Shown: piece after piece, positions 1 to 64,000 of the stretch | How positions within the stretch are numbered: the stretch's first letter is position 1 | Layout: the number at the start of each line of letters is the position of its first letter | NCBI RefSeq assembly: GCF_054482525.1 | Contig: NZ_JBTHVG010000003.1 | Direction: 5' to 3' (one strand) | Length of the DNA: 64,000 bases | Source of the DNA: a plasmid | The notes under the pieces: generated by a model | Told to the model about the DNA's origin: nothing | Database searches by the model: none | What the model saw: the letters and a program-made list of their open reading frames with translations, nothing else | Made by a program: the position numbers and the translations under genes

Positions 1-664
1 GGTAGGGTCCTTCAACGTTGAGTTTTTTCAGCGAGAACTTGCTAAAAAACCCGATCAGGACATTTTTCCTGTTGCTGGTACGATTTATCCCGTTGAAGAA
101 AAGAGCATCATTAAAGAACTGGAAGAACGCGCACAAAAATATGACTGGGAAGGTGCAAAAAAAAGGGCCGTTGCGGACACCTGGAAAAATCAATGGATGG
201 TCGATCTCCCTCCTGCCCAGGAACACAAAGAATTTTTAATTGACCCTACAGTGAGGGTCACTCAGGACGTAAAAGATAAGCAGGGCCGTGTAATAGCTTC
301 CGCCGGTGAGTTGATTAATCCACTTTCGAGATTTCCTCAAAACCTGACGATGATAATTTTCGATCCACTCAATCCGGGCCAGCTGGTATGGGCTGAGCAG
401 CAGTATCGACAACGTCTGGGTAGTGGAAAAGTAATGCCAATGTTTACCCGTATCCAAAAAGATAATGGATGGGATCACCTAAATGATTTACGTGAAAAAT
501 TTAACGGTAAGGTGTTTAAAGTAAACGAACAGATTATCTCACGCTTTCAGATTAAAAATACACCTGCGCTTATAACTACTGACCAAGATAAATTCCGGAT
601 CACCCTGTTTAGCGAGGCAGAAGTCCGTGGAATCGGAGCCCCAAATCTTTCAGAGGAAAAATAA
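1..664 (+). CDS. traW: Conjugative transfer protein TraW/TrhW-like, 5' partial (gene begins before window)
   Basis: Frame 2 is open from nt 2 to the TAA at 662-664 (ORF-track fragment 197..664); lies immediately upstream of traU as in F-type T4SS operons. Family assignment is by position and size, not by a motif I can name. Confidence 0.55.
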   Translation, partial: VGSFNVEFFQRELAKKPDQDIFPVAGTIYPVEEKSIIKELEERAQKYDWEGAKKRAVADTWKNQWMVDLPPAQEHKEFLIDPTVRVTQDVKDKQGRVIASAGELINPLSRFPQNLTMIIFDPLNPGQLVWAEQQYRQRLGSGKVMPMFTRIQKDNGWDHLNDLREKFNGKVFKVNEQIISRFQIKNTPALITTDQDKFRITLFSEAEVRGIGAPNLSEEK

Positions 665-665
665 T

Positions 666-800
666 ATGAAACTCGGATTTATTATAGGCGCTCTCTTTGC
701 AACATGGCTGACGCTAAATTATCCGGACCAGATGAGAAGTTATTTTACCAAAGCCGTCGACTATATCGAAAGTGTTGCAACATTTATTACATCCAAGTGA
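666..800 (+). CDS. Small hydrophobic ORF (44 aa) between traW and traU
   Basis: ATG at 666 overlaps the traW stop (TAATATG); translation MKLGFIIGALFATWLTLNYPDQ... has a predicted TM segment; its TGA at 798-800 sits 2 nt before the traU ATG. Below the ORF-track size cutoff. Confidence 0.25.
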   Translation: MKLGFIIGALFATWLTLNYPDQMRSYFTKAVDYIESVATFITSK

Positions 801-802
801 GC

Positions 803-1864
803 ATGATGGTGAAAAAATTCAAAAAGTTACTTTTAGAGTTCATTGTAGCAGTTATGCTTTCGCTTTCTATACCTGGTATGGCTATGGCAGCAGATGCTGG
901 AGTCCCTGGGGCTATGTGTCAGTCAGCTGGAGTGTGGCAGGGCTTGATTAAGAATATCTGTTGGAGCTGCATTTTTCCCATGAGGATAATGGGCATAGGG
1001 GCTGCTCCAGAAGGCGCTGCACCTTCACGTCCGGGTTGCTACTGCACAGATCAGAACGGCGTACCGGAAATAGGTTGGCAATTGAGCTTCTTTCAGCCGG
1101 TGAAGATTGTAGAAGTTGTAAAGAGCCCCTGGTGCAGCCCCTTTCTTGAAGGCACGATGCTTCAAAAATCGCAGTTTGATATTGGTAAAAGCAACACTAA
1201 TCAGCCAATGACAGCAACTGAAGCCGGATTTTACGATGTTCATCTTTGGGAGTTCCCAATCATGACAATGCTCAAATTACTGATTATTGGCGAGTGCACT
1301 GCTGAACCCTATATAGATGCCAGCCTGACCTATATAAGCGAAGTGGACCCTATGTGGGAAAGTGATCTGCTTACACTCGTCCTGAATCCCGAGGCAGTAG
1401 TTTTTGCAAACCCAATTGCCTCAATGGTGTGCGCTGCTGACTGTGTAGCAGTAACAGCAGGAAAGGATAATCTCGCTGCATACTTTTGTGCCGGATGCGA
1501 TGGCAACCTTTACCCATTAACCGGCCACATTTACGCAAATGATGACGCTGTAAGGACGAGTTCACTGATTACCCAGCGTCTTCTGACAAAACTACATCGC
1601 CAAGGCATGCTGATGCGAACGATGGGAGCAGACGCAATGTGTGAGAAAACGTGGGAATACTTTACACCACGTTCCCAGTATCGGCTTTCAATGCTTTTCC
1701 CTACTCCTGAGGCGAAGGGACCGGATTGCTGTCATCGTCTTGGTGATTCGGTACACGACTGGTCAACCCTTAAAGGTGGGCGCAAAAAAATAGGCAACGA
1801 TAATTATGTCTATATGTTGTGGCGTTACAATGACTGTTGTGTTCGCTACGTTCCAGGCGTTTGA
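803..1864 (+). CDS. traU: Conjugal transfer protein TraU/TrhU
   Basis: Signal peptide then conserved TraU blocks ICWSCIFP and LNPEAVVFANPIA...KLHRQGMLM; Cys-rich. Start moved to the internal ATG at 803 (ORF-track ORF 704..1864). Confidence 0.9.
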   Translation: MMVKKFKKLLLEFIVAVMLSLSIPGMAMAADAGVPGAMCQSAGVWQGLIKNICWSCIFPMRIMGIGAAPEGAAPSRPGCYCTDQNGVPEIGWQLSFFQPVKIVEVVKSPWCSPFLEGTMLQKSQFDIGKSNTNQPMTATEAGFYDVHLWEFPIMTMLKLLIIGECTAEPYIDASLTYISEVDPMWESDLLTLVLNPEAVVFANPIASMVCAADCVAVTAGKDNLAAYFCAGCDGNLYPLTGHIYANDDAVRTSSLITQRLLTKLHRQGMLMRTMGADAMCEKTWEYFTPRSQYRLSMLFPTPEAKGPDCCHRLGDSVHDWSTLKGGRKKIGNDNYVYMLWRYNDCCVRYVPGV

Positions 1865-1882
1865 TTTCTAAGGAGAAAATAA

Positions 1883-4800
1883 GTGAAACTTAGAAAAACA
1901 ATCACCTCAGCGATTATTGCATCAATGGTTGCCAATACTATGAGTTGGGCTTTTTATGTCACACTCATAAACATGGTAATGACACCACGTGTTTACGCTG
2001 CTGACGCTATATTTGACCAGCTCGAAAATAATTTTAACCTTGCAAATCCTAACGCAAATCGCAATGCAACCACCAGTGCTCAGGACATTGTGGAGAAATA
2101 CAAGAACGCGGATTCAGGCGAGAATGTCAGTGGGAAGATCACCGAGAAATACGTGGGTAAAGCCGAATCCGCTAATCTTAATCTCGGGAAGTATGGGGCA
2201 GGGAACTCTAATGAAAGTGTCATGAAAAATGCCGCATCCGATGGAAAGTCTATTGGTAGCGCCGTACAACTGCCGAGTATGTCTGGAGGGACAATCAATT
2301 CAAACTACACCAAGGAAGGGGCAAAGCTGCTCTCTCGTGATGCTAATGGCAACATTGGTATAAGCAGTAATCCCAATACTACTCCTGGAACCAAAACAAA
2401 TACGGGAGAGATTTTCAGCTCAGAGCAAAAGCACAGCGATATAAAGTTCAACGCCGCAGATCGTTATGGGGATGAGGATGGCTTTGTTAACGATATAAAG
2501 AATCGGAAAAGCCAGTTATTTGATGCTCAAAGTTATGATGGCGTTGCCTACCGCACCCTCGTAAATGCTAACAAGGACAACCCGGCATCGTCTGTAAAGC
2601 CTAACGATCCCATGTTTACTGCGGGGAGAAATGAGATAACCAATGCTGTTGCTGGTACTGGAAACTGGCTTCAGAACTGTAATGTTGAGACCTCCAAAAA
2701 AACAGTAACCACACACTATCCTGATTACAAAGAGTTCTACTGTAACTCGCCTAAGCAAGATAACTTCAGCAGCTGCACGATAACTCGTGACTTCTCTGTT
2801 CCTGTATACATTTCAGGCGGAAACGGAGACATGTCGATGTGCGGCGATAATTGTGTGCGTATATGGTTTGGTCGCCGTGATGACAACTACTGGAGTGACG
2901 GGGTATTTGATAACGAACTGACATTAAAATTCCATCCGGATGCAAAATTGGCCTCAGCAAAGATTGTTAACGCGGAGTGGGATGACCACATGCGGGTAAC
3001 ACTTGATGGCACGCAGATTTTTGCTCACATAGATGGTGCATATCGAGAAAGTGACTATCCGGCTCCAAAGGGATCTTGGGAGTTAAAAAAATCGTGGAAA
3101 CTCGACAAAGTATACGATGTAACTGAAAAGGTCAGAAAATCAGTTTATGAAGAACCTGATCGTGAAGTGACAATGGCATCCAGAGTCTGGGTTGGTGGGG
3201 GAGGTGAAGGGTACTTTGAGGTTGAGCTGACGTTTGAAAATATGAAGCTCGAAGATAAGCACGTCCAGGAACCAGCTGGTTGTTACGATGCTGTACAAAC
3301 ACCAAATACATTCTGCCGTTTCGATCGGTTTAAAGATATGGATGTTGGCACGAAGCGGCTTCCGGAAAGCGTGCTTTCTATGGCAAAGCCGCTGTATGAA
3401 GGCGATAAAGGCTTTCTTACCTGGAAGACTAACCTTGAAGGCTATTTTTGTGATCCATTGGCTAAAGACAAGATTTGCTCTTATGACGCCAGTGGGAAAA
3501 TTATGAAAGACGCTAATGGAAAGGACCTCTGTTACAACTACGAAGAAATTAAGAGTATGCCTGATGCATGTAGTTCTTATAAAAATGATGCAGCATGTGT
3601 ACTCGATAAACAAACATGTGCAGAGGGTTGGTTCGATGAGGGCACTAACAGCTGCTACATGTATGAACAGAAATACACCTGTGACAGAGGTAAGGATGTA
3701 GTTCGTGAGGTTGAATCTTCTACAAATGCCTGTGTTGGCATGATCCCATGTTCTGGAGGAACATGCGAAACTGGGCCAAAGGAAGAGAACAACGATTTTG
3801 GAAAAGTTGCGGCTTATTCAAACATGGTTCAGTACATGCAGGGCGAAGCCAAATGCGAAGACCCTAACGATGCCAATTCCTGTTCTGTCTTTGAAGGAAA
3901 ACCTGAATGGTGTGGTCGTTCAGTAGGCTTTGTAAATGGCCTGGCAAAGACGGACTGCTGCGAAGCACCGCAGGGAACCGCAGGAGCACTTGAAGGTATC
4001 ATGCTTGCCGGATCTATGATCAGAAACACTAACTGGACCAGAGTTAATGCTCAGCTAATAAAATGGACCGGCGGTGATACAGGTACATGGGCTTCTATGT
4101 CCAATGCGGTCGGTGAGTGGACTGCATCAGCTGGTAAAACAGTAGGGCAAATGTGGAACAATGTCACGAGCTCCTTAACGAGCGTATATGAAAACGTCGC
4201 TGGTAATCTAAGCAGGGCAGTTGGGTCTTCCGCAACTTCTGGAGGGGCAGGAGGTGCTGGCCAGTTGGCACAGGAAACAATGTCCAGCTTCGGTATAGGT
4301 CAGCTTAAGCAGATGGCAATGAAGAAAGCCTACGAATTGCTACCAGATACAGTTCGAGACTTTGTCTTTAAGAACGTTGCTACTACCGGAGGAGAGGTTG
4401 TCTTCTCGGCTGCGGTTCAAAACTTTATGCTTGCATTAAACGTGATCGGTTGGATTTATACAGCCTATCAGGTCACTAAAATGCTTTTAGAAATGTTGGT
4501 AGCATGCGACCAGAAAGAGATGGAAGCTTCTATTCATAAGAATCAAAAATCCTGTTTTACATTAGATACGGAACGATGCGTCAAATATCTGAATGTTGGT
4601 TTCACAAAGAAATGCGTTAAAAAAGCAACAGACATGTGCTGTTATAATTCCATGTTGTCACGCGTTATTATGCAACAAGCTTATCCGCAATTAGGAATAG
4701 ACCCTGTCGCCTCTAATTGCGTGGGGCTATCAATAAAGCAAATACAGCAACTGGATTTCGATAAAATTGATCTGACGGAGTGGATTAATGATGCAGTTCA

Positions 4801-5071
4801 GGTAGGAGAAGTTCCTGATCAATATTCAAAATTCTCCGAAGAATCAATTGTGGAAAACTTACCATTCCAGAATGAGAACTATCAACTTCCATCAGAACGT
4901 ACCAAGGAAGCAATGGGCGGTGAAGAAAATATGATAAAGGCCAGACAAGAAAATGCTCAGGCTATAAAAGAGGAAAATGTAGATTGTAGCTATTTACCTC
5001 GACCGGCCATATGTGAGGTAGGTTCAACTACGCTGGATCCGGTTACGGGCAAGCAGTTGCCGAAATATTGA
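1883..5071 (+). CDS. traN: Mating-pair stabilisation protein TraN/TrhN-like (1062 aa, Cys-rich)
   Basis: GTG start with AAGGAG RBS; N-terminal signal peptide; many conserved Cys pairs, C-terminal CC motif (KKATDMCCYNSMLSRV); directly follows traU; size matches the long TrhN-type proteins of IncHI/SXT-like elements. Confidence 0.8.
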   Translation: MKLRKTITSAIIASMVANTMSWAFYVTLINMVMTPRVYAADAIFDQLENNFNLANPNANRNATTSAQDIVEKYKNADSGENVSGKITEKYVGKAESANLNLGKYGAGNSNESVMKNAASDGKSIGSAVQLPSMSGGTINSNYTKEGAKLLSRDANGNIGISSNPNTTPGTKTNTGEIFSSEQKHSDIKFNAADRYGDEDGFVNDIKNRKSQLFDAQSYDGVAYRTLVNANKDNPASSVKPNDPMFTAGRNEITNAVAGTGNWLQNCNVETSKKTVTTHYPDYKEFYCNSPKQDNFSSCTITRDFSVPVYISGGNGDMSMCGDNCVRIWFGRRDDNYWSDGVFDNELTLKFHPDAKLASAKIVNAEWDDHMRVTLDGTQIFAHIDGAYRESDYPAPKGSWELKKSWKLDKVYDVTEKVRKSVYEEPDREVTMASRVWVGGGGEGYFEVELTFENMKLEDKHVQEPAGCYDAVQTPNTFCRFDRFKDMDVGTKRLPESVLSMAKPLYEGDKGFLTWKTNLEGYFCDPLAKDKICSYDASGKIMKDANGKDLCYNYEEIKSMPDACSSYKNDAACVLDKQTCAEGWFDEGTNSCYMYEQKYTCDRGKDVVREVESSTNACVGMIPCSGGTCETGPKEENNDFGKVAAYSNMVQYMQGEAKCEDPNDANSCSVFEGKPEWCGRSVGFVNGLAKTDCCEAPQGTAGALEGIMLAGSMIRNTNWTRVNAQLIKWTGGDTGTWASMSNAVGEWTASAGKTVGQMWNNVTSSLTSVYENVAGNLSRAVGSSATSGGAGGAGQLAQETMSSFGIGQLKQMAMKKAYELLPDTVRDFVFKNVATTGGEVVFSAAVQNFMLALNVIGWIYTAYQVTKMLLEMLVACDQKEMEASIHKNQKSCFTLDTERCVKYLNVGFTKKCVKKATDMCCYNSMLSRVIMQQAYPQLGIDPVASNCVGLSIKQIQQLDFDKIDLTEWINDAVQVGEVPDQYSKFSEESIVENLPFQNENYQLPSERTKEAMGGEENMIKARQENAQAIKEENVDCSYLPRPAICEVGSTTLDPVTGKQLPKY

Positions 5072-5075
5072 AGAA

Positions 5076-5097
5076 GGGGCCGTTAGGCCCCTTTTTT
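5076..5097. terminator. Bidirectional rho-independent terminator between convergent traN and lipoprotein gene
   Basis: GGGGCC-GTTA-GGCCCC stem-loop followed by T6, with an A-rich run on the other side. Confidence 0.7.
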
Positions 5098-5099
5098 AA

Positions 5100-5972
5100 T
5101 TACTTGGCTTTCAATGTTTTTTCTGGGAAGCCTTTTTTACCGTATTCACCGGTAAAGAGGTAATAATCTTTTCCGTTGATGGAGGCTGCAACACCCCCTG
5201 GAGTTGTTGTATTTGGGCTATCAGAACGGAAAATGATACCCGAAAAATCAGCGCTTGTTTCGTTTCCTTTAAATGGGATGAACACATAACGAATTACAGC
5301 GTAATCACCAGCGGGAAGGTTTAGCTGAGGAATTTCGGTTCCTGTTGCGGGGCGAATCGCCTGAAAGCTGTACATTGAATCTGTAGGGAAAACATCAGCA
5401 TCAGGCTTAGAGGGCAGATCACAGGTACTCCATTTATTGACGACTGCCATATCAATTTTACATGTGGCCAGAGCTGCTTTCTGTTTTTCAGGGTTGTATC
5501 CAAATGAGGCCTGAGTTGCTTTTGTATGCTCAAAAACATACTTAGCTCCTTCACGTACCAAACTTTCATCATTGTAAGGCAATTTTTTTGGATTGGGGAC
5601 GAACACTAGGTATTGATTGACCTGGATGTATTCGGCGTCAGAAGAACTGTACAAAGAGCCGAGGCTCATGATCCCAAAACCTTTTAGACCGCCTGTTACG
5701 TAGCCCATCGAACTATTGATGAGATACTTAGAAAGAAAGTTGTCGGCATCCCCTCCAGGAGTAACCTCTTGCTCCTTAAAATTAACGTCGAAACCAGCAA
5801 ACGAATAGGCATTCTTGGCGACAGAATCATTTGCTTTAGCATGCCAGTACTGGCCGTGACTGTACGCATTCAGAGCGGTGCCTGGCGTAGTGCCGGTGTC
5901 ACCGGCACAACCCGATAGGGAAAAACCAATGACGACAGAAGAGACCAGAGATACTAAACGTAAAAGTTTCAT
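5100..5972 (-). CDS. Lipoprotein, unknown function
   Basis: Signal peptide with lipobox LSGC (MKLLRLVSLVSSVVIGFSLSGCAG); convergent with traN. Confidence 0.6.
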   Translation of the reverse strand: MKLLRLVSLVSSVVIGFSLSGCAGDTGTTPGTALNAYSHGQYWHAKANDSVAKNAYSFAGFDVNFKEQEVTPGGDADNFLSKYLINSSMGYVTGGLKGFGIMSLGSLYSSSDAEYIQVNQYLVFVPNPKKLPYNDESLVREGAKYVFEHTKATQASFGYNPEKQKAALATCKIDMAVVNKWSTCDLPSKPDADVFPTDSMYSFQAIRPATGTEIPQLNLPAGDYAVIRYVFIPFKGNETSADFSGIIFRSDSPNTTTPGGVAASINGKDYYLFTGEYGKKGFPEKTLKAK

Positions 5973-6151
5973 TTAAAGCCCTTTTTGTAATGTCTTTTGG
6001 AGATGGAACCATTATTCCATAGTCACGCGTTTCACAAACAACCTGATTGCATAAAAAAGGAAAAAAAGTGATTTCCAGTAGAACCAGCAGTACACAAGAA
6101 AAGCGCTTTTATAAAAATGTATAATTATTAAAACGAAGTAATGAGGTTGAA

Positions 6152-7936
6152 ATGGGTAAGCCAACAGAAGAGCAAAGACCTGTTATCGAGAATGCTAGCG
6201 CAAACAATATGGTGATAGCAGCGCCTGGATCAGGCAAATCATTCACCATGATAGAAGCGGTTATATCGATTCTCAAAAAGTATCCATATGCAAGAATCGG
6301 GATGGTGACCTTTACTCGCGCTGCAACAAACGCACTTGCAGCAAAGTTACAAAAGCGATTGAGCAAGAAGGATCTTGACCGGGTGCTGGTGGATACTTTT
6401 CACGGACTCGTTAAGAAGCAACTGGACATGATTCGCTGGCCGGGAAAGATGTTGATAGGGCCAGCACAGAGATCTGTCATTCACCGGGCTTTGAAAGAAT
6501 CCGGTGTAACGATGAAGTTTGCTGAAGCTGAATTCGTTATTGATGCTATCGGCAGAGAAATGGATACGGATGTGATTTCAGTTCGGCATAACAGACAACA
6601 GATCCATTTATTTAATACCTATCAGGCGTTATGCCAGAAAGACCATGTGGCGGACCTCAATGCTCTTTCAAAATTTGTTGTCGGTCAAATGCATTCGGGA
6701 AAAATGCGCACGTTAGATTTGACACATTTGATAGTAGACGAAGTTCAGGATACTGACTCTATACAATTCTCATGGATAGCATTGCATACAAGAGCTGGAG
6801 TCTATACGAGTATAGTTGGAGACGATGATCAGGCCATCTACTCCTTCAGATCCTCAGGAGGAGTCAAAATATTTCAACAGTTTGAAAAACACTTCAGACC
6901 TAACATATTTTACTTAAACACATGCTTTAGGTGTGAACCTGAAATTTTAGAGGTGGCCGGAGCACTGATAGGAAAGAATGTTTACCGTTATGCCAAAGAG
7001 TTACGCTCGGCAAAAAAGGGAGGAGGAAAGGTCACTTTTCGTTCATATGTAGATATGGAGGAACAGATACAGGGTATTTTAAGCCTTATAAATCAGGATC
7101 CACATGGATGGGCAATTCTAAGCCGCAATAATGCTCACTTGGATGAGCTAGAAAGTTTGATCGAACAGCCAGTAATTCGTTACGGAGGTAAATCATTCTG
7201 GGATGAAAAAGAAACAAGCGATGTGTTAAGCCTTATGGCCTTTTTCCGACAATCAAATGATCCTCGCTTAATGAAGAGAGTATTGGCATTGTTTGGAGAA
7301 CAGGAATCAGTTTTGGATGATGTGGCATTGAGTATGAGAGGAAGAAAAGTTACTTTTGGCGACCTTGCCATCCCGGAGGACAGTTCTCTCGAAACAAAAA
7401 CATTACATTCAAACTTCGTGCGCTTTACCCAGGAAAGTACTGATAAAGTTGAGATAGCAAAACGTTTCGCCAACCTTACGAAATGGATGGAATCGTCGTC
7501 AATCAAGATGAGGAGTAATAAAGGTACAGCAACCTTAACAAAAATTGCTTTAGACACTTGTAAACAGTGGGCAGAAAAGACTGGTTGGATGAATATGATC
7601 AATCGTGCTGCTGCAATGTCATTAGGCCCTAGGAAGAAGGACGAGGAATACAGCCCAGAGAAAGTAGTCCTATCAACCTTGCATGGTTCAAAGGGTCTTG
7701 AGTGGAATAAAGTAATAATAATGAGTTGTAATGCGGATCAGATACCAAGTAAAAGATCAGTTGGGGAGGAGGCAATAGAAGAAGAAAGACGTTTGCTTTA
7801 TGTTGGATTTACGCGTGCAGAAAAGCAACTTTTTGTAATGTGGTATGGTGACCCTTCTTTCTTTTTAAGAGAATGCAGTGAAGAAAAGATAAAAGAAGCA
7901 GCTAATATTCGAATTTCTCCAGTTTATACAGAATAA
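6152..7936 (+). CDS. UvrD/Rep/PcrA-like SF1 DNA helicase (594 aa), solitary
   Basis: Walker A AAPGSGKS, motif II LIVDEVQDTDS, motif III GDDDQAIYSFR, motif V VLSTLHGSKGLEWNKVII, motif VI YVGFTRAEKQL; GAGG RBS 5 nt upstream of the ATG. Confidence 0.85.
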   Translation: MGKPTEEQRPVIENASANNMVIAAPGSGKSFTMIEAVISILKKYPYARIGMVTFTRAATNALAAKLQKRLSKKDLDRVLVDTFHGLVKKQLDMIRWPGKMLIGPAQRSVIHRALKESGVTMKFAEAEFVIDAIGREMDTDVISVRHNRQQIHLFNTYQALCQKDHVADLNALSKFVVGQMHSGKMRTLDLTHLIVDEVQDTDSIQFSWIALHTRAGVYTSIVGDDDQAIYSFRSSGGVKIFQQFEKHFRPNIFYLNTCFRCEPEILEVAGALIGKNVYRYAKELRSAKKGGGKVTFRSYVDMEEQIQGILSLINQDPHGWAILSRNNAHLDELESLIEQPVIRYGGKSFWDEKETSDVLSLMAFFRQSNDPRLMKRVLALFGEQESVLDDVALSMRGRKVTFGDLAIPEDSSLETKTLHSNFVRFTQESTDKVEIAKRFANLTKWMESSSIKMRSNKGTATLTKIALDTCKQWAEKTGWMNMINRAAAMSLGPRKKDEEYSPEKVVLSTLHGSKGLEWNKVIIMSCNADQIPSKRSVGEEAIEEERRLLYVGFTRAEKQLFVMWYGDPSFFLRECSEEKIKEAANIRISPVYTE

Positions 7937-8330
7937 TTCGATATGGGCATTTACTTATGCTTAAAGCTATAGTATAAAAACAATGAGCTTAAATATCAGC
8001 TCCCAAATTTGAGTAACTTTGCTTAAAGTTACTTTCGCGTTAAGCGTTGATTTAGCCGTGAAAAGCGGCCAGCTTAAACAAGCTGTAAGACACCACCGGC
8101 AAAATGTCACCTTTGTCGCTGGTGCACTTCCCATGCCTGAAAAAGGCAATCTGAATTTACCAAACCGTAACTAATTTAGCTCCTCCTGGAGCTATTTTTG
8201 TTGCGTACTTCTAATGCCAGATAGTATAAATCAGGCGGTTCATAGCTTACGGGAGATGAATGACAGGCTTTGCCTTCGTGTTGAAACAAAAAATTGTTTC
8301 TTCCTTCTTACTATATATAGGTGACCCCAA

Positions 8331-9203
8331 ATGTCTAAAAATAAAGCTCGCAGTAAAGCCCTTCATCAAACCTTTAGTGAAATTATTCCAGAGATGGATA
8401 AGGCGCTAAACAAACAGCTCTTAGAAGTTCTGATGAAATATACAGAACGTGATAATGAACTGATTGTTATTTTGAATGAGGACGGCCCAAATATCATTGA
8501 ACTTAAGTCTCTTAAGCCTGTGTCGTTGTTGGCCGAAAAGCTTTCTGCTTATTCAAGCTATTATCATGTGGATGTTGTGGAGCTCGTGGTCAAGAAAATT
8601 GATTTCGAAGGAGCTTATAAGCTTCTTAAAGCTTCCCCAGATGTACCACTTTTTAAAAGCTTAACTGAACTGGATAAATATCTTGTTGAGGAGTTTGAAA
8701 AATACGGATTAAATTCATTTCTTGACGTGGATAATCTGGATTACTCACTTGAAAAAGCCAGTGAACTCAAAAATGAGCAGTTAATAAATTGGGTTTCGGA
8801 CATCATTTGCAAACGTGAAAAATTAACTTTACGTAAGCGTTTTGATGTCGCAGTAAAGGCCCACTACGAAAATGTAGAAAAAATGTATGATACCATTCGT
8901 CCGTTAATGAAAAAACTGGGTTTCCCAGAAGATCTCATGACGCACACCTTTAGTGAGTTAAGCGTTTTTGAAACTAAAGGATGGGACCATGCAATAAAAT
9001 CGAAAATTGAGACTCTCGCTAAGCGTGAAACTCAATATTTAGATGATGCGGCTAAAGCAGAGAATCGACGTCTTGTAACAGAGAAGTTGGAGAACTCTTT
9101 AGCGATTGCACCAACTAAACCAACAAGAAATTGGTTACATATTGCCGGAATTGCCTGTTTGGTAGTCTGCACGTTCATGTATGTAACTAATAAATTTATT
9201 TAA
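8331..9203 (+). CDS. Hypothetical protein with C-terminal membrane anchor
   Basis: 290-aa ORF, AT-rich codon usage, C-terminal hydrophobic helix WLHIAGIACLVVCTFMYV; no recognised motif. Confidence 0.5.
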   Translation: MSKNKARSKALHQTFSEIIPEMDKALNKQLLEVLMKYTERDNELIVILNEDGPNIIELKSLKPVSLLAEKLSAYSSYYHVDVVELVVKKIDFEGAYKLLKASPDVPLFKSLTELDKYLVEEFEKYGLNSFLDVDNLDYSLEKASELKNEQLINWVSDIICKREKLTLRKRFDVAVKAHYENVEKMYDTIRPLMKKLGFPEDLMTHTFSELSVFETKGWDHAIKSKIETLAKRETQYLDDAAKAENRRLVTEKLENSLAIAPTKPTRNWLHIAGIACLVVCTFMYVTNKFI

Positions 9204-9260
9204 TCCTGTTAAGGGGGAACCCTAACGGGGCTTCTCTTTGAACAAATCGAGGAGCGGAAA

Positions 9261-9638
9261 ATGTCATATCTTGAATATATCAATGAAGTAAAAGTGTCCG
9301 GGATAGTTATCAGTGCTGTGGAGAAAAAAATGACTGACCAGAGTATAGGTTTGTTAATAAAGCTCAAAAATAGGATGAAGACAGAAGTTGATGGTGAAAT
9401 CACTGAGAGAGAATTTTCAGTTCAAATCAAGGTGTCGCCTGAAATGTATTCAACCTGTTTCACTGGTATAAATCAGGGTGATGAGTTGATGGTCTCCGGT
9501 TATATTGTTGTCGATACTATTATGATTGAAGGGAGAGAACATCCTCTTGACTACATGAGAGTGGTAGCAACAAGTAAGTTGGCTCACATACCTAAACCTC
9601 TAAAAGGTTTTGGACAAAGTAGCTTTAATCAGATCTGA
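9261..9638 (+). CDS. Hypothetical protein, possible OB-fold ssDNA-binding-like
   Basis: 125 aa with GAGGAG RBS; beta-rich pattern loosely resembling SSB/PriB. Weak assignment. Confidence 0.4.
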   Translation: MSYLEYINEVKVSGIVISAVEKKMTDQSIGLLIKLKNRMKTEVDGEITEREFSVQIKVSPEMYSTCFTGINQGDELMVSGYIVVDTIMIEGREHPLDYMRVVATSKLAHIPKPLKGFGQSSFNQI

Positions 9639-9658
9639 CATTAAACCCACCCTAAAGG

Positions 9659-9689
9659 GGAGAAATCCCTTCATGGGATTTCTCCTTTT
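9659..9689 (+). terminator. Intrinsic terminator-like hairpin
   Basis: GGAGAAATCCC-TTCAT-GGGATTTCTCC perfect 11-bp stem followed by TTTT; lies between ORFs 9261..9638 and 9699..10676. Confidence 0.6.
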
Positions 9690-9698
9690 GGAGTCCCC

Positions 9699-10676
9699 AT
9701 GAAACAAAAATTTAGGGCTACTGCAATAAGTAGTAATCAACTTAGTTTTTTTTCTATACTCGATATAGATGAAGATGAAATAACGCAAATAGTTGATTCA
9801 CCCAAAGAGCATTTAAATGATGCTTACACGTCCGGATTAAACTTTAAATCAGAAGAAAGTAACATTTCTGAGATAAATTATGATTCTGAAAGGCGTGAAA
9901 ATCACCTTTATGAAAAATCCAAATTACTTAAAAATCAGATTTTGCATACAATTAATTTTGCAGCAGAAACAGATTATCTATATACGGTTGAAGAATATAA
10001 CCCAGATTTGGGTGGTCTGGTAATAGAATGGACCCCTGAGGATGTGTATGTTGTTTTTCTATCCGCTATGGAAGAGTCTTTGGAAATCATTAAAGAACTA
10101 GTGTTGAGGAGAAAGTTATTCTTCAAAGATGACAATGGTAATATCACAGTGAATCCACTTTTAGAAGCTGAAACACGGTGGTATATGTCAAAATCATTTG
10201 AATACACTTGTTTATGTCATGGACTTGATGCATGTGAATTTAGAGCGGAATTAAAATCATGGCTCTATTATCATTCGCATCGTTCGATTAGTGAAAACAC
10301 GAAATTAGCTGAATGCAGGAATGATGATGAAATCATTTTGCATGATTGCAATGACGATATGGGCTGGGACATCTTCTTTGATCAGGATTATTTAATGTCA
10401 GAAAAAAAACTGGCTGTTAAATGGACTGACAGGGAAATTATGGATGTTTACATAAAAGCTTTTAAATCCACATTAGAGTTGTTTGACGAGCTTGTTTCAT
10501 GTGATCTGTTAACTAAACGAAACGCTTTTGGCAAGTTAGAAATCAATCCAATATTCGAAAATCATTTTGAATGGATCATGTCTGAAGCTTTTGAAATAGT
10601 GGGAAATCATCTTGGTTATAATGTGCCTCAAATCAGGAAACTGATGGCAACTATTTGCCAAATGAATCTCAAATAA
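9699..10676 (+). CDS. Hypothetical protein
   Basis: 325-aa ORF, GGAG RBS, no recognised motif. Confidence 0.5.
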   Translation: MKQKFRATAISSNQLSFFSILDIDEDEITQIVDSPKEHLNDAYTSGLNFKSEESNISEINYDSERRENHLYEKSKLLKNQILHTINFAAETDYLYTVEEYNPDLGGLVIEWTPEDVYVVFLSAMEESLEIIKELVLRRKLFFKDDNGNITVNPLLEAETRWYMSKSFEYTCLCHGLDACEFRAELKSWLYYHSHRSISENTKLAECRNDDEIILHDCNDDMGWDIFFDQDYLMSEKKLAVKWTDREIMDVYIKAFKSTLELFDELVSCDLLTKRNAFGKLEINPIFENHFEWIMSEAFEIVGNHLGYNVPQIRKLMATICQMNLK

Positions 10677-10733
10677 AATGCCACTGGCAAACATCTGCCA
10701 GAGGGCGGTGTTTGCATTTTACCGGAGTTAAAA

Positions 10734-11792
10734 ATGTCTAATGCCGCTATGAAGTTAAATGAAACATCTTCTGATGCTTATGAAAAATTAGAAGCTCTTC
10801 TTTCCCCGGATGTTATAAAGTTAAAACATTATGTGGATAAAGGTGAGTATCTTTTAGTTCTAGCAAAGGACCTTTTTGGTATTCCAGAAATGGATCCAAA
10901 GATGGCTGTGCCTGTTTTCAAAACTAAAACCTCGTATCGAGCTCCGCTGAACAAAGACTACATACCAAATCCCCGAATACTTGAACAAGTGGTTAAACTG
11001 CTTATCAGTCCGGATATAGATTTAAGTGTGTGTCTTAAAGGTGAGTCCGGTTCTGGCAAGACTGAAATGGTAATGTACATTAGCCACATGATGAATTGGC
11101 CGCTGACAATTAAGCAGATCAACAGCAATATTCGAGTTGATGAGCTTGAAGGTGAGCGCAGTCTTAATGGTGGTAATACAGGTTTTGTACACAGCGATTT
11201 GGTAACGGGATTTCGTAATGGTCACCTCATTCTTCTGGATGAAGTGGACAAAATCGATCCTGATACGGCAGCAAAACTTCACATGCCCATTGAACGTAAG
11301 CCCTGGTCACTCAGTGCTAATGGTGGTGAGGTTATAACTGCTAATGGCTACACGCGATTTATTGGTACTGCAAACACAAACATGAGTGGAGGCGCTCGCC
11401 GGTTCGTTTCTTCTCAACGTCAAGATGCAGCTTTTATAAAGCGGTTCTTGATAGTTGAAATGGAGAAGCCCGACAAAGTTGCTTTAACCAATGTGCTTAC
11501 TAAACGATATAGCTCTTTGCCTTTTCAGGTCATTGAGAAGTTCGTAAGAGTAGCGATTGCAGTAAATGACTCTGGTACAGAAGACAGTGTGATGGATATT
11601 CGTCAATTAGTAGCTTGGGTTGGCACGTCGATGACGTTAAAAACCTTTAGTCTTCTTGACACTTTCAAAATAGCTTTTGCTTCTGCTTTACCTTTACATG
11701 TGGTCGATCTTGTTCTTCAAGCTATAGATCTTTCTCTTGGCGAAGACAAGGATAAATCGCTGGAGTATTTCACAGCAAAAAAGTCGAGTTAG
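10734..11792 (+). CDS. AAA+ ATPase, CobS-like/MoxR-like
   Basis: Walker A GESGSGKTEM, Walker B LILLDEVDK, about 350 aa as in the CobS-like ATPases of conjugative elements and phages. Confidence 0.8.
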   Translation: MSNAAMKLNETSSDAYEKLEALLSPDVIKLKHYVDKGEYLLVLAKDLFGIPEMDPKMAVPVFKTKTSYRAPLNKDYIPNPRILEQVVKLLISPDIDLSVCLKGESGSGKTEMVMYISHMMNWPLTIKQINSNIRVDELEGERSLNGGNTGFVHSDLVTGFRNGHLILLDEVDKIDPDTAAKLHMPIERKPWSLSANGGEVITANGYTRFIGTANTNMSGGARRFVSSQRQDAAFIKRFLIVEMEKPDKVALTNVLTKRYSSLPFQVIEKFVRVAIAVNDSGTEDSVMDIRQLVAWVGTSMTLKTFSLLDTFKIAFASALPLHVVDLVLQAIDLSLGEDKDKSLEYFTAKKSS

Positions 11793-12109
11793 ATGGGATT
11801 TGTTATGAAACCTCTGATATTTGTATCTCAGAGTTATCCCATCTTGAATTTAGTGCGTTTTTAAGTACGGATGGTGCTGCTACCATTGCTATAGCAAAAA
11901 ACGGAACTAATTTTACTGGACTTATGCAACTGAATAACGACTATTCTTTATTGTTTTATCATGATGGTAAAATAAATATGGAAGGTCTGATTAAACAAAT
12001 GGAATTAAAAGGTTATATGTATCAGGGAGCAATGGGCAATGATGATGTTGTTGCTGAGTTTCCCGGTATTCTTTTAATTTCACCAGAGAAGCTTTAATAT
12101 CAACCCTAT

Positions 12110-12150
12110 CGGGAAATCTTTCCCGTTGGGGAGGGTTTCCCCTTTTTTTT
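12110..12150 (+). terminator. Tandem hairpins with T8 tract
   Basis: CGGGA-AATCTT-TCCCG then GGGG-AGGGTTT-CCCC followed by TTTTTTTT, immediately before the GGAG RBS of the next gene. Confidence 0.6.
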
Positions 12151-12160
12151 GGAGAAACCC

Positions 12161-13288
12161 ATGACTTTAAATACTTCAATGCTTAACAAAGTATCTGCAA
12201 AACAAATCTCTGAGAATTTTGCAAAATCATATCCAGATTTACTGGAAGGTGCAGTTATAACAAAAATTGAAATAAGTGGCTGTCAAGGATCGCGTCGAAC
12301 CGATAAAATCGATTTGTCTTATGATGGAGATGATATTACGGATCAAAAAAGCGTATCTAAAAGCGAAGTACGCTGGATTGACATAAAAGCCCTTAGCTTC
12401 AAAAGTACGATTACCAGCAGAATATCAACTCTTTGCTCACGCTTGTGCATCCGCTATAGCAATATGTGGATTTTACCAGTATCCAGTATGGAAGAGTTTC
12501 TGGAAGGGGCCCAAGAGATTGAACGAGAGTTTCAGGCAGGTATTCAAAACGTTGTAGACAATTATGAGATGCATATTGAGGCTGAAAAAAATAGAAGCCC
12601 AAGAATGTCTTCTTTGATTGATCAGTTGAAATTAACTAAAGATGATTTCATAAAATCCTTTAGATTTAATATTGCTCACTTTATTCCTTTTACGCCTATT
12701 AGCGTTGAAGGTGATGAAACCCAGGACTACTATCAGGAACAATTGATAACAGATCTGGCAGAAGAAGCAATGAAGGTTTATGAAAAAATTAGCAAAAATA
12801 ACAATTTGCGCTCAAGTACTATTGACCGACTGAAGCAAATGCAAAATAAGATCATTAGCTTCATGTTTATACATAAAGAGGCGGCAGTACTTGCAGAAGC
12901 TATAAAACACATAATGAATAATTTACCTAAAGGTGCCATTTCTGAACCTCGCGACGTTGCGGTGTTACAGCAGTGGTTTTATTTCATGAGTGATGCTTCA
13001 ATGTTAAAGCGTATTATTTCAGGAGAGCAAAAGGTTACTGACTGGTTGGAATCTATTACCAGATCATTTAATCAAAGCTCACAAACAGAACCGAACGCGC
13101 TACAGAACACAGGTATTGAAGCTATTTTAGATTCAACAAATGTGTTCCAGGTTGAACCTGTCGTAGAGAACGATATAAATAACAGCACGTTTTCAAACAC
13201 TGATCCTGTAGCTGAACCTGAGAAATCAGTTTCGCAACAGGAAGACAATGTTGAAAATGGTTTTGATATCGAGCTCAAAGGCTGGTAA
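12161..13288 (+). CDS. Hypothetical protein (between the AAA+ and vWA genes)
   Basis: Start moved to the ATG at 12161 with a GGAG RBS (the ORF-track TTG start at 12149 lies inside the terminator T-tract); no recognised motif. Confidence 0.5.
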   Translation: MTLNTSMLNKVSAKQISENFAKSYPDLLEGAVITKIEISGCQGSRRTDKIDLSYDGDDITDQKSVSKSEVRWIDIKALSFKSTITSRISTLCSRLCIRYSNMWILPVSSMEEFLEGAQEIEREFQAGIQNVVDNYEMHIEAEKNRSPRMSSLIDQLKLTKDDFIKSFRFNIAHFIPFTPISVEGDETQDYYQEQLITDLAEEAMKVYEKISKNNNLRSSTIDRLKQMQNKIISFMFIHKEAAVLAEAIKHIMNNLPKGAISEPRDVAVLQQWFYFMSDASMLKRIISGEQKVTDWLESITRSFNQSSQTEPNALQNTGIEAILDSTNVFQVEPVVENDINNSTFSNTDPVAEPEKSVSQQEDNVENGFDIELKGW

Positions 13289-13308
13289 CTGTTTGCTTTA
13301 TTAAAAAC

Positions 13309-13350
13309 CCCAGATGGGTACTTCACCATCTGGGTGAGTACCCCTTTTTT
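13309..13350 (+). terminator. Terminator-like element with two mutually exclusive stems
   Basis: CCCAGATGG / CCATCTGGG stem overlaps an alternative GGGTAC / GTACCC stem, followed by T6. Confidence 0.55.
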
Positions 13351-13365
13351 ATAAAGAGGTATTCT

Positions 13366-15378
13366 ATGAAATTAGATCTTAAATCATCACCGCGCCATAT
13401 TAAGCGTTTACAGAATATAGCAAAAGTCATTAGCGGCTTAGGCGATGTAAGAGTTGTAATAGACGACAATACCAAAGGACCGTATTTTGATCCTGTAAAT
13501 AAAGTTTGTGTTTTACCAAACGGCGATTATAGCGATGATGACTTTGTCAGTCTGATTGAAGGTTTTACCTGTCATGAAGCTGGTCATGGTCGCTATACCG
13601 ACAGCGAGGTTTACAGTGACGCCTTTAATAGTGTTCTCAAGTCATCTGAAGGGTTTACACGCTTCGATGACGGAATGAATGCAGAGTTTGAGAGCCTCGC
13701 TGAGAAACGTAAAGCTTATAGCAGGGCAAAACGTCTTACCGGGCTTATAAATCTGTTCGATGATGTACAGATGGAAGAGAAGGTTGGTAACGATTATCCG
13801 GATGCAAAGCGGCGGCTTGCAGCCACTTACGCACTGATGGTTAAAGCCGGAAGGATGACTCCTGATATATCTTCTCGTCCGGAAAATCCTGTCCTATTTA
13901 TTGAGTGGTATCTGCTTAACTCATTGCGAGTAAAAGTCCTTCAGCAGGCAGGTCACAAAGAAACACTCGATCCGTTTTTTGACTATGCCCAAAAGATACT
14001 TTCTCCAGTAATTTCTGATGTTGAGGAAATTTTTCATGATGCTCTTGGTTGTGAAAATACTCAGGGCTGTGAATCCCTTGCTCGTAAGACCCTGGCTCTT
14101 TTAGAGAGACTGCGGGATGAGGCAAGGGAACAACAGCAGCAGACAGAGCAGGAGGAGCAGGAGGCATATGATGAATCCGAGACCGATACCGATACCGATA
14201 CCGAATCAGAAGATAAATCGCTTGAGTCGACTGATAGTCGTGAGGATGATTCTGAGGACGATAGTGAAGGTCAGGCAGATACTTCCGATAACTCTGATCT
14301 TGCTCAAGAGGGATGTTCTGAGCCTTCAGAACTTGCTGAAGATAACGAGGGAAATAATGAACCCACCGGTGGCAATCCCACAGGTGATAACATTATTGAA
14401 GACGATACTGATGCGATTAACCCTTCCGAGAGTGAATCAGATGAAGCCAGTTCGACTAACGTTGAAGATGAAAGTAACTTTTCATCGGCTCAATGGGAGA
14501 TACTGGCAGATTTGTTGGATGCCTTTCTTGGCAGTGATGAGGATAGCGAAGATTATCACGATGCTTTGGCTAAAGAGATTGAAGGTATTGCATCAAAAGT
14601 ATCCGATGACGTGAAAGCCGAATTCGGTGCTTCTGAATGGGATATCCCTGATCTCCTTATCGATTTGAATGTTTACAATGAGGCTTTGTCTCTGAGTCAT
14701 TCAATCGGTAGCGACTTGTCTGTTTTACAGCAGGTTAAAATGCGTGGCCGAAACAAAACTCATGAGCGTGGAATTACCTTCGATGGAAATCGATTAATTC
14801 TGTCACCAATGGGAGTTCGTGATGTCTTCAGAGCTCAAAGCGAATCTAAAAATAGAGGGCATGTTGGCCTCGTATTAGTTCGTGATATTTCAGCGTCAAT
14901 GGCTAATGATGAAAGATATATTCATGCCATTAAGTCAGATCTTGCTTTATCGATGGCCGCTGAAAGTTTGTCAAAAATGCATGTCTCCAATATAGTCTTT
15001 CCCTTCAAGGAAAGTGAATTTGAGATTATCAAAACGTTTGATCAAAGCGTTGAGGAATCTCTATCGAAATTCACTCTTGGATGTAAGGGTTATTATACCC
15101 CTACGGGATCGGCTTTAATGGCAGCTGTTGATCTGTTACTTGACAGCCAATTCGATAGGAAAATAATTTTTCTTATAACTGATGGTTATCCGAATAAATC
15201 GGAATTTACTATCGGCGAAGTTATGGAAAAGGCTAAGTGTAATGGAATAGAAATCGTTGGTGTTGGTATTAAGACTGATGAAATAATTGGTTTTGAAACG
15301 GACACTTTCGTAACAGTTGATGATACTTCTTTATTGTCTATTGAAGTCAGTAAGCTAGTTCATCAAATACTTTCTTAA
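13366..15378 (+). CDS. von Willebrand factor A protein with acidic linker, CobT-like
   Basis: C-terminal vWA with MIDAS motif (LVLVRDISASM, later ITDG); long D/E/S/T-rich low-complexity middle region; AAGAGG RBS; downstream of the CobS-like ATPase. Confidence 0.75.
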   Translation: MKLDLKSSPRHIKRLQNIAKVISGLGDVRVVIDDNTKGPYFDPVNKVCVLPNGDYSDDDFVSLIEGFTCHEAGHGRYTDSEVYSDAFNSVLKSSEGFTRFDDGMNAEFESLAEKRKAYSRAKRLTGLINLFDDVQMEEKVGNDYPDAKRRLAATYALMVKAGRMTPDISSRPENPVLFIEWYLLNSLRVKVLQQAGHKETLDPFFDYAQKILSPVISDVEEIFHDALGCENTQGCESLARKTLALLERLRDEAREQQQQTEQEEQEAYDESETDTDTDTESEDKSLESTDSREDDSEDDSEGQADTSDNSDLAQEGCSEPSELAEDNEGNNEPTGGNPTGDNIIEDDTDAINPSESESDEASSTNVEDESNFSSAQWEILADLLDAFLGSDEDSEDYHDALAKEIEGIASKVSDDVKAEFGASEWDIPDLLIDLNVYNEALSLSHSIGSDLSVLQQVKMRGRNKTHERGITFDGNRLILSPMGVRDVFRAQSESKNRGHVGLVLVRDISASMANDERYIHAIKSDLALSMAAESLSKMHVSNIVFPFKESEFEIIKTFDQSVEESLSKFTLGCKGYYTPTGSALMAAVDLLLDSQFDRKIIFLITDGYPNKSEFTIGEVMEKAKCNGIEIVGVGIKTDEIIGFETDTFVTVDDTSLLSIEVSKLVHQILS

Positions 15379-15393
15379 TAAACTCTACCCAAT

Positions 15394-15422
15394 CGGGGCA
15401 AAAGGCCCCGGTGGGTCTTTTT
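15394..15422 (+). terminator. Terminator-like hairpin
   Basis: CGGGGC-AAAAG-GCCCCG stem, T5 tract a few nt downstream. Confidence 0.5.
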
Positions 15423-15449
15423 GCTCCATGAAGGAATAAGGAGCAAAAT

Positions 15450-15671
15450 ATGACTCAGATAAAAACTTACCGTGTAGAACATGAAAAAGTCGGTGCGATG
15501 CATAAAGTCCGTATTTTCGGACGTGTTGGTGAAGTTATAAGCAATGATAGCCCTCAGGAAAGAATCTTCCGCGAAGTCACTATAGCGGAGGGTAATAGCC
15601 AGCAGGCTGCGTTACTTGTAGATAACTACATACAGTGTCTTGAGAATAATGGCTTCACGACTGAAGCATAA
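15450..15671 (+). CDS. Small hypothetical protein (73 aa)
   Basis: TAAGGAG RBS 6 nt upstream of the ATG; bracketed by terminator hairpins. Confidence 0.45.
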   Translation: MTQIKTYRVEHEKVGAMHKVRIFGRVGEVISNDSPQERIFREVTIAEGNSQQAALLVDNYIQCLENNGFTTEA

Positions 15672-15676
15672 ATGTT

Positions 15677-15700
15677 GAGGGCCCCCGGGCCCTCTTTCTT
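15677..15700 (+). terminator. Terminator-like hairpin
   Basis: GAGGGCCC-CCG-GGCCCTC followed by a T-rich run. Confidence 0.55.
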
Positions 15701-15784
15701 AAATTCTGCGTTGTGGGTTTCTCCCTGTCTTCTGCACCGCAGAAGGCATTGAGAAACTCACAATGCCAGATAAGAGAGATCATC

Positions 15785-17017
15785 ATGACTTATGCATCCC
15801 CGGCTCTTCGTCGTAATCCACAGGAAGTATCTGAACACTTTATTAAACTCGTTCATGCTCGAATTGCTGAAGTGTCTGGCTGGAAGTATATATTCGAAAG
15901 AATACCTGCTTTCAAAGACGCTTGTGCAAAAGCCCCGAGCCAGGTTCCTTGCCCGTTTACTGGCGCAGGGAAATCGAAGTTTCGTTTCCGACAAAAAGAC
16001 CTTTATACCGGATGTGCGATCCATAATGACTTTCCGGTAAATGAGTTTTGCGACGGAATTGATGTTCTGGCGAAATATTATGAATTAAGTAAAACGCAGA
16101 CTTGCAAAAAGATTCTCTCAGATTTTTTCGGGATGGATCTGCATGCTCCGTTAACTGACGCCGACATTGAAAATGAACGACGCTATAAATCAGCAGTTCG
16201 TGCCACAGAAACTCTTGACCGAGAGGAAGTGGCAAAGCGAATGCGAAAACTTGATGTGATGTATCACTATACCGGTGAAATCAAGCCTAATACTCCTGTT
16301 GCTTTGTACCTCCGTAATCGTGGGATCTCCCGCTTACTGAGTCACTTACCAAAGGATTTAGGCTTTAATAACCGGATCTACTATTGGGATAAAGATAAGC
16401 AGAAATCGATTATCTATCCGGGAATGATTGCGATCTATCGTGACACCCGAGGTCGGCCTCTGACTATTCATAGAACATACGTAGACAAAAATGGTGATAA
16501 GGCACCTGTAGAAAATCCAAAGCTGATGATGAAGCCTCCTGCCGATATGACAGGTGGCTCAATTCAGTTGTTTGACCCTCACTATGATTCAGGTAGTTCG
16601 ACCTGGACACTGGGAGTGGCTGAAGGGATCGAGAACGCGCTTTCTGTTGTAGAAGCGACTTCAACACCATGCTGGGCAGCCAGCTCCGCATGGTGCCTTG
16701 AAAACGTTACTGTTCCTGATTTTTTACTGCCTCCGCCGGATGTAAAATCTATAAACTTTTATATCTGGGCGGATAAGGATATTGCTAACTCACAAGGCAC
16801 TCGTGCCGGTATTGAAGCTGCTCAGCGACTTCAAAGCCGCATGGTTGAGTTTTTGGCTAAACGATATCCCGCATCAAAGCTGACAATTGAAGTCTTCGAA
16901 CCAGCACAAGATATTCCTGATGGGAAAAAGGGTATCGACTGGAACGATGTTCTCCAGTTAACAGGGCAGGATGGATTCCCGATTCACTGGGCTCCTGAAT
17001 GTCTTAATCAGCTGTAA
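15785..17017 (+). CDS. DNA primase, CHC2 zinc finger + TOPRIM
   Basis: Zinc-finger-like CPFTGAGKSKFRF...C..H; TOPRIM-like GVAEGIENALS and YIWADKD; start moved to the ATG at 15785 (the ORF-track GTG at 15713 overlaps the upstream terminator). Confidence 0.7.
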   Translation: MTYASPALRRNPQEVSEHFIKLVHARIAEVSGWKYIFERIPAFKDACAKAPSQVPCPFTGAGKSKFRFRQKDLYTGCAIHNDFPVNEFCDGIDVLAKYYELSKTQTCKKILSDFFGMDLHAPLTDADIENERRYKSAVRATETLDREEVAKRMRKLDVMYHYTGEIKPNTPVALYLRNRGISRLLSHLPKDLGFNNRIYYWDKDKQKSIIYPGMIAIYRDTRGRPLTIHRTYVDKNGDKAPVENPKLMMKPPADMTGGSIQLFDPHYDSGSSTWTLGVAEGIENALSVVEATSTPCWAASSAWCLENVTVPDFLLPPPDVKSINFYIWADKDIANSQGTRAGIEAAQRLQSRMVEFLAKRYPASKLTIEVFEPAQDIPDGKKGIDWNDVLQLTGQDGFPIHWAPECLNQL

Positions 17018-17028
17018 CAACGATAACT

Positions 17029-17060
17029 CCCCCGCTTTTTGCGGGGGGGGTTATCTTATC
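17029..17060 (+). terminator. Rho-independent terminator after primase
   Basis: CCCCCGC-TTTTT-GCGGGGG stem (G8 run) followed by a T-rich stretch. Confidence 0.6.
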
Positions 17061-17287
17061 AATATTATATTTTAAAATTGTATTGATAAGATAACCGCTT
17101 TCCTTCGTGATAATTACCTGCCTTTAAGGTCTTTTCACGGCTGAGATGCTTGCTCAGTTAAATAAATGTGCGGTACTACTGGCTATGGTCGGTTGTATGA
17201 CATGGTTATTCCATAAACTATTAAAACCCATAACGGGAGTATTACCGTTATGGTGATGCTCGTCGTTTTACATCGGAGAGCATTTTA

Positions 17288-17809
17288 ATGAATTTTCAAA
17301 TTAACGAAGTTTTTAATAAATTTGCTGCTGTTATAAAATCGCGCATCGTCAATGAACCATCGTCATGCTATTTGCTGCATGATAATGAGATAGATATAAC
17401 GATTTTGAAACATAGCATATTAGAAAATGACAGAAACCTGTTGTACGTAGTTCGTCCTTCAGGAACGTGTTTGTTGCGTTGTGACAAATATTTCTATCCG
17501 AAATATTATCTTCGTTGCCGTGGAGATTATAAGTCATTCATATATGTCCATCTTGATCTACATAGTGGTGAAGCTAAAGAAATCACATGGGAGCAAGCAG
17601 ACGATATGCTGTCTAGTCCAGGAAAACCCCCATTAAAAGGGAATCTTGGACGATTTGAGTATATAAAAGTTGTGGTTGAGGACCTTCGTATTCGAGGTTA
17701 CGCTGATTATCTTCCTGCGTATAATCTTGATGACCTTCGCCGTTTTGCCTTACAGGACGACCGCCCATCCCTTGTCAGATACATTGACAATGTCATGGCA
17801 ACGGTCTGA
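17288..17809 (+). CDS. Hypothetical protein
   Basis: 173-aa ORF, AT-rich, no recognised motif. Confidence 0.45.
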   Translation: MNFQINEVFNKFAAVIKSRIVNEPSSCYLLHDNEIDITILKHSILENDRNLLYVVRPSGTCLLRCDKYFYPKYYLRCRGDYKSFIYVHLDLHSGEAKEITWEQADDMLSSPGKPPLKGNLGRFEYIKVVVEDLRIRGYADYLPAYNLDDLRRFALQDDRPSLVRYIDNVMATV

Positions 17810-17887
17810 TTGATTGCTAATTGATTTACATATTTTCCCTGATGGCCAACCTGCATCAGGGAGGCCTCAATAACGAATGGAGGCTGT

Positions 17888-18766
17888 ATGAAGTTAGCTA
17901 CGGACCTGGTAAAAGCTATTTTGATTAGAAATGGCGTTGAACCAGTAAATATAAGCGAATCATCTAAGTTATCTTTGAAACAACCACTGACAGAACTTAA
18001 ATTCAGTTTATATTTGCGAACTGAGCATTTATCTCACTTCCTACCCGGTTATGTTTATTCTATAAAAGAATGTCCACTGTCATATGACATCGGGATCGAA
18101 ATTCAGAAAATCTTCGAAAGTTTACATTTGTTAAACGAAGAATTTGAATCCCTCGGTTTTGTTTCTGTATGGATAGAAATGCATCAAAGCATTTTTGAAC
18201 AAAGTCGGTTTAAGAAAAGTAACTTTACTTTTCGGGAGGAAGAGGTCGAGCTTGCTAAAGGGCTTGTTTGTTCTCACAATTCACAAATAAGTAATGCGGC
18301 TTATTTCTGGCTTCAGCACTTTGAGGAGTTTATGATTTATGTTCGTAATAAGCTTATCGACCTCTTTCGAGAGGCCTATGACCTGATCCTTGGAATGCAG
18401 CAAGTATTTTTCATTCGGGAAAAGGAAGAGCTGTTGAAAACTATAAGTTATGGCGATGAGCTGTATGAGGTGAAATTCATGGCGGCTGAGCTTTACTCTA
18501 TCGAACAGAACTTAAAGTGTTCTGAATCGATAAGTACAAAATCTCAAGCTTCGGCATATATTAACCGCATCCGTGAGTTTGTGCGTTCGGGGTGGAGGCA
18601 GGGCTATATAGTCTGCCATCATAAGCGAAGTAATCAAATTTCATCATTGTCATTACCGATGTACTTGAAAGATACGTCAGGCCGAAGTGCTCGAAAGCGA
18701 GTAAAACGTCTTATATCTTCTACAGTTTGTGGTAGAAATAAAGATTTAGGTCTTACAGATTTTTAA
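17888..18766 (+). CDS. Hypothetical protein, first of a run of about 300-aa ORFs
   Basis: 292 aa, GGAGG RBS, preceded by the hairpin CCCTGATG...CATCAGGG at 17837-17861. Confidence 0.5.
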   Translation: MKLATDLVKAILIRNGVEPVNISESSKLSLKQPLTELKFSLYLRTEHLSHFLPGYVYSIKECPLSYDIGIEIQKIFESLHLLNEEFESLGFVSVWIEMHQSIFEQSRFKKSNFTFREEEVELAKGLVCSHNSQISNAAYFWLQHFEEFMIYVRNKLIDLFREAYDLILGMQQVFFIREKEELLKTISYGDELYEVKFMAAELYSIEQNLKCSESISTKSQASAYINRIREFVRSGWRQGYIVCHHKRSNQISSLSLPMYLKDTSGRSARKRVKRLISSTVCGRNKDLGLTDF

Positions 18767-18784
18767 TTAAATTATACCCATGTG

Positions 18785-18820
18785 GGGATCACACCCCATA
18801 TGGGAGTGATCCCTTTTTTT
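18785..18820 (+). terminator. Terminator hairpin with T7
   Basis: GGGATCAC...GTGATCCC stem (loop ACCCCATATGGGA) followed by TTTTTTT. Confidence 0.6.
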
Positions 18821-18836
18821 ATTGAGAGAGGATCAC

Positions 18837-19772
18837 ATGAAAATTATCGAAAAAATCATTAATGCCTTTTTGGTTGTTCAACATAAAAAAATACAGGTTA
18901 AAAACATTACATTTTTAGACAATGGGCAGGGCATGTTCTCTGGTATGTCTTTTGATGCTGATGTTTCACTGGAGTTTATGTATGAATCAGCAAAAGCATA
19001 TAGTTCTTGTTTCTGTGATATTCCCTTTCCAGGTTTTGAAGATGCAAATCTGGAGGAAATTACGAAATTTCAATTAGATGCTTTGAAGCAAAGAAAGAAT
19101 CATTCTTTCTTTGTTAACCATTTGAGGTTTCCTATAGTTTTAAGGGAAGGGTGCAAAATCGAAAGAGGAGAAGTCTATTCAATTTCGAATTGCACTTATA
19201 ATAAAGAAAGATTGCAGTATCTTTTTTCTCAGGATATTTACGGTAAGTTGTATAATTCCTTAGAGAAAGAATTAAGCTCGTTTTTCTCATTTATCAATGT
19301 TGAGGTGCACGAGTTGTTAAAAGATGCTGTATGCTTTGCATTAAAAATCCTGAATAAGATATCTTTGGATACACCTGAAAGACTTATTAAAGCTTTTAAT
19401 TATCGTGACTGGTATTGTAGTTACGATGTTGAGCTTTTTAGGAAAGGCTTACCTGGTCATATTCTGGAAGAGCTCATTGCTCCAGATATCTTACTTTCAG
19501 ACCTTAACGGTTGTAGAAAAATACTTAGAAATGCAAAACGATTTCTAAATGGACATACACAAACCAATTGTGTTTATATTAAATATGAATGGTGGTTGGG
19601 GCCTGTTGATACCTCACACTCAGCTAAGTTGATGTCTGACAAAGAAATTAATAACCGAAGTGACTTGAAGAATTTTTCAAAGGTCTTTTTCAAAGAGTGT
19701 TTAAGTTCTGGTAAGTCGGAATATGAAAACCATCTTAGTGAAAAAGAACATGCGCTTCGCTATAATTATTAA
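18837..19772 (+). CDS. Hypothetical protein
   Basis: Start moved to the ATG at 18837 with an AGAGAGG RBS; about 311 aa. Confidence 0.5.
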   Translation: MKIIEKIINAFLVVQHKKIQVKNITFLDNGQGMFSGMSFDADVSLEFMYESAKAYSSCFCDIPFPGFEDANLEEITKFQLDALKQRKNHSFFVNHLRFPIVLREGCKIERGEVYSISNCTYNKERLQYLFSQDIYGKLYNSLEKELSSFFSFINVEVHELLKDAVCFALKILNKISLDTPERLIKAFNYRDWYCSYDVELFRKGLPGHILEELIAPDILLSDLNGCRKILRNAKRFLNGHTQTNCVYIKYEWWLGPVDTSHSAKLMSDKEINNRSDLKNFSKVFFKECLSSGKSEYENHLSEKEHALRYNY

Positions 19773-19840
19773 TTAAAATTATTTTCTCCCATAGGGATTT
19801 CTCCCTATGGGAGAAATCCCTCTATTAAGAGGGTATTGAA

Positions 19841-20761
19841 ATGAATGCTATACAAAAGTTAGTTGAATCTATTCTTGTTAAAATGGGTTTTGTTGGCGCT
19901 GTAGTGGAAAATATATATTTGGATTCAAAACCATTTCGGCATATTCGATTTGTGGCTGATATTCCAGTAATATCTTTTCTACCTCATTTGGTGAAATATC
20001 TTAAGGGTGCAGACCATCTTTACAGTGGTAACGATGATTTGCATCCTCTTTTCATTTATTTTTCCGAAGCGGCTACATTAAAAGCAGGTCCTGTAAATCT
20101 CGCGAACTTTCGTTTTGAAGTTTCTATAGCTTCAACTCATTTACGACTGGTCTCAGAGCAGCCTGATTTGCTTTTCAAAGGATTTAACCGGGATAATCTA
20201 GAATACGTTTATTACCGCTCAGATTTGGCCTCTAAGGATCTTATACTAGGCCTTGTTGAACACGGTTCTCCTTTCATAAAACATCTACATGGACTTATAC
20301 AAAAGCGAATTTTAAACGAGTTCTCTCTGATTTTTTCTGTTCTTGAAAAGATTTTAGAAAGCGCGAAGCCACAAATTCTTGCTTGCTTCCATAGTGTTGA
20401 TTATGAAATGAACGTAAAAATAATAGCCGAAGCTATACCTGAAACTGTATCTAATCAGATAGTCACATCTGATTATATAGTTAATTCTATATCAGATGCG
20501 GACAAGTTTATAAATCATGTTCGTCGCTATTTAGCAGGCAGGGTAATGAAGAGGCGGATATACGCTGAATTAGATGTTTGTGAAGAAACATCAAGTATTT
20601 CACTAGTGAACTTAGGATGCTTTACGTCTCCTCTGCTCGTTACGGAATATCAAATGTTTAAGCCACACTCTTCAGGGTTATATCGAAAAGCTATAAACAA
20701 CTCCTTAAAACAGTTCAAACCAGAAATGCATGTACCTTCTGAAGAACTCTTTTATAATTAA
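19841..20761 (+). CDS. Hypothetical protein
   Basis: 306 aa; preceded by the composite palindrome at 19783-19820. Confidence 0.5.
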   Translation: MNAIQKLVESILVKMGFVGAVVENIYLDSKPFRHIRFVADIPVISFLPHLVKYLKGADHLYSGNDDLHPLFIYFSEAATLKAGPVNLANFRFEVSIASTHLRLVSEQPDLLFKGFNRDNLEYVYYRSDLASKDLILGLVEHGSPFIKHLHGLIQKRILNEFSLIFSVLEKILESAKPQILACFHSVDYEMNVKIIAEAIPETVSNQIVTSDYIVNSISDADKFINHVRRYLAGRVMKRRIYAELDVCEETSSISLVNLGCFTSPLLVTEYQMFKPHSSGLYRKAINNSLKQFKPEMHVPSEELFYN

Positions 20762-20827
20762 TCTAACCCATCCGGGAACCTGCTTCCCGGTGGGAAGCAC
20801 TTCCTTTTTAGTCATGAGGTAGTGTAA

Positions 20828-21766
20828 ATGTTTAAAGAATCTGACCACGTGGAATTTGTTAGTGCCTTTCTTTATCAAAATTTAGGCCTTAATGTTTCCG
20901 CTGACGATATAACCGTTCAATTATCTGATACTTCGTTCGACAAAGTAACCTTTGATTACGATGTAGATATCGATAATTTAAATTGTATGTTGGATCTCTA
21001 CATATCTGAGCTAATAAAGCACAACGCATCTTACTCCGATTCTATTCTTTTGAAACAAAAAATAATTTATTTTCTTGGAGTATTTAAGAATTTCGGATTT
21101 TTTACGTTTGATATTCGCGGATATAGTAATACTTTAAGCCCAGTTAAAGTTATTGATATTGTTTCAATGATTATTAATGACTGTGAAGAGTTATCTAAAG
21201 CTAATTCTTCTACTGATGCTATAAGAAATCTTTATCTCGATAAAATGAAGGTGGATGGGAAAGTGTTAGTTGCGAAATTTGCACTTAAACAGTTTTTTCA
21301 TTCCGACTTTGGTGACTTTATCTCATTTGTCGAGAAAAGAATTACAGATTGTCTTAATGAAACTTTAAGGATTATCAAAGCTGTTGAACATGGCTTTGTA
21401 CGTGTAGGGCAGCATAAGATTAATCGCCGTATTAATGATGACTTAAAGTTATGCATTGATTTCAATACTGATGATTATCCGGCAAATATGCCAGATATAT
21501 ATATTAAGTTTAACGATACATTTGATGGGAACGGGGCGTTATATTGTGACAATGATGCCCTCATATCCCTCTATACCGATGTTGCTTCAATTATCAATGT
21601 GCCGGTGATGATGGAAGTAAGATTGATCAATAAAAGAGGGCGTGTTGTCTGTGATTCTTCGCATTCAACTTACGTATCTCTCGAAAGTAATGACCGATAC
21701 AGAGTAACTGATCGCACATTACTAATAACTGAAGCTTTTGACGATTTTCGTAACGCGTCTCAATGA
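20828..21766 (+). CDS. Hypothetical protein, tandem paralog A
   Basis: 312 aa; shares blocks with the next ORF (VDGKVLVAKFALKQF vs VDGQVMIARFALQQF; C-terminal ...VCDSSHSTYVSLESNDRYRVTDR vs ...VTDLCHTVYVSELTGGRIKIHDR); its upstream leader is also duplicated. Confidence 0.55.
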   Translation: MFKESDHVEFVSAFLYQNLGLNVSADDITVQLSDTSFDKVTFDYDVDIDNLNCMLDLYISELIKHNASYSDSILLKQKIIYFLGVFKNFGFFTFDIRGYSNTLSPVKVIDIVSMIINDCEELSKANSSTDAIRNLYLDKMKVDGKVLVAKFALKQFFHSDFGDFISFVEKRITDCLNETLRIIKAVEHGFVRVGQHKINRRINDDLKLCIDFNTDDYPANMPDIYIKFNDTFDGNGALYCDNDALISLYTDVASIINVPVMMEVRLINKRGRVVCDSSHSTYVSLESNDRYRVTDRTLLITEAFDDFRNASQ

Positions 21767-21937
21767 TCCTTTTGCTTCAGTCCAAAAAAGTAACTTTGGT
21801 TGGCTGAAGACACTTGTCTATGACAATGTAAAATCTGTCGCTGGCATCTTCTTTTAGCTTAACCAAATTTTTATCTAACCCAGTGGGGAAGTCGCTTCCC
21901 TTCTGGGGCACTTCCTCTCAAATTCGAGGTAGTGTAT

Positions 21938-22894
21938 ATGACACATTCATCTGATGATAAAAACTATGTCCGAGCAGTTCTGAGTTATCTTGGCATAGAT
22001 TTTGATGAGGCGGATATAGTATTAAGTGTTTGCCATTGTCAAAGTGACGAGCTTTCTTTTACCTGTAATATCAAAGCTATTGAACTCAAGAATGTTGTTG
22101 ATTTATATGTCGATAGTATCTCTGAGAATGAAATAGAAGCTTTAAACAGAGAATCTTTAAAATCGCGACTCTGTTACTTTCTTGAGGTGTTTGACGCAGT
22201 CTCTGGTCAGTACCTTGAAATTTCAGGAAAACACTTTGCAACTAGTCGTTTTGAATATGATGATGTTTGTAGTGAAGTTCTTAGCATGTCTAATGATGTT
22301 TCTCAGTCGAAAGGTTATGACCGGGATGAATATAACAGACTGATGCAGGTTGATGGTCAGGTTATGATTGCCCGTTTTGCTTTGCAACAGTTCTGGGATA
22401 CTCATTTTATTGGACTAATAACATTTGTATCTGAGTCTATAACATCGAGCCTCTATAAAGCTTATGAAACTTTTAGTGATATTAGTTTGGCTTGCTATAA
22501 ACTGAGTGAATATTCTTATTCACGCTCTATCAACAGTGAATTGACCCTTAATATTTCACTTAAAGAAAATGACTTCTGTGAGGACCTATCTGATTGCTAT
22601 ATGGAAGATGAGGCTTTACCTTCTGGTAGGGTAATTTCTCGACGCAACAATGACTCCATAATAAGTATTTATGAGAGCTATGCTGCGGCTTCTTATATTC
22701 CGATGATTGCATCTTTGGAAGTCGTTGATGAATACGGCGAAGTGGTTACTGACCTCTGCCATACCGTTTATGTTTCAGAGTTAACCGGTGGGCGGATTAA
22801 AATCCACGACCGTAATGACTTAGTATCTGAAGTTTTCGATAACCTAAGAAATTTAAATCTTGCAGTTGGAGATTCAGTTTCACAAGCTGCTTGA
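21938..22894 (+). CDS. Hypothetical protein, tandem paralog B
   Basis: Start moved to the ATG at 21938 so that the leader GAGGTAGTGTATATG matches paralog A's GAGGTAGTGTAAATG; about 318 aa. Confidence 0.55.
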   Translation: MTHSSDDKNYVRAVLSYLGIDFDEADIVLSVCHCQSDELSFTCNIKAIELKNVVDLYVDSISENEIEALNRESLKSRLCYFLEVFDAVSGQYLEISGKHFATSRFEYDDVCSEVLSMSNDVSQSKGYDRDEYNRLMQVDGQVMIARFALQQFWDTHFIGLITFVSESITSSLYKAYETFSDISLACYKLSEYSYSRSINSELTLNISLKENDFCEDLSDCYMEDEALPSGRVISRRNNDSIISIYESYAAASYIPMIASLEVVDEYGEVVTDLCHTVYVSELTGGRIKIHDRNDLVSEVFDNLRNLNLAVGDSVSQAA

Positions 22895-22933
22895 TTCTTT
22901 CCCTGATTTTGATTTTTTCTCACATACTCTTAT

Positions 22934-22958
22934 GGCACGGTTTCCGTGCCTTTTTTTT
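22934..22958 (+). terminator. Rho-independent terminator closing the paralog block
   Basis: GGCACGG-TTT-CCGTGCC followed by T8. Confidence 0.7.
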
Positions 22959-23157
22959 GCCTCGCTTACAAGCGTCTACTCCTCTTCTACCTATCCCACC
23001 TTACATCACCACTTAAAATCTATCTTTCTAATTCCATTATCCTTTTCGTAGCCTCTAATGCTCTGGTATGAACATACTCTTTAAACTCAAAAAAGTGCTA
23101 TTAACGAAAAAAAATCCCTAAAGAGATTTGTATACTGTTCTCAACCAAGGAGAGCTC

Positions 23158-23433
23158 ATGAATGAACTAAAATCCAAAAACGAGAACAGTACCAAAAGCA
23201 ACTTTCCCCCGGTTGATAATCAGTTTTGCTTTTACCATGTTGATTTCAGCATAGAACGACTACTTTCTACGGCCGAGGATCTCCAGCTTGAGTACATCTT
23301 CCAGAAACCTGGAAGTGAAGTAAGAAAGGATTTGGTTGAGCGATTCGAACGTGGAGAGCGCTTTGTTACAGCTTCACACTGTGACAATTTCTGTGAAATC
23401 CTTGGTTGTCAAGGCCATCAGGAAAATGCATAA
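23158..23433 (+). CDS. Small hypothetical protein
   Basis: AAGGAG RBS upstream of the ATG at 23158 (the ORF track starts at 23128). Confidence 0.4.
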   Translation: MNELKSKNENSTKSNFPPVDNQFCFYHVDFSIERLLSTAEDLQLEYIFQKPGSEVRKDLVERFERGERFVTASHCDNFCEILGCQGHQENA

Positions 23434-23477
23434 ACCCATAAACCTACATTTCCACTTTTAAGGATGTTCACTAAAGA

Positions 23478-24068
23478 ATGATTGGAGAAAGTATTTTTGA
23501 CTGGGTAATTTACGGAATATCCATTTTGATATTTGCCTCAGCACTAATTGAAGGAAAGACAACTCGCTACCCAGCACTTTTTTTCTATGGGAGTTTAATT
23601 TTAATGTTAATCCTGATAGTTGCTGGAGGCCTTAACTGGTGGTTCTACAGGTCAAAATATGGCGCAGTAATCGTTATCTTCACAGTGGTTTCTTTACTGA
23701 TGACTCGATTCCGCCTGGTCATATATAAATTAAGATTAAGAAAGTTAGTTTCAGAGATCAGATTTCGTATAAAAACGGGTTTTCGTATAATTCTTGTTTT
23801 GTCGGATAATGAGGATGAGCGTAATGTTCTGCTGTCTATGCTTAGCAACGTATTGCCAGAGCAAACGCTTATTCACACGCGTGATGCTCTCGGACCTCAT
23901 TCAGGGCCTATCCTAAAAGCTCTTGAGCTACATCATCAACAGGGAACAGGTTACATACTCGTCTGTGAACAACAAATCTCAGCGCGTACGTGGTTGAGTA
24001 TCGTAGAAAATGGGAAACCTGATACATCTATAGCTGTTAATTTTCATTCGATCCCAGAAATGGAGTGA
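23478..24068 (+). CDS. Membrane protein, unknown function
   Basis: Three predicted TM helices in the N-terminal half followed by a soluble domain. Confidence 0.5.
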   Translation: MIGESIFDWVIYGISILIFASALIEGKTTRYPALFFYGSLILMLILIVAGGLNWWFYRSKYGAVIVIFTVVSLLMTRFRLVIYKLRLRKLVSEIRFRIKTGFRIILVLSDNEDERNVLLSMLSNVLPEQTLIHTRDALGPHSGPILKALELHHQQGTGYILVCEQQISARTWLSIVENGKPDTSIAVNFHSIPEME

Positions 24069-24075
24069 TTTTTCA

Positions 24076-24333
24076 ATGAGTAGAACCGTTTCACAAAGTG
24101 TCACAGAAGATTGTCTTTTTGATACCCGCACACAAGTCAGATTACAACTAAGTCGAAGCGTTCATAAAACGCTGGCATCTGCTAAAGAAATTTTACAGGG
24201 AAGGGGGGTTGATTCGGTCTCTATTGAAGATCTTGTGCGAGCCTGTCTTGAAGAGAACCAGCCAATTGATCTCGCCTCACTTTACCTTGAAAATCTCTTA
24301 AAACAGAAAGGTACCAGCATTTGCGATTTTTAG
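24076..24333 (+). CDS. Small hypothetical protein
   Basis: 85-aa ORF starting 8 nt after the previous stop. Confidence 0.35.
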   Translation: MSRTVSQSVTEDCLFDTRTQVRLQLSRSVHKTLASAKEILQGRGVDSVSIEDLVRACLEENQPIDLASLYLENLLKQKGTSICDF

Positions 24334-24406
24334 TGTTTTCAAACCTATTAGATAAAATGCCGGTTGTGTTTATATAACATCAATAATTTCATGCAACAGG
24401 TAAAAC

Positions 24407-24943
24407 ATGAGTACTCAAAAGCAACTTTCCAGAACAACCGGCACTGAACGTATGTTTAAGGAAGAGCTGGCGTTATCCTTAATTTGTTGGGTTTTCACCA
24501 GTCCATTTACCAACTGGACCGATAAAGTCTTCAGTGGTATTGAAGTTCCGTCTGAAGGACCGTCAACATTACTGGGTGAGGCTGAAAAATTCTTTCGTTT
24601 TGTCGTTAATGAAGAAGGCTACGACGCAGGAAGGGCTGCTCTTGGTCTTGACCTATGTTGTTTTTCACTTCCGTCGTGTTTGTTCCCGGACGCTGCCCTG
24701 TCTGAGGAAGAGGTTATGAGTAAGTTAACCGGAGAAGTTATCCATGGGATTCTTCTTTCCTTACCTGAATTTATTGATATGCCAGAAGTGCTCGCTTACC
24801 AGGTCAGGGATGAAATTCTTGCTTTTAACACTCGCTGTGGAGACGGGATCTTTCATGGTTGGAACACGGCTTCAGAATTGTGGAAGTTTGAAATCTTTCC
24901 CCGCACCACCATCATGATGCAGCATACTTCGGCAATACATTAA
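24407..24943 (+). CDS. Hypothetical protein
   Basis: 178-aa ORF, no recognised motif. Confidence 0.4.
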   Translation: MSTQKQLSRTTGTERMFKEELALSLICWVFTSPFTNWTDKVFSGIEVPSEGPSTLLGEAEKFFRFVVNEEGYDAGRAALGLDLCCFSLPSCLFPDAALSEEEVMSKLTGEVIHGILLSLPEFIDMPEVLAYQVRDEILAFNTRCGDGIFHGWNTASELWKFEIFPRTTIMMQHTSAIH

Positions 24944-24959
24944 AATTAGGCGGGGCAGA

Positions 24960-25406
24960 ATGCATAAAAAACTTTTTCTTCTCGAATGGAAACCCTGTCA
25001 GAGCCGCGTATGGGCCGGTTGGATGGCCCTGTGGTTGACTATCAGTTTTCTGATGTTATCTGCCTTGCTTATGACAGATCATCTCCTGAACAAAGTCATC
25101 CTGCCGCCAACATGGTTGTTGATCTGGTTTTCGCCAATGCTGGGGTTTTTGATAAAAGTTCGCGTCGTCGAAACTCAACATTTCCTGGAGCATGACCTCT
25201 GTGTTGCAGGTTTCTCTTTTTACCGCTGGAAGAGGTTAGTTTCTCCCGGGCTTTGGTCAGTTGACTGTATAAATGGTCGTTTTCGCCTCAATCGGATCAC
25301 CCAGGTGGGTAAGACTATCCACTATCCATGGCGTCTCCATTATCATCCTTTGTTCATGAGCCCTATCGAACATAAATCGCATGCTGTGAAAGCTGTTTCA
25401 AAATGA
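24960..25406 (+). CDS. Hypothetical membrane protein
   Basis: 148 aa with hydrophobic N-terminal segments; ATG 17 nt after the previous stop. Confidence 0.4.
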   Translation: MHKKLFLLEWKPCQSRVWAGWMALWLTISFLMLSALLMTDHLLNKVILPPTWLLIWFSPMLGFLIKVRVVETQHFLEHDLCVAGFSFYRWKRLVSPGLWSVDCINGRFRLNRITQVGKTIHYPWRLHYHPLFMSPIEHKSHAVKAVSK

Positions 25407-25478
25407 CTTCTTTAGAGGTTTACATGACATTTATGTTCTGCAAGGTCAGCCAGGGCAGCAAAATTGATTTGAAATAAC

Positions 25479-26459
25479 ATGAGCCTGGAGAAACGTATGA
25501 GTTATGACGATTTGCCCTATTTTCGTGACCAGATTCTGGAACGTATCGACTCGCTTAAGTGTTTTCTTTCGAACACCCCCCCGCTGATGGCAAACCTGAT
25601 GACTGTCTCCACCGTATCTCGAACAGAAGAGCGACTGAAGCAGGTTAAACCCATCAGGGTTAGTGTTAAAGACGATGCTTCGGTTGAGGAAATTATTCAG
25701 GCACTTACTGACATCTGTGTGGATGACATAGAGTCATTAAGTCATGATTCCACCAAAGTGACCACTAAATACCCGGGTCTTATCATTGTCCCAGAAAGAG
25801 CAGATCTTCTCGAAAGCTTGATCACATCTATAAATGAAGCAAAAAATGATTTTGCTGCGGCAATGAGGCGTATCGATAATAAAAAGAATGTCCGTTTTGA
25901 TAAAGTGCACAAGAAGCTCCCGGGCCTTGTCGCTATGCACTCAACAAGAAATGTCCTTTTCATCAAGTCCCAGCTTAAAAAAGTTACTTTTTCATGGCGG
26001 CTAAACCGAAACCAGGAAGTTAAAACAGCAGAGCAACTTGTGAGTTTGTTGGAGCGCAGGAGAGCCTCAGAAGTAAAAAATGTAGCAACTACCAATTTGA
26101 ATGTCGTGTCTAATATCGATAAGGCTTTACACCGTCTTGAATTTCACCCACTGAAGCAGGGCGAATCTTATCGCCTTTGTCGAACTAACTCTTTCCCTGT
26201 TCCGATTGCTCACATTTTTGCATTTAGGCCTGAAGGCCAGGAACGAAACGGGAATAAATATGCTGAGACTGATTATTCAGTAGTAAAAGCATCCTTGCCC
26301 ATTTTCGCAGCAGGCAACATACCTCAATTAAAAACGCTCTCTGACTGGGCTCCTGAAAACAGCCAGGGCCCGTCCAACCAACGGAAGCTGAGCCTGAAAT
26401 ATACAGAACTCGTGCCGGGGGCTGAGCTGGGCATTTTCATTGTCAGCCCCGAAAATTAA
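25479..26459 (+). CDS. Tus-like (replication terminus-binding protein-like)
   Basis: Block FDKVHKKLPGLVAMHSTRNVLFI...FSWRLNR resembles the Tus block [23 protein letters not shown]...FGWANKH as I recall it; size about 320 aa. The real start may be the ATG at 25497 (GGAG RBS). Confidence 0.4.
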   Translation: MSLEKRMSYDDLPYFRDQILERIDSLKCFLSNTPPLMANLMTVSTVSRTEERLKQVKPIRVSVKDDASVEEIIQALTDICVDDIESLSHDSTKVTTKYPGLIIVPERADLLESLITSINEAKNDFAAAMRRIDNKKNVRFDKVHKKLPGLVAMHSTRNVLFIKSQLKKVTFSWRLNRNQEVKTAEQLVSLLERRRASEVKNVATTNLNVVSNIDKALHRLEFHPLKQGESYRLCRTNSFPVPIAHIFAFRPEGQERNGNKYAETDYSVVKASLPIFAAGNIPQLKTLSDWAPENSQGPSNQRKLSLKYTELVPGAELGIFIVSPEN

Positions 26460-26468
26460 GGAACAACA

Positions 26469-27374
26469 ATGCAATGGATTTCCACAGCCAGCCAGAAAAT
26501 CGATGAGCGTCTCTATCGTGTCTGCGTCTGGGTAAAAAAATATCACGCTGATGCGATTAACCGCGTTGTGCTTACCGTTGATCTAAGTAAAGCCCGACAT
26601 GACCCTGACGAGGACCAGGTAAGAGCAGAGCTGCTGTGCGGCCATTATTTTTTGCTTCGTAAGGAAAACGCTTCGAACTCTGCGCCTGACGATCAAAAGT
26701 TTGCTTTCCTGCCTGACGGGCGCAATCTGTGTTGGCAGACCGCAACCCCGGTGCTTCAGCATCTCCTGCTCAATAAAAACGTTCCTGAGTCGCTGAGGTT
26801 GCTTACGGACTACATACATATGCGTCTGGCCAGGCTGACAATGGTACCAATGTCCGGAACCATCATGAACGAGGCTCTGCTGGACAGCATCAGCTGGGTT
26901 AAGGTGGATTTGACCTACTTCTGGCAGTACGAACAGCTCAGCTCTCATCTGGGACCCATCCAGATAACCCACAAGGCACTAGTACGCTTCGGGCATCTGG
27001 CAAAGAATGATGAAAACTCCAGTGCCATAAGAATCCTGCGTCAGCGTCTGTCTTCAGAATTCTTACAAGAATTTCAGATGGCTGAGGATGAGCTAAAGCG
27101 CAAACAGTCGTTGATGGGCACCATGGACGTGAAAATGCTGTTTCATGCTCATTACCCCAGCCAGAAGATGCTGGTGGCTCGATATAAAAATGGTTGGGTA
27201 ATGGTGGATTGTTTTCTGTTTCATCATACCAAACCTAAGAAAAAAGCAAAAAACAAAACTACTGTGGCTAAGCCTCAACTTAAAGAGACTAAAAGAGAAG
27301 GGAGTGAAAATGGAACTGGGCATTATGGTGTGCATCGTGTTGTTACTCTCCGTGGCGGCGGCGTGGATCAGTAA
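26469..27374 (+). CDS. Hypothetical protein
   Basis: 301-aa ORF with a basic, lysine-rich C-terminal tail. Confidence 0.4.
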   Translation: MQWISTASQKIDERLYRVCVWVKKYHADAINRVVLTVDLSKARHDPDEDQVRAELLCGHYFLLRKENASNSAPDDQKFAFLPDGRNLCWQTATPVLQHLLLNKNVPESLRLLTDYIHMRLARLTMVPMSGTIMNEALLDSISWVKVDLTYFWQYEQLSSHLGPIQITHKALVRFGHLAKNDENSSAIRILRQRLSSEFLQEFQMAEDELKRKQSLMGTMDVKMLFHAHYPSQKMLVARYKNGWVMVDCFLFHHTKPKKKAKNKTTVAKPQLKETKREGSENGTGHYGVHRVVTLRGGGVDQ

Positions 27375-27654
27375 TAAGACAGTTGATTTGCTCGAAAGAT
27401 TCTATTTCAAGCGTCCGCTGAGCATGGAGTACGCGGCATGGCTACGTGTAATGTGTGCAGGCTTGTTATTGGTTTTTATTCAGGTTGCTCCACAATTTAC
27501 ACTTCTGTATACCCTTAAACTTGTCACGCTTATTAATCTTGGAATCCAGACAATGAAATTAAATGGCGTGTACAAATATAAAAGAACGGGAATTTTGCCT
27601 CCGGGAGGGGCACTCTCTAATCTCACCAGACTTAACCCGTTCAAGAAAAAATAA
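27310..27654 (+). CDS. Small hypothetical membrane protein
   Basis: AAGGGAG RBS 5 nt before the ATG at 27310; two predicted TM helices; overlaps the 3' end of the previous ORF in another frame. Confidence 0.3.
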   Translation: MELGIMVCIVLLLSVAAAWISNKTVDLLERFYFKRPLSMEYAAWLRVMCAGLLLVFIQVAPQFTLLYTLKLVTLINLGIQTMKLNGVYKYKRTGILPPGGALSNLTRLNPFKKK

Positions 27655-27675
27655 AGTTATGCGCCCGTGAGGGCG

Positions 27676-28860
27676 CTATTCATCAAAGGCATTTCGCATA
27701 AGCTTGATCATTGCTTTTTTACCAGCTTCAATATTACGAATGTAGCGCATAACCATTTCTTCATTCGACCAGTTCCCCATTTCCATAATCTGTGGTAGCG
27801 AGTAACCTTCAATATTTAGCTGTATCGCTCCGCCTACACGAACGCTGTGCCCTGTCCAGTAACGAGTTTTAGTCTCATTTGGATAAAGCTCATTCCACAT
27901 CTCTTTAAATGCTCGTAAAAGGGAATTTTTGCTGAGCATACCGGCATCGTCCACAGTGTCTTCTTCATCTTCATCGTTCAGAAGACTTTGCTTAGCACGA
28001 TAGGGTAGGTTATGCCTTTTAAGAAGTTCAGATAGCTCATTCCCCTTACTCCGAAGCTTCCAGCCGGGTGGCATATAGCCTGTATCATGGAAATTTACGG
28101 CCTGGAAAAGGAATTCATCCGGATGACTGTGCTGATCCATTTTCACGAGGTTCATCAATCTCAAGAGGCAGTTAGTTAACTGACGTGTCAGCCGGTAGGT
28201 AAGAAGTGTACTAATGTTCGTTTTTGTACGGTATACCGTCAGGTTAAATTCACCGGTCATACTATCCAGAGACAGATCTTTCAGACGTATACGTCGAATT
28301 TCGGATGAACGGAGCAGTGTTTCAAAGCCTGTCCAGATCAGGCACAGGTCACGAAGTTTACGAACTGAGTTTGTAGTACTGCGTAACTTTATCAGAGCCT
28401 TGAGATCGCCAATAAGAAAGGGAGTTGCCTGTTTAGTCGTCTTTCGCTTCCGGGCTTCCGATTGTTTTAAGGCTTCCAGCATGTACCATGCTTCAGACGT
28501 AATAATCCCGGGCAGGTTAAGCCCTTTTTTATGGATACTATTTAAGGCCTGAAGACAGCTGTTTATGCTGCTTCGTGACAATTTGCCTTCAAGATGCCCC
28601 ATAAACGCAAGCAGAGCGTCCTCAGACACGGGGAGCGAACTTACTGGCCAGTCTGTATGCAACCGGGCATTCGCCAGATACCATTCGTTCCATACTCGTA
28701 GCCAGTGCAGATAGGTTTTAGCAGTGTTGTATCTCAGATGGGAAAAGTAACGGATCAAGCGTGAAAGCTGTTTATCATGGTTGCCGAACGTTTCCAGCTG
28801 CTGATGCAATTCGCTTTCCGAAAACTGTCTGATCACTGATTGATTCTTCATCCTGCTCAC
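27676..28860 (-). CDS. Tyrosine site-specific recombinase/integrase
   Basis: C-terminal catalytic region HSVRVGGA...MRYIRN (H-x-x-R and catalytic Tyr); start may be the ATG at 28851 rather than the GTG at 28860. Confidence 0.8.
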   Translation of the reverse strand: MSRMKNQSVIRQFSESELHQQLETFGNHDKQLSRLIRYFSHLRYNTAKTYLHWLRVWNEWYLANARLHTDWPVSSLPVSEDALLAFMGHLEGKLSRSSINSCLQALNSIHKKGLNLPGIITSEAWYMLEALKQSEARKRKTTKQATPFLIGDLKALIKLRSTTNSVRKLRDLCLIWTGFETLLRSSEIRRIRLKDLSLDSMTGEFNLTVYRTKTNISTLLTYRLTRQLTNCLLRLMNLVKMDQHSHPDEFLFQAVNFHDTGYMPPGWKLRSKGNELSELLKRHNLPYRAKQSLLNDEDEEDTVDDAGMLSKNSLLRAFKEMWNELYPNETKTRYWTGHSVRVGGAIQLNIEGYSLPQIMEMGNWSNEEMVMRYIRNIEAGKKAMIKLMRNAFDE

Positions 28861-29021
28861 CGGGATACACTGGTTTTAATTACAGGTCATTTTAGCACTC
28901 ATGTACCTGGTTATGAACAGGGTGGAAACAACGAAAAAGGTTGTGAAATCGTTAGGCTTAAGTGAAAAATGATATTAAGATTATCCTTGGCCAGTTGAGG
29001 CCTGTCTAAAGAAGGTTGATT

Positions 29022-29234
29022 ATGTCTGACACAAAGCAGTCTTATTTAATGAAATTCCGTAAGTGTAGTTCGTTCGAAACGCTCGAAAAAGTATTTGAAA
29101 GGTTATGTGAAAAAAACTCGGGTGTCGCCTCTCTTGAAATTTCTGGTGCTTATGATCATCGTAAAGCCGAACTGACAATGAAAAAGTTATATGACAAAGT
29201 TCCTGCGAGTGTGTGGACCTTTGTTCGCGAGTAA
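29022..29234 (+). CDS. Small hypothetical protein
   Basis: GAAGG RBS before the ATG at 29022; about 70 aa. Confidence 0.3.
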   Translation: MSDTKQSYLMKFRKCSSFETLEKVFERLCEKNSGVASLEISGAYDHRKAELTMKKLYDKVPASVWTFVRE

Positions 29235-29594
29235 TTATTAATATTGGCACAACAAAAAGACTGTGCCTAGATTTGAAAATAGTTTATGCCCCTTTCGGGG
29301 CTAAAGGCATTGTAATAGCCTGTCTTTTAAAGTTGTTTATTAAGTTCGGAGAAAAACTTTAATCATAAGCCAAGCCCACTGCTAAATACATCCGATATTC
29401 TCCTTCATTTTATTAGAAGTGATAAAAGTTACTTTACCTAAACTTCTCTCTCAATATTTGTAAGGCTCTCATTTGATTTTTGTCAAACATTAATCTGGAA
29501 GACGGAAAAATCATTTCTTTTAATACGTTTTACAGAAATCCTCCTCCGTTATTTCGGATATAGTTTGAATCATTATCAAAAACGGGGTGCAGCC

Positions 29595-30677
29595 ATGCGT
29601 AAGAGTTATACATTTGGTATTCCATTTGGACTCCAGCGAGAATCAGGACTCTTTTTAGATATTACAGAGGTCAGCCGGGGTATTGACTGTAACTGCATCT
29701 GCCCCGCTTGCAAAACTGATCTGTTAGCAAAGCAGGGGGAGGTCAAGCTTTGGCATTTCTCACACAGTACAGCTGTAGCCGGTGACTGTGATGGTCTGAT
29801 GGAAGCCATCCGGGGAAAGATTATTGAAGTCATCAACGAGCACCAGGTTCTTGGTTTCCCAAATCTTCTCGCTGGCGACGATGGTGGGCCGGTTTCACTG
29901 AATGAGGTTAGTGGAAGCGGCAGTATGTTCGGAGGCACAGCTGATCTGTTCGTAAAGGTTAATGATTTATGTGTGGCCGTCTTTCTGGACAGGGATCGCA
30001 GCATTTCAGAGAAGTTAACCTTTGACCATCTTCATCCTTCCGAAAGAGTTGCCGCATTGCGTATCGATCTTCCTGATATTGAATATGAAATCAGTCAGGT
30101 GCAGCTCGGGCGACGTAAAACAACATACAGTGAGTGCATTGAAAGCCTGATCATTGATGAGACCAGTTCCCGGGAATGGCTATATCATCCATTAATGCAT
30201 GAACTTGAATCTGAACCTCTTCAGGAGTATCGGGGACGGGAGCCTTCAGAGGAAGGGCCTCTTCTTCAGCGCCTTGCTGACTGTAAGATGAAATTGCCTG
30301 ATATCCTTCCGGGCAGTCATAACGCGCTAGTCAGGTTACAGCAGGATACGATTGTATGTCTGTGTCGGTTAACGGTTCGGGCTTATGACATCGCTCAGAC
30401 CGATGAATTTCCTTTGTTCCTTCGCTATTTCAGGTTGCACTGCCTGGAAAACAGCGAACATGTCAGTTACGAAAGACTGATCTGCTGGCAGGAAATGATT
30501 TCAAAAACCCAGGAAGGCCAGTCCTTGACACAAAACGAACTTGAATATCTTCATGAGATTGTCCGCATCGCCTTTTACAATCACCGGCTTAACAATGTCA
30601 GTATTTCAGATGTTAAAAACCATGACACTGGAAAGAAGAGCGGCAGGGTAGAGTCACAAAATTATTCACTTTTATAA
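29595..30677 (+). CDS. CoiA-like zinc-finger protein, solitary
   Basis: N-terminal motif CNCICPACKTDLLAKQGEVKLWHFSH matches the C-x-C-P-x-C-K...HF-x-H signature also seen in the protein at 60984..61970; start moved to the ATG at 29595. Confidence 0.5.
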   Translation: MRKSYTFGIPFGLQRESGLFLDITEVSRGIDCNCICPACKTDLLAKQGEVKLWHFSHSTAVAGDCDGLMEAIRGKIIEVINEHQVLGFPNLLAGDDGGPVSLNEVSGSGSMFGGTADLFVKVNDLCVAVFLDRDRSISEKLTFDHLHPSERVAALRIDLPDIEYEISQVQLGRRKTTYSECIESLIIDETSSREWLYHPLMHELESEPLQEYRGREPSEEGPLLQRLADCKMKLPDILPGSHNALVRLQQDTIVCLCRLTVRAYDIAQTDEFPLFLRYFRLHCLENSEHVSYERLICWQEMISKTQEGQSLTQNELEYLHEIVRIAFYNHRLNNVSISDVKNHDTGKKSGRVESQNYSLL

Positions 30678-30843
30678 ATAACTTGGGCTTTGCGCATTAA
30701 ACCCTTGCCGCAGGCGGTGTACCGCATATCCGGCACAGACAGTCAGTTTTTTCTGGCAGCTTAAATTTGACACTGCTTAATATAGTGATTCATTAAACAG
30801 GTTCAGTATGCTGCCAGAACGTTTTAGTCGTAATGGGCGTCCG

Positions 30844-32343
30844 TTAGTTTTCAACTAACTGAACGACGACCAGCCTGCCGCCTTCCTCCTTTGACAGAAC
30901 AAACTGAGCGTTATTCGTCAGTTCAATTTTTTCCCCAATGGCAATCTGTCGTTTATCCGGTAATGACATAAGCCCATTTATGCCTTCATTTACTAACCAC
31001 CACTGATCGTTATGGAAAACAAAATACCCAACTCGTTTCCTTTGTGCATCGGTTGTGCGCTCATTTGGCGCAATGAGGCGATTCACATGCCACGCATAGA
31101 TTGACTGCCCGCTCCACACCATCAACCGGTGGTCGTCAGGACGATAACTGCCTTCCTTTCGGGATGAATATAAATTTAGAACCGGTAATTTACCCTTGTA
31201 TGGCGTACCGCAGTAGGGACAAACCGGCTTTGTCTTACCTGAGAAAACGTACCATTTCTGTTCACACGCCTTGTTCTGGCAGGGCTGTATCAGATCGACT
31301 GTTTTAACCAGGGCACTTTCCCACTCATCGGCGGTCGGGCGTTTATTGGCATCGTGTAAGCCATCAATAAAGGCGCGTTCAAACAAAGGCGTCAAATAAG
31401 GGCCCATGATGGTGTAAGGAATTTTCTCCGGGTCAGCCCAGGGCAGTGAAAAGGAGGATAGCTGACTGACTTTGACTGCATTGCTTTTGTCTGTCGGATG
31501 TTCAATGAAGAGTGCCTTCTCACCCATAGATAAGGTCTCATCACGTACTTCATCCGACATGTCATGTATTTTTCCGCCACGTAGCGGATGACGGAAGAAC
31601 AGATACATGTAGATAAGCACCGACAGCGCATGACGGTCAGTAGAAATGCTTGGCAATACGCGGTTCGGATCCTCTTTGGAAAGATGGCTGGTTTTCACCA
31701 CTTCCGGAGCGATAAAATCCGGGGTGCCCACGACGTCGGGAGGATACTTTCCAGGGACAACCAGGCCGTCTACGTCAATGATGCAGGCATGTCCCATTTC
31801 TGGATCGATAAGCACGTTTTTATAGCTTAGATCGCTGTGACAGAGACCTGCCGCATGCATCCTTCTGACGGCTCTTGTTAGCAGCAGACAGACCTTGAGA
31901 TAGGTAAGCGTATTGCCTCGTTCACGTAGGTCGAGAAATTTATTCTGGTTGCTGGCGCTGGCAAACCATTTGCCTTCCTTTTCACGGCCTTTTATGCCAA
32001 GAAAATCATCGTTTTTAGAGCCGTATTTAAAGAAAAAGTAGCTTTTGTAGGTTGGAACCACGATGCCGATTTTATCCCCATGCTCAACAACGTGGGTCGG
32101 CCAGCAAAACAGGTCCTTCCAGTATTCACCTCCGGACTGGCCAAAAATGTTTTGCCTGTAGCGTCCGGTGATCATATCAATCCGATCCCGGGCCTGCTCG
32201 TTCTGCGGTTTATGATAAAAAGCGACGACGTATGATTTATCAGGCGAGAAGTAAACATCCTTCATCGAGCCCGAACCAATTACCTCGTCAACATACTGGA
32301 CTGTTTCGCCGTCCTTTGTTTTGCACGTAACAATATTTGCCAT
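30844..32343 (-). CDS. Ser/Thr protein kinase with C-terminal zinc ribbon and FHA-like domain
   Basis: Gly loop GSGSMKDVY, catalytic loop CHSDLSYKNVLI, DVDG, APEVV; Zn ribbon CQNKAC...CPYC; start set at the ATG at 32343 (GGTGA RBS). The ORF-track start at 32397 would overlap the phosphatase gene. Confidence 0.85.
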   Translation of the reverse strand: MANIVTCKTKDGETVQYVDEVIGSGSMKDVYFSPDKSYVVAFYHKPQNEQARDRIDMITGRYRQNIFGQSGGEYWKDLFCWPTHVVEHGDKIGIVVPTYKSYFFFKYGSKNDDFLGIKGREKEGKWFASASNQNKFLDLRERGNTLTYLKVCLLLTRAVRRMHAAGLCHSDLSYKNVLIDPEMGHACIIDVDGLVVPGKYPPDVVGTPDFIAPEVVKTSHLSKEDPNRVLPSISTDRHALSVLIYMYLFFRHPLRGGKIHDMSDEVRDETLSMGEKALFIEHPTDKSNAVKVSQLSSFSLPWADPEKIPYTIMGPYLTPLFERAFIDGLHDANKRPTADEWESALVKTVDLIQPCQNKACEQKWYVFSGKTKPVCPYCGTPYKGKLPVLNLYSSRKEGSYRPDDHRLMVWSGQSIYAWHVNRLIAPNERTTDAQRKRVGYFVFHNDQWWLVNEGINGLMSLPDKRQIAIGEKIELTNNAQFVLSKEEGGRLVVVQLVEN

Positions 32344-32368
32344 ATTGATCACCGAAGAAGCGTATCCC

Positions 32369-34009
32369 TTACCACAACACCGCAATAGTGCGGTCATCGT
32401 GGTTCCCTGTGGAGAAAAAGTTAAGCCAGTCGCCTAACCTCTCAGGCGCAATACTGGCGTCTGTAAGGACAGGGATGAGCTCATCAAGGAGACGGGTCCA
32501 TTTTTCGTCACTGCGAAGCCCGTTATCTGTCTCAAACAGAGGGTCTGATACGCCATCTGTCATGAGGATCAAGTGAGATACATCATTCCATTTACCCACG
32601 CTGATGCGGCCGCTAAACGAGGGGTCTGCGATAATGCTCTGGTCAAGAAAGCGGGTTTGTCCTGCGTATTCTCCGCTATCGGGATTTCCCAGTATCCTGA
32701 CTTTACCGGAAGGGCTGTATGCACCTATCGCACCATCACCAAGCCAGAATGCAGCCGCAAACAGCTCGTTATCAGTTCGTAGCGCTACAGTTGCCAGTAG
32801 GGTTGTTGAATAGGATTTCACAGGTTGTTCTGCACAAATGGCTTCGTTCTGGATACTGTTGACCGCGAGCGTAGCTGCCTGTTTAAAATGATGAAGCATG
32901 GCGTTTATGGTTGCCTGCTGATCGCTCCCTTCCCACGCCGTGATGTGCTGCTTTAGATGGACGCCTTTCAAACCACTGAGCTGATTGAAAAGGTAATCGC
33001 CAGCCGTTTGGACTGCAATCCGGGAGCCTTCCCGGGAATTTACCGCACTACCGGCCCCGTCTGCGACCAGCATGACAGACCATCCTGTTTCCTGGCAGTG
33101 GTTGATATAGAAGTCGTCATCTCTGAAGCTCCCGGCATGCTCATGAGATCGTCCCCGGCGACTGGCGGCAGCAATACGTATGTCACCCCTGACCAGGCCA
33201 GCAGCGTCCAGATGGGACTTAGGGTAGGAAGCGTCTGCTGGTGGCTCTACCACCTTCCACAGGCTTCTCGGATCGGGATTGACTATAAAAAGCTGTTTTG
33301 TTTCGCATTCGTCGTGCGAAGCGCATGACCAGAGTACTGAAAGCTCTATATCGCCGCTTTCGGTGGGTGTACCTGTCAGCAACTTATGCTCTTTGTCAAA
33401 GGTCAGGCCAATGTTCCTGGGAAAGACAACGTCCCTGACAGTAGCCTGCTGGCCCTCATCCAGAACTATAGCAACCGGCGAAGAGAAACGTTCGCCTGCG
33501 CGGGCGTTGGGAATAACTATTTTAGCTCTCGGGGGAACGGCAGGTGGCACAGCTAATCCGGCCCGCTGCTGGCCTGTCGGTATCTGCCCGGGTTTTAATA
33601 CCAGGGAAGACAGGTTTTCGTCTTCCCTCTGTGCTGGTTTATCAAATTCGTAATAAGGCATCAGCTTCCAGAACGGAGGATGAGGTTCATTTTCTGGCAG
33701 GGGTTGCAGTAATGGTGTATCGGTAGCGTCAATGCCCGGGTTATCAGCATCACTTACGACCGTTTGTTGCTGATCGGAAAGGCTGGATGCTGACGAGGGG
33801 GCGATCTCTGCGTCGTTATAACCTTCGCTAACCCGCGCAGATAAACCCTGTGCAAGGCTCTCAATCCGCTCTTTAAGCCGCATAATCTCTTCAGTAAGGG
33901 AAGGGTCGTGCGATAGAAGAAAAAGCCGCTCACCTTCTACAGGGTGGCCCAGCTCAGACAGCACTAAGCGGATAATCTTCTCTTCAAGTAAAACATTTTG
34001 CGACATCAA
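32369..34009 (-). CDS. PP2C-family Ser/Thr phosphatase with long N-terminal extension
   Basis: PP2C motifs VMLVADGAGS and LILMTDGVSDPL; its ATG overlaps the stop of the upstream vWA gene (ATGA). Confidence 0.85.
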   Translation of the reverse strand: MMSQNVLLEEKIIRLVLSELGHPVEGERLFLLSHDPSLTEEIMRLKERIESLAQGLSARVSEGYNDAEIAPSSASSLSDQQQTVVSDADNPGIDATDTPLLQPLPENEPHPPFWKLMPYYEFDKPAQREDENLSSLVLKPGQIPTGQQRAGLAVPPAVPPRAKIVIPNARAGERFSSPVAIVLDEGQQATVRDVVFPRNIGLTFDKEHKLLTGTPTESGDIELSVLWSCASHDECETKQLFIVNPDPRSLWKVVEPPADASYPKSHLDAAGLVRGDIRIAAASRRGRSHEHAGSFRDDDFYINHCQETGWSVMLVADGAGSAVNSREGSRIAVQTAGDYLFNQLSGLKGVHLKQHITAWEGSDQQATINAMLHHFKQAATLAVNSIQNEAICAEQPVKSYSTTLLATVALRTDNELFAAAFWLGDGAIGAYSPSGKVRILGNPDSGEYAGQTRFLDQSIIADPSFSGRISVGKWNDVSHLILMTDGVSDPLFETDNGLRSDEKWTRLLDELIPVLTDASIAPERLGDWLNFFSTGNHDDRTIAVLW

Positions 34010-35046
34010 CCTCTCCCTCTGTTTACGTCGAAGTTAGTGTTTCCGCCATCATTGCTGAATGACAGACCTGTTTCACACCACGGGCAGATCACGTCATCCG
34101 GGCCGTCAATGCACAGCAATTTTCCGCATGAGCACAGGGCAAACGCACTGGCATTACCGCAGTGAGGGCAACCCGGTACGCCATGCAGTTCGCTGGTGTT
34201 TACCTGCAAACCGGTAGCGGTGGCATCTGACCATGCAAAATAGTCTTCATCGATGGGATAGCATCCGGCAATATTAAAGCTGTTCAGGTTCAGGCTGAAA
34301 TCGAGCCCGGAAATCCTTGCTGGTGGCCGTTCATACTTCATCAGATACGGACGACGGGTCTTGCTGCAACGGCCGGTAAGCGTAACGCAGTTTTCGTCGT
34401 ACGCTTTTACTGGCTCGTCCTTGGCCAGCCGGACTATGTATTCAGTCTGGCTGAGCTCAGGTTGTTTGTCGTCTCCGACGCTGCGGCTGTGCGCCGTAAC
34501 CGAGGCTGTGATCCATTTGATGAAGCGGGTAAAGTCCCCTTCCTGAGACTCGGTGAACAGCATGACATTCTCTGTCAGTTGCCGCAGGGTATTCAGGTCC
34601 GCTGACGGCCCCAGGCCAACGGCAATGAGATTCACTTTACTCGCGTAGTGATCCTTCCAGCGCTTCACTTCTGCGGTTGTGTCGTCAGTCGGACGTCCGT
34701 CGGTAAGGAGATACACGACGGGTTTCCAGTCGCCTTTAGCCTCATGAGTGGTTTTTCTGACCTGGGTATCAATTTGTACGGTCAGCTCACGCAATGCGGC
34801 CCCAAGGCTCGTACCGCCGCCAACGGGAAGGCGGGGAGGGTAGAACGAGGCAATTTCGTGAAGAGGTACAATCGTACGGGCTACACCGGCAAATGCGATT
34901 ACCGAAACCCAGGCTGTTTCAAGTGCGTGTGGATCCTTTCTTAAATCTCCGATGATCATTTGCAGACCATCAGTCATTTTTTTCAGGTTTTCACCAATCA
35001 TGGACTCTGAACAGTCCAGGACAAAAAACACGGGAAGGCGTCTCAT
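34006..35046 (-). CDS. TerY-like vWA protein with C-terminal zinc ribbon
   Basis: MRRLPVFFVLDCSESM MIDAS motif; C-terminal CPHC...CSC...CPWC; start moved to the ATG at 35046 with a GAGG RBS. Confidence 0.8.
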   Translation of the reverse strand: MRRLPVFFVLDCSESMIGENLKKMTDGLQMIIGDLRKDPHALETAWVSVIAFAGVARTIVPLHEIASFYPPRLPVGGGTSLGAALRELTVQIDTQVRKTTHEAKGDWKPVVYLLTDGRPTDDTTAEVKRWKDHYASKVNLIAVGLGPSADLNTLRQLTENVMLFTESQEGDFTRFIKWITASVTAHSRSVGDDKQPELSQTEYIVRLAKDEPVKAYDENCVTLTGRCSKTRRPYLMKYERPPARISGLDFSLNLNSFNIAGCYPIDEDYFAWSDATATGLQVNTSELHGVPGCPHCGNASAFALCSCGKLLCIDGPDDVICPWCETGLSFSNDGGNTNFDVNRGRG

Positions 35047-35131
35047 AATTTTCCTCGTACGGCTGGTACGGCCAGCAGAAAACGTTGCTGTACAGAAAGG
35101 TGCTGCCCGGAAAGCAGCACCTTTCTGTCTG

Positions 35132-35770
35132 TCAGAGCACCAGCTGGATTTCTGGTGGAGGAGGGGGAAGGGTATCAGTTCCGTTATTGATCCCCGCGCT
35201 TGTGCTGCCGGAAGACACGCTGGCCGATACCCATTTAAAGAAACCTGCAAACGCGGTTGAATCTAGCGTCTCCAGAGACACAACCTTATCGGTAAGCTGT
35301 TTTAAGTGCTCATGGCCTGCTTTAGGACCAACGGCGCAGGCAATGATGGATCCGAATCCCCGGCCGCGAATCGCTTTTACCGCTTCACCGTACGCCAGGG
35401 CATCAGAAGGGGTTCCATCAGTCATCAGGAATACCAGAGGACGCCAGTCTCCTTTTGTATCACCATCTGAGCGACGTACATCCCGTTCAACACACTGCAT
35501 CAGACATTCAAGGGCAGCACCGGTGAACGTCCCGCCTGCGCTTGGCACAACGATGTCAGAAAACTGGAAGTCTTCCAGCGGCGTGAGAGGAATGAACTCA
35601 CGCGCCTCATTGTCATAGGTGATAATGGAGATATGAACGCTTTCGAGGGCGTAGGGATCCTGGCGAAGAGCGCTAAGCATCGCCTGAATTCCAACGTTAA
35701 CGGAATGGATGGACTCACCGCGCATCGAGCCGGATGTGTCGATAACAAGGTAAACAGGCAGGCGGCGCAT
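35132..35770 (-). CDS. terY: TerY-family vWA protein
   Basis: MRRLPVYLVIDTSGSM MIDAS motif, about 212 aa; its ATG at 35770 overlaps the terX stop (ATGA). Confidence 0.8.
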   Translation of the reverse strand: MRRLPVYLVIDTSGSMRGESIHSVNVGIQAMLSALRQDPYALESVHISIITYDNEAREFIPLTPLEDFQFSDIVVPSAGGTFTGAALECLMQCVERDVRRSDGDTKGDWRPLVFLMTDGTPSDALAYGEAVKAIRGRGFGSIIACAVGPKAGHEHLKQLTDKVVSLETLDSTAFAGFFKWVSASVSSGSTSAGINNGTDTLPPPPPEIQLVL

Positions 35771-36411
35771 CACATGTAATTCCTCAGGTGCGAGACAAAC
35801 GAATCTGATTCTGAAGGCTCACCAATTGCCCTGAGTTTCCAGCCTGTAGCCTCGCGTATCAGCTCGGCAAAAACCATGGAGCGCTGGCTGGCGAAGGCGG
35901 GTCCGCCAGAAAGATCGAATCGTGCCATTTCAATATTACGGGCATCTACTGCCCGGATGAAGGCATTCTGAACTTTACCAAAGTGCTGCTGGAGCTTTTC
36001 ACCATTGTAGATCTGAACGATGAACACAATTTTCTCGTACTGAGCGTCAAGGGAATTCAGGCGCACAATAATTTGCTCATCGTCACCATCACCGGCTCCG
36101 GTTCGGTTATCGCCCGTCAGCCAGATATTTCCTGACTTATGGCGAAGGCTGTTGAAAAAGATGATATCGCCATTCACAAGCGTTGGTTTACCATTTTCCA
36201 CATTGCCGAGATCGGTCACCTTTCCGGCTGAATTACACAGGAAAGCGATCACATCAAGGTCGTATTCTTCTTCTTTTTTACCAAAGATCCCGCCGAGGAA
36301 ACCTTTCTTTTCCTCATTAATATCCCAACCCAGGCCGATAGTAACGGACGAGAGATCGTATTCATTTTTTTTCAGGCTTACGCCCTGGCCTTTGCTCAGA
36401 CTGACAGACAT
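35770..36411 (-). CDS. terX: TerD-family protein TerX
   Basis: TerD-domain hallmarks [13 protein letters not shown] and GDNRTGAGDGDDE; 213 aa; sits between two terY genes. Confidence 0.85.
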   Translation of the reverse strand: MSVSLSKGQGVSLKKNEYDLSSVTIGLGWDINEEKKGFLGGIFGKKEEEYDLDVIAFLCNSAGKVTDLGNVENGKPTLVNGDIIFFNSLRHKSGNIWLTGDNRTGAGDGDDEQIIVRLNSLDAQYEKIVFIVQIYNGEKLQQHFGKVQNAFIRAVDARNIEMARFDLSGGPAFASQRSMVFAELIREATGWKLRAIGEPSESDSFVSHLRNYM

Positions 36412-36433
36412 GACATCCCCTTAATTAATAAAA

Positions 36434-37072
36434 TTATAAGACCACGTTTACTTCTGGCGGCGGCGGTGGCAGGTCTTCAAGACCGATCACTTCTTTTTTG
36501 CTGGACTCCACTTTCTGACTGCCTACCGAAATGCTCGCACTGACCCATTTAAAGAAAGCTTTAATCGTCGAACTGTCAGCTGTATCGAGCTGAACCACGA
36601 TTTCAGTGATTTCTTTGAGGACGCTGGTATCGGCATCATGCCCGGCTGCACATGCCACAACAACGCCGGTTCTGGCCGCTTTAAAGTCATTCAGGCCTTT
36701 ACGCCAGTCATCATTCGGACTTCCATCCGTCATCAGGAATACAAGGGGACGCCAGTCACCTTTAGTGTCAGCCGTCGTTTTCTGTACTTCTTTGGCAATG
36801 GAGCTGGCCGTCAGGGTAAGCGCTTCGCCAAGAGAGGTGGTGCCGCTGGCTGTTAGTGCTGGCATCTGGAAACTCAGGAGGTCTGTCAGGGGGACTGCCT
36901 GTCGGGCTGAAGAATCAAAGGTGATCACTGACACGTAAGCCGTTTCGAGTGCATACGGATCCTGTTTCAGCGTGGTAAGCAGCGTCTGAACGCCATTCTT
37001 AACCGCTTCGATAGGCTCTCCGTGCATAGAGCCGGACGTGTCGAGTAGCAGATATACGGGTAAGCGTCTCAA
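36434..37072 (-). CDS. terY: TerY-family vWA protein
   Basis: (M)RRLPVYLLLDTSGSM; start moved to the TTG at 37072 with an AAGGAA RBS 7 nt upstream. The ORF-track start at 37153 adds an unsupported N-terminal extension. Confidence 0.75.
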   Translation of the reverse strand: MRRLPVYLLLDTSGSMHGEPIEAVKNGVQTLLTTLKQDPYALETAYVSVITFDSSARQAVPLTDLLSFQMPALTASGTTSLGEALTLTASSIAKEVQKTTADTKGDWRPLVFLMTDGSPNDDWRKGLNDFKAARTGVVVACAAGHDADTSVLKEITEIVVQLDTADSSTIKAFFKWVSASISVGSQKVESSKKEVIGLEDLPPPPPEVNVVL

Positions 37073-37496
37073 ATGTAATTCCTTCTTAAGAGATCGGAAG
37101 AGGAGAGTAGTTTCAGGAAGAGGCCAGAGTTTGTAGATTTGATAAAACGGCACGACATCTGTCGGGTGGAGATTAAATACTCAGAAGCGGCATTAAAGAA
37201 ATAAGTTAACCACCATTGAATTACCGACATGTGAATGGCCTCTTATCAGAGAAAAAAATTCAGACCGTACTGGAATATAAATTTCTGAAAAAAACTCCGG
37301 CAAAAATAAACTTTCTTATGTATGAAAATCATCATACATCACAGATCTGCATGAATGGAGTGTAAATCGCCCAAAGATTGATGTGTAGCACAAGAGGATG
37401 TCAAGACACCAGGTTTTGTAGGCAGAAAGGCGCTGCTGACATTGCGGGAGGAGAATAGATCAAAACTCCGTCACGCAGATACAGAGGTGAAATATG

Positions 37497-37520
37497 ACAA
37501 AACCGGGGTTTTCACCCCGG
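37497..37520 (-). terminator. Rho-independent terminator after terW
   Basis: CCGGGG-TTTTCA-CCCCGG (plus-strand reading) with a T-run on the minus strand just downstream of the terW stop. Confidence 0.6.
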
Positions 37521-37534
37521 TCTGAGATTTAGCG

Positions 37535-38002
37535 TCAGGACTTTTTAGCGCTGTATTCTTTTATCAGTTCATCAACGGAGTGCAGAGCCAGCTTCTCTAC
37601 CGCTTCACTTCGGGTCGAGCCACTCAGCGCAGCCAGACGGTCAATTTTTCTTAAAATCCGCATGCGTAGCGATAATGACACGGCTGTTTTTTTATCCTTA
37701 TCGAGTACGACCTTCCCTGTGGACTCACCGGTTTTCAGTTCAGCATTCTGTGCGAGCGCTTCATTCATCCGGCGAAGGGTCTTTTTATCCAGCTGGCCCG
37801 GATTAACGAGATGGTAGGAATGACCTGCCTTGCTGTATTTGATCTCCGCAGAATATGACTCGCGTAGCTCTTTGAGTGCCCGGGTTAATGTCGGCTCTGA
37901 GCATTCCAGACTGGTTATAATGTCGGCAGCGGAAACGGGCTTGCCGGTGCCCAGTAAGTTGGCAAGCTTAAAAATCCGGGCCTGTCTGGTATTTAATTGC
38001 AT
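37535..38002 (-). CDS. terW: TerW, DNA-binding protein of the ter locus
   Basis: 155 aa, HTH-like segment SAADIITSLECSEPTLTRALKELRES; size and position match terW of plasmid and island ter loci. Confidence 0.75.
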   Translation of the reverse strand: MQLNTRQARIFKLANLLGTGKPVSAADIITSLECSEPTLTRALKELRESYSAEIKYSKAGHSYHLVNPGQLDKKTLRRMNEALAQNAELKTGESTGKVVLDKDKKTAVSLSLRMRILRKIDRLAALSGSTRSEAVEKLALHSVDELIKEYSAKKS

Positions 38003-38019
38003 CGTAAGATTTAGCCTGC

Positions 38020-39228
38020 TTAAAGGGTTAGTGGTTCAATAGGCTGAAAAATGAAGGTACTGCTCATCTTTCGAATAACCGGGTGATCGCCTAACGCTTC
38101 AACCGGATCAATGTGTTCTAAGCCTGCAAAATTTACTGACGACATCTGGCTGCGACTGCATTTGCAGGACAGGATATACTCATCCTCCAGATAGCCGGTC
38201 CGCTTACTGACCCGTTGCGTAAAGCCTGACACAATCACGTTGTCGAACGGTAGCGTATGTAAAACGATACCGACCAGGCGGAACAAGCAGCCATGGACGT
38301 GGCGGGCATAGTTTTCGCGTACGGCTTTTTGCGTCATGGCTTTTTCCGTCAGCTCCGTGCCCCGGGCATTAACGCCGTAAATCTTATCAGGGAAATCTTC
38401 AATCTCAGCTAAATCAACATCCAGCAGGACTGCTGATAGCTCCGGCTTTACTTCAAATGCAACAAGCGTTTCACGCGGCCATTCAGTTTCTGCCAGCACA
38501 CCCGCCAGGTATGATTCGAAAAACGCGGCGTCTGTCCGGAACTGCTGCCGGGCATCTGCCTGAGCCGTGGCGAGCCGTTTTTCATGTTCTTCAGCCTCAA
38601 ACTTCCAGTTTGCATACTGTTCGGCCCAGGCCGTCCGTTGTTGCTGGTACCGGTGCTGTCGAAGGGTATTCTCACGCTCCACATCAATCAGCTCCTGCTG
38701 CCACCGGCGAAGATTTTCGGCGTGGCGCTCAGCTTTAGCTGATTCCGATTCAAACCATTTACCCAGAAAACTAATGCCTTCGCTCTCGGCAGGCTTTTCC
38801 GGCAATGCAAGATAGTCTGGCTTTTCTGGACGCACCGGTGCCGGAACCTGAAAAGGCGACGTTCTGTTATGCAGGTATACTGCTTCCAGCTCTGCCCAGC
38901 TGATGCCTGTTTTAGGATCCGGCGTCAGCTCGTGAATATTACGGATTGCGGTCACCGCTGACATGAGATCAGCGGCTTCCTCCTCAAGCGCCTGTCTGAG
39001 CCCCGGGTCGGTAGCCGTCCGGTTCCCACCTCCGGAACGCGCGGCCCGATCAAGCCGGGTACGGTAACTCAGCCCGGTACCGGGCAAGCCCAGATTGGCA
39101 TAGGTCCCCCGGCTTCCAAAAGAAACGGAAGCACCTCTCGGCCCGACACTCAGGCTCGGTGCACCGTTACTCAGGTTGAGGCGAACACCAGGAATAATGT
39201 TGATCGACTTTCTGAATCTGAACCCCAT
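38020..39228 (-). CDS. ter-associated protein of unknown function
   Basis: Starts MGFRFRKSINIIPGVRLNLS (DUF4236-like as I recall it); AAGGA RBS; last gene of the biosynthetic operon. Confidence 0.5.
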   Translation of the reverse strand: MGFRFRKSINIIPGVRLNLSNGAPSLSVGPRGASVSFGSRGTYANLGLPGTGLSYRTRLDRAARSGGGNRTATDPGLRQALEEEAADLMSAVTAIRNIHELTPDPKTGISWAELEAVYLHNRTSPFQVPAPVRPEKPDYLALPEKPAESEGISFLGKWFESESAKAERHAENLRRWQQELIDVERENTLRQHRYQQQRTAWAEQYANWKFEAEEHEKRLATAQADARQQFRTDAAFFESYLAGVLAETEWPRETLVAFEVKPELSAVLLDVDLAEIEDFPDKIYGVNARGTELTEKAMTQKAVRENYARHVHGCLFRLVGIVLHTLPFDNVIVSGFTQRVSKRTGYLEDEYILSCKCSRSQMSSVNFAGLEHIDPVEALGDHPVIRKMSSTFIFQPIEPLTL

Positions 39229-39238
39229 TATGATTTCC

Positions 39239-40195
39239 TTAATGATGCTGGGTCACGGTAAGTAATCTGATTCCATCAGCGCTTTGCTCGTTCTGTAACC
39301 CATAAAAACGAGCTCTGTCCAGAATGCCAGCCGCCCAGCGGCGATGTGTGGCGGGTTCACACATTGCTCCCTGCGACTTAAACACGGCCTGGGTAGAGTT
39401 CAGGATCCGCAGAGCGTCAGAATGCTCACCCTGAGTGACCATCAGCGCGTTTTGAATGACCTCTATCTGACCCGGGTGAATGGCCGTTTTCCCAACAAGC
39501 CCATGTGCCATATCAAGAGCCAGCTCTCTGGCCATTACGGCATGATCGTCAATATGCTCACATACGGGCGCGGTCAGGGCAAAATCACGCGGGCCGAAGA
39601 CCGAAACGAGCATTTTGATGACGTAGCCCATCGGGCTGTCATACAGCGTCAGGTCCCGGGGACGGCGAAGCGACACAACGTTCATAAGATCGTTGCCGCC
39701 GATTCGAAGCGCAATAATGCGGTCGTGGCAGGGATGTTCCACCAGACGGGTGGCCAGCTCCCGCATCTGAACCACGTCAAAGACGTCTTCTGTTTCCAGC
39801 GTTGGCATCATGCACAGGTGAGTCCCGCCCATGATATCCCACCATTCAGCTAACGAACTGAGGGTAAATTTCGGCAACACAAACCCGTCGACAGCGGAAA
39901 GATCATAATGCGCTTTTAACCATCTGCCCATTTCGGCATGCCGGGGGCGAATGAACACCAGAGGCCAGTCATTTTTACCCAGGCTATGCATGCTGTTACT
40001 GAGCTCGTGCAGCAGGTGCTCCAGATTTTTGAGGGCGACGGGGATGTCTGCTTCACTGACAGCATCCTCCAGGCAAATCACCAGAGAGCGCAAACCCGGG
40101 ATTTTCCCGTGCAGGACGGCATCAGCAATATCTTCCCGTGTTGCAGGCATGTATAGCGTGGCTCCCAGATTCCAGGGAGAAAGACGATTTTTCAT
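39239..40195 (-). CDS. HpcH/HpaI aldolase / citrate lyase beta-like TIM-barrel enzyme
   Basis: Citrate-lyase-beta-like sequence (…LVICLEDAV…) ; its ATG at 40195 overlaps the stop of the upstream PRTase-like gene (ATGA). Confidence 0.65.
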   Translation of the reverse strand: MKNRLSPWNLGATLYMPATREDIADAVLHGKIPGLRSLVICLEDAVSEADIPVALKNLEHLLHELSNSMHSLGKNDWPLVFIRPRHAEMGRWLKAHYDLSAVDGFVLPKFTLSSLAEWWDIMGGTHLCMMPTLETEDVFDVVQMRELATRLVEHPCHDRIIALRIGGNDLMNVVSLRRPRDLTLYDSPMGYVIKMLVSVFGPRDFALTAPVCEHIDDHAVMARELALDMAHGLVGKTAIHPGQIEVIQNALMVTQGEHSDALRILNSTQAVFKSQGAMCEPATHRRWAAGILDRARFYGLQNEQSADGIRLLTVTQHH

Positions 40196-41274
40196 CAAAG
40201 TACCTTCTTGATAATGGTTACAGCCCGATACTGGCCGAGGGTTCCCCCCATTTCTGTAACAACTATTCCCTTTTCACGAGCAAGCCCTACAAGCAAGGCA
40301 ACGTCCGAGTCGTCAATAGAACGCACAAATACATGGTCCGGTACCCGACGTAATACAGCCCGGGTTGCTTCAGCAATACCGGGTTTTATACGATTGACGC
40401 TGTCCACTTTAAATTCATCGGCCAGGAACGCGATAACGTCGCGACTTGTCTGCCATAAGACCCGGGCTGACTCCGTATTCCAGCTCAGGGGAGCGAGGGA
40501 TGACGGGGTTAACTTCTTACGGAAATGAGCGACGGTATCGACAAGCATCCGGCTGCATTCGAATTCACTGAGATGCTCGCAAACCATGCACCCGTGTAAT
40601 CCTTCAGAGGACCACACTGACCGGGAGATCAGGCCTGACACCGGCGCACCCATGATGCCAAAAGGAATGAGCCAGTCATCATCACTGGCTGCAAGCCAGG
40701 AGCAGCCACAGGGATCGGCCAGGACAACCAGTCGCGGCTGCTCAGGATAGCCCGGGCGATCTTTCAGTGCGCGTACAAGCTCTCCGGTAATTGCGCCTTT
40801 ACCTGTCCATCCGTCAACAAAGACAATACCGCTGGTACCATGCCGCTCTTCAATGACGTCGAGGGCTGCACCGTCAATTCCACGATCCCGGATAATGCTG
40901 ATACCGTAATGCCATGAGGTTTTCCCCATGTCACGCAGGGCCTGGTGCAGCATAACGCCGAGCGGCACGCCAGCCCTGACAAGACTGGCCAGTACAATGG
41001 GCTCATCACCAAAGCGTTTGGCCAGAGCAATAGCGAGCTGTGTGACTTCTTTTGCAAGTCTCTCTGCGCCCCGATCCAGCGCCCGGTGAAACAAATCAAG
41101 ATGCCATTGTGTTGGCGCTGGCTCCTGACTGAGCATGTCCGAATAATGTTTCTTCCCTGACTGAATCAGCTCTTCTTTTTGCTCAACCGGCGTCATCTCA
41201 ATGACAACCGGCTTTAGCAGAAATTCCACGTCACCGGGCTGGTATGAGCCGGTAAATGTGTCATGTGGCTGCAT
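40195..41274 (-). CDS. Phosphoribosyltransferase-like protein (ter-associated)
   Basis: PRPP-binding-like segment GIVFVDGWTGKGAITGEL; ATG at 41274 lies 1 nt after the HAD stop. Confidence 0.55.
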   Translation of the reverse strand: MQPHDTFTGSYQPGDVEFLLKPVVIEMTPVEQKEELIQSGKKHYSDMLSQEPAPTQWHLDLFHRALDRGAERLAKEVTQLAIALAKRFGDEPIVLASLVRAGVPLGVMLHQALRDMGKTSWHYGISIIRDRGIDGAALDVIEERHGTSGIVFVDGWTGKGAITGELVRALKDRPGYPEQPRLVVLADPCGCSWLAASDDDWLIPFGIMGAPVSGLISRSVWSSEGLHGCMVCEHLSEFECSRMLVDTVAHFRKKLTPSSLAPLSWNTESARVLWQTSRDVIAFLADEFKVDSVNRIKPGIAEATRAVLRRVPDHVFVRSIDDSDVALLVGLAREKGIVVTEMGGTLGQYRAVTIIKKVL

Positions 41275-41275
41275 T

Positions 41276-42049
41276 TTAATTTTCTCCAAAAATTCGCTGT
41301 GAAATGGCATCTGCAAACTGACTCTGACGCGGGATGCCAAACCAGCTGCACAGTTTCATAAAACGATGATCGCTCAGGCTGTCGCCCAGGCCAATTACGG
41401 GGAAGACTCCGCGTTCAGCCCGAAGTTTTTCAAGCAGCCATCTGACTGCCAGCCCTTTCTCAACCGGGGTGGGAAGCCAGGCCACGTTATTACTGTTGCG
41501 GTGGATGTAGAAGCCCTCGGTCGGAAACACCGTTTCTATCTCATCTGCAATGGCATTAAGCTCGTCAAGGCGGGTGCTGTCGCGGTGCTTCATCACCATA
41601 TAAACCGCCGTTTCACCGTATTCGAAGTTCAGCCTTGCCCAGGCATTGATCCCTTTTGCGTCCATCATTTCAGTGATCAGACGCTGCATCGATGTCAGCT
41701 TTTCCTGGTAGGGAGCCAGCTGGCCAAGCATATGGGCCTTCCACTCCTCGTCGGGTTTGCCTTCAGGCGTGAGAATGACGGCCCCGTGCGTGGTGATTGC
41801 CCAGGAGTGGAAAGGGATCCGGACGCGGCTGATTTCTTCAGTTCCCCGGGCGGTAACAGGTATGAGTTCAGCCTGCTCCAGGAGCCAGTCCACCAACATG
41901 GACTGTTCTTCCGTCATAAAGCTTCGTGGATTCAGGGTGCGATCAACGGCACCGGTACGGAATGGCTCCAGGGCCAGCTCGTCCACCATTTTACGACGGG
42001 TCTGAAAGAGCGTGTCGTCAAGGTCGCTCAGAACAACGGGTTTATTCAT
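41276..42049 (-). CDS. HAD-superfamily hydrolase
   Basis: Motif I VVLSDLDDTLF; start moved to the ATG at 42049 (MNKPVV...), which overlaps the 3' end of the upstream PRTase gene. Confidence 0.8.
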   Translation of the reverse strand: MNKPVVLSDLDDTLFQTRRKMVDELALEPFRTGAVDRTLNPRSFMTEEQSMLVDWLLEQAELIPVTARGTEEISRVRIPFHSWAITTHGAVILTPEGKPDEEWKAHMLGQLAPYQEKLTSMQRLITEMMDAKGINAWARLNFEYGETAVYMVMKHRDSTRLDELNAIADEIETVFPTEGFYIHRNSNNVAWLPTPVEKGLAVRWLLEKLRAERGVFPVIGLGDSLSDHRFMKLCSWFGIPRQSQFADAISQRIFGEN

Positions 42050-43184
42050 AGGTAACAATCTCCACGACGGGCGCAACCTCAGCCAGGGCTTTAAGAAGCT
42101 GCGTGTCAATACTTTCTGCGGGTGTCTCAGTACACACAAGAATACGGTCAAACTGCTGGTGGGCGACGTTATAGACAAAATTGGGGATGCCCAGCCCGTA
42201 GTTATCCGTAAAGGAAATGGCGGACTCAATGGCATAACCAACGGCGATAGGGGAGCGGGTGGTCGAACCATAAAGTGCCTGTGCTCCGGCAGCTTCGAGC
42301 CGTTCAGCAAGCAGGAACGGCTCCCAGACGAATTCCCCGGTCCCGAGAACCAGAATACGTTCCCCCTTGCGGACGGAGACCTCATGGCCGAGATCGGCCG
42401 CAGGTGCGAGCATCCCCAGTCGACCCCAGGACTGTTTTCCCAGGATGTCCCATTCTCCGCGTGAAGTTACGTTGACTTTCGGCATGTCCGGGACAGGTGC
42501 ATCAGGTAATGGGGTCCATCCCCACTGACCGCTTACAAGCGAAACCGAAGTGACGGGCAAGGATGTGCGCTCCGACAGGGCGTTGCTACTCCAGTCGGTA
42601 AGCGTAACGGCGATAACCTGTTCAATATGTTGAAGCTTGCCGGTATTACGCAGGGCAGAAAGCAGGTTAATAAAGGTATTACCGGTGGTTGCCTCGTCAT
42701 CAATCAAAACCAGCGTTCGTGCGTTGGTAACACGACGTCTTTTCTCTTCATCATCTGGCAGATAGATCAGATGATCGGTGGCGTGGCTGTGTTCTTCCTT
42801 GAACTCGCAAAGTAACGTGCCATCAACCGGGTGACGGGTAGAGGTCAGATAGACAGATTCACGATGCTGGTGGCGCACTTCATCAAACACACCGGCCCCT
42901 AGCCCAACGGCGGTTTCAGCCATACCGATAAAAAGTACGGGCCCTGTCAGCGTTGCGGGGAACTGGCTGGCAAGCTGTCTGTAGGCCTGCCGCATGACTG
43001 AGGGTGGCACGGGAATGTGCCTGCCGAGTACTTTGCTGACAAACAGAAAGGCGCGTTTCGGGTTACGTCTTTCAGCGATATCAAACAGGTCATCGAGCGA
43101 AACATCACCCTGGTCGCGGGTTACCTGTATCGTACCGCATGAGAGGGTACGGCGATAAATCATATCTTCGAGGGTATCAGACAT
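42042..43184 (-). CDS. Phosphoribosyltransferase (PRTase)
   Basis: Canonical PRPP-binding motif TLVLIDDEATTGNT; ATG at 43184 lies 9 nt after the ATP-grasp stop. Confidence 0.8.
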   Translation of the reverse strand: MSDTLEDMIYRRTLSCGTIQVTRDQGDVSLDDLFDIAERRNPKRAFLFVSKVLGRHIPVPPSVMRQAYRQLASQFPATLTGPVLFIGMAETAVGLGAGVFDEVRHQHRESVYLTSTRHPVDGTLLCEFKEEHSHATDHLIYLPDDEEKRRRVTNARTLVLIDDEATTGNTFINLLSALRNTGKLQHIEQVIAVTLTDWSSNALSERTSLPVTSVSLVSGQWGWTPLPDAPVPDMPKVNVTSRGEWDILGKQSWGRLGMLAPAADLGHEVSVRKGERILVLGTGEFVWEPFLLAERLEAAGAQALYGSTTRSPIAVGYAIESAISFTDNYGLGIPNFVYNVAHQQFDRILVCTETPAESIDTQLLKALAEVAPVVEIVTYE

Positions 43185-43193
43185 AAACACGCC

Positions 43194-44252
43194 TTAATTC
43201 AGATGGTTAGAGAGTGATTCCGGGTAAACGATGACATCTGTGATGGATCTCACTGCAACCGGAGAAAAGGTATTTCTGGCGCTCTGGATCACCGCATCTT
43301 CAGACATCAGACCGAGCTTAAAGGCAGCAAACAACCCGGGAAGGTTCACCCCGCTGTGAAGGGTATAACCCACCCCGCCTGACGGACGCATGTTGGTTTC
43401 AAGCAGCACCGGGTTGCCATTCACATCGTTTCGCGTCTGAACATTCACCAGCCCGTCGGCCTTCATAACCCGGGCGCAGTCACAAGCCAGTTCCCAGGCG
43501 CTTCCTTCGTTTACCAGATACTGGATAGCCCCTTCCTTACGGCGTCCCACGGCTGCGAGTATTTCGCCCTTATCCGCGAGGATATCGACGGAAAATTCCG
43601 GGCCTGGCAGGTACGGCATCAAAACAAGGGGTTTAAACGACTCAGAAGCCGATGCTGCTGCAATATACTGTTGCGGACTGACCAGACGATGTTCGGGATG
43701 ATTAAAGACGGCCATGGGCGAAGCACTGTCATCAAAGCGCCAGAATCCCATGCCATAGATACCCGTCACCGGCTTCACGCATACCGGGCTGTCCGAGAAC
43801 GGCGGGGCCGCGAGGTGCGTCTTTAATTCTGCCAGCGTATTCACCCGCCAGGACGGTACGACCGGGAGCCCGTTTTGCTCCATAAACTGAGCAAAAGTAA
43901 CTTTTTCGTCAGCCAGAGTTAACCAGTCGACGCCTGTTGCACCGGTAGTAAGGGTGGCTCCGGTCGATTCAATGGCTGAACGGTGTTCTTCAAACCACTG
44001 GCTGTTACGGCCAGTATGAATATGGTGGATGCCGTAGGTCTGAATGGTTTCCTGAATAAACTGAAGACGTTTTTGAGGATCTTCAGGTTCAGTCAAAGAA
44101 TAATCGGCAACGGAAAGAATTTCATGTCTTTCGTTACGGTGGGAGGCAAATACGGTAATAGCAAAATTATTTTTTTGTGCAAATGATTTTACCCCCTGAA
44201 TAATATCTCGCTGGGAGGACAAACCTTCCATAAACCAAATTTTCTTGTTCAT
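43194..44252 (-). CDS. ATP-grasp enzyme
   Basis: ATP-grasp-like core with Gly-rich and acidic segments (…VLLETNMRPSGG…); first gene of the operon, divergent from terZ. Confidence 0.7.
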   Translation of the reverse strand: MNKKIWFMEGLSSQRDIIQGVKSFAQKNNFAITVFASHRNERHEILSVADYSLTEPEDPQKRLQFIQETIQTYGIHHIHTGRNSQWFEEHRSAIESTGATLTTGATGVDWLTLADEKVTFAQFMEQNGLPVVPSWRVNTLAELKTHLAAPPFSDSPVCVKPVTGIYGMGFWRFDDSASPMAVFNHPEHRLVSPQQYIAAASASESFKPLVLMPYLPGPEFSVDILADKGEILAAVGRRKEGAIQYLVNEGSAWELACDCARVMKADGLVNVQTRNDVNGNPVLLETNMRPSGGVGYTLHSGVNLPGLFAAFKLGLMSEDAVIQSARNTFSPVAVRSITDVIVYPESLSNHLN

Positions 44253-44575
44253 TTTTTTTAATTATCCGGAACGCCATGCAAATTTATGATTGAGAAGTGA
44301 GTCTATGAGTGTCTACGCTACATGTCAATCATAATATGATTAATAACTTCAGTGGTTATGGAGTGCGTCAGTGTTTTTTTTAGTGCCTTATAACGTATTG
44401 ATATTTAAATTAAAAATAGAAAAATGAACACCATGAAAAGGATTTATTTTTGTGTTTTTGAAGAAAACTACCAAAATTTCCCTTGTCAGAGAACTTCATC
44501 ATGATATGATTTTCTTCGTCAGTTACTAAATATACCTTTGATTGTCTCGGTCATTACCATTTTAAGGAATAAAAC

Positions 44576-45157
44576 ATGGTTTCATTAAGTAAGAACCAGA
44601 CGGTATCACTCAGCAAAGAATCTTCAGCATTAAGCCAGCTTCAATTCGGTCTCGGTTGGGATCCGGTTAAGAAAAAAGGTCTTCTTGGAGGATTGTTTGG
44701 AGGCAACGACTCAATCGATCTCGATGCTGGCTGCGTATTAATGGACAGCACCGGTAAAACAATTGACACCATCTGGTTCCGCAAACTGGAATCCACCTGC
44801 GGCGCTGTTGTGCACAGTGGCGATAACCTGACCGGTGAGGGTGACGGTGACGATGAGGTGATTAAGGTCAACCTCTCCCGACTGCCTGCAAACGTTGAAT
44901 ACCTGGCGTTTACGGTAAACAGCTTCCGTGGTCAGTCGTTCAATGACGTCGAAAACGCGTTCTGCCGCGTTGTCGATCAAACCGGCAAAGAGCTGGCTCG
45001 CTACAAGCTGACTGAGCAGGGCTCACATACCGGGATCGTTATTTCTTCGCTGCGCCGTAATAACGGCAACTGGGACTTTACCGCCCTTGGCCATGCCTGT
45101 CGCGGCCGCACAATTGACGATATGCACTCCGATATCGTTTCAGCGGTTATTCGCTAA
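44576..45157 (+). CDS. terZ: Tellurium resistance protein TerZ
   Basis: TerD domain ([13 protein letters not shown]), 193 aa, first gene of the Z-A-B-C-D-E order. Confidence 0.9.
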   Translation: MVSLSKNQTVSLSKESSALSQLQFGLGWDPVKKKGLLGGLFGGNDSIDLDAGCVLMDSTGKTIDTIWFRKLESTCGAVVHSGDNLTGEGDGDDEVIKVNLSRLPANVEYLAFTVNSFRGQSFNDVENAFCRVVDQTGKELARYKLTEQGSHTGIVISSLRRNNGNWDFTALGHACRGRTIDDMHSDIVSAVIR

Positions 45158-46314
45158 TGAACCTGACGCCGGGGGGCAATGCCCCCGTTCCAGCCCAGGA
45201 GTTGCGGGTCCGGATCACCTCGGGCGGCCAGGTGGATGCTTCGGCGTTTCGCCTGTATGCCGACGGGAAGGTGCAGGGTGATGCGGACATGGTGTTTTAT
45301 GGTCAGCCACGTAACGATGATGGTACCGTCAGCCTGGTCAGTGAAGGCCAGTACTCAACCTTTACTGTCGCGCTCAACCGGCTGAAACCTGATGTCCAGA
45401 AAATTGCGTTCACCGTGACCTGTGACGGTGGGCAGACGGTGTCCGGTCTTCGTAATCTTTCCATCGACGTGGAGCAAGGGGCTACCGGCCTGGTTAGCGG
45501 CAGTGTCGAACTGAGCGGCCGTCAGGAAGCAGCCTTAATTCTGGGTGAATTTTACCGTCGTAATAATGACTGGAAATTCCGCTTCGTTGCGCAGGGGTTC
45601 AACGGTGGACTTAAACCGCTGGCAGAGCATTTCGGCGTAAATATTGCCGACGAACCGGCTCCCGCAGCCCCGACTCCTCCGGTTGTAACCCCTCCGCCAG
45701 TTGAGACAAAAATCAGCCTGAGCAAGGTATCGCTGACAAAAGAGAAGCCTGCAATCAGCCTGACCAAACGGGATAACTTCGGTGAAATCCGGATCAACCT
45801 GAACTGGCACCGGGGCAGCGGCAAATCAGGCTTTGCAGGCATGTTCGGCTCCAAAGGAATCGACCTGGATCTGGGGGCCTTTGTTGAGCTTCAGGACGGG
45901 TATAAATCGGTCATTCAGGCGCTCGGTAATGCATTCGGTAATTATCGCGATGAACCGTATGTTCAGCTCAAGGGCGATGACCGGACGGGTGATGTATCAG
46001 ACGGCGAGTGGCTGCATATCAATGGACGTGAATGGAAGCATATCCGCGAAGTGCTGATTTACGCCTTTATTTATGAAGGTGTTCCCAGCTGGGACAAGAC
46101 TGATGGTGTGGTCACCATTCATGTGCCGGATCAACCGCCCATTGAGACCCGCCTGACCGAAGGTGAAAACCGTCGCACATTGTGCGCCATTGCCAGACTC
46201 GTAAACGAAAACGGCGCAATTAAAGTCGAGCGAATTAACCAGTACTTCAAAGGCCAGGACGAAATGGACCGGGCATTTGGCTGGGGATTTCGCTGGAGCG
46301 CCGGTTCTAAATAA
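45157..46314 (+). CDS. terA: Tellurium resistance protein TerA
   Basis: 385 aa with two TerD-like domains; its start overlaps the terZ stop (TAATG). Confidence 0.9.
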   Translation: MNLTPGGNAPVPAQELRVRITSGGQVDASAFRLYADGKVQGDADMVFYGQPRNDDGTVSLVSEGQYSTFTVALNRLKPDVQKIAFTVTCDGGQTVSGLRNLSIDVEQGATGLVSGSVELSGRQEAALILGEFYRRNNDWKFRFVAQGFNGGLKPLAEHFGVNIADEPAPAAPTPPVVTPPPVETKISLSKVSLTKEKPAISLTKRDNFGEIRINLNWHRGSGKSGFAGMFGSKGIDLDLGAFVELQDGYKSVIQALGNAFGNYRDEPYVQLKGDDRTGDVSDGEWLHINGREWKHIREVLIYAFIYEGVPSWDKTDGVVTIHVPDQPPIETRLTEGENRRTLCAIARLVNENGAIKVERINQYFKGQDEMDRAFGWGFRWSAGSK

Positions 46315-46336
46315 CACAGCAACAAAGGAAACAGGT

Positions 46337-46792
46337 ATGAGCTTTTTCGACAAGGTAAAAGGTGCCATTAACTCTGGCCGGGACGAACTGACCCGCCAGG
46401 TTGGTCGTTTCAAAAACAAAAAATTTATGCACGGCACCGTTGCTGTATGTGCCCGTATTGCCGTATCGAGTGACGGCGTGAGTTCGGAAGAAAAGCAGAA
46501 AATGATGGGCTTTCTTCGCTCTTCAGAAGAGCTGAAGGTCTTCGATACCAATGAGGTGATCGAGTTCTTCAATAAACTGGTTTCAAGCTTCGATTTCGAT
46601 GTTGAAATCGGCAAGGGCGAAACCATGAAATACATCCTGGCGCTGAAAGATCAGCCTGAGGCCGCTCAGCTGGCCTTACGTGTTGGTATTGCCGTTGCGA
46701 AAAGTGACGGTAACTTCGATCAGGACGAGAAACTGGCCTCCCGCGAGATCGCTATCGCGTTGGGCTTCGACCCGGCTGAATTTGGCCTCTGA
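46337..46792 (+). CDS. terB: Tellurium resistance protein TerB
   Basis: 151 aa beginning MSFFDKVKGAINSGRDELTRQ; start moved to the internal ATG with an AGGAAACAGG RBS. Confidence 0.9.
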   Translation: MSFFDKVKGAINSGRDELTRQVGRFKNKKFMHGTVAVCARIAVSSDGVSSEEKQKMMGFLRSSEELKVFDTNEVIEFFNKLVSSFDFDVEIGKGETMKYILALKDQPEAAQLALRVGIAVAKSDGNFDQDEKLASREIAIALGFDPAEFGL

Positions 46793-46814
46793 TCCACATC
46801 CCTAAGGGTAAAAT

Positions 46815-47855
46815 ATGGTTTCCACACACATCGGCTTCCCGACTGAAACGGTCATTGTTTTCATTGCGCTTTCAGTCGGTGCCATCTTTATTGACCTGTT
46901 TATGCACCGTGATGACAAGCCCATTTCCCTGAAGAGTGCGGCGCTCTGGTCCGTATTCTGGGTTGTGGTTGCGATGGCATTTGCCGGTTTCCTCTACATC
47001 CACCACGGTGCTGAGGTTGCCAGCCTGTTTGTAACGGGTTATGCGCTGGAGAAAGTGCTGTCGGTCGACAACCTGTTTGTCATGATGGCCATCTTCTCCT
47101 GGTTCGCCGTTCCTGATCGTTACCGCCACCGTGTTCTCTACTGGGGGATCATTGGTGCCATCGTCTTCAGGGGCATCTTTGTCGCCATCGGTACGAGCCT
47201 GCTGAGTCTGGGGCCGTATGTTGAAGTTGTCTTCGCTATCATCGTCGCCTGGACGGCGGTCATGATGCTTAAAAGCGGTGATGACGATGATGAAATTGAG
47301 GATTATTCCCAGCATCTGGCTTACCGCATGGTTAAACGCTTCTTCCCTATCTGGCCGAAGCTCAGAGGTCATGCTTTCCTGCTTAACCAGAAGGAAGTGG
47401 ATGCCGAACTGGCGAAACCAGAAAACAGCGATGTCACCATTGGCCGTGGTAAAAAGGCGGCGCTGTATGCGACCCCTCTGTTCCTGTGTGTGGCCGTGGT
47501 TGAACTCTCGGATGTTATGTTTGCGTTTGACTCGGTACCGGCAATCATTGCCGTCAGTCGTGAACCGCTTATCGTCTATAGTGCCATGATGTTTGCTATC
47601 CTGGGCCTGCGTACTCTGTACTTTGTCCTTGAAGCACTGAAACAGTACCTGGTTCATCTGGAGAAGGCCGTTATCGTGCTGCTGTTCTTCATCGCGGCAA
47701 AACTGGGCCTGAATGCGACCGATCACATTTGGCATCATGGTTACAGCATCGCGGCGACAACCAGCCTGTATGTTGTACTGGGTGTTTTGGCGCTGGGCAT
47801 TCTCGCAAGCGTCATGTTCCCGGGCAAACCTGAATCTGAGGAAAAGGGGAGCTGA
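46815..47855 (+). CDS. terC: Tellurium resistance membrane protein TerC
   Basis: 346 aa, multiple TM helices, acidic loop DDDDEIED. Confidence 0.9.
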   Translation: MVSTHIGFPTETVIVFIALSVGAIFIDLFMHRDDKPISLKSAALWSVFWVVVAMAFAGFLYIHHGAEVASLFVTGYALEKVLSVDNLFVMMAIFSWFAVPDRYRHRVLYWGIIGAIVFRGIFVAIGTSLLSLGPYVEVVFAIIVAWTAVMMLKSGDDDDEIEDYSQHLAYRMVKRFFPIWPKLRGHAFLLNQKEVDAELAKPENSDVTIGRGKKAALYATPLFLCVAVVELSDVMFAFDSVPAIIAVSREPLIVYSAMMFAILGLRTLYFVLEALKQYLVHLEKAVIVLLFFIAAKLGLNATDHIWHHGYSIAATTSLYVVLGVLALGILASVMFPGKPESEEKGS

Positions 47856-47903
47856 TCCCCTGAAGTGTTAACCTGAACAATTACTAATCGAAGAGGTTAT
47901 TTT

Positions 47904-48482
47904 ATGAGTGTTTCTCTTTCCAAAGGCGGGAACGTCTCCCTGAGTAAAGCAGCTCCGTCAATGAAAAACGTCCTGGTGGGCCTTGGCTGGGATGCGCGTT
48001 CAACAGACGGTCAGGACTTTGACCTGGATGCTTCAGCATTCCTGCTGGCCGCAAATGGCAAAGTGCGCGGCGATTCAGATTTCATCTTCTATAACAACCT
48101 GACGTCATCTGACGGTTCCGTAACCCATACCGGTGATAACCGTACCGGTGAAGGTGATGGTGATGATGAATCGCTGAAAATTAAACTGGACGCCGTCCCG
48201 TCTGATGTTGACAAGATCATCTTCGTTGTCACTATCCATGATGCTCAGGCTCGTCGCCAGAGCTTTGGTCAGGTATCCGGTGCGTTTATTCGCCTGGTCA
48301 ATGACGATAACCAGACTGAAGTCGCTCGCTACGATCTGACCGAAGATGCGTCCACTGAGACTGCCATGCTGTTCGGCGAGCTGTATCGCCACAATGGTGA
48401 GTGGAAATTCCGCGCAGTGGGCCAGGGTTATGCTGGTGGTCTGGCATCTGTATGTGCTCAGTACGGCATTAACGCGTCCTGA
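47904..48482 (+). CDS. terD: Tellurium resistance protein TerD
   Basis: 192 aa, [15 protein letters not shown]...[13 protein letters not shown]. Confidence 0.9.
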
Positions 48483-48549
48483 TCGAAAAGTAACTTTTCA
48501 CCCGGGGCTGTTAATGCAGCCCTCATTCAACTGTTTGCAGGAGCTAAAA

Positions 48550-49125
48550 ATGGCAGTTTCTCTCGTAAAAGGCGGCAACGTATCTCTGACCAAAGAAGCA
48601 CCAACCATGAATATCGCTATGGTTGGCCTCGGCTGGGATGCCCGTGTAACTGACGGTCAGGCTTTTGACCTGGACGCTTCCGTGTTCGCAGTAGGCGAAG
48701 ACGGTAAAGTGCTGTCAGATGCGCATTTCATTTTCTTCAATAACAAAACCAGCCCTGATGGCGCGGTAGAGCACCAGGGCGACAACCGTACCGGTGAAGG
48801 CGACGGTGACGATGAGCAGGTCAAAATCGATCTGACCAAAGTCTCAGCAGATATCAAAAAACTGGTGTTTGCCGTTACCATCTATGATGCAGAAGCGCGT
48901 AAACAAAACTTCGGCATGGTGAGCAACAGCTTCATGCGCGTTTACAACAACGACAACGGCACGGAAATTGCCCGTTTCGATCTGTCTGAAGATGCCTCAA
49001 CCGAAACCGCTATGGTCTTCGGTGAACTGTATCGTCATGGCGCTGAGTGGAAGTTTAAAGCTGTCGGTCAGGGCTTTGCCGGTGGCCTGGCGGCTCTTGC
49101 CTCCCAGCACGGCGTTAACATCTAA
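48550..49125 (+). CDS. terE: Tellurium resistance protein TerE
   Basis: 191 aa, [15 protein letters not shown]...[13 protein letters not shown]; start moved to the internal ATG at 48550. Confidence 0.9.
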
Positions 49126-49142
49126 AACAACGCTGAATCATA

Positions 49143-49167
49143 CCCCGGCAATGCCGGGGTTTTTTTT
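49143..49167 (+). terminator. Rho-independent terminator after terE
   Basis: CCCCGGC-AAT-GCCGGGG followed by T8. Confidence 0.8.
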
Positions 49168-49553
49168 GGTTGCGATCCGCTTTCAGGAGGGAGTAGTAGA
49201 AAGGGGACTGGAAATTTCAGAAAGCAGGTCATGTTAATTCAGACCTGAGCCTTTTAAAGGCAGGAAACGGATTTATCTCTGGTTGCTGGTTAAAGCCGGT
49301 ATTCCGTGCCTTTTATCAACAGAATGCCCCTCTGATATATGTTACTTTTGCGGTTTATGAAGGAACGGGATCTGGAACATAAGATACCCGGTCAATCAAA
49401 ATTCCAGTTCAACAGGTATAGAAACTTCAGCGTGATGAAATATGGTGTCACACCATATATACGCCTCACCAGAAATCCAGCGTCCTGAACTAAGCCTGGG
49501 GAACATATATAAGCGCTGCGCTTTAAAAATAATCAAAAATCAGGAGAGTTAAT

Positions 49554-50795
49554 GTGAATCTACAATCCGGACAAAACATACCGCTTCAGCAATCTGCGAT
49601 CAGGCTGAATCTTCAGTACCCTGCCAAATCCGGCTTTAAAGGCGAACCCGATACCTGCCTCTTCCTGCTTAATGCTCAGGGAAAGGTAACCGGCGATTCT
49701 GACTTTATCTTTTATAATAATCTGTCTTCTCCTGAAGGGGCAGTAAAGCTCGTTACCGGTTCTCAGCAGTCCAGCATTGAGATAGCACTGGATCGTGTTC
49801 CGGCGAACGTCAGTAAGATTGCGATCACCGTTGTCATTGATGGTGAAGATACTATCAGTGGGCTCAGTTTATTGAGCATTCAGGCTCCTGGTATCGCTGA
49901 TTTTCAGGCTGAGACTCAGGGCCGCAGTGAGAAAGCAATCATCCTGGGTGAAGTATATCGGCACAATGGCGCCTGGAAGCTTCGTGCGCTCGGGCAGGGT
50001 TTCAACGGTGGTCTTGAGCCTCTGGCCATTAGCTTTGGCGTTGATGTCGCACAGCCAGCTCCGCAGCCAGCAAAGCCCGCTCGTATCAGTCTGGAAAAGA
50101 AACTTGAAACCAGATCTCCGCGCCTCGTAAGCCTCGCTAAAAAAGCCTCGGTCAGTCTCACTAAAAATAAACTGGACACCCTTGAGGCAGCGGTTGCATT
50201 TGTACTTGACGCATCCGGCTCAATGAGTGGCCAGTTCAGTAAGGGCAACGTTCAGTCTGTGCTGGACCGCATCGCCGTTCTTGCCGCCCAGTTCGACGAC
50301 GACGGTGAAATGGATGTCTGGGGATTTGGAGAGAAGCACAAGAAGTATCCAAACGTCACACTGGACAACCTGGACACATATATTCAGTCCATTCGCGGGT
50401 CTGGAAAGCGTTCAGCCTGGGAGAACCTGCCGGGACTTGGTGGGACAAACAATGAGCCCCCTGTGATGGAAGAAATTGTCGACTACTTTAAGGACTCGAA
50501 AATCCCGGTATATGTTGTATTTATTACCGATGGCGGGATCAGCAAGACCCGGGCGATTAAAGATGCAATCCGGCGTTCTGCCAACTACCCCATCTTCTGG
50601 AAGTTTGTCGGCCTGGGTGGTTCAAGCTACGGTATCCTCAAAAATCTGGATGACTTTACTGACCGCCGGGTTGATAACACCCACTTCTTTGCCATGGATG
50701 ATTTCGGTTCGATCAGCGATGAAAAGTTATATGATAATTTACTGGAAGAATTCAGACCGTGGATCGATGAAACAAAAAGGTTAGGCATCCTGTAA
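49554..50795 (+). CDS. terF: TerF (TerD domain fused to vWA domain)
   Basis: N-terminal TerD-like domain plus C-terminal vWA ([17 protein letters not shown]); GTG start with a GGAGAG RBS; 413 aa. Confidence 0.8.
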
Positions 50796-50885
50796 TACGC
50801 ACAGTTTTCGCATGGTTAAAGGAGCTCTACAGCAGCTTAATACTGTAGAGCCTTTGTTCACTGGAAATCGTACAGGGAGGAGCAT

Positions 50886-51017
50886 ATGGACCGCATCAAG
50901 TACCTGAAATGGATAGCTGAAGAATCACCAACTGATGATGAAATCGACAACTACGATAGTATCATTAGTCGGGGCGCAGAAAGGGCCGAGAAGGTTCAGT
51001 TGTCTTTAAGACGTTAA
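50886..51017 (+). CDS. Small ORF (43 aa)
   Basis: Strong GGGAGGAG RBS 5 nt upstream of the ATG; not in the ORF track because of its size. Confidence 0.3.
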   Translation: MDRIKYLKWIAEESPTDDEIDNYDSIISRGAERAEKVQLSLRR

Positions 51018-51357
51018 TATACGGGAGTTTAAATGTTCGCAGAAATCAAAGATAATTATTCGTTAGGTGGATAAAGAAAGGTTGCCATTACCAGCTTTCG
51101 ACGAGTCGAAAATAAAAACCTTATTTATAGTGACAGGGAGTATGAGCTGACGCTTGCCAATGGAACAATAATTAAAAATGTACTTAGAAAAGAAGAGTGG
51201 GAACTGTTAGAAAGCAATTCAATTAAGGTTATATTATAACGAAAATATATTTACAGTTTTGGATAGGTTTCAAACGAGTCCGGACATTTGTACCTGAAGT
51301 ATCTGACATTACAGTTAAGTGACGATTATGTCAGCACGTCTGTTGCTGGCAGCTTAG

Positions 51358-51639
51358 CTATCGGTCTAAAAGCTGATCCATTAATAATTCTTCGTAAAGC
51401 CCAGAGGTATCGGGCTTTATTACAATATCCGTTATTTCGAAGCGTTCAAGTACAAATTGCAGATATTCCGGAGTAACGTAGTAGGGATCAGGTTCAGCCA
51501 GATTAGTATAGAGTGGGTCTTCTGCTGCATTAATGTCATAATCAATGCACATATGAAACCACTGCAAAGGTGGATCCCAGCCTAACATCACCTGAACAAT
51601 TCCCTGATTGCTTTTCACCTCATACCAGTGCTGGCTCAT
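51358..51639 (-). CDS. Hypothetical protein
   Basis: 93-aa ORF in a run of three small minus-strand ORFs. Confidence 0.3.
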   Translation of the reverse strand: MSQHWYEVKSNQGIVQVMLGWDPPLQWFHMCIDYDINAAEDPLYTNLAEPDPYYVTPEYLQFVLERFEITDIVIKPDTSGLYEELLMDQLLDR

Positions 51640-51688
51640 ACTTAGTCCTTAAGAAAATTTGTCATCGGAAAATAACACGAAGCCTGCA

Positions 51689-51880
51689 TCATCGAGGCGC
51701 ATAACCTTCTTCCCTTAACGCCTGTTGTAATTTATCAACTGCGCTTTTCATTACCCAGGCTTCTTCGTCACTCACAGCACAACCACGTAGATCGCTCCAG
51801 CTCAGACGTTTAACAAATTGAGCAAGGGCCATAGTTTCGTTCTCATCAAGCCGCAAACTCAGTGTCTCAATACCTTCCAC
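51689..51880 (-). CDS. Small hypothetical protein
   Basis: 63-aa ORF. Confidence 0.3.
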   Translation of the reverse strand: MEGIETLSLRLDENETMALAQFVKRLSWSDLRGCAVSDEEAWVMKSAVDKLQQALREEGYAPR

Positions 51881-51971
51881 TATCTAACCTCCCTTATAAT
51901 GAAAAATGGCGCTTTACTTCTGACCAGATGCCGAAGCCTTGAATGCAGCCGGAACTGTCGTTGTTTCTACT

Positions 51972-52343
51972 TTACAGAAATGGAATTAAAAAGTGGTGAT
52001 GCTGGGCACGTTTCTTTTCCAGCCGGGGTTTAAGCCAGAGCTGAAACTCATTCAACTTCTCAGCAGCCAAAACCGCTTCAACGGGGAAAACTTTATATTT
52101 ACCCTGTTGCTGAGGTTCACCCAGCCATCGCCTGATGGCTCCGTCAGTCCATAAACGAGTCTCTTTTAGCCTAGTTACAGTGACCCATTTTCTGGACCAT
52201 TCATCAAATTGTCGCTGGCGATCCCGATAACGTTGTTCTTCCTGCTGCCGAAGCCACTCGCGATCAACAGCAAATTTTCGGTATCCAACAAAGAGCCCTT
52301 GTACTTTGGCCATGTCATATTCCGGTTGCTTAGAGTTACTCAT
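51972..52343 (-). CDS. Hypothetical protein
   Basis: 123-aa ORF with a basic, R/Q/E-rich segment. Confidence 0.35.
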   Translation of the reverse strand: MSNSKQPEYDMAKVQGLFVGYRKFAVDREWLRQQEEQRYRDRQRQFDEWSRKWVTVTRLKETRLWTDGAIRRWLGEPQQQGKYKVFPVEAVLAAEKLNEFQLWLKPRLEKKRAQHHHFLIPFL

Positions 52344-52646
52344 TCAACCAAAACCTAAACGTCGATACAAACTCTGTTTCATAACCAGGGTTTTATCCTT
52401 ACCGCGACAGTAAGTAACAGGGGCTGCATAAACCGGTCATTTAGTCCGTTATGCAAAAATTATTGAGGATCCGGGCTGTTAAACTGTTCTTCCTCTTTCG
52501 CTTCCGGTGAAAAGGGGAGGTGTCACCCTGCGAGCCCGTGTAGTGAAAGGGATTCGTCGTAATACAGGCCAAAGGCTAACATGACCGCAAAGGACGCCCG
52601 GGCGACCGGATACCTGCCGGGTTGTGCGATGTAAAATCCGGAAGCA

Positions 52647-53078
52647 GTGATAACACAAACAGGCCCCTACAGCGTAAGGATTGTGATGGACGATAAAGAG
52701 CAGTTTACGAATCTTGTGGCAAAGCATGCCTCCGGACTCACCGAAGAGCAGCTGGCCGGGTACGATGCCTGTTCCCTGGATGGTGAATGCGTCACGCCTT
52801 CATACGAGGTTTTCCGGGGGTATCGTACCCGCCACACACTGGATGAATTTCTGGAGATGGCCATATCGCTGAATGCCATCCACCCGGATGAATATTTAAC
52901 GGATATGCTGCTGAAGCCTCATGAGGTGATCGGCGCTCTGGCCGATGAAGGCGACCAGCTGAACAACGCCACCCCGGTTTATTTCTTTCCGGATACCGGC
53001 GTCTATGCAGCGGCCGTTAGTGAAACCCGGGTGCTCGATGCCTGGCTTTGCTGGCCATGCTACCCGGCGAACTGGTAA
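52647..53078 (+). CDS. Hypothetical protein
   Basis: 143-aa ORF; no recognised motif. Confidence 0.4.
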   Translation: MITQTGPYSVRIVMDDKEQFTNLVAKHASGLTEEQLAGYDACSLDGECVTPSYEVFRGYRTRHTLDEFLEMAISLNAIHPDEYLTDMLLKPHEVIGALADEGDQLNNATPVYFFPDTGVYAAAVSETRVLDAWLCWPCYPANW

Positions 53079-53552
53079 CGCGGCCGTTGGAATTGCACCG
53101 GCCGGATACGAATTTAACCGACCCCGTGGCGGGAAGGCTATCAGAGTTGCATGTCCTCATCCCTCAAGCCCCCTGCCAGGCCCCAACGTGCTGTCAGGCT
53201 TCGCCTGATTCCCGATCTGCGCCGATACTTCAGCCGATAACTTTTTGTTTTCTTTTTATTTTCTTCCCATTTCCTCAAAAATCGCGGGCGGCGTGGACAG
53301 GGCACCATTGCCGCATGTGGGGTCTTAATAAGGGCAGGGTGGTCAGTTTTGCTCGATGCCAGGGTTAGGCCCTCCCCTTCATGGGATGAGGACATGCAAG
53401 TAAGCTAACTATCTGAAATGACGAAGGTTCATTTGGTGAATGTCGCTTCATATTAATGTTGTGTCACTTATGATCGTATGTAGCTGGTTGCAAAGAGGAG
53501 CGATGAGACAATAAAGTTGTATCGCTAACAAGATTTATGCTGCCACATAGTA

Positions 53553-53620
53553 ACAGCCTAAAAGTTGTACGCCCTATTTAACAGCTTTTAGGCTGTTAAT
53601 TTGATATTACAGCTTTTAGG
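53553..53620. promoter_or_regulatory. Operator-like repeat array upstream of hipB
   Basis: 12-bp motif ACAGCTTTTAGG occurs at 53581 and 53609 as direct repeats, with an inverted near-copy ACAGCCTAAAAG at 53553; 60-120 bp upstream of hipB. Confidence 0.35.
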
Positions 53621-53678
53621 GTGTATGTTTAGGAAACAGCCTGCAAGGTGTATCAGAGGAAACTACTGAGGCCAGCTT

Positions 53679-53975
53679 ATGATCAATAATGATTACCCGT
53701 TAAACACGCTCAACCAGCTGCGTCCCTTGCTCATTGGTTTTCGCAAGGCGAATGGCCTGACGCAAAAAGACCTGTCCGAAAGGTTAGGCGTCACTCAACA
53801 GACATACTCACGTCTGGAAGCCAACCCTGCCAGTGCGAGCATTGAACGGCTATTCAAGGTGTTTTCCATCCTGGGCGTAAAAATCAGCTTCTCCTCGGCA
53901 ACCACCTCTTCAGAGAGGAAGCAGACGGAAGAAATGCTTAAATCAAACTCACCTGCACGACAGGAGGATTGGTAA
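53679..53975 (+). CDS. hipB: HipB-like XRE-family antitoxin
   Basis: HTH segment GLTQKDLSERLGVTQQTYSRLE; stop 4 nt before the hipA start. Confidence 0.75.
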   Translation: MINNDYPLNTLNQLRPLLIGFRKANGLTQKDLSERLGVTQQTYSRLEANPASASIERLFKVFSILGVKISFSSATTSSERKQTEEMLKSNSPARQEDW

Positions 53976-53979
53976 CGAT

Positions 53980-55305
53980 ATGAGCCGGAAACAGCAACGT
54001 CTGGTAATTTGGATGAACGGCATCAAAGTCGGGTACTGGGAAAAAAGCAAAGGGGTAGACAGCTTAGAATACCTTCCTGAATGGGTTGCTGACGAACAGG
54101 GAAGGCCGCTGTCATTGTCCCTTCCTTTTACTCCCGGGAACCAGGTCTGGCGTGGAAATGTGGTACGTGACTATTTTGATAATTTACTGCCGGACAGCGA
54201 AGGCATACGCAGACGTCTGGCAATGCGTTACAAGGCCGATAGCCTGGAGCCTTTTGATCTGCTGACGGAGCTGGGAAAAGACTGCGTGGGCGCGATACAG
54301 CTGCTTCATGACGGAGATGAACCCACTGATTTATATTCCGTGAAGTATCACCCGCTTACTGAATCAGAAATTGCGGCAACTTTGCGTAATACCACGGAGA
54401 CATTGCTACCGGGCAGGCCAGAAGATAACGACGACTTACGTTTATCTATTGCCGGTGCTCAGGAGAAAACAGCCCTACTGTGGCATGAAGAACGGTGGTG
54501 TATGCCGGAGGGTAATACACCAACGACGCATATATTCAAGCTACCGCTCGGACTTGTGGGGAACATGAAAGCCGACATGAGCTCGTCGGTTGAAAATGAA
54601 TGGCTCTGCTCGGTACTTCTCGGCCAGTACGGGCTCCCCGTGGCAAGAACGCAGATTGCTCACTTTGAAGATCAGAAAGCGCTGGTGGTAGAACGTTTTG
54701 ACCGAAAATGGTCAGGAGACGGACAATGGATCATTCGTTTACCCCAGGAGGATATGTGTCAGGCCCTGGGCGTTTCGCCATTACGAAAATATCAGGCGGA
54801 CGGCGGGCCAGGTATATCGGAAATTATGGAGGTTCTGAGTAATTCAGACCGTGCTGAGCGTGACAAAGCGCAGTTTTTTATGACGCAGATAATTTTCTGG
54901 ATGATGGCCGCAACAGATGGCCACGCTAAAAATTTCAGTATTTCTATTGGGCCACAGGGACGTTATCACCTTACACCAAACTATGATGTGTTGTCGGCAT
55001 GGCCGGTGATCGGTCATGGGAACAATCAGATATCCTGGCAGAAGTGCAAACTGGCGATGGCCGTACGTGGCAGTAGCAACTATTACCAGATATATCGAAT
55101 ACAACGACGCCACTGGATCAGGCATGGTGAGATAACCGGCCTGAGTAAACAGCAGACAGAGGCGATGATAGAGGAAATCATCGCCAGAACCCCGGGTGTC
55201 ATTGAACGTGTTAGCGGGCTTCTTCCGGACCAGTTCCCCCAGCAGCTTGCGGAAAGTATTTTTGATGGAATGAGGCAGCAATGCAGGCGCCTGGCTGAGA
55301 AATGA
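53980..55305 (+). CDS. hipA: HipA-family Ser/Thr kinase toxin
   Basis: 441 aa with HipA-like blocks SIAGAQEKTALLWHEERWCMP and GHAKNFSI. Confidence 0.85.
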   Translation: MSRKQQRLVIWMNGIKVGYWEKSKGVDSLEYLPEWVADEQGRPLSLSLPFTPGNQVWRGNVVRDYFDNLLPDSEGIRRRLAMRYKADSLEPFDLLTELGKDCVGAIQLLHDGDEPTDLYSVKYHPLTESEIAATLRNTTETLLPGRPEDNDDLRLSIAGAQEKTALLWHEERWCMPEGNTPTTHIFKLPLGLVGNMKADMSSSVENEWLCSVLLGQYGLPVARTQIAHFEDQKALVVERFDRKWSGDGQWIIRLPQEDMCQALGVSPLRKYQADGGPGISEIMEVLSNSDRAERDKAQFFMTQIIFWMMAATDGHAKNFSISIGPQGRYHLTPNYDVLSAWPVIGHGNNQISWQKCKLAMAVRGSSNYYQIYRIQRRHWIRHGEITGLSKQQTEAMIEEIIARTPGVIERVSGLLPDQFPQQLAESIFDGMRQQCRRLAEK

Positions 55306-55365
55306 CAGCCGCAATTTATAGTGTGCATGTTTTCAGAATAGCTGATGTAAGCGTGAGGATTCAGT

Positions 55366-55572
55366 ATGACTGAAGAACAAAAAAGAATAGAGCGGGCTAT
55401 TGAGTTGGCTTGTCGTTACGGCGGAACCGATGAAATGCATCATCTGCAATGGGTCGTGGATCAGATGGTAAGAGAACTTGCTGGAGAACGTTATGCACAG
55501 ATTGTAGCTGATGCCACCAGCGGAGAAGATGGGCCTGATACTTACAAATGGAGTGTTGGGATCGCGCCTTAA
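55366..55572 (+). CDS. Small hypothetical protein
   Basis: 68-aa ORF. Confidence 0.3.
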   Translation: MTEEQKRIERAIELACRYGGTDEMHHLQWVVDQMVRELAGERYAQIVADATSGEDGPDTYKWSVGIAP

Positions 55573-55673
55573 CAGCTGTCGGTCTGGGGGTGAAAACGTA
55601 TTCTTCATTCAGCGAATTCCCAGGCTTCACATTAAGACTAAAGCGGCGGCCGCAGTAACGTAAGAGAAAATAA

Positions 55674-56084
55674 ATGGCTATTTTAGCAATCATTGCAGTT
55701 ATCGCCCTGGGTGGGTACGCCTACGGATTTATTAAAACCCGTGAGCTGAGCGCTTTGCGTAAAGAAATGAAACTATACGTGGATCGCATGGAAGCGGCGG
55801 AGCTGGACTTACACGCAATCAGAAGTGTAGCGGAGCACCGGTTGCACGGTGCAGGTAAACAGTTTGCCGACCTTTACAGCCGTATCGACGGTGCAACTGT
55901 GACGCTGACACCCGAAGATCAGCTGTTACTGGCAACGATGCCATTTAATATTCAGGATGTAGAAGACATCGTAAACGAGCGCGGTCCAAAGACAATTAGC
56001 GGCCGTCCATTCTGGGAAGTTGAGCCAGGCCCGCATGATTATGAATATGGCCCGCAATATCCGTATTTCCCAGACCAGCGCTAG
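55674..56084 (+). CDS. Hypothetical protein with N-terminal TM helix
   Basis: MAILAIIAVIALGGYAYGFI; ends 12 nt before the HNH gene. Confidence 0.4.
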   Translation: MAILAIIAVIALGGYAYGFIKTRELSALRKEMKLYVDRMEAAELDLHAIRSVAEHRLHGAGKQFADLYSRIDGATVTLTPEDQLLLATMPFNIQDVEDIVNERGPKTISGRPFWEVEPGPHDYEYGPQYPYFPDQR

Positions 56085-56096
56085 GAAGAGATCAAG

Positions 56097-56912
56097 ATGA
56101 GAGAGCCAAGACCACGCCATACCTTGCAGGTCATTCGTGTACCTTCTCTGGAGGTTCAGGACCTGGGGCTGACCAGCTTTGATAGCTGGCTTGACGAGCA
56201 CGGGTATGACAAAACGAATGCCAGAAATAACCGTACCATCTGGGCGAGAGAAGGCGGATGGCATCTGAAACGTTGCAGAAATCTTGAAACTGGCACGGAC
56301 GATTTCTGGTTTATCGCTTTCGATGGTAAAGGCGGGAAGATTTACCCGCTGAAAACCCAAAGAGACTACCGGGCTGCATATCGTAAGCTGGAAGCAGAAG
56401 GTTATGCGCCTGCGGTCATCGAGCAAATGACCACAGGCGCAGCATATAACCTGGCCTATCCACGTTCCACCCTAAAACAAGCTGAGACGGCCACCAGCGA
56501 GCCAATTCGGAAACCTGACGTAGATATCCAGGGTGAGCACTGCGAGCGCGTAGTGACGCAACGTAGTGGCGTGGCACAGGGTAAATTCAAAGCTCTGCTC
56601 ATCGAGAATTTCGCAGGCCGTTGTGCGGTAACCGGTTGGGTTAATGGAGGTGTCCTGGATGCGGCACACATTGAACATGGAACCCGGTACAATCCGTCTA
56701 ATGGCATCCTGATGACTCCAACAATGCATGCGCTGTTTGATGCCGATCTTATGGGCATAGATCCGGCCACCCTGACCGTTCATTTTAAGCCAGGCATTGA
56801 GGTGGGCGAGCTGTTTGAAGGCCGTAAAATCACACCGCTGGTGTACGATCTGGACTTAGAGCGGCTGGCCGTACGCTGGGCAGAATACCAGGGCCTTGCT
56901 CAGGACCAATGA
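56097..56912 (+). CDS. HNH endonuclease with N-terminal extension
   Basis: HNH core CAVTGWVNGGVLDAAHIEHGTRYNPSNGILMTPTMHALFD; AGGAAGAG RBS. Confidence 0.75.
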   Translation: MREPRPRHTLQVIRVPSLEVQDLGLTSFDSWLDEHGYDKTNARNNRTIWAREGGWHLKRCRNLETGTDDFWFIAFDGKGGKIYPLKTQRDYRAAYRKLEAEGYAPAVIEQMTTGAAYNLAYPRSTLKQAETATSEPIRKPDVDIQGEHCERVVTQRSGVAQGKFKALLIENFAGRCAVTGWVNGGVLDAAHIEHGTRYNPSNGILMTPTMHALFDADLMGIDPATLTVHFKPGIEVGELFEGRKITPLVYDLDLERLAVRWAEYQGLAQDQ

Positions 56913-57165
56913 AGGGTGACAGCCAGGTTGTGCCTAAACCTGGCAGTAAAACCTGCATGCCACAAACCTTTAAATTCTGACTCAAGAGCCTGGCACAAGA
57001 TAAAAGCGAAATGAAAAGGTTAAAACCGGTGCACCAGACCTCTTAGGTTTAATACCTGAGCCAGTATACTGGCAGTCTCAGGTAAGTGGGTATCATACAC
57101 TTCAGAAATATCCACACCGAGATAACCGCAACAGTTAAAGAGCTAAAAAGGACGGTTTTAATTTT

Positions 57166-57591
57166 ATGAATAAAACAGCTTTAATTATGATTCTGGGAAT
57201 CCTCGGATGTGGTAAAGCATTTGCAGCCACTGAATTACAGCTCCAGCAAAAACGCGTTATGCATTTCTGTGCCAATGCCAGCCTTCCGTTGTTGATTGCC
57301 GGTACAACTTATGCGAATACGTCTGACAATGGACGACCAGAAAAAGAAAGAGTGGCAATCCTGAAAAATTCAGTTGCAAGCTCGACAGCTTATAAAATGG
57401 CATCTCCCGGAGTTCAGATGGCCATGATGAGCGTGGTGGAAGATATTGCCGATCCGAAAGAATTAGCTCTACATCAAAAAGAAGTTAGACGTCTTGGGGC
57501 TAGTTATCTTTCCGACAGCGGTGTTTCATGGGCTTCAAAAACTGTTTCACCATTTACAGCCTGGTGTAACTTTAACCGTTTAGAAAGTTAA
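57166..57591 (+). CDS. Secreted/periplasmic hypothetical protein
   Basis: Signal peptide MNKTALIMILGILGCGKAFAA. Confidence 0.45.
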   Translation: MNKTALIMILGILGCGKAFAATELQLQQKRVMHFCANASLPLLIAGTTYANTSDNGRPEKERVAILKNSVASSTAYKMASPGVQMAMMSVVEDIADPKELALHQKEVRRLGASYLSDSGVSWASKTVSPFTAWCNFNRLES

Positions 57592-58044
57592 GGCTGGCAA
57601 GGCGGTTCCTGTTCAGGAAAGTTACTTTCCGTGCGGGGACCGTAAGATACAGATAAAGCTTAAGGCCTTTGAATTTTTGGAAAGCATTTGAAAATTTCAT
57701 TGCGCTTGTCTGATATGAAACAGCCCTGCATTTCTGCAAAGGCTGAAAGAGTGTGTACGGACTTTGGAAGGAGTGATGATATACGCCTGAGCCATCCCAT
57801 CACCGCAGACAGGGTAATTAACCCTGACTAAAGCTTTCACCTATTCCGTCGCTCGCAAGCGGCTTTCGCACACTAACGAAGGTATGGCCTTTCGTCGGTG
57901 TTAAATTTTTCGGCTATTTGCAATCTGAGGTTGGATTGTAGATTTTAGTTAGAAATGGATCAAAGTCCGTTTTGTGCAAAACTTGGTTGACAACCCTCTT
58001 TTGGATGATGTGCCGTTTCGTGCAAAAGTTGGTTGGAGGCCAAG

Positions 58045-58287
58045 ATGGCAGAGTTCGTAGGTTCGGCTGCTTCGCAAGCTGATTTCATTTGGAAGAACGC
58101 GGAAGACCTGTGGGGGGGGGATTTCAAGCATACCGACTTCGGCAAGATCATTTTGCCGTTTACCCTGCTGCGTCGATTGGAGTGCGCACTGGAGTCTACA
58201 CGGGAAGCATCGCTCGATAGCCAACCAGCCACGATTGAGTTCTTAGAAGCAGAGTTCAGTGTTGATTTCGATGCGCTGCTATCTTGA
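58045..58287 (+). pseudogene. N-terminal fragment of an HsdM-like N6-adenine methyltransferase
   Basis: [36 protein letters not shown] matches the HsdM N-terminal domain pattern; the reading frame ends at a TGA after about 80 aa with no methyltransferase catalytic domain; GGAGG RBS; contains a G9 tract at 58112-58120. Confidence 0.45.
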
Positions 58288-58947
58288 CCGCCAATCAGAC
58301 CCGCATGGTTCAGGTTTGTGTATGAGAGTCCCCAAATGGCTGTAGTTCTAACCAAAGCCTTGATTGAAGCCGGCCGCACCGGAAATAGTGGGTACAGAAA
58401 AAAGCAGTTGCTTGCGCTGGGCGTAAGTAACCCGCCGAAAAGCGGCTGGATCGAACGACTGATCGGCACTGAGGTATCTGACGAGCAGTACGAACGCTTT
58501 CTGGGGCACAGCACGAGCAAGCTGCATATTCCGGTCGAAAATGAACACCTATTCCGGTTTAAAATGAACGCTGATTCCGGCTTGCGTGTACACCGATTCC
58601 GGACACCTCAGTGCACGTACTCTGATGTCAGATGAACCGTCCTGTTCCAACGTCTTGGATCCACAACTGCCGCGCTGCGCTTGGCTGCTGGCTTGTTCAG
58701 TGAGTCGAAAAGATGCCTCCCCTCAAAGCTCAGCTTCTGCTCGAAGAATCCCTGTCCGCATACTTTCCGGAATCACTGTTCAACTTCACCGGAATACGCA
58801 CAAGCAGGCTGAACAGATCCTACGCGGAGAGCAGCCAGCCAAGGGGCTTCAGTATGCAAAGCGAGCGAAGAAGCTCGCTTCTGAAAGAAAAGCCACAATT
58901 GATCTGGATAACGAGCACCTGTCTGAAATCGAAAAGTATCGGTAGCC

Positions 58948-60987
58948 CTAGACTTTTAGCCGCTGAAGATCTCTTAGATACCATTGGTGAAACTTGCTGA
59001 AGTCAGCCTTCTGTTTCTCTACCGTGCTTTTATAGATCGCATCACTGGTAACCGCACAAGCAGTCCAGCCAGCCTCATAGACGAAGCGAGTAGCTATCGG
59101 TGACTTCTTCGGGGTGCTATCCCAGCGGTTTTTGAGCCACCGCGCAAGCCCTTCATCAAGAGGGACAACCAGATTTAGCTGCTGTTTTGTGCGAGTGATA
59201 CCGACATAAAACAGCCGACGTTCCTCCTCGATTACCTCTTCGGTCGGAGGGGTGTTCATCGATGTGCGAACGCTGTAAACATCATCGGGTTTGCCGCCAG
59301 GAAATTCCTGCTCATTCAGCCCGACCAGTATTACGTTATCCCACTCCAGCCCCTTGGAACCATGCAGTGTGGAAAGGATGAAGGGATCGCAGTCAGTTGC
59401 AGCCTCGCCTGGATTCAAGATAAGGTTTAAAAACGTGCGGGAATCGATCTTACTGGAGACAAGTAGCTCCTCGATCCTCTTGACCCCTCGTTGCTGGTCG
59501 TTCGATCCAGTGCGAGTTACACCCTCAGAGCCAACACTATCAATGAAACCCTCCATACGCAGGCGTAGTAACACATCGATAGCAGGCGTTTCCTCTCCGT
59601 CTTTCTGGCAGATAGTGGCGAGCCTGCCCAGCCGATCTTTTTGGTTTTGTGCGCCCTCGAATAACTGGCCTAGAGCAGACCATAGGTCGGCGTGCGGAGC
59701 CATCAATCCACTGAGCGCCGCTTTGAATTGCCCTTTCTGCCAGCTAAAACCAGCCTCCTTCAGAAAGCCGTAAACAATCGCTTGTTTGTTGGGATGGTTT
59801 TCCAGTAGCCGCAGATCGCCGTACACAGACAGCAAGACGCCAACTACCAGTATCCCGATTTCAGTGCGGGTGTGTAATGCGCTTGAACCATTGAGGTAGC
59901 GATAAGGTAGCCCACACAGGCGTAAAGTAATTTCCGCCTCAGCAAGGTTCGCCTTAGTGCGGGACAATATGGCTTGTGTTCCACTGCTCACCGAGAGGTT
60001 TGATAGCACCTTGGATAGGCAGTTATCAAAGTGCAATCTGACCTCTGTTTTGGGGGTGCTAGGATGACTGACACAAAGCTTGGTCAGCTTTGTAGAGTTG
60101 CGCCGAATTACCGAGTTAGCCATCAAGGAAAGCTCATGGCCAAATCTGAACGTGCATGACAGTTGAAACACCTTCGTATTCGGGTAGTGCTTTTCAAACA
60201 GTCCGCCGATAAAGTCTGGTCGAGCACCACGCCACTCATAAATACACTGGTTAACATCACCAACAGCCATAACTGACGTATCCGACTTAGATAGCAAGCG
60301 GGTCATGTCATGCTGTATCAGGTTAACGTCCTGATATTCATCAACAATGATGTGCTTGAAGTGGGCACCAAGGCTGCTGTCATTACGCAACAGTGCGACA
60401 GCCTCAACCAAACAGTCATCAAAGGTTCGCAGACTGTTTTCCTCCAGCAGCTCACAATAGCGGCCATAGGCGCGAATAAACTCCCGTTTGATGTTGCTGA
60501 ACGTTGGATCATTGGCAGCATCAACAGGAGTTACGGCCGCCGCCCGGCAGCGAGCAATAAACAGCTCGAAGTTTTCAATTTCATTGGGGTCAATAAAATT
60601 CGCCTCATGGTCAAAGCCATAGCAGTAGGCTTGCTTTACCAGTTGCTCATAGCGGTAGTCGCTTGGAGTAATGAGGTCTTTCTTCTTGATTATCTGTTGG
60701 CGTTCTCCGTAACCAACAATCTTTAAGGCCAAGCTGTGGAACGTGCGGATTTCTGGAATCACGCTCGACATCAGTGCCGTCTTCAACTTCTCCGTGAAGC
60801 TCACCTGCGCCGACTTGTTGTACATCAGGATCAGAATGGAGCGAGGATCAGTTCCCGTCTTGACCAGCCGCTCAACGCGCTTTACAAGTATGGTTGTTTT
60901 CCCGCTACCAGGTACGGCTTTTACCAACGCATGTCCGGTGTCATGGCTGACAATACTTTTCTGCTCCCAAGTCAGTCTTTTTGTCAT
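58948..60987 (-). CDS. UvrD/PcrA-like SF1 DNA helicase (679 aa)
   Basis: Walker A AVPGSGKTT, motif II IIVDEYQDVN, motif III VGDVNQCIYEWRGARPDF, motif V ILSTLHGSKGLEWDNVIL, motif VI FYVGITRTKQQL; its ATG overlaps the stop of the upstream gene (ATGA). Confidence 0.85.
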   Translation of the reverse strand: MTKRLTWEQKSIVSHDTGHALVKAVPGSGKTTILVKRVERLVKTGTDPRSILILMYNKSAQVSFTEKLKTALMSSVIPEIRTFHSLALKIVGYGERQQIIKKKDLITPSDYRYEQLVKQAYCYGFDHEANFIDPNEIENFELFIARCRAAAVTPVDAANDPTFSNIKREFIRAYGRYCELLEENSLRTFDDCLVEAVALLRNDSSLGAHFKHIIVDEYQDVNLIQHDMTRLLSKSDTSVMAVGDVNQCIYEWRGARPDFIGGLFEKHYPNTKVFQLSCTFRFGHELSLMANSVIRRNSTKLTKLCVSHPSTPKTEVRLHFDNCLSKVLSNLSVSSGTQAILSRTKANLAEAEITLRLCGLPYRYLNGSSALHTRTEIGILVVGVLLSVYGDLRLLENHPNKQAIVYGFLKEAGFSWQKGQFKAALSGLMAPHADLWSALGQLFEGAQNQKDRLGRLATICQKDGEETPAIDVLLRLRMEGFIDSVGSEGVTRTGSNDQQRGVKRIEELLVSSKIDSRTFLNLILNPGEAATDCDPFILSTLHGSKGLEWDNVILVGLNEQEFPGGKPDDVYSVRTSMNTPPTEEVIEEERRLFYVGITRTKQQLNLVVPLDEGLARWLKNRWDSTPKKSPIATRFVYEAGWTACAVTSDAIYKSTVEKQKADFSKFHQWYLRDLQRLKV

Positions 60988-61970
60988 GCCTTAACCTTGT
61001 AATTGGCGCACTGACGGGCCTCGGTGTAGGGAACGATCTTTGCTTTACTGTGACATTGCAGATAGCCATCCTCCCATCGGCCTGCTTGCTCGCACATAAT
61101 GCAGTTGGGAAATAGTGAATGAGGATCGGCGTGACGGATAAAAGCTCGTAAGTTATCTGCCAGCTCAGCGGCCCCTAACGATCTAGGCCATGTGTTCACG
61201 TCAGAATTGATTGTTAAATCCACTTCAGCGAGCGGCATCGTTTGTTCGTTGAGTCGGCCGGAACCACTTAAACTCCAGACAGACATATCCACGTTACCTA
61301 CTGAGCAGACGCCGCTACAGGTGTCCACAGATTGAAACGGGGGAAGCCAGTTGAATACTCTCAGGATCTTCTCCTTGATCGAGTAGGCCCCGGTAAGCAA
61401 CATCTGAATATCAGAGGCAGATTGGACCTTAAACTCAAGAATCGGGATACCGGCTTCGATCTTGTCTTGAGAGCAGGGGTGTGTGACACAAATCTCTACG
61501 TAGCAACGCCTTTCGCCAGTCGTATCATACAACATCACGTCTGGTCGCAGCCCTGTGACCTTATCGTGTTTTTCCAGCTCTGCCTGATCGAAAAATTGAG
61601 TCAAGTTGTAGCGTGCAGGCACGGATTTTACGCACTGACGTGCTTCGTCTCTAACTAAGGCTAAATGAGGACCATTACAGGCAACCCGGCGCTCCAGCTC
61701 AAGGCTAATAGGCATTTCACGGCTGAGAGCTTGTTGGTAGCGATAGAAGAATGCTTCTTTGCCGCACTTGTGAAGATAGGTTTCAAGGGCACAGCATTCT
61801 TCCGAATGGCGAAAGTGCTTAGCGTTGAACTCGCCCATTACCGGGGTCAGGGGGCTCTTACAACCTGGGCAGGTGTAAGTATGTGAGCGCAGGGCAGCGC
61901 CAATGTGCGTGAGGGTGCCCTCGTCGTCTAGCGCGTAAGCGTATTGTATTGAGCTGGATTGAGTTGTCAT
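60984..61970 (-). CDS. CoiA-like zinc-finger/nuclease-family protein, helicase partner
   Basis: N-terminal YTCPGCKSPLTPVMGEFNAKHFRH signature; further Cys/His clusters; RPDVML...E-x-C patch suggestive of a nuclease core; start set at the ATG at 61970 (ORF-track TTG at 61988). Confidence 0.55.
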   Translation of the reverse strand: MTTQSSSIQYAYALDDEGTLTHIGAALRSHTYTCPGCKSPLTPVMGEFNAKHFRHSEECCALETYLHKCGKEAFFYRYQQALSREMPISLELERRVACNGPHLALVRDEARQCVKSVPARYNLTQFFDQAELEKHDKVTGLRPDVMLYDTTGERRCYVEICVTHPCSQDKIEAGIPILEFKVQSASDIQMLLTGAYSIKEKILRVFNWLPPFQSVDTCSGVCSVGNVDMSVWSLSGSGRLNEQTMPLAEVDLTINSDVNTWPRSLGAAELADNLRAFIRHADPHSLFPNCIMCEQAGRWEDGYLQCHSKAKIVPYTEARQCANYKVKA

Positions 61971-62600
61971 GACTGCGTAGCCTCCCAAAAAAATCCAGCT
62001 AAGAACAGACCTTACGACAGGGAAATGGTAAGTAGTGCTTCTTGAAGCAGTCGAGTGTACAGCGGCTCAGTGAAAAAGCTAATCGCCCGCTCAACAACCT
62101 AGTGATACTGGTGCAGATTCGACAATGAGTTAATGCCCGGAGAGCATCTGCAAGACTTCTAGCTGGAAGGCATTCCAACCAGCCCTCGCTTCTGAAAAGC
62201 CGTCAGGAAACGGTAAAATCCAACCAAGTGAGCAACTTCACTTGATCAAAGATCTAAGGCTAGAATGATGGAATTACAACCTTAGTTTGCAAATAGCCAA
62301 TTTTTCAAACTTTGCTTACTTTGTCAAGGAAGGTGACCGCAGTAGCAGGCACAACTACTTTAATCTGTATGAATAATAAGGTAGAACCGGCCAGTGAATG
62401 AATGCTTACCCTGAAATCAGGCGGACAACCTTCAGGAATATTGATAGCAAGACTGAATCTCTCGCTGCGGCGATAAACATTTCGCCATAACCCTGAACGA
62501 GAGTGGTTCATCCATCATATACAGGAGCGTTACATGCGCAAATTTAAGTACATAATCTGTCACCAGTCCTGACCAAGGTCCTTTCGCCCGGGATGTTAGG

Positions 62601-62939
62601 TTGAATTGCTACGGGCGATGTGTTGTCACCGGCGTAAGGTCCCCCTGGCGTACTGAGGCCGCGCACTTAACGCCACGTCATGAAGAAGGCATTCCCGACG
62701 TAACGAACGGAATTTTACTTCGCCGTGATATCCATACACTGTTCGACAATGACCATTGCGCCATAAACCCTGACACTATGAAAATTTACTTCAGCCGGGA
62801 GGCCCGGGAGTTGGATGATGATCTCCTGAAATGGCATGGGAATGAGATAGAGACGACACGCATGCAGGTTCCGGTTAACATCGAAAACCTTCGGATACGA
62901 TGGCAAAAATTTAAGGCTAAGGATCGTCAGCGTAAATAA
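62601..62939 (+). CDS. Short HNH-domain protein, possibly truncated
   Basis: CVVTGVRSPWRTEAAHLTPRHEEGIPDVTNGILLRRDIHTLFDND aligns to the HNH core of the 56097..56912 protein; TTG start, only 112 aa. Confidence 0.45.
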   Translation: MNCYGRCVVTGVRSPWRTEAAHLTPRHEEGIPDVTNGILLRRDIHTLFDNDHCAINPDTMKIYFSREARELDDDLLKWHGNEIETTRMQVPVNIENLRIRWQKFKAKDRQRK

Positions 62940-63000
62940 AGCCATAAGCTGAACCACGGCGAGGATTAGTCTTGTTCACTAAATGACAGCGAGAGATTAA

Positions 63001-63204
63001 ATGCAAACCCAAAAAGAAATTACAGTTGGCCAGATCTGGGAAGAAGTGGATCCAAGACTGATCCGGAAAGTGCGGGTTGTTGAGGTGGCCTCGTTAGAAG
63101 GGCCCAAAGGCATCCTTATCGAAAACGTGGAGTCTGGTCGTAAGAACTGGGCGTCGTCATCCCGCTTTAATGGAAAGCGTGGAGGGTATCGTCTTATTTC
63201 CTGA
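63001..63204 (+). CDS. Small hypothetical protein
   Basis: 67-aa ORF. Confidence 0.3.
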   Translation: MQTQKEITVGQIWEEVDPRLIRKVRVVEVASLEGPKGILIENVESGRKNWASSSRFNGKRGGYRLIS

Positions 63205-63545
63205 CGGTTTTGCCAATATGGGAAACTGAAGAGGTTGAAACCATCCCGGTGAGGGAGCATATCTGGTAAAGAAGAGTCTTTAAAAAGGTTTTACGCGACC
63301 TGGGATAATAAACGGGAAAACGATACCCAAAAAAAGAATACAGCGATGATAACGATAAGGAATGGTAAGGGCTTCAATATTTTGAGAAATGCCCTGGCTT
63401 CCTTTGCATCTGCATTTCTAATCAAACTGTCCACATAGGGATCACAGCTCTTAGGTTCTGAATTTTTCATATGTTCTGTACCTGAAATTGATTCCGTATG
63501 AGAAAAGGCCACCGAAGTGGCCTCTATCAAAACTGGTGGCAAAAG

Positions 63546-63950
63546 TTAGATCAGGAAATCATCAAGACTTTTACCGGCTGCAATTTGTTCTGCCAGAGCT
63601 TTGGGGGTACGGCCCTGTCCAGTCCACGTTTTTGTTTCGCCATTTTCATCAGTAAATGAGTATTTGGCCGGGCGTGGTCCACGGCTTTTCTTGGTAGCCG
63701 TAGATTTGGCCTGGAATGAGCCAAGCAGCTCTTCCGGGTTGATACCATCTTCTTCCATTAACTTACGCAGGGCGTCAAGTTTCTCCTGACGAGCTTGCAG
63801 TTCGGCAGCTTTGGATGATTCTTCCTGACGACGCTCATCAACAATGACATTAAGCTTTTCGAGGATTTCCTCAAGTACTTCTAAAGGCAGCTCGCGGCCC
63901 TGGGCGCGAAGAGTACGAATATTGTTTAACGATTTGAGTGCTTCAGACAT
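63546..63950 (-). CDS. hns: H-NS family nucleoid-associated protein
   Basis: [20 protein letters not shown] at the N-terminus and the DNA-binding block [10 protein letters not shown] near the C-terminus; 134 aa. Confidence 0.9.
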
Positions 63951-64000
63951 ACGACCCCACTTTCTAATTCTTTGATAAGGATTTACTTAATCATAATACA

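Follow-up and report, generated by a model that had tools for sequence, protein, structure and literature searches.

Comparative sequence evidence that IncHI1 and IncHI2 plasmids share a conserved small gene at the trhW-trhU junction of their transfer operon

The window analysed here is a stretch of 64,000 nt from a plasmid (contig NZ_JBTHVG010000003.1 of RefSeq assembly GCF_054482525.1). Its first 5 kb match more than 1,100 plasmids of the IncHI2/IncHI2A, MOBH, MPF-F, R478 type at 95-100% identity. Along its full length the window is collinear with plasmid p14EC029b, the sole exception being one ISApl1 copy that is absent from the window, and its backbone carries the usual IncHI2 set of trhI, hha and the ter operons. 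The window opens within trhW, whose 503-aa product is annotated as a "TrbC family F-type conjugative pilus assembly protein" (Table 1). Between the 3' end of trhW and trhU of this IncHI2 (R478-type) transfer operon, positions 666-800 of the + strand encode the 44-aa product MKLGFIIGALFATWLTLNYPDQMRSYFTKAVDYIESVATFITSK. A 44-aa ORF at this place, between traW and traU, had been pointed out in the initial annotation, and it is present as a frame running from ATG to TGA on the + strand between trhW and trhU. Its start had been described as overlapping the traW stop, which the sequence contradicts: the junction reads TAA-T-ATG, leaving a 1-nt spacer after the trhW stop at 662-664. The stop of the ORF had been placed 2 nt before the ATG of traU; this is correct for the distance to the ATG at 803, but the conserved start of trhU is the GTG at 809, 8 nt past the stop.

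Table 1. Features of the trhW-trhU junction and the adjoining genes (positions in the window)
Feature	Position	Strand	Description
trhW, 3' part	1..664	+	503-aa fused TrbC/TraW-type pilus assembly gene; stop TAA 662-664; from the annotation of identical plasmids and the sequence
Shine-Dalgarno AGAGGA of the small ORF	652..657	+	Inside the last trhW codons, 8 nt before the ATG; AGG core invariant in 8/8 lineages
Small ORF	666..800	+	ATG...TGA, 44 codons + TGA; very probably a protein-coding gene; RefSeq WP_000765857.1 'hypothetical protein'
Hydrophobic helix LGFIIGALFATWLTLN	672..719	+	Codons 3-18; conserved G4-xxx-G8 and W14; predicted membrane anchor
Invariant Tyr-Pro	720..725	+	Codons 19-20; break between the two predicted helices of the small ORF; from alignment and AF2
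Amphipathic helix	726..794	+	Codons 21-43; faster-evolving half; predicted from hydrophobic moment, AF2 and alignment
AGTGAG, weak SD-like element for trhU	796..801	+	Contains the small-ORF stop TGA (798-800); AG-N-GAG invariant in 8 lineages
trhU (TraU family)	809..1864	+	Conserved start GTG 809; 351-aa product; Pfam TraU E=3.6e-82
trhN (TraN family)	1883..5071	+	Next operon gene after trhU

The ORF is usually passed over in RefSeq. It is annotated in none of the 20 E. coli RefSeq records sampled and is also unannotated in the RefSeq entries of R27 and R478, in all of which the PGAP annotation leaves a 144-nt gap where the ORF sits. In a sample of 60 plasmids about 54 leave it unannotated and about six carry a 'hypothetical protein'. 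Deposits of the exact 44-aa peptide nevertheless exist for at least 1,000 contigs (AGQ75945.1 and others), mostly under the name "hypothetical protein", and named annotated copies are WP_000765857.1 in IncHI2 and WP_022652169.1 in pN330-1. Thus, the initial description of the ORF as unannotated applies to most RefSeq/PGAP records but not to the deposits that carry the peptide (WP_000765857.1, AGQ75945.1 and others), and the reason offered for the omission, a size cutoff, is only roughly right: PGAP usually drops the ORF, yet many deposits contain it as a called gene. One UniRef cluster names the 44-aa peptide 'TrhU'. This name was rejected, as the peptide matches no Pfam family at E up to 1, and so not PF06834, and it is the adjoining 351-aa gene that represents TraU (3.6e-82). 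Some gene finders place the start upstream at GTG 627, giving a 57-aa form. We take ATG 666 as the start, because all homologs, the stand-alone ones included, begin with M-K/R-L-G-F and the extension from GTG 627, which is absent from every homolog, overlaps trhW. A literature search brought up neither a study of the ORF or its accession nor data on its expression, localisation or phenotype.

A lone open frame across this gap is unremarkable. A single sequence has a probability of about 0.11 of showing 44 stop-free codons, and when the segment is shuffled some frame stays open in 15% of cases. The conservation of the frame across lineages, on the other hand, is far beyond chance. We compared the junction in eight lineages, namely IncHI2, IncHI1 (R27 type), the pN330-1 type, two Photorhabdus megaplasmid-like contigs and three metagenome or read-assembly lineages. 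The gene order rsp-trhF (S26 peptidase)-trhW-small ORF-trhU-trhN is identical in all loci compared, and the length of the ORF is 43-44 codons with zero indels in 8/8 lineages, at nucleotide identities of 50-91%. An apparent variant in pYSP8-1, at 57% identity, was discarded as the product of an indel-ridden assembly and represents no natural frameshift. Substitutions follow a three-base periodicity, with 26, 23 and 41 of 43 sites variable at codon positions 1, 2 and 3, respectively, over the eight lineages (Fisher p=1.9e-6). The uncorrected pN/pS lies between 0.20 and 0.61 in all 28 lineage pairs, and the Jukes-Cantor dN/dS of the three closest pairs is 0.15-0.21. The corresponding pN/pS ratios in alternative sense frames are 1.3-3.1 for the IncHI2 comparisons, and 0.58 and 1.75 for IncHI1 against pN330; stop codons break up the other five frames (+1, +2 and reverse) in seven or more of the eight lineages. 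Synonymous sites are near saturation across the ORF-bearing clade. The ORF evolves faster than its neighbours, with amino acid identities of 44-88% vs 87-97% for TrhU. Conservation of the frame in relatives was the check proposed with the initial annotation, which would have given up the ORF had the frame not been kept; it is kept, without indels and under purifying selection, in 8/8 lineages of the IncHI1/IncHI2 clade, and the suggestion of a small gene therefore stands.

These data bear directly on the view that there is no gene at this site, only a chance ORF within an intergenic spacer, an RNA processing region or a regulatory RNA. The literature on R27 implicitly treats the stretch in this manner: it was called a 249-bp intergenic region, and several 5' ends of trhU-trhN transcripts were mapped by 5'RACE (Gibert et al. 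2020, PMC7366339). The usual lack of a PGAP annotation and the proportion of shuffles with an open frame also agree with that view. Against it stand the codon periodicity and the preservation of the frame in eight lineages, together with a series of negative checks for non-coding functions. The Rfam scan of the stretch gave no family at E below 2 and no Sok/Hok-type or other antisense family; the single-sequence RNA fold is weaker than that of shuffles (z=+1.47), and folding of the eight-lineage alignment yields a consensus structure of just -4 kcal/mol with zero covariation. Scanning of the + strand of the stretch for promoters and terminators found none. On the minus strand promoter-like hits occur at background level (2 vs 1.6 expected), with hexamers that fall in variable columns and are unconserved. 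A type I toxin-antitoxin arrangement was also rejected, as the promoter scan, the eight-lineage alignment and Rfam reveal no conserved cis-antisense RNA or promoter. A remnant of a neighbouring gene was rejected as well, since blastp comparisons with TrhW, with TrhW and TrhU of the sister clade, and with the EAL protein and TraW of IncC returned noise only. The TrhW proteins of the ORF-bearing and sister clades differ in length by 50 aa, a difference which is N-terminal and away from the junction. We consider the absence of a gene highly improbable, and the comparative evidence argues with high confidence that positions 666-800 of the window are a genuine conserved protein-coding gene.

The product is predicted to consist of two helices. 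An AlphaFold2 model built on a 33-member alignment of the family contains a helix at residues 3-18, a break at Tyr19-Pro20 and a second helix at residues 20-43, with a mean pLDDT of 86.5. The description of the ORF as hydrophobic holds for residues 3-17 only, where the Kyte-Doolittle mean is 2.0 (1.2-1.4 in a 19-residue window); the C-terminal half is amphipathic, with a hydrophobic moment of 0.49 over residues 21-38. The hydrophobic core comprises just 15-17 residues; the summed Hessa dG, -1.0 over 15 residues, becomes positive over 19. A GxxxG motif is typical of transmembrane helix-helix packing. The small membrane protein suggested in the initial annotation has support from prediction only, namely a short hydrophobic helix of 15-17 residues with a conserved GxxxG; given the short core, a full span of the membrane is plausible but uncertain. 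We regard membrane anchoring of the 44-aa peptide as likely but not certain. Neither a sequence profile search of the PDB nor a Foldseek search of it with the AF2 model gave a match.

The peptide belongs to a wider family of small proteins. A profile made from three sequences retrieved 18 proteins from 1.84 billion representatives, and a profile of 14 sequences retrieved 36 clusters from 5.8 billion proteins, all of them from Enterobacterales and all "hypothetical"; matches of the family profile reach E 1e-20. The family motif is M-[KR]-LGF-xx-G-xxx-ATWLTL-x-YP-xx-M-xxx-F, the ORF of the window being the IncHI2 member. The alignment of 33 members shows six invariant residues (M1, F5, G8, L15, Y19 and P20) and four more, G4, W14, L17 and F27, with a conservation of 90% or higher. 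Scans of the peptide and the 33 family members against Pfam and NCBIfam gave no credible family. In the PHROGs scan the sole repeated match was phrog_36682 (function unknown), confined to the hydrophobic segment with a best E of 3e-4, and 50,697 phage genomes contained no homolog.

Two subtypes can be distinguished, with the N-terminal 30 residues common to both. Plasmid members have 43-44 aa, have lost the hydrophilic tail and are found only in the trhW-trhU slot. Chromosomal members, which occur in Serratia, Klebsiella, Kluyvera, Dryocola, Enterobacter, Providencia and Photorhabdus, have 50-70 aa with an acidic hydrophilic tail (-7/+2) and are encoded by stand-alone monocistronic genes. They sit in variable islets, such as that between gstB and dacC in one Klebsiella, where the neighbours include IS elements, fimbrial operons, PerC, the GnsAB toxin, a cspA-type thermoregulator/leader with a cold-shock gene, a tRNA and isrN. 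One chromosomal homolog lies directly downstream of an Rfam match to STnc100, on the same strand; STnc100 is a prophage-associated sRNA. No T4SS genes were found within 4-6 kb of the chromosomal homologs, and what the family does may therefore be unrelated to conjugation. The N-terminal Lys/Arg and the acidic tails of the chromosomal homologs would favour, under the positive-inside rule, an N-in/C-out topology.

The junctions on both sides of the ORF are tight. The distance from the trhW stop to the ATG of the ORF is 1-2 nt in all lineages, and in all of them a Shine-Dalgarno sequence, AGAGGAG, AAAGGAG or GGGAGGGG, lies within the final trhW codons; its pairing with the 3' end of 16S rRNA amounts to -6.0 kcal/mol in the window and to -7.4 to -11.7 kcal/mol in the other lineages. 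At the downstream end the last codons and the stop of the ORF form the invariant AG-N-GAG; the invariant GTG of trhU comes 8 nt later, or 11 nt later in one lineage. The SD pairing of trhU is weak (-2.9 to -5.3 kcal/mol in eight lineages) and overlaps the stop of the ORF. The GTG at 809 is conserved as the trhU start in 8/8 lineages and is the one used by PGAP, and the ATG codons at 803 and 806 are in-frame codons specific to IncHI2. From the GTG, TrhU begins with the signal peptide VKKFKKLLLEFIVAVMLSLSIPGMAMA/AD.... Termination-reinitiation classically has this layout, in which a small ORF with a strong SD ends on the weak SD of a gene that starts with GTG. The conserved architecture of the junctions thus fits the translational coupling suggested in the initial annotation, here of the ORF with trhW and trhU; a hairpin proximal to trhU that could enforce such coupling has no covariation support. 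Coupling agrees with the co-transcription of trhW and trhU that was detected in R27 and with the finding that the stretch has no promoter activity there (Gibert et al. 2020, PMC7366339). Furthermore, the figure of 249 bp given for the intergenic region of R27 would fit an original trhU annotation starting at Met36, since the 144-nt gap and 35 codons add up to 249 nt; such a start would delete the signal peptide.

Such junctions could also mean that the ORF matters just by being translated, as a relay which delivers ribosomes from trhW to the weak GTG of trhU while the peptide itself has no function. The contrast between the strong SD of the ORF and the GTG with a weak SD at trhU, overlapping the ORF stop, speaks for such a relay, and the trhU of the sister clade is coupled straight to trhW through an ATGA overlap. 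A relay would however tolerate changes in length, and no indel is seen in eight lineages; selection is purifying at the amino acid level (pN/pS 0.2-0.6), with six invariant and four nearly invariant residues among the 33 members, and the 30 N-terminal residues are conserved in stand-alone chromosomal genes, which have nothing to relay to. We therefore regard a functionless peptide as improbable.

The distribution of the gene is restricted. In a tblastn search over 72,556 plasmids the peptide was found in about 1,400 records, all from the IncHI1/HI2 clade, and in a TrhU tree the plasmids that bear the ORF form one monophyletic clade with TrhU identities of 87-97%. In the sister clade, Klebsiella plasmids of the IncHI1B/pNDM-MAR type (79% TrhU identity), trhW and trhU overlap by ATGA and there is no ORF. 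The counterparts of trhW and trhU in Rts1 abut, with no ORF at the junction. The traW-traU slot is filled by an unrelated gene for a 223-aa EAL-domain protein in IncC plasmids and by a TnpB element in one Klebsiella plasmid. An essential or core component of the MPF-F machinery was rejected on these grounds, the ORF being absent at the junction in Klebsiella IncHI of the pNDM-MAR type, in IncC and in Rts1; the ORF is dispensable for the F-type machinery as such. Since the ORF-bearing plasmids are monophyletic on TrhU and the sister clade and outgroups are without the ORF, the most parsimonious history is that about 140 nt were gained once, by the ancestor of the clade of IncHI1, IncHI2 and Photorhabdus plasmids.

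A gene gained in this manner may be cargo of the mobile element, that is, a real gene with a functional peptide whose activity is unrelated to the pilus or the T4SS and which is expressed from the transfer operon like the morons of prophages. Possible activities would be modulation of host envelope proteins, exclusion or defence, or mild membrane toxicity. This reading draws on the homologs of 50-70 aa that stand alone in variable islets with neighbours of prophage-remnant or island type, on the unrelated genes that the traW-traU slot takes elsewhere (EAL in IncC, TnpB in one Klebsiella plasmid) and on the sister IncHI clade, which manages without the ORF. It accounts less well for the exact position and tight junctions, kept throughout a clade whose synonymous sites are near-saturated, and for the distinct subtype of 43-44 aa formed by the plasmid copies, tail lost and exclusive to the trhW-trhU slot; 50,697 phage genomes without a homolog and a single weak PHROG match limited to the hydrophobic segment also speak against it. 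Cargo is in our view possible although rather unlikely.

The explanation that we favour, with moderate confidence, is a real small gene linked translationally to trhW and trhU, whose product would be a helix-break-helix peptide, probably membrane-anchored, that acts as an auxiliary and lineage-specific factor associated with TrhW and TrhU. In this proposal ribosomes would load on the small ORF through its own strong SD, or re-initiate on it after the trhW stop 1-2 nt upstream, and would end on a stop codon located inside the weak SD of trhU, 8 nt before the GTG. With the stop in this place, translation of the small ORF and synthesis of TrhU would be coupled. The hydrophobic N-terminal helix of the 44-aa peptide, with its GxxxG, would anchor in the inner membrane, probably in the N-in/C-out orientation, and would thereby place the amphipathic C-terminal helix at the periplasmic face. 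There the peptide may assist in mating-pair formation or pilus assembly as an auxiliary membrane factor that is not universal, near the periplasmic TrhW and TrhU. The gene would have been gained once by the ancestor of the clade, from a family of small proteins that is also represented in chromosomal islands. For the T4SS role of the product, suggested in the initial annotation, we put the chances at slightly below even. A bolder version, which we think doubtful, takes the family as an undescribed group of GxxxG membrane peptides of enterobacterial mobile elements, with neither a Pfam or NCBIfam model nor a structure. The copy taken up by the IncHI1/IncHI2 lineage into its operon for mating-pair formation would be a transmembrane adaptor that tethers or regulates the periplasmic pilus-assembly module of TrhW and TrhU and, by coupling, also gates the synthesis of TrhU.

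IncHI1 and IncHI2 plasmids rank among the chief carriers of multidrug resistance in Salmonella Typhi and of mcr-1 in E. coli, and the gene inventory of their transfer operons has been regarded as complete. The peptide is already deposited as a hypothetical protein; what the analysis contributes is a correction of the trhU start and of the notion that the stretch is intergenic. According to our analysis the "intergenic" 249 bp of R27 comprise a conserved gene of 43-44 codons and the true 5' end of trhU, encoding the signal peptide. Thus, data on transcript ends and polarity in the AN operon would need rereading, and insertions or deletions in the trhW-trhU stretch would not be neutral. The AN/Tra2 operon gains one candidate accessory factor, a small uncharacterised protein family is defined for annotation pipelines, and the "TrhU" mislabel that is propagating in UniRef is exposed. 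If the adaptor reading is true, the gene may have been missed as a determinant, specific to this lineage, of how the H-pilus is assembled or of thermosensitive transfer in the main families of plasmids that disseminate mcr-1 and multidrug resistance in typhoid. F-type transfer operons commonly encode small membrane proteins that are specific to a lineage, and the finding is therefore incremental and holds no conceptual surprise.

Three known systems can be compared with this gene. It resembles the type I toxin peptides (Hok, Ldr, TisB-like) in a length below 60 aa, an N-terminal hydrophobic helix and carriage on mobile elements, and one of its homologs adjoins STnc100. It differs from them in lying inside a long operon with a strong SD, and in a C-terminal half that is amphipathic or acidic, with no basic cluster; the STnc100 near the chromosomal homolog is upstream and on the same strand, unlike the antisense RNAs of type I toxins. 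With coupled gene pairs, such as trhW-trhU of the pNDM-MAR type joined by ATGA, the locus shares gaps of 1-2 nt and 8 nt and a downstream gene with a weak SD and a non-ATG start. Here, unlike in the pNDM-MAR-type pair, a 44-codon gene with its own strong SD is interposed, and the coupling is deduced from sequence.

The third parallel is offered by the small proteins of F-type systems. TrbE, TrbD, TrbJ and TraQ of F are small auxiliary inner-membrane proteins encoded within the F-type transfer operon. In Rts1, Orf180, with 45 aa, is essential for mating-pair formation (PMC10838148). Kinship of the peptide with Rts1 Orf180 and F TrbE was rejected (hhalign probability 0.15%, E=0.4, nine aligned columns), and the small ORF sits elsewhere in the operon than these two, between traW and traU. 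The likeness to this group (F TrbE/TrbD/TrbJ/TraQ and Rts1 Orf180), in which the F proteins were compared by sequence solely through Orf180, is one of general character: like them, the product is tiny, has one N-terminal hydrophobic helix and is encoded in the Mpf operon of an MPF-F/MOBH plasmid, and like them it is lineage-restricted and often skipped by annotation.

Three candidate starts for trhU can be seen in IncHI2, namely ATG 803, ATG 806 and GTG 809 of the window, and GTG 809 alone is the start conserved across eight lineages that carry the small ORF (43-44 codons) between trhW and trhU. The "intergenic region" of R27 was quoted as 249 bp, which implies that trhU was originally annotated in that plasmid from Met36; a protein begun at this residue would lose its Sec signal peptide. 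Base pairing around the start could form a small hairpin of invariant sequence. This hairpin could sequester the SD-like element and the GTG start of trhU, and ribosomes terminating on the small ORF would then open it. The analysis of alignment A4 gave no covariation in the hairpin, because the paired bases are invariant, and since covariation is absent the hairpin is only a suggestion.

In comparisons of IncHI2 with IncHI1 and the pN330-1 type, the small ORF shows a pS of 0.55-0.60, clearly below the 0.82-0.93 of the flanking trhW and trhU, a lowering that is not seen in most other lineage pairs. Recombination, nucleotide-level constraint or small-sample noise could account for it.

Coordinates of the features discussed
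Feature	Sequence	Position
trhW flank in pS comparison	window	2-661
Small ORF in pS comparison	window	666-794
trhU flank in pS comparison	window	809-1861
Candidate trhU starts	window	803-811
Candidate hairpin pairs	window	796-800/827-831 and 808-810/817-819
Candidate hairpin pairs	alignment A4 (columns)	172-176/203-207 and 184-186/193-195
trhU start region	R27 (L012)	9128-9233 (complement)
STnc100 match	L019	3817-3992 (+)
Chromosomal homolog	L019	4001-4171 (+)
Island features	Serratia rhizosphaerae (L026)	6234-6305 and 9204-9346
Site of the ISApl1 copy absent here	window	about 27276-27287
TnpB-family element	pRWS292.s1 (L007)	269-1477
EAL-domain gene	IncC plasmid (L010)	1351-2022
EAL-domain gene	IncC plasmid (L011)	1279-1950
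EAL-domain gene	L009	1309-1974

UniRef clusters name the small-ORF peptides of 43-44 aa "TrhU" (e.g. RepID A0A142CQ64_ECOLX and A0A2L0W1R2_CITFR), a label that looks like a name transferred in error from the neighbouring gene and that could propagate. The RefSeq assembly of pYSP8-1 (NZ_CP037911.1) contains many single-base indels throughout trhW, the small ORF and trhU, with nearly no annotated CDS within 3 kb, and its divergent peptide "variant" was rejected as an assembly artefact.

Among the chromosomal homologs, the copy at L019 is directly preceded by a match to Rfam STnc100 (RF02076), a prophage-associated sRNA. The match scores 78 bits, where the gathering threshold is 47, and ends 8 nt upstream of the homolog on the same strand and may represent its 5' leader; at the other chromosomal copies STnc100 did not reach the gathering score. 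The context in Serratia rhizosphaerae is island-like: a tRNA gene lies 54 nt after the homolog, and the surroundings also hold fragments of IS elements, invasin-like genes that have been duplicated, and a match to the sRNA isrN.

Elsewhere the window holds trhI, a Tus-like gene, hha and ter clusters, and it lacks an ISApl1 copy that in plasmid p14EC029b, otherwise 99.98% identical, is inserted at the site corresponding to about 27276-27287.

It seems that lineage-specific cargo has repeatedly settled in the traW-traU slot. A TnpB-family (IS200/IS605-type) element lies in one sister-clade plasmid, K. pneumoniae pRWS292.s1, parting trhW and trhU, genes which normally overlap by ATGA. In IncC plasmids the slot is occupied by a 223-aa EAL-domain (c-di-GMP phosphodiesterase-type) gene, unrelated to the small ORF and overlapping both of its neighbours.

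What the first reader, a model, noticed from the sequence alone, without database searches (positions are those of the whole stretch)
5100..5972. Lipoprotein convergent with traN
An outer-membrane-type lipoprotein placed immediately beside the mating-pair stabilisation gene is a candidate entry- or surface-exclusion factor.
Basis: inference. Interest (0 to 1): 0.25.

Follow-up and report, generated by a model that had tools for sequence, protein, structure and literature searches.

The report
IncHI lipoprotein gene beside traN
This is a real, conserved but uncharacterised outer-membrane lipoprotein gene of IncHI resistance plasmids that sits tail-to-tail with the mating adhesin gene traN, exactly where related IncA/C plasmids carry their proven surface-exclusion gene sfx, so it is a good but untested candidate for a barrier that stops cells taking up a second copy of the plasmid.

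Summary
Window 5100-5972 (-) encodes a 290-aa protein with a textbook lipoprotein signal (lipobox LSGC, Cys22, Ala at +2, which predicts outer-membrane sorting). It lies 28 bp from the stop codon of trhN (traN), with a shared terminator hairpin between them. The window is IncHI2 backbone and the gene is the counterpart of R27 orf4 (R0004), annotated only as hypothetical protein or lipoprotein.

No function has been shown. I found similar traN-convergent lipoprotein genes in IncT Rts1 and IncP-7 pCAR1; the pCAR1 protein is a clear Sfx homolog.

Orf4 itself has no significant sequence similarity to Sfx once the signal peptide is removed, and no PDB fold match. It evolves faster than its neighbours TrhU, TrhN and TrhI, is exchanged mosaically, and one copy was captured alone by a prophage.

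Verdict: probable Sfx-like surface-exclusion factor (about 0.45), in a distinct sequence family, untested. It is not an entry-exclusion protein; the known IncHI1 exclusion genes eexA and eexB lie elsewhere.

The parts
5100..5972 (-). orf4 (counterpart of R27 R0004): CDS for a 290-aa predicted outer-membrane lipoprotein; candidate surface-exclusion factor
   Evidence: ORF list. Annotated CDS WP_000771832.1 in pSTM6-275. 76% identical to the R27 lipoprotein WP_000792088.1. RAST calls a fragment of it 'IncH1 plasmid conjugative transfer protein Orf4'. No Pfam, NCBIfam, PHROG, PADLOC or PDB sequence match.
5907..5972 (-). Signal peptide and lipobox (residues 1-22, LSGC; Cys22 is the lipidated first residue of the mature protein; +2 is Ala)
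   Evidence: Translation. G21 and C22 are invariant in 29 homologs, and +2 is always A, S or T.
5649..5720 (-). Conserved Gly/Ser-rich hydrophobic segment (about residues 85-108, GYVTGGLKGFGIMSLGSLY; G90, T93, G94, M102, S106 and Y108 invariant); AlphaFold confidence is low here; candidate membrane-interacting or oligomerising segment (inference)
   Evidence: Alignment. pLDDT <50 for residues 85-111. It is the hydropathy maximum after the signal peptide; comparable segments exist in the Rts1, pCAR1 and P0112 proteins.
5421..5462 (-). Invariant cysteine pair C171/C184 (probable periplasmic or surface disulfide loop)
   Evidence: Invariant columns. Sfx has an invariant pair at 170/184.
5074..5097 (.). 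Hairpin in the 28-bp gap between the trhN and orf4 stop codons (AAGGGGCC-GTTA-GGCCCCTT followed by T-run); probable terminator for trhN and perhaps for both convergent genes
   Evidence: Sequence. The automatic scan did not list it, so it was read by eye. IncC has predicted terminators flanking sfx.
5973..6151 (-). AT-rich intergenic region between orf4 and the divergent trhI; should hold orf4's own promoter (a candidate TGnAATAAT extended -10 lies about 35-45 nt upstream of the ATG; not validated)
   Evidence: Sequence. The scan found no canonical sigma-70 site inside it. The prophage-captured copy retains only 67 bp upstream of the ATG.
1883..5071 (+). trhN (long-type TraN, 1062 aa), the mating-pair stabilisation adhesin; presumed donor-side target or specificity partner (inference by analogy with Sfx/TraN)
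   Evidence: NCBIfam NF011459, 2530 bits. Pfam F_T4SS_TraN. All long-type TraN proteins use recipient OmpA (PMC13104618).
2795..3253 (+). Coding region of the TraN tip domain (residues 305-457), a second hot spot of allelic exchange
   Evidence: Tip coordinates from Table 1 of PMC13104618. Tip identity is 60% against 93.5% for the base between plasmids whose flanking genes are 99-100% identical.

Best explanation
orf4 encodes a lipoprotein that is lipidated at Cys22 and sorted by Lol to the outer membrane of any cell carrying an IncHI plasmid. It is probably expressed from its own promoter, independently of the thermoregulated tra operons. There it most likely acts as a surface-exclusion factor. 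When an IncHI donor tries to mate with a cell that already carries the plasmid, Orf4 prevents the donor's long-type TraN adhesin from forming a stable mating pair. The plausible route is masking or reorganising the TraN receptor OmpA, rather than binding TraN directly. This would lower redundant transfer and complement the EexA/EexB system.

Shown here: the gene is real and conserved; it has a lipoprotein signal; it stays linked to traN; it is not detectably related to known families; it diverges fast and is exchanged mosaically; it exists as a stand-alone copy in a prophage.

Inferred: outer-membrane location, independent expression, the exclusion activity itself, and the OmpA/TraN mechanism.
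For: (1) Positional and architectural equivalence with Sfx.
- In IncA pRA1, the CDS convergent with traN is the 286-aa lipoprotein Sfx (LSGC lipobox), 38 bp downstream of traN. The downstream AAA-ATPase/DUF3150/VWA block is shared with the window.
- Sfx is necessary and sufficient for residual exclusion, is located in the outer membrane, is expressed constitutively, acts only in recipients, and has its specificity set by donor TraN.

(2) The linkage is to traN, not to the operon.
- A 259-aa lipoprotein gene (LSGC) is convergent with traN in IncT Rts1, and a 278-aa one (LVGC) in IncP-7 pCAR1, although traN has moved to other contexts there.
- The pCAR1 protein is a full-length Sfx homolog (hhalign 98.2%, E 3e-14).
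- In IncHI-like plasmids the traN side of orf4 is constant, while the trhI side takes insertions (toxin-antitoxin genes, IS200/605, a TraG_N gene).

(3) Weak colinear similarities with Sfx.
- An N-terminal S-x-A-x-N helix.
- A Gly-rich hydrophobic segment of low pLDDT.
- A 'vvFVPNP' / 'IAWMPA' strand followed by a 20-22-residue helix.
- A cysteine pair at 171/184 against 170/184.
- The most divergent Orf4-like proteins (P0112, P0117) align colinearly with the Sfx+pCAR1 profile over 105 columns. The score of 22.4 exceeds all 40 column shuffles and both reversed controls.

(4) It is not needed in donors, where that was tested in relatives.
- Every Rts1 gene except repA was deleted, and orf245 is not among the 32 genes that affect conjugation.
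- IncC donors lacking sfx still transfer.

(5) It has an autonomous function. A 90%-identical copy (the gene plus 67 bp upstream, with its own terminator) sits next to the integrase of a lambdoid prophage with no traN nearby. This parallels the orphan sfx genes on mobilizable islands.

(6) It evolves like a surface specificity determinant.
- It is the least conserved of TrhU, TrhN, Orf4 and TrhI in 35 of 36 pairs of 9 lineages.
- Its dN is 5 times that of TrhU and 2.2 times that of TrhN.
- Between two plasmids with TrhI 100% and TrhU 99.4% identical, Orf4 is 56% and the TraN tip 60% identical, within one tract of about 3.2 kb.
Against: - No exclusion assay of this gene exists in the literature I could search.
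- Orf4 against Sfx: BLASTP matches only the signal peptide. HMMER scores are at most 6 bits. After signal-peptide removal, hhalign scores 15.5 and 14.9, no better than shuffled or reversed controls.
- IncHI1 already has two exclusion proteins, EexA and EexB, one of them in the outer membrane. From my memory of Gunton 2008, which I could not read here, that cosmid screen recovered only the Z operon.
- The Orf4 allele and the TraN tip allele are not obligately coupled: tip 100% with Orf4 70% in one pair, and tip 78% with Orf4 95% in another.
- The promoter is not identified.
- The prophage copy is a single instance, and no phage genome in the phage collection carries a homolog.
Confidence: 0.45

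Rival explanations
1. It is a surface barrier with a different target. Orf4 would be a lysogenic-conversion-type outer-membrane lipoprotein, like phage lambda Bor / plasmid TraT-Iss, or the Cor and Llp receptor blockers. It would protect the host from phages that use an outer-membrane receptor such as OmpA, or from serum, and any effect on conjugation would be incidental.
For: A stand-alone copy lies at the integrase end of a lambdoid prophage, a classic moron position. The gene diverges fast and is exchanged as alleles, as expected for a surface-exposed protein under external pressure. The Orf4 allele is not strictly coupled to the TraN tip allele. Long-type TraN uses OmpA, which is also a phage receptor, and TraT was reported to block an OmpA-specific phage (cited).
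Against: There is no match to Cor, Llp, Bor or TraT models, or to any PHROG or PADLOC family, beyond the signal peptide. No homolog exists in 50,697 phage records. The near-universal location is beside traN in conjugative backbones, including elements where traN has moved. A pure anti-phage cargo gene would not be expected to follow traN.
Confidence: 0.2
2. It is a donor-side accessory of TraN. Orf4 would act as a pilotin or assembly factor, or as a mating-pair modulator (for example for disaggregation), working with TraN in the donor outer membrane.
For: Linkage with traN is tight and conserved across IncHI, IncA/C, IncT and IncP-7. Both products are envelope proteins. In one plasmid pair, orf4 and the tip-encoding two-thirds of traN were exchanged as a single tract.
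Against: The gene is convergent with the tra operon rather than part of it, and a terminator hairpin lies between them. The Rts1 counterpart is not among the genes needed for conjugation, although every gene except repA was deleted. IncC donors lacking sfx still transfer, and Sfx acts in the recipient. Orphan copies exist without traN. From my memory of Lawley 2003, which I could not read here, the essential R27 Tra2 genes do not include orf4.
Confidence: 0.12
3. It is a backbone lipoprotein with no role in conjugation or exclusion, such as envelope maintenance or host adaptation. Its place beside traN would be historical, and the similar arrangement in IncA/C, IncT and IncP-7 would reflect common ancestry of the backbone rather than function.
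For: No functional data exist. Orf4 has no significant homology to Sfx. These plasmid families share many syntenic genes of unknown function.
Against: Purifying selection acts on the gene (dN/dS 0.17). It is retained in 1,964 plasmid records. Its adjacency to traN survives rearrangements that separated traN from traU/traW. It was captured as a single gene by a prophage.
Confidence: 0.2

Closest known systems
Sfx (vcrx085) surface-exclusion lipoprotein of IncC/IncA and related plasmids (Rivard et al., PLoS Genet 2024, PMC11493245)
   Same: A lipoprotein of almost the same length (286 against 290 aa) with the same LSGC lipobox and a non-Asp +2 residue. The gene lies immediately downstream of and convergent with traN in a MOBH/MPF_F backbone, with hairpin terminators nearby. 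Orphan copies occur on other mobile elements. Both have a cysteine pair near residues 170/184, an N-terminal S-x-A-x-N helix, a Gly-rich hydrophobic segment of low model confidence, and then a strand plus a long helix.
TraT, surface-exclusion lipoprotein of IncF plasmids (cryo-EM decamer, PMC11733297)
   Same: An outer-membrane lipoprotein encoded in a transfer region and thought to act in recipients. Both have a hydrophobic segment that could insert in the membrane or oligomerise. A phage relative exists for TraT (lambda Bor, from my own knowledge), paralleled here by a prophage copy of Orf4.
EexA/EexB of the IncHI1 Z operon (Gunton et al. 2008)
   Same: They are encoded in the Tra2 region of the same plasmid family. 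[quoted passage not shown]
   Different: A different locus (R27 about 20.2-22.9 kb, against orf4 at 4.1-5.0 kb). No sequence relationship (hhalign probability 0.05%). EexA/EexB are reported to be needed in both donor and recipient.
traN-convergent lipoproteins of IncT Rts1 (orf245) and IncP-7 pCAR1
   Same: Same position, orientation and lipobox, and similar length (259 and 278 aa). The pCAR1 protein is a true Sfx homolog. Rts1 Orf245 shows marginal N-terminal similarity to Sfx, scoring 25.7 against a maximum of 22.4 in 40 shuffles.
   Different: Each is its own sequence cluster. Matches to Orf4 are short and partly non-colinear. None has been tested for exclusion.

Membership tests
IncHI backbone 'Orf4/R0004' lipoprotein family | Full-length sequence homology to the R27 lipoprotein encoded between trhN and trhI | tested here: met
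   76% identity over 290 aa to R27 WP_000792088.1, in the same position and orientation. The family alignment has 37 invariant columns.
Sfx surface-exclusion lipoproteins (IncA/C and relatives) | Sec/SPII lipoprotein signal with sorting compatible with the outer membrane | tested here: met
   Lipobox LSGC, Cys22, +2 Ala. This is a prediction; no SignalP tool or fractionation was available.
Sfx surface-exclusion lipoproteins (IncA/C and relatives) | Gene adjacent to traN, downstream and convergent, in a MOBH/MPF_F element | tested here: met
   A 28-bp gap from trhN in the window. The same arrangement is seen in pRA1 and in all IncHI-like loci examined.
Sfx surface-exclusion lipoproteins (IncA/C and relatives) | Detectable sequence homology to Sfx94/SfxRA1 | tested here: not met
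   BLASTP matches the signal peptide only. HMMER scores are at most 6 bits in both directions. hhalign on mature regions scores 15.5 and 14.9, no better than shuffled or reversed controls. An exhaustive profile search of 1.84 billion proteins returns no Sfx-family protein. Only the divergent P0112/P0117 branch gives a weak colinear match (score 22.4, E 0.022).
Sfx surface-exclusion lipoproteins (IncA/C and relatives) | Same three-dimensional fold | tested here: inconclusive
Sfx surface-exclusion lipoproteins (IncA/C and relatives) | Reduces transfer when expressed in recipients, with specificity set by donor TraN | not testable with these tools
   This needs mating assays. No published assay was found.
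TraT (IncF surface exclusion) | Match to the TraT family profile or fold | tested here: not met
EexA/EexB (IncHI1 Z-operon exclusion proteins) | Homology to EexB, or location in the Z operon | tested here: not met
   hhalign probability 0.05% against the R27 CDS at the eexB position, which I assigned from memory of the operon order. The Z operon lies about 15 kb away in R27.
Inner-membrane entry-exclusion proteins (TraS, Eex of SXT/IncC, TrbK) | Cytoplasmic-membrane location (transmembrane helices, or an inner-membrane-retained lipoprotein) | tested here: not met
   There is no Asp at +2, and no transmembrane helix after the signal peptide (maximum 19-residue Kyte-Doolittle hydropathy 0.88). 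This is prediction only.

The most novel reading that the evidence does not exclude
The lipoprotein genes convergent with traN in IncHI (Orf4), IncA/C and IncP-7 (Sfx) and IncT (Orf245) are one ancient, very fast-evolving superfamily of TraN-directed surface-exclusion factors. This superfamily would be common to all MOBH/MPF_F elements. Its members would be repeatedly swapped as alleles, sometimes together with the TraN tip, and occasionally captured by prophages and mobilizable islands as stand-alone anti-plasmid defence genes. IncHI plasmids, which are major carriers of mcr, NDM and typhoid multidrug resistance, would then have an unrecognised third exclusion layer that works through the TraN-OmpA contact.
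Probability: 0.3. Interest if true: 0.6.

Novelty: new variant of a known kind. Interest (0 to 1): 0.42.

Why it matters
IncHI1 and IncHI2 plasmids are among the main vehicles of multidrug resistance in Salmonella, E. coli, Enterobacter and Klebsiella; this exact gene occurs in more than 1,100 sequenced plasmids.

If Orf4 is a surface-exclusion factor, several things follow. It would explain part of who can receive these plasmids. It would extend the TraN-linked Sfx principle from IncA/C to a second large plasmid group whose TraN receptor (OmpA) is already known, which would make the still-unknown mechanism of surface exclusion directly testable: does the lipoprotein mask OmpA? It would also identify a gene that other mobile elements can borrow as an anti-plasmid barrier.

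If Orf4 is not an exclusion factor, the conserved traN-lipoprotein pairing across four plasmid families still needs an explanation.

Tried and rejected
- **Family assignment by profile libraries.** Pfam, NCBIfam, PHROGs, PADLOC and PDB sequences gave nothing for Orf4. For Sfx, Rts1 Orf245 and the pCAR1 protein, PHROGs and PADLOC gave only signal-peptide-level hits (Cor, Rz-like spanin).
- **Direct homology of Orf4 to Sfx.** The tool's first hhalign result (probability 40%) was driven by the signal peptide. After trimming it fell to background.
- **Bridging through other families.** Rts1 Orf245 against Sfx reached probability 92% with the signal peptide but only 19.6-25.7 score units without it. 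Orf245 against Orf4 scored 27.9, but on a non-colinear 'FVPxxP' motif, so I do not count it.
- **Exhaustive profile search for intermediates.** Only 31 hits were found. The two distant full-length ones sit on contigs of about 1 kb without context.
- **Scan of genome contigs.** It used a single Sfx-type peptide pattern and returned only 10 Sfx-like loci, with no intermediates.
- **dN/dS.** dS is saturated in most pairs, so only dN and one ratio are usable.
- **Test for obligate co-variation of Orf4 with the TraN tip.** This was rejected, because discordant pairs exist.
- **Literature.** Lawley 2003 (PMC145343) is not held in the library. I did not try to retrieve Gunton 2008 and know it only through citing papers and memory. 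Searches for R0004 and for the WP accessions returned nothing relevant.
- **Promoter scan.** No canonical promoter was found in the orf4-trhI intergenic region.

Full report
**What is there.** The window is IncHI2 plasmid backbone. Positions 4800-6300 are 100% identical to many IncHI2 plasmids such as pSTM6-275, and 1,113 plasmid records match at >=99%. The window is colinear with pSTM6-275 up to position 55,899. The finding's coordinates hold an ATG-initiated ORF on the minus strand, 5100-5972, of 290 aa. It is annotated in RefSeq as 'hypothetical protein' WP_000771832.1 and lies between trhN and trhI. The N-terminus (MKLLRLVSLVSSVVIGFSLSG-C) is a canonical lipoprotein signal: lipobox LSGC, Cys22, and Ala at +2, which by the E. 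coli Lol rule predicts outer-membrane sorting. trhN (1883-5071 +) matches the NCBIfam TraN equivalog NF011459 over its full length at 2530 bits. The two stop codons are 28 bp apart, and the gap holds a GC hairpin followed by a T-run.

**It is a real, conserved gene with no known family.**
- tblastn finds it in 1,964 plasmid records: IncHI2 at 95-100%, IncHI1 at about 78%, and Klebsiella IncHI1B-type plasmids at 41-45%.
- In R27 it is the 'lipoprotein' WP_000792088.1 between trhI and trhN, which is R0004 by gene order since R0005 is trhN. A RAST-annotated record calls a fragment of it 'IncH1 plasmid conjugative transfer protein Orf4'.
- An alignment of 29 homologs has 37 invariant columns. They include G21/C22 of the lipobox, a second cysteine pair (C171/C184), and a Gly-rich motif around residues 90-108.
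- dN/dS is 0.17 in the only pair with unsaturated dS.
- Pfam, NCBIfam, PHROGs, PADLOC and PDB sequence searches return nothing.
- A profile search of 1.84 billion representative proteins returns only 31 hits. All belong to the same narrow family, apart from two distant full-length lipoproteins (P0112, P0117) on very short contigs and one weak hit to a repetitive 597-aa protein.

**The key precedent.** Rivard et al. (PLoS Genet 2024, PMC11493245) showed that IncC plasmids carry sfx (vcrx085), encoding a 286-aa lipoprotein found in the outer membrane.
- sfx lies between traN and acaB and is expressed constitutively.
- It is necessary and sufficient for the exclusion that remains after deleting the entry-exclusion gene eexC.
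- It acts only in the recipient, and its specificity is determined by the donor's TraN.

In the IncA plasmid pRA1 the same gene is the CDS convergent with traN, 38 bp downstream, with lipobox LSGC. So the IncHI gene has the same size, the same lipobox, the same position and the same orientation relative to traN. The backbones belong to the same MOBH/MPF_F lineage and share the downstream AAA-ATPase/DUF3150/VWA block.

**The pairing extends beyond IncA/C and IncHI.** In IncT Rts1, traN is followed by a convergent 259-aa lipoprotein gene (orf245; lipobox LSGC). In IncP-7 pCAR1 it is followed by a convergent 278-aa lipoprotein gene (LVGC). This holds even though traN sits in different neighbourhoods in those plasmids. 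The pCAR1 protein is an unambiguous full-length Sfx homolog (hhalign 98.2%, E 3e-14, 238 columns). In IncHI-like plasmids the traN side of orf4 is constant, whereas the other side accepts insertions: toxin-antitoxin genes, IS200/IS605 elements, and even a TraG_N gene. The linkage is therefore with traN.

**Is Orf4 a member of the Sfx family? Not demonstrably.**
- BLASTP aligns only the signal peptides.
- HMMER profile-against-sequence scores are at most 6 bits in both directions.
- The tool's hhalign probability of 40% came from the signal peptide. With mature regions only, the score is 15.5 against Sfx and 14.9 against Sfx plus pCAR1. About a third to a half of column-shuffled controls score as high (22/60 and 20/40), and so do reversed controls.

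There are colinear hints:
- an N-terminal helix with S-x-A-x-N (Orf4 DSVAKNAYSFAG; Sfx HSRAYNIAEAGG; P0112 KSLASNLVAFSG);
- a hydrophobic Gly/Ala/Ser-rich stretch that AlphaFold models with low confidence in both proteins;
- a strand (YLVFVPNP against LIAWMPA) followed by a helix of 20-22 residues;
- cysteine pairs at 171/184 against 170/184.

**Evidence bearing on function.**
- *Not a donor requirement in relatives.* All Rts1 genes except repA were deleted, and only 32 affect conjugation. orf245 is not among them. IncC donors lacking sfx still transfer.
- *Autonomy.* P0027, 90% identical to a plasmid-borne Orf4 homolog, lies beside the integrase of a lambdoid prophage (integrase, SSB, N, CI, Cro and CII nearby) on a 747-kb contig, with no traN present. 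The captured DNA is just the gene plus 67 bp upstream, followed by its own hairpin. This mirrors orphan sfx genes on mobilizable islands. It is a single case, and no phage genome in the phage collection carries a homolog.
- *Evolutionary behaviour.* Across 9 IncHI-like lineages, Orf4 is the least conserved of TrhU, TrhN, Orf4 and TrhI in 35 of 36 pairs; mean identities are 85, 72, 50 and 62%. Between IncHI2 and IncHI1, its dN is 0.163, against 0.032 for TrhU, 0.074 for TrhN and 0.121 for TrhI.

Allele replacement is evident. L027 and L030 have TrhI 100% and TrhU 99.4% identical, but Orf4 is 56% and the TraN tip 60% identical (tip = residues 305-457, from Table 1 of PMC13104618). These lie within one divergent tract of about 3.2 kb that starts at the orf4 promoter and ends at the tip. 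The coupling is not obligate, however. pIMP4_LL34 and pRAO166a have identical tips but 70% Orf4, and pIMP4_LL34 and L023 have 78% tips but 95% Orf4. Both orf4 and the tip are hot spots of exchange, which is expected for surface-exposed specificity determinants, but the data do not prove that they are matched pairs.

**Most likely mechanism.** The protein is exported, lipidated at Cys22 and sent to the outer membrane. It is probably made from its own promoter in every plasmid-bearing cell, because the gene is convergent with the thermoregulated trhN operon and separated from it by a terminator.

By analogy with Sfx, it would lower the ability of the cell to act as a recipient for IncHI donors by interfering with TraN-mediated mating-pair stabilisation. 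All long-type TraN variants depend on recipient OmpA. Surface-exclusion lipoproteins have been proposed to conceal receptors rather than to bind the adhesin. The simplest model is therefore that Orf4 masks or reorganises OmpA or its surroundings. The conserved Gly-rich hydrophobic segment could mediate membrane insertion or oligomerisation, as the N-terminal helix does in TraT. All of this paragraph is inference.

**Rivals.**
- A general surface barrier such as phage-receptor masking or serum resistance. The prophage copy and the lack of strict tip coupling favour it; the fidelity to traN and the absence from phage genomes argue against it.
- A donor-side TraN accessory. The linkage favours it; the convergent orientation, the donor-dispensability of relatives and the orphan copies argue against it.
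- A backbone lipoprotein unrelated to transfer.

The known IncHI1 exclusion proteins EexA and EexB lie in the Z operon about 15 kb away in R27 and are unrelated in sequence. Their existence neither requires nor excludes a third factor. In IncC, sfx was likewise found only after the entry-exclusion gene had been characterised.

**Verdict.**
- Observation: confirmed.
- Interpretation: partly supported. Surface exclusion is plausible and now has a strong positional precedent. Entry exclusion is unlikely.
- Nothing has been functionally shown.
- Orf4 is best described as a new sequence variant of the traN-linked surface-exclusion lipoprotein kind, with about 0.45 confidence in that function.

Noticed in passing
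L022:6934-7864 (gene 7001-7876), contig CDRUZK010000001.1 of GCA_977068915.1: A stand-alone orf4 homolog (P0027, 90% aa identity to a Buttiauxella plasmid copy) is inserted next to the integrase of a lambdoid prophage. Only the gene and 67 bp of upstream DNA were captured, and they are followed by a separate hairpin. No traN or other transfer gene was called in the 7 kb on either side.
   Followed up: partly
L027 vs L030 (L027:5450-8700); L007 vs L009 (L007:9300-10600): Mosaic allele exchange occurs in otherwise near-identical IncHI-like backbones. One tract replaces orf4 together with the 3' two-thirds of traN, including the tip domain. Another replaces only the 3' parts of orf4 and traN. The TraN tip (residues 305-457) can also be swapped without orf4 (pIMP4_LL34 vs L023).
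   Followed up: partly
L010:18884-19663 (Rts1 orf245) and L011:13189-14025 (pCAR1): traN-convergent lipoprotein genes are also present in IncT and IncP-7 plasmids. The pCAR1 protein is a clear Sfx homolog (E 3e-14), a family extension not mentioned in the parts of the Sfx paper I read. Rts1 orf245 forms a small separate family of 9 clusters.
   Followed up: partly
window 10734-11792, and downstream to about 15400; compare L003:34828-42293, L010:1387-7191, L011:3202-7340: A conserved AAA/MoxR ATPase, DUF3150 and VWA-domain gene block lies a few kb from traN in IncHI2, IncA, IncT and IncP-7 backbones. Its function is unknown. I did not examine it.
   Followed up: no
window 8331-9203 (+), 9261-9638 (+), 9699-10676 (+): Three conserved backbone ORFs of unknown function lie downstream of trhI. 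The first (290 aa) ends in a hydrophobic C-terminal tail. The same trio is syntenic in all IncHI-like loci seen.
   Followed up: no
window about 21700: Compared with pSTM6-275, the window lacks the IS3-family IS1203 copy; the alignment jumps over L034:4614-5918. The window also stops being colinear with that plasmid after position 55,899, presumably because it carries a different resistance region.
   Followed up: no
window about 30800-50800, 29022-29234, 53680-55300 (annotation transferred from pSTM6-275): The GC-rich part of the window (0.51-0.54) corresponds to the tellurite-resistance ter clusters (terZABCDE, terW, terY-type VWA, kinase and phosphatase genes). An Hha/YmoA-family regulator gene lies upstream of them and a HipA-type toxin-antitoxin pair downstream.
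   Followed up: no
R27 microarray data, PMC7366339: trhN was the only tra gene reported as more highly expressed at 37 C than at 25 C. A possible contribution of read-through from the convergent orf4 transcript to that signal was not considered in the parts of the paper I read, and I did not examine it.
   Followed up: no

What the first reader, a model, noticed from the sequence alone, without database searches (positions are those of the whole stretch)
6152..7936. Second, solitary UvrD-like helicase next to the transfer operon
A 594-aa SF1 helicase with the same motif set as the 58948..60987 helicase stands alone, with no nuclease partner in its operon. It may be an accessory helicase of the conjugative element or the orphaned half of a helicase-nuclease pair like the one at 59-62 kb.
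Basis: seen in the sequence. Interest (0 to 1): 0.4.

Follow-up and report, generated by a model that had tools for sequence, protein, structure and literature searches.

The report
Known IncHI plasmid helicase TrhI
This gene is trhI, the already named UvrD-like helicase carried by the IncHI family of large antibiotic-resistance plasmids; it is intact and conserved, but it is an ordinary, catalogued backbone gene and not a leftover half of a helicase-nuclease pair.

Summary
The ORF at 6152..7936 (+) is real: 594 aa, ATG start, GAGG ribosome-binding site, and every SF1A helicase motif intact. The window is an IncHI2 plasmid. About 1,100 plasmid records carry this protein at 99% identity or more, most annotated "trhI: IncHI-type conjugal transfer helicase TrhI". 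R27 and pHCM1 (IncHI1) carry an 82% identical orthologue in the same position.

It is not housekeeping UvrD or Rep, since it scores far below their curated cut-offs. It is only 24% identical to the 58948..60987 helicase. No nuclease partner appears in any of 11 distinct contexts examined.

Relatives down to about 29% identity sit in large plasmids. Seven of the eight that PLSDB typed carry a MOBH relaxase. The helicase lies next to the T4SS genes (TraU/TraN), next to the relaxase and TraD, or at the head of an SSB, AAA_5, DUF3150, VWA and Toprim module.

The IncHI2 MobH relaxase has no helicase domain. I infer that TrhI is the element's accessory 3'-5' DNA motor for conjugative single-strand processing; this was not tested.

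The family lacks UvrD's separation pin, GIG duplex-binding motif and C-terminal domain.

Novelty: already known. Interest: low.

The parts
6152..7936 (+). trhI: 594-aa SF1A (UvrD/Rep/PcrA-fold) helicase, 'IncHI-type conjugal transfer helicase TrhI'
   Evidence: ORF and translation. Pfam UvrD-helicase + UvrD_C. About 1,100 plasmid records at 99% identity or more, most annotated trhI. AlphaFold2 model with mean pLDDT 92.5 whose best PDB matches are UvrD, Rep and PcrA.
5973..6151 (+). 179-bp AT-rich (32% GC) divergent intergenic region holding the presumed trhI promoter (TATAAT at 6120-6125) and ribosome-binding site (GAGG at 6143-6146)
   Evidence: Read from the sequence. The consensus promoter scan did not exceed chance, so the promoter is inferred only. 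IS1 and Tn9/Tn21 insert at this spacer in IncHI1 plasmids.
8177..8204 (+). terminator-like GC hairpin followed by a T run, 240 nt after the trhI stop codon
   Evidence: 7-bp stem with 4 GC pairs, then TTTTTGTT. This is a consensus match only, and such sites were no more frequent than expected from shuffles. It fits the separate regulation of trhI (R0003) and R0002/R0001 in R27.
704..5071 (+). trhU (704..1864) and trhN (1883..5071), the last genes of the Tra2 'AN' mating-pair-formation operon upstream of trhI
   Evidence: Pfam TraU and F_T4SS_TraN; annotation. In R27 the AN operon is defined as htdA to trhN.
5100..5972 (-). 290-aa lipoprotein gene that separates trhN from trhI; not a helicase partner
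   Evidence: Signal peptide with lipobox LSGC. Annotated 'lipoprotein' in pHCM1 and R27. 43% identical to its IncHI1B counterpart and not detectable next to distant TrhI homologues.
8331..9203 (+). 290-aa protein with a C-terminal membrane anchor (R27 R0002 orthologue), first gene of the downstream module
   Evidence: In R27, R0002 is 9-fold higher at 25 C and 61-fold higher in the htdA mutant.
9261..9638 (+). 125-aa cryptic SSB/PriB-like OB-fold protein (R27 R0001 orthologue)
   Evidence: No Pfam or PHROG match. The AlphaFold2 model (mean pLDDT 85) has SSB or PriB structures as nearly all of its top 50 PDB matches. Canonical SSB genes lie in the same module as TrhI homologues in distant plasmids.
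9699..17017 (+). rest of the conserved module that travels with trhI: acidic 325-aa protein, AAA_5 ATPase (10734..11792), DUF3150 (12149..13288), VWA protein (13366..15378), DUF7146/Toprim protein (15713..17017)
   Evidence: Pfam; annotation. The same gene set lies beside TrhI homologues in L002, L004, L016, L021, L022, L023 and L024. It corresponds to the R27 'cluster of 9 genes R0204 to R0002' that is induced at the conjugation-permissive temperature.

Best explanation
The gene is trhI, the backbone UvrD-family (SF1A) helicase of IncHI plasmids, here on an IncHI2 plasmid. It is a complete, catalytically competent-looking ATP-driven DNA motor with the four-subdomain UvrD/Rep/PcrA fold. It is trimmed relative to UvrD: it has no beta-hairpin separation pin, no GIG duplex-binding motif in subdomain 2B, and no C-terminal domain.

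The most likely role is an accessory motor for the plasmid's single-strand DNA transactions during conjugation. The MOBH relaxase of these plasmids has no helicase of its own. TrhI, translocating 3'-5' like its relatives, would then do one or both of two things:
- help peel the nicked strand from oriT in the donor, as PcrA does for helicase-less relaxases and rolling-circle initiators;
- clear proteins and secondary structure from the transferred strand so it can be converted to duplex in the recipient, as host UvrD does.

Host UvrD or Rep can probably substitute, so the gene would be helpful rather than essential.

Shown here: identity, fold, motif integrity, purifying selection, conserved linkage to MOBH-type conjugation and ssDNA-handling genes, and absence of a helicase domain in the relaxase. 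Inferred: polarity, substrate, site of action (donor or recipient) and dispensability.
For: **Identity.**
- The 4.3-kb region is at least 99% identical in 1,115 plasmid records, and the listed records annotate the gene trhI.
- tblastn finds 1,100 records at 99% protein identity or more, and 278 at 80-90%, the listed ones including pHCM1 (82%). R27 carries the identical protein WP_000517883.1.

**Fold and motifs.**
- Pfam matches, invariant catalytic residues.
- AlphaFold2 mean pLDDT 92.5, with top Foldseek hits UvrD, Rep and PcrA at TM about 0.7.

**Selection.** pN 0.11 against pS 0.83 compared with IncHI1, with no indels.

**Conserved linkage to conjugation.**
- In marine contigs a homologue of about 35% identity starts 2 nt after the traU stop codon.
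- It lies after TraU-TraN in L002, L014, L016, L023 and L024.
- It lies in the same-strand cluster TraI(MOBH)-TraD-DUF4400-ATPase-helicase in a Burkholderia plasmid that has an MPF_T secretion system.
- It lies beside MobH-TraD-DUF4400 in X. citri.
- Seven of eight PLSDB-typed carrier plasmids are MOBH.
- 1,832 of 2,129 carrier plasmids are predicted conjugative.

**The relaxase lacks a motor.** IncHI2 MobH (1,048 aa) matches only Pfam TraI_2 and has no Walker A or DExx box.

**ssDNA-handling neighbours.**
- SSB, or an SSB/PriB-like OB fold, plus a Toprim protein accompany the helicase.
- In R27 that downstream cluster is induced up to 23-fold at the conjugation-permissive temperature.
- R27 trhI rises 8.7-fold in the derepressed htdA mutant.

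**Precedent.** Recipient UvrD ATPase activity is needed for single- to double-strand conversion of incoming plasmids. Its GIG motif (G419T), R396 and C-terminal domain are dispensable for that (PMC10085688). These are the same features TrhI lacks.
Against: - I could not retrieve any experiment on TrhI. Lawley et al. 2003, the R27 Tra2 mutagenesis paper, is not held. As I recall its abstract, trhI is not among the 11 essential or 3 modulating Tra2 genes; this is from memory and unverified.
- R27 trhI is not thermoregulated (560 against 494 units at 25 and 37 C). The pilus genes and the downstream cluster are, which suggests a role not restricted to mating.
- Derepression in the htdA mutant is shared by 139 of 181 expressed R27 genes, so it is weak evidence.
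- Natural knock-outs exist: an IS903B insertion in pA74T, a frameshifted Klebsiella copy, and several truncated protein clusters.
- V. gigantis p1 keeps the helicase and the module but is typed non-mobilizable.
- The Rts1 paper (MOBH12) lists 32 genes required for efficient conjugation, and its main text never mentions a helicase. A plasmid helicase is therefore not a general requirement of MOBH systems.
Confidence: 0.5

Rival explanations
1. TrhI is a vegetative plasmid-maintenance helicase and has no specific conjugation role. It would be a plasmid-borne Rep/UvrD-like accessory motor that helps replication forks through protein or transcription roadblocks, or strips RecA from plasmid DNA, on these plasmids of roughly 180-320 kb. 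Its position next to tra genes would be historical.
For: - R27 trhI is expressed equally at 25 C and at 37 C, where conjugation is shut off.
- It is transcriptionally separate from both the AN operon and the thermoregulated downstream cluster.
- The non-mobilizable V. gigantis plasmid retains it.
- Large insertions between trhN and trhI are tolerated.
- Host helicase genes such as uvrD are cited as targets of compensatory evolution to plasmid carriage (PMC9599605 discussion).
Against: - Linkage to MOBH relaxase/TraD or to T4SS genes persists down to about 29% identity, across different replicons and two MPF types.
- In marine contigs the gene starts 2 nt after traU.
- No linkage to rep or par genes was seen in any context.
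- Naturally disrupted copies sit in otherwise maintained plasmids.
Confidence: 0.25
2. TrhI is the orphaned helicase half of a helicase-nuclease system, either Gabija-like (GajB without GajA) or like the pair at 59-62 kb. It would have lost its nuclease partner, or would act in defence or anti-defence.
For: - PADLOC GajB profiles match the full length (best E 3e-42).
- Sister-clade short UvrD-like helicases occur in a defence-island-like context next to a type III restriction-modification system.
- The same plasmid carries a second helicase with an overlapping upstream gene that has a weak CoiA_N match.
Against: - The GajB matches are generic. The housekeeping Rep and UvrD profiles score higher (180 and 175 bits), and the second helicase matches GajB models just as well.
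- No neighbour matches GajA or any PADLOC, Pfam or PHROG nuclease family.
- No nuclease is paired with the helicase in 11 distinct contexts.
- TrhI and the 59-kb helicase are 24% identical and in separate clades.
- No GajB chain appears among the top 50 structural matches.
Confidence: 0.04
3. TrhI is a captured copy of a housekeeping helicase (uvrD, rep or helD) with no element-specific function.
For: The closest characterised proteins by sequence and fold are UvrD, Rep and PcrA.
Against: - Scores are far below the equivalog cut-offs: Rep 180 against 951, UvrD 175 against 1,144, PcrA 158 against 911 bits.
- Identity to E. coli UvrD and Rep is 21-25%.
- It forms a clade of its own together with other plasmid helicases.
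- It lacks the pin, the GIG motif and the C-terminal domain.
- It is conserved under purifying selection on plasmids.
Confidence: 0.02

Closest known systems
TrhI of IncHI1 plasmids R27 and pHCM1 (R27 ORF R0003, 'DNA helicase'; RefSeq name 'IncHI-type conjugal transfer helicase TrhI')
   Same: 82% amino-acid identity, the same length (594 aa) and no indels. The synteny is identical: trhU, trhN, lipoprotein (opposite strand), trhI, three small genes, AAA_5, DUF3150, VWA, Toprim. The window's own protein is the IncHI2 allele, annotated under that name in most of about 1,100 records.
   Different: Nothing of substance. Synonymous sites are saturated between the IncHI1 and IncHI2 alleles.
E. coli UvrD (helicase II), Rep, and Bacillus/Geobacillus PcrA (SF1A 3'-5' helicases)
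   Same: All SF1A motifs are shared. The alignment runs end to end with UvrD residues 12-614. The four-subdomain fold matches at TM about 0.7.
   Different: - 21-25% identity, far below the curated orthologue cut-offs.
- The roughly 13-residue separation-pin hairpin (UvrD Y621 region) is deleted in all 15 family members aligned.
- GIG (G417-I418-G419) is replaced by G-E-Q, and R396 by A.
- Subdomain 2B is shorter, and the C-terminal domain (UvrD 648-720) is absent.
PcrA working with the helicase-less relaxase NicK of ICEBs1, and with rolling-circle Rep initiators (a functional analogue, not a family claim)
   Same: A relaxase or initiator without its own motor relies on a separate SF1A helicase to unwind from the nick. 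This rests on my own knowledge and on the abstract of PMC3542172 listed. IncHI2 MobH likewise lacks a motor.
   Different: In those systems the helicase is host-encoded and essential. Here it is element-encoded and probably dispensable. No HelP-like processivity factor was identified.
Recipient UvrD function in plasmid establishment (Shen et al. 2023, PMC10085688)
   Same: That function needs UvrD's ATPase activity but not its GIG/R396 duplex binding or its C-terminal domain. This is the same minimal feature set that TrhI retains.
   Different: That function belongs to a host protein already present in the recipient. TrhI would have to be expressed early from the incoming plasmid or be transported with the DNA, and neither has been shown.
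Relaxase-fused conjugative helicases (F TraI, R388 TrwC; SF1B RecD-like)
   Same: They are element-encoded helicases dedicated to conjugative DNA processing.
   Different: They are SF1B (5'-3') motors fused to a MOBF relaxase. TrhI is a free-standing SF1A protein. It matches the RecD-type profile AAA_30 only below threshold (18 against 27 bits).
GajB of the Gabija defence system
   Same: A UvrD-like SF1A helicase of similar length, with profile matches at E 3e-42.
   Different: There is no GajA partner and no defence context. The similarity is no better than to housekeeping helicases.

Membership tests
SF1A UvrD/Rep/PcrA-like helicase superfamily | Conserved helicase motifs Q, I (Walker A), Ia, II (DExx), III, IV, V and VI | tested here: met
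   Q8; AAPGSGKS 23-30; D196-E197; Q227; R260; TLHGSKGLEW 507-517; R555. These are invariant or nearly invariant in alignments A1 and A2.
SF1A UvrD/Rep/PcrA-like helicase superfamily | Four-subdomain fold (1A, 1B, 2A, 2B) | tested here: met
   AlphaFold2 mean pLDDT 92.5 and pTM 0.86. Foldseek top hits are UvrD, Rep and PcrA at TM 0.65-0.72. Domain boundaries map across from UvrD.
SF1A UvrD/Rep/PcrA-like helicase superfamily | 3'-5' translocation on ssDNA with ATP-dependent unwinding | not testable with these tools
   Inferred from homology only; needs biochemistry.
Housekeeping UvrD, Rep or PcrA orthologue | Score above the NCBIfam equivalog cut-off | tested here: not met
   Rep 180 against 951 bits, UvrD 175 against 1,144, PcrA 158 against 911.
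Housekeeping UvrD, Rep or PcrA orthologue | Separation-pin beta-hairpin, GIG duplex-binding motif in 2B, and (for UvrD) the C-terminal domain | tested here: not met
   The pin is deleted, GIG is replaced by GEQ, R396 by A363, and the protein ends 8 residues after the position matching UvrD 647.
TrhI (IncHI-type conjugal transfer helicase) | Close sequence identity to proteins annotated TrhI on IncHI plasmids | tested here: met
   99-100% to RefSeq TrhI of IncHI2 plasmids; 82% to TrhI of R27 and pHCM1.
TrhI (IncHI-type conjugal transfer helicase) | Position at the end of transfer region Tra2, after trhU, trhN and the lipoprotein gene | tested here: met
TrhI (IncHI-type conjugal transfer helicase) | Demonstrated contribution to conjugative transfer | not testable with these tools
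   No experimental paper was retrievable. The name appears to be homology-based.
Gabija (GajA + GajB) | Adjacent GajA (OLD-family ATPase/Toprim nuclease) gene | tested here: not met
   No PADLOC hit for any neighbour. The neighbours are a lipoprotein and a membrane-anchored protein.
Helicase-nuclease pair like 58948..61988 | Close relationship to that helicase and an overlapping or adjacent nuclease-like partner | tested here: not met
   24% identity and separate clades. Distant TrhI-family helicases match TrhI about 20-30 orders of magnitude better than they match the 59-kb helicase. No conserved partner was found.
Relaxase-fused SF1B conjugative helicase (TraI_F / TrwC) | RecD-like SF1B motor fused to a relaxase domain | tested here: not met
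   The protein is free-standing. AAA_30 scores only 18 bits against a 27-bit cut-off. The relaxase is a separate MobH protein.

The most novel reading that the evidence does not exclude
TrhI is not a generic spare helicase. It would be the lead enzyme of a conserved, self-sufficient 'incoming-strand processing kit' of MOBH megaplasmids: a pin-less, GIG-less ssDNA translocase, an SSB/PriB-like protein, an AAA_5/DUF3150/VWA complex and a Toprim primase-like protein. This kit would replace the recipient's UvrD-dependent single- to double-strand conversion step and make establishment independent of host helicases. The loss of the pin, the GIG motif and the C-terminal domain would mark specialisation for clearing RecA, SSB or hairpins from ssDNA rather than unwinding duplex.
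Probability: 0.2. Interest if true: 0.5.

Novelty: already known. Interest (0 to 1): 0.15.

Why it matters
IncHI plasmids are major carriers of multidrug, colistin (mcr) and heavy-metal resistance in Salmonella, E. coli, Enterobacter and Klebsiella, so their backbone genes are of practical interest. TrhI itself is long named and automatically annotated, so this sighting adds nothing categorically new.

Two modest points could guide an experimenter:
- The TrhI family is a trimmed UvrD-type motor. What it lacks relative to UvrD (pin aside) matches the features shown to be dispensable for plasmid establishment.
- The family tracks MOBH relaxases, which lack a helicase, across Enterobacterales, Vibrio, Xanthomonas and Burkholderia plasmids. 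It is often accompanied by SSB-like and primase-like genes whose R27 orthologues are co-induced with conjugation but remain uncharacterised.

Tried and rejected
**Literature**
- Six full-text searches found no functional study of TrhI.
- The key R27 Tra2 mutagenesis paper (PMC145343) is not held.
- A DUF3150 search returned one irrelevant preprint.

**Promoters, terminators, RNA and repeats**
- The promoter and terminator scan gave counts no higher than shuffled sequence (8 against 7.5, and 4 against 3.3). The promoter and terminator are therefore only suggestions.
- Rfam found no RNA family anywhere in the window.
- The flanking spacers hold only one 9-nt inverted repeat.

**Defence reading**
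- The PADLOC GajB hits were examined and judged generic.

**Search for a partner**
- BLAST of all neighbours across loci found homologues only between IncHI2 and the IncHI1B-type locus L002.
- The ORFs immediately upstream of the X. citri and B. ambifaria helicases are unrelated to each other and to anything in the IncHI loci.

**Other**
- The N. gonorrhoeae tblastn hit is a 738-aa ORF of housekeeping helicase size on a mislabelled chromosome record. I discarded it.
- dN/dS could not be computed because synonymous sites are saturated, so only pN and pS are reported.
- The neighbour-joining tree has no bootstrap support and no GajB sequences. It supports only the coarse separation of clades.
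Full report
**Observation**

A GAGG ribosome-binding site lies at 6143-6146 and a perfect TATAAT hexamer at 6120-6125. Pfam matches UvrD-helicase (E 9e-33) and UvrD_C (E 4e-32).

The gene is physically solitary. The upstream gene, 5100..5972, is on the opposite strand. A 179-bp spacer of 32% GC precedes trhI and a 394-bp spacer follows it. That second spacer holds a terminator-like hairpin at 8177-8194. The scan's site counts did not exceed shuffled controls, so this hairpin is only a suggestion.

**Identity**

A megablast of 5000-9300 against PLSDB found 1,398 plasmid records, 1,115 of them at 99% identity or more. The listed records annotate the gene "trhI: IncHI-type conjugal transfer helicase TrhI".

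The window is an IncHI2 plasmid with a MOBH relaxase and an MPF_F secretion system. trhI follows trhU, trhN and a lipoprotein gene at the end of transfer region Tra2. IncHI1 plasmids pHCM1 and R27 carry an 82% identical protein of the same length in identical synteny. In R27 it is ORF R0003, labelled "trhI, DNA helicase". The finding is therefore a correct sighting of a catalogued gene.

**What kind of helicase it is**

TrhI aligns end to end with E. coli UvrD residues 12-614. It scores far below the curated orthologue cut-offs: Rep 180 against 951 bits, UvrD 175 against 1,144, PcrA 158 against 911.

All catalytic residues are invariant across the family: K29, D196/E197, Q227, R260 and R555. 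An AlphaFold2 model built on a 97-sequence alignment is confident, with mean pLDDT 92.5 and pTM 0.86. Its best PDB matches are UvrD, Rep and PcrA at TM about 0.7, and no GajB chain appears in the top 50.

Mapping UvrD onto the alignment shows four family-wide differences:
- The roughly 13-residue beta-hairpin around Y621, the separation pin, is deleted in all 15 family members aligned.
- The 2B GIG motif (G417-I418-G419) is G-E-Q, and R396 is alanine.
- Subdomain 2B is shorter.
- The C-terminal domain is missing.

The assignment of these UvrD elements to duplex separation, duplex binding and RNA polymerase binding rests on my knowledge of the UvrD structural literature and on the mutants described in PMC10085688.

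**Relation to the second helicase in the window**

BLASTP gives 24% identity over 411 aa plus the motif V-VI block. In a rough neighbour-joining tree, TrhI and its plasmid relatives form their own clade. The 58948..60987 helicase falls outside that clade, on the side of the tree that holds UvrD, Rep and PcrA.

Distant TrhI-family helicases from Xanthomonas and Burkholderia plasmids match window TrhI at E 4e-56 and 1e-41. They match the other helicase only at 2e-25 and 6e-22. The two genes share a superfamily and nothing closer.

**Is there a partner?**

The IncHI neighbours are:
- 5100..5972 (-): a lipoprotein with lipobox LSGC.
- 8331..9203: a 290-aa protein with a C-terminal membrane anchor.
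- 9261..9638: a 125-aa protein.
- 9699..10676: a very acidic 325-aa protein.

None matches a nuclease or defence family in Pfam, NCBIfam, PADLOC or PHROGs. These neighbours are recognisably conserved only between IncHI2 and the IncHI1B-type locus.

I examined 11 distinct contexts of homologues from 82% down to about 29% identity. In none is a nuclease gene paired with the helicase. The only nearby PD-(D/E)XK gene, in X. citri, is on the opposite strand inside an SSB-containing module. The 'orphaned half of a helicase-nuclease pair' reading is rejected.

**What travels with the gene**

Three associations recur.

1. T4SS genes. A homologue of about 35% identity in 180-260 kb marine contigs starts 2 nt after the traU stop codon. 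Others follow TraU-TraN.
2. The relaxosome genes.
   - In a Burkholderia ambifaria plasmid with an MPF_T secretion system, the helicase closes a same-strand cluster: TraI(MOBH), TraD, DUF4400, ATPase, helicase.
   - In X. citri pLH201.1 it lies beside MobH-TraD-DUF4400.
3. A downstream module of SSB, AAA_5, DUF3150, VWA and DUF7146/Toprim.
   - The module is present in IncHI1, IncHI1B and IncHI2 plasmids, in two Vibrio plasmids, in X. citri and in a further set of contigs.
   - Where insertions occur, they fall between trhN and trhI, and the helicase stays with the module. Examples are IS1 in pHCM1, Tn9/Tn21 in IncHI1 PST6 plasmids, and IS200/605 elements plus a toxin-antitoxin pair in a Klebsiella plasmid.

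Seven of the eight carrier plasmids typed by PLSDB have a MOBH relaxase. Of 2,129 carrier plasmids, 1,832 are predicted conjugative.

The IncHI module seemed to lack an SSB. However, the 125-aa ORF at 9261..9638 folds (mean pLDDT 85) into an OB domain, and nearly all of its top 50 PDB matches are SSB or PriB. JGI names some members of its cluster 'primosomal replication protein N'.

**Expression data from the literature (R27)**

The AN operon is defined as htdA to trhN. trhI (R0003) is expressed alike at 25 and 37 C (560 against 494 units). It rises 8.7-fold in the derepressed htdA mutant, as do most plasmid genes.

[quoted passage not shown] The R27 record confirms that R0002 and R0001 are the orthologues of 8331..9203 and 9261..9638. 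trhI is therefore transcriptionally separate from both neighbouring units, which bears out 'stands alone'.

**Selection and dispensability**

Against the IncHI1 allele there are 0.11 non-synonymous and 0.83 synonymous differences per site, with no indels. The protein is under purifying selection.

Disrupted copies nonetheless occur: IS903B in pA74T, a three-piece frameshifted copy in a Klebsiella plasmid, and several clusters of truncated proteins. The gene is useful but not indispensable for plasmid survival.

**Mechanism**

The IncHI2 MobH relaxase (1,048 aa) matches only the TraI_2 relaxase domain. It has no Walker A or DExx box. Some other motor must therefore separate the strands at oriT.

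Helicase-less relaxases and rolling-circle initiators are known to use an SF1A helicase of the PcrA/UvrD type. This rests on my own knowledge and on the abstract of PMC3542172.

Separately, recipient UvrD is needed to convert incoming plasmid ssDNA to duplex. That function requires the ATPase but not the GIG motif, R396 or the C-terminal domain (PMC10085688). A 2026 preprint attributes it to melting a hairpin roadblock in the F leading region. TrhI retains the motor and lacks those dispensable parts.

My best reading, at confidence about 0.5, is that TrhI is an accessory and host-redundant 3'-5' motor for conjugative single-strand DNA processing. It could act in the donor at the nick, in the recipient on the incoming strand, or in both.

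The main rival, at about 0.25, is a vegetative maintenance helicase. That reading is favoured by the temperature-independent expression and by retention of the gene in a non-mobilizable Vibrio plasmid. Defence-related and housekeeping readings are unlikely.

**Limits**

- No experiment on TrhI could be retrieved, and the name seems to be homology-based.
- The Rts1 paper (MOBH12) lists 32 genes required for efficient conjugation and its main text never mentions a helicase. A plasmid helicase is therefore not a general MOBH requirement.
- The tree is crude.
- Context sampling covers 11 distinct loci and is not a census.

**Verdict**

Noticed in passing
window 9261..9638 (+): This 125-aa 'hypothetical protein' has no Pfam or PHROG match. 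It is predicted with confidence to be an SSB/PriB-like OB fold with a conserved C-terminal tail, PKPxKGFGxSSFxQ. Its R27 orthologue R0001 is 8.9-fold higher at 25 C and 19-fold higher in the htdA mutant. It looks like a cryptic plasmid ssDNA-binding protein.
   Followed up: yes
window 8331..17017 (+): This module comprises a membrane-anchored protein, the SSB-like protein, an acidic protein, AAA_5, DUF3150, VWA and DUF7146/Toprim. It corresponds to the R27 'cluster of 9 genes R0204 to R0002', which is induced up to 23-fold at the conjugation-permissive temperature and has unknown function. The same module accompanies TrhI homologues in Vibrio, Xanthomonas and Klebsiella plasmids.
   Followed up: partly
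window 5100..5972 (-): A lipoprotein gene (lipobox LSGC) is wedged on the opposite strand between trhN and trhI. Its R27 orthologue R0004 reads about 9,800 units on the microarray, against 560 for trhI and 190 for trhN.
   Followed up: partly
window 9699..10676 (+): A very acidic 325-aa protein (59 D+E against 34 K+R) with an apparent internal duplication: 'EWTPEDVYVVFLSAMEESLEIIKELV' and 'KWTDREIMDVYIKAFKSTLELFDELV'. It has no family match. It might be a DNA mimic or anti-restriction-type protein, but this was not tested.
   Followed up: no
window 58948..61988 (-): The second UvrD-like helicase (679 aa) overlaps by 4 nt with an upstream 334-aa gene. That gene's only match is a sub-threshold CoiA_N hit (24.2 against 26.3 bits). 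The helicase keeps an insertion at the separation-pin position and has a C-terminal extension, unlike TrhI. A CoiA_N protein also occurs, without a helicase, on the marine TrhI contig at L003 15476..16552 (-).
   Followed up: partly
L019 4027..9122 (metagenome-assembled genome contig GCA_028873515.1): A sister-clade short UvrD-like helicase (P0119) sits in a four-gene cassette: a 336-aa protein, the helicase, a T2SSE-type ATPase and a 396-aa protein. The cassette lies next to a CbtA toxin and a type III restriction-modification system. It may be an uncharacterised defence cassette.
   Followed up: no
L009 4625..13538 (IncHI2 Tra1 region of pSTM6-275, outside the window): In IncHI2, the relaxase operon mobH-traD-hyp-DUF4400 is followed by an S49 peptidase and a NERD (nuclease-related domain) protein. 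In Burkholderia and Xanthomonas MOBH plasmids, the TrhI-family helicase lies next to the corresponding MobH-TraD-DUF4400 cluster instead.
   Followed up: partly
window 53980..57000 and 62601..63950: Accessory genes are scattered around the second helicase: a HipA toxin (53980..55305), two HNH_2 endonuclease-domain ORFs (56097..56912 and 62601..62939), and a plasmid H-NS (63546..63950, - strand).
   Followed up: no
window ~30000..50000: GC content rises to 0.48-0.54 across the tellurite-resistance (ter) region, against 0.35-0.45 in the transfer and backbone part that holds trhI. This suggests the two parts have different origins.
   Followed up: no
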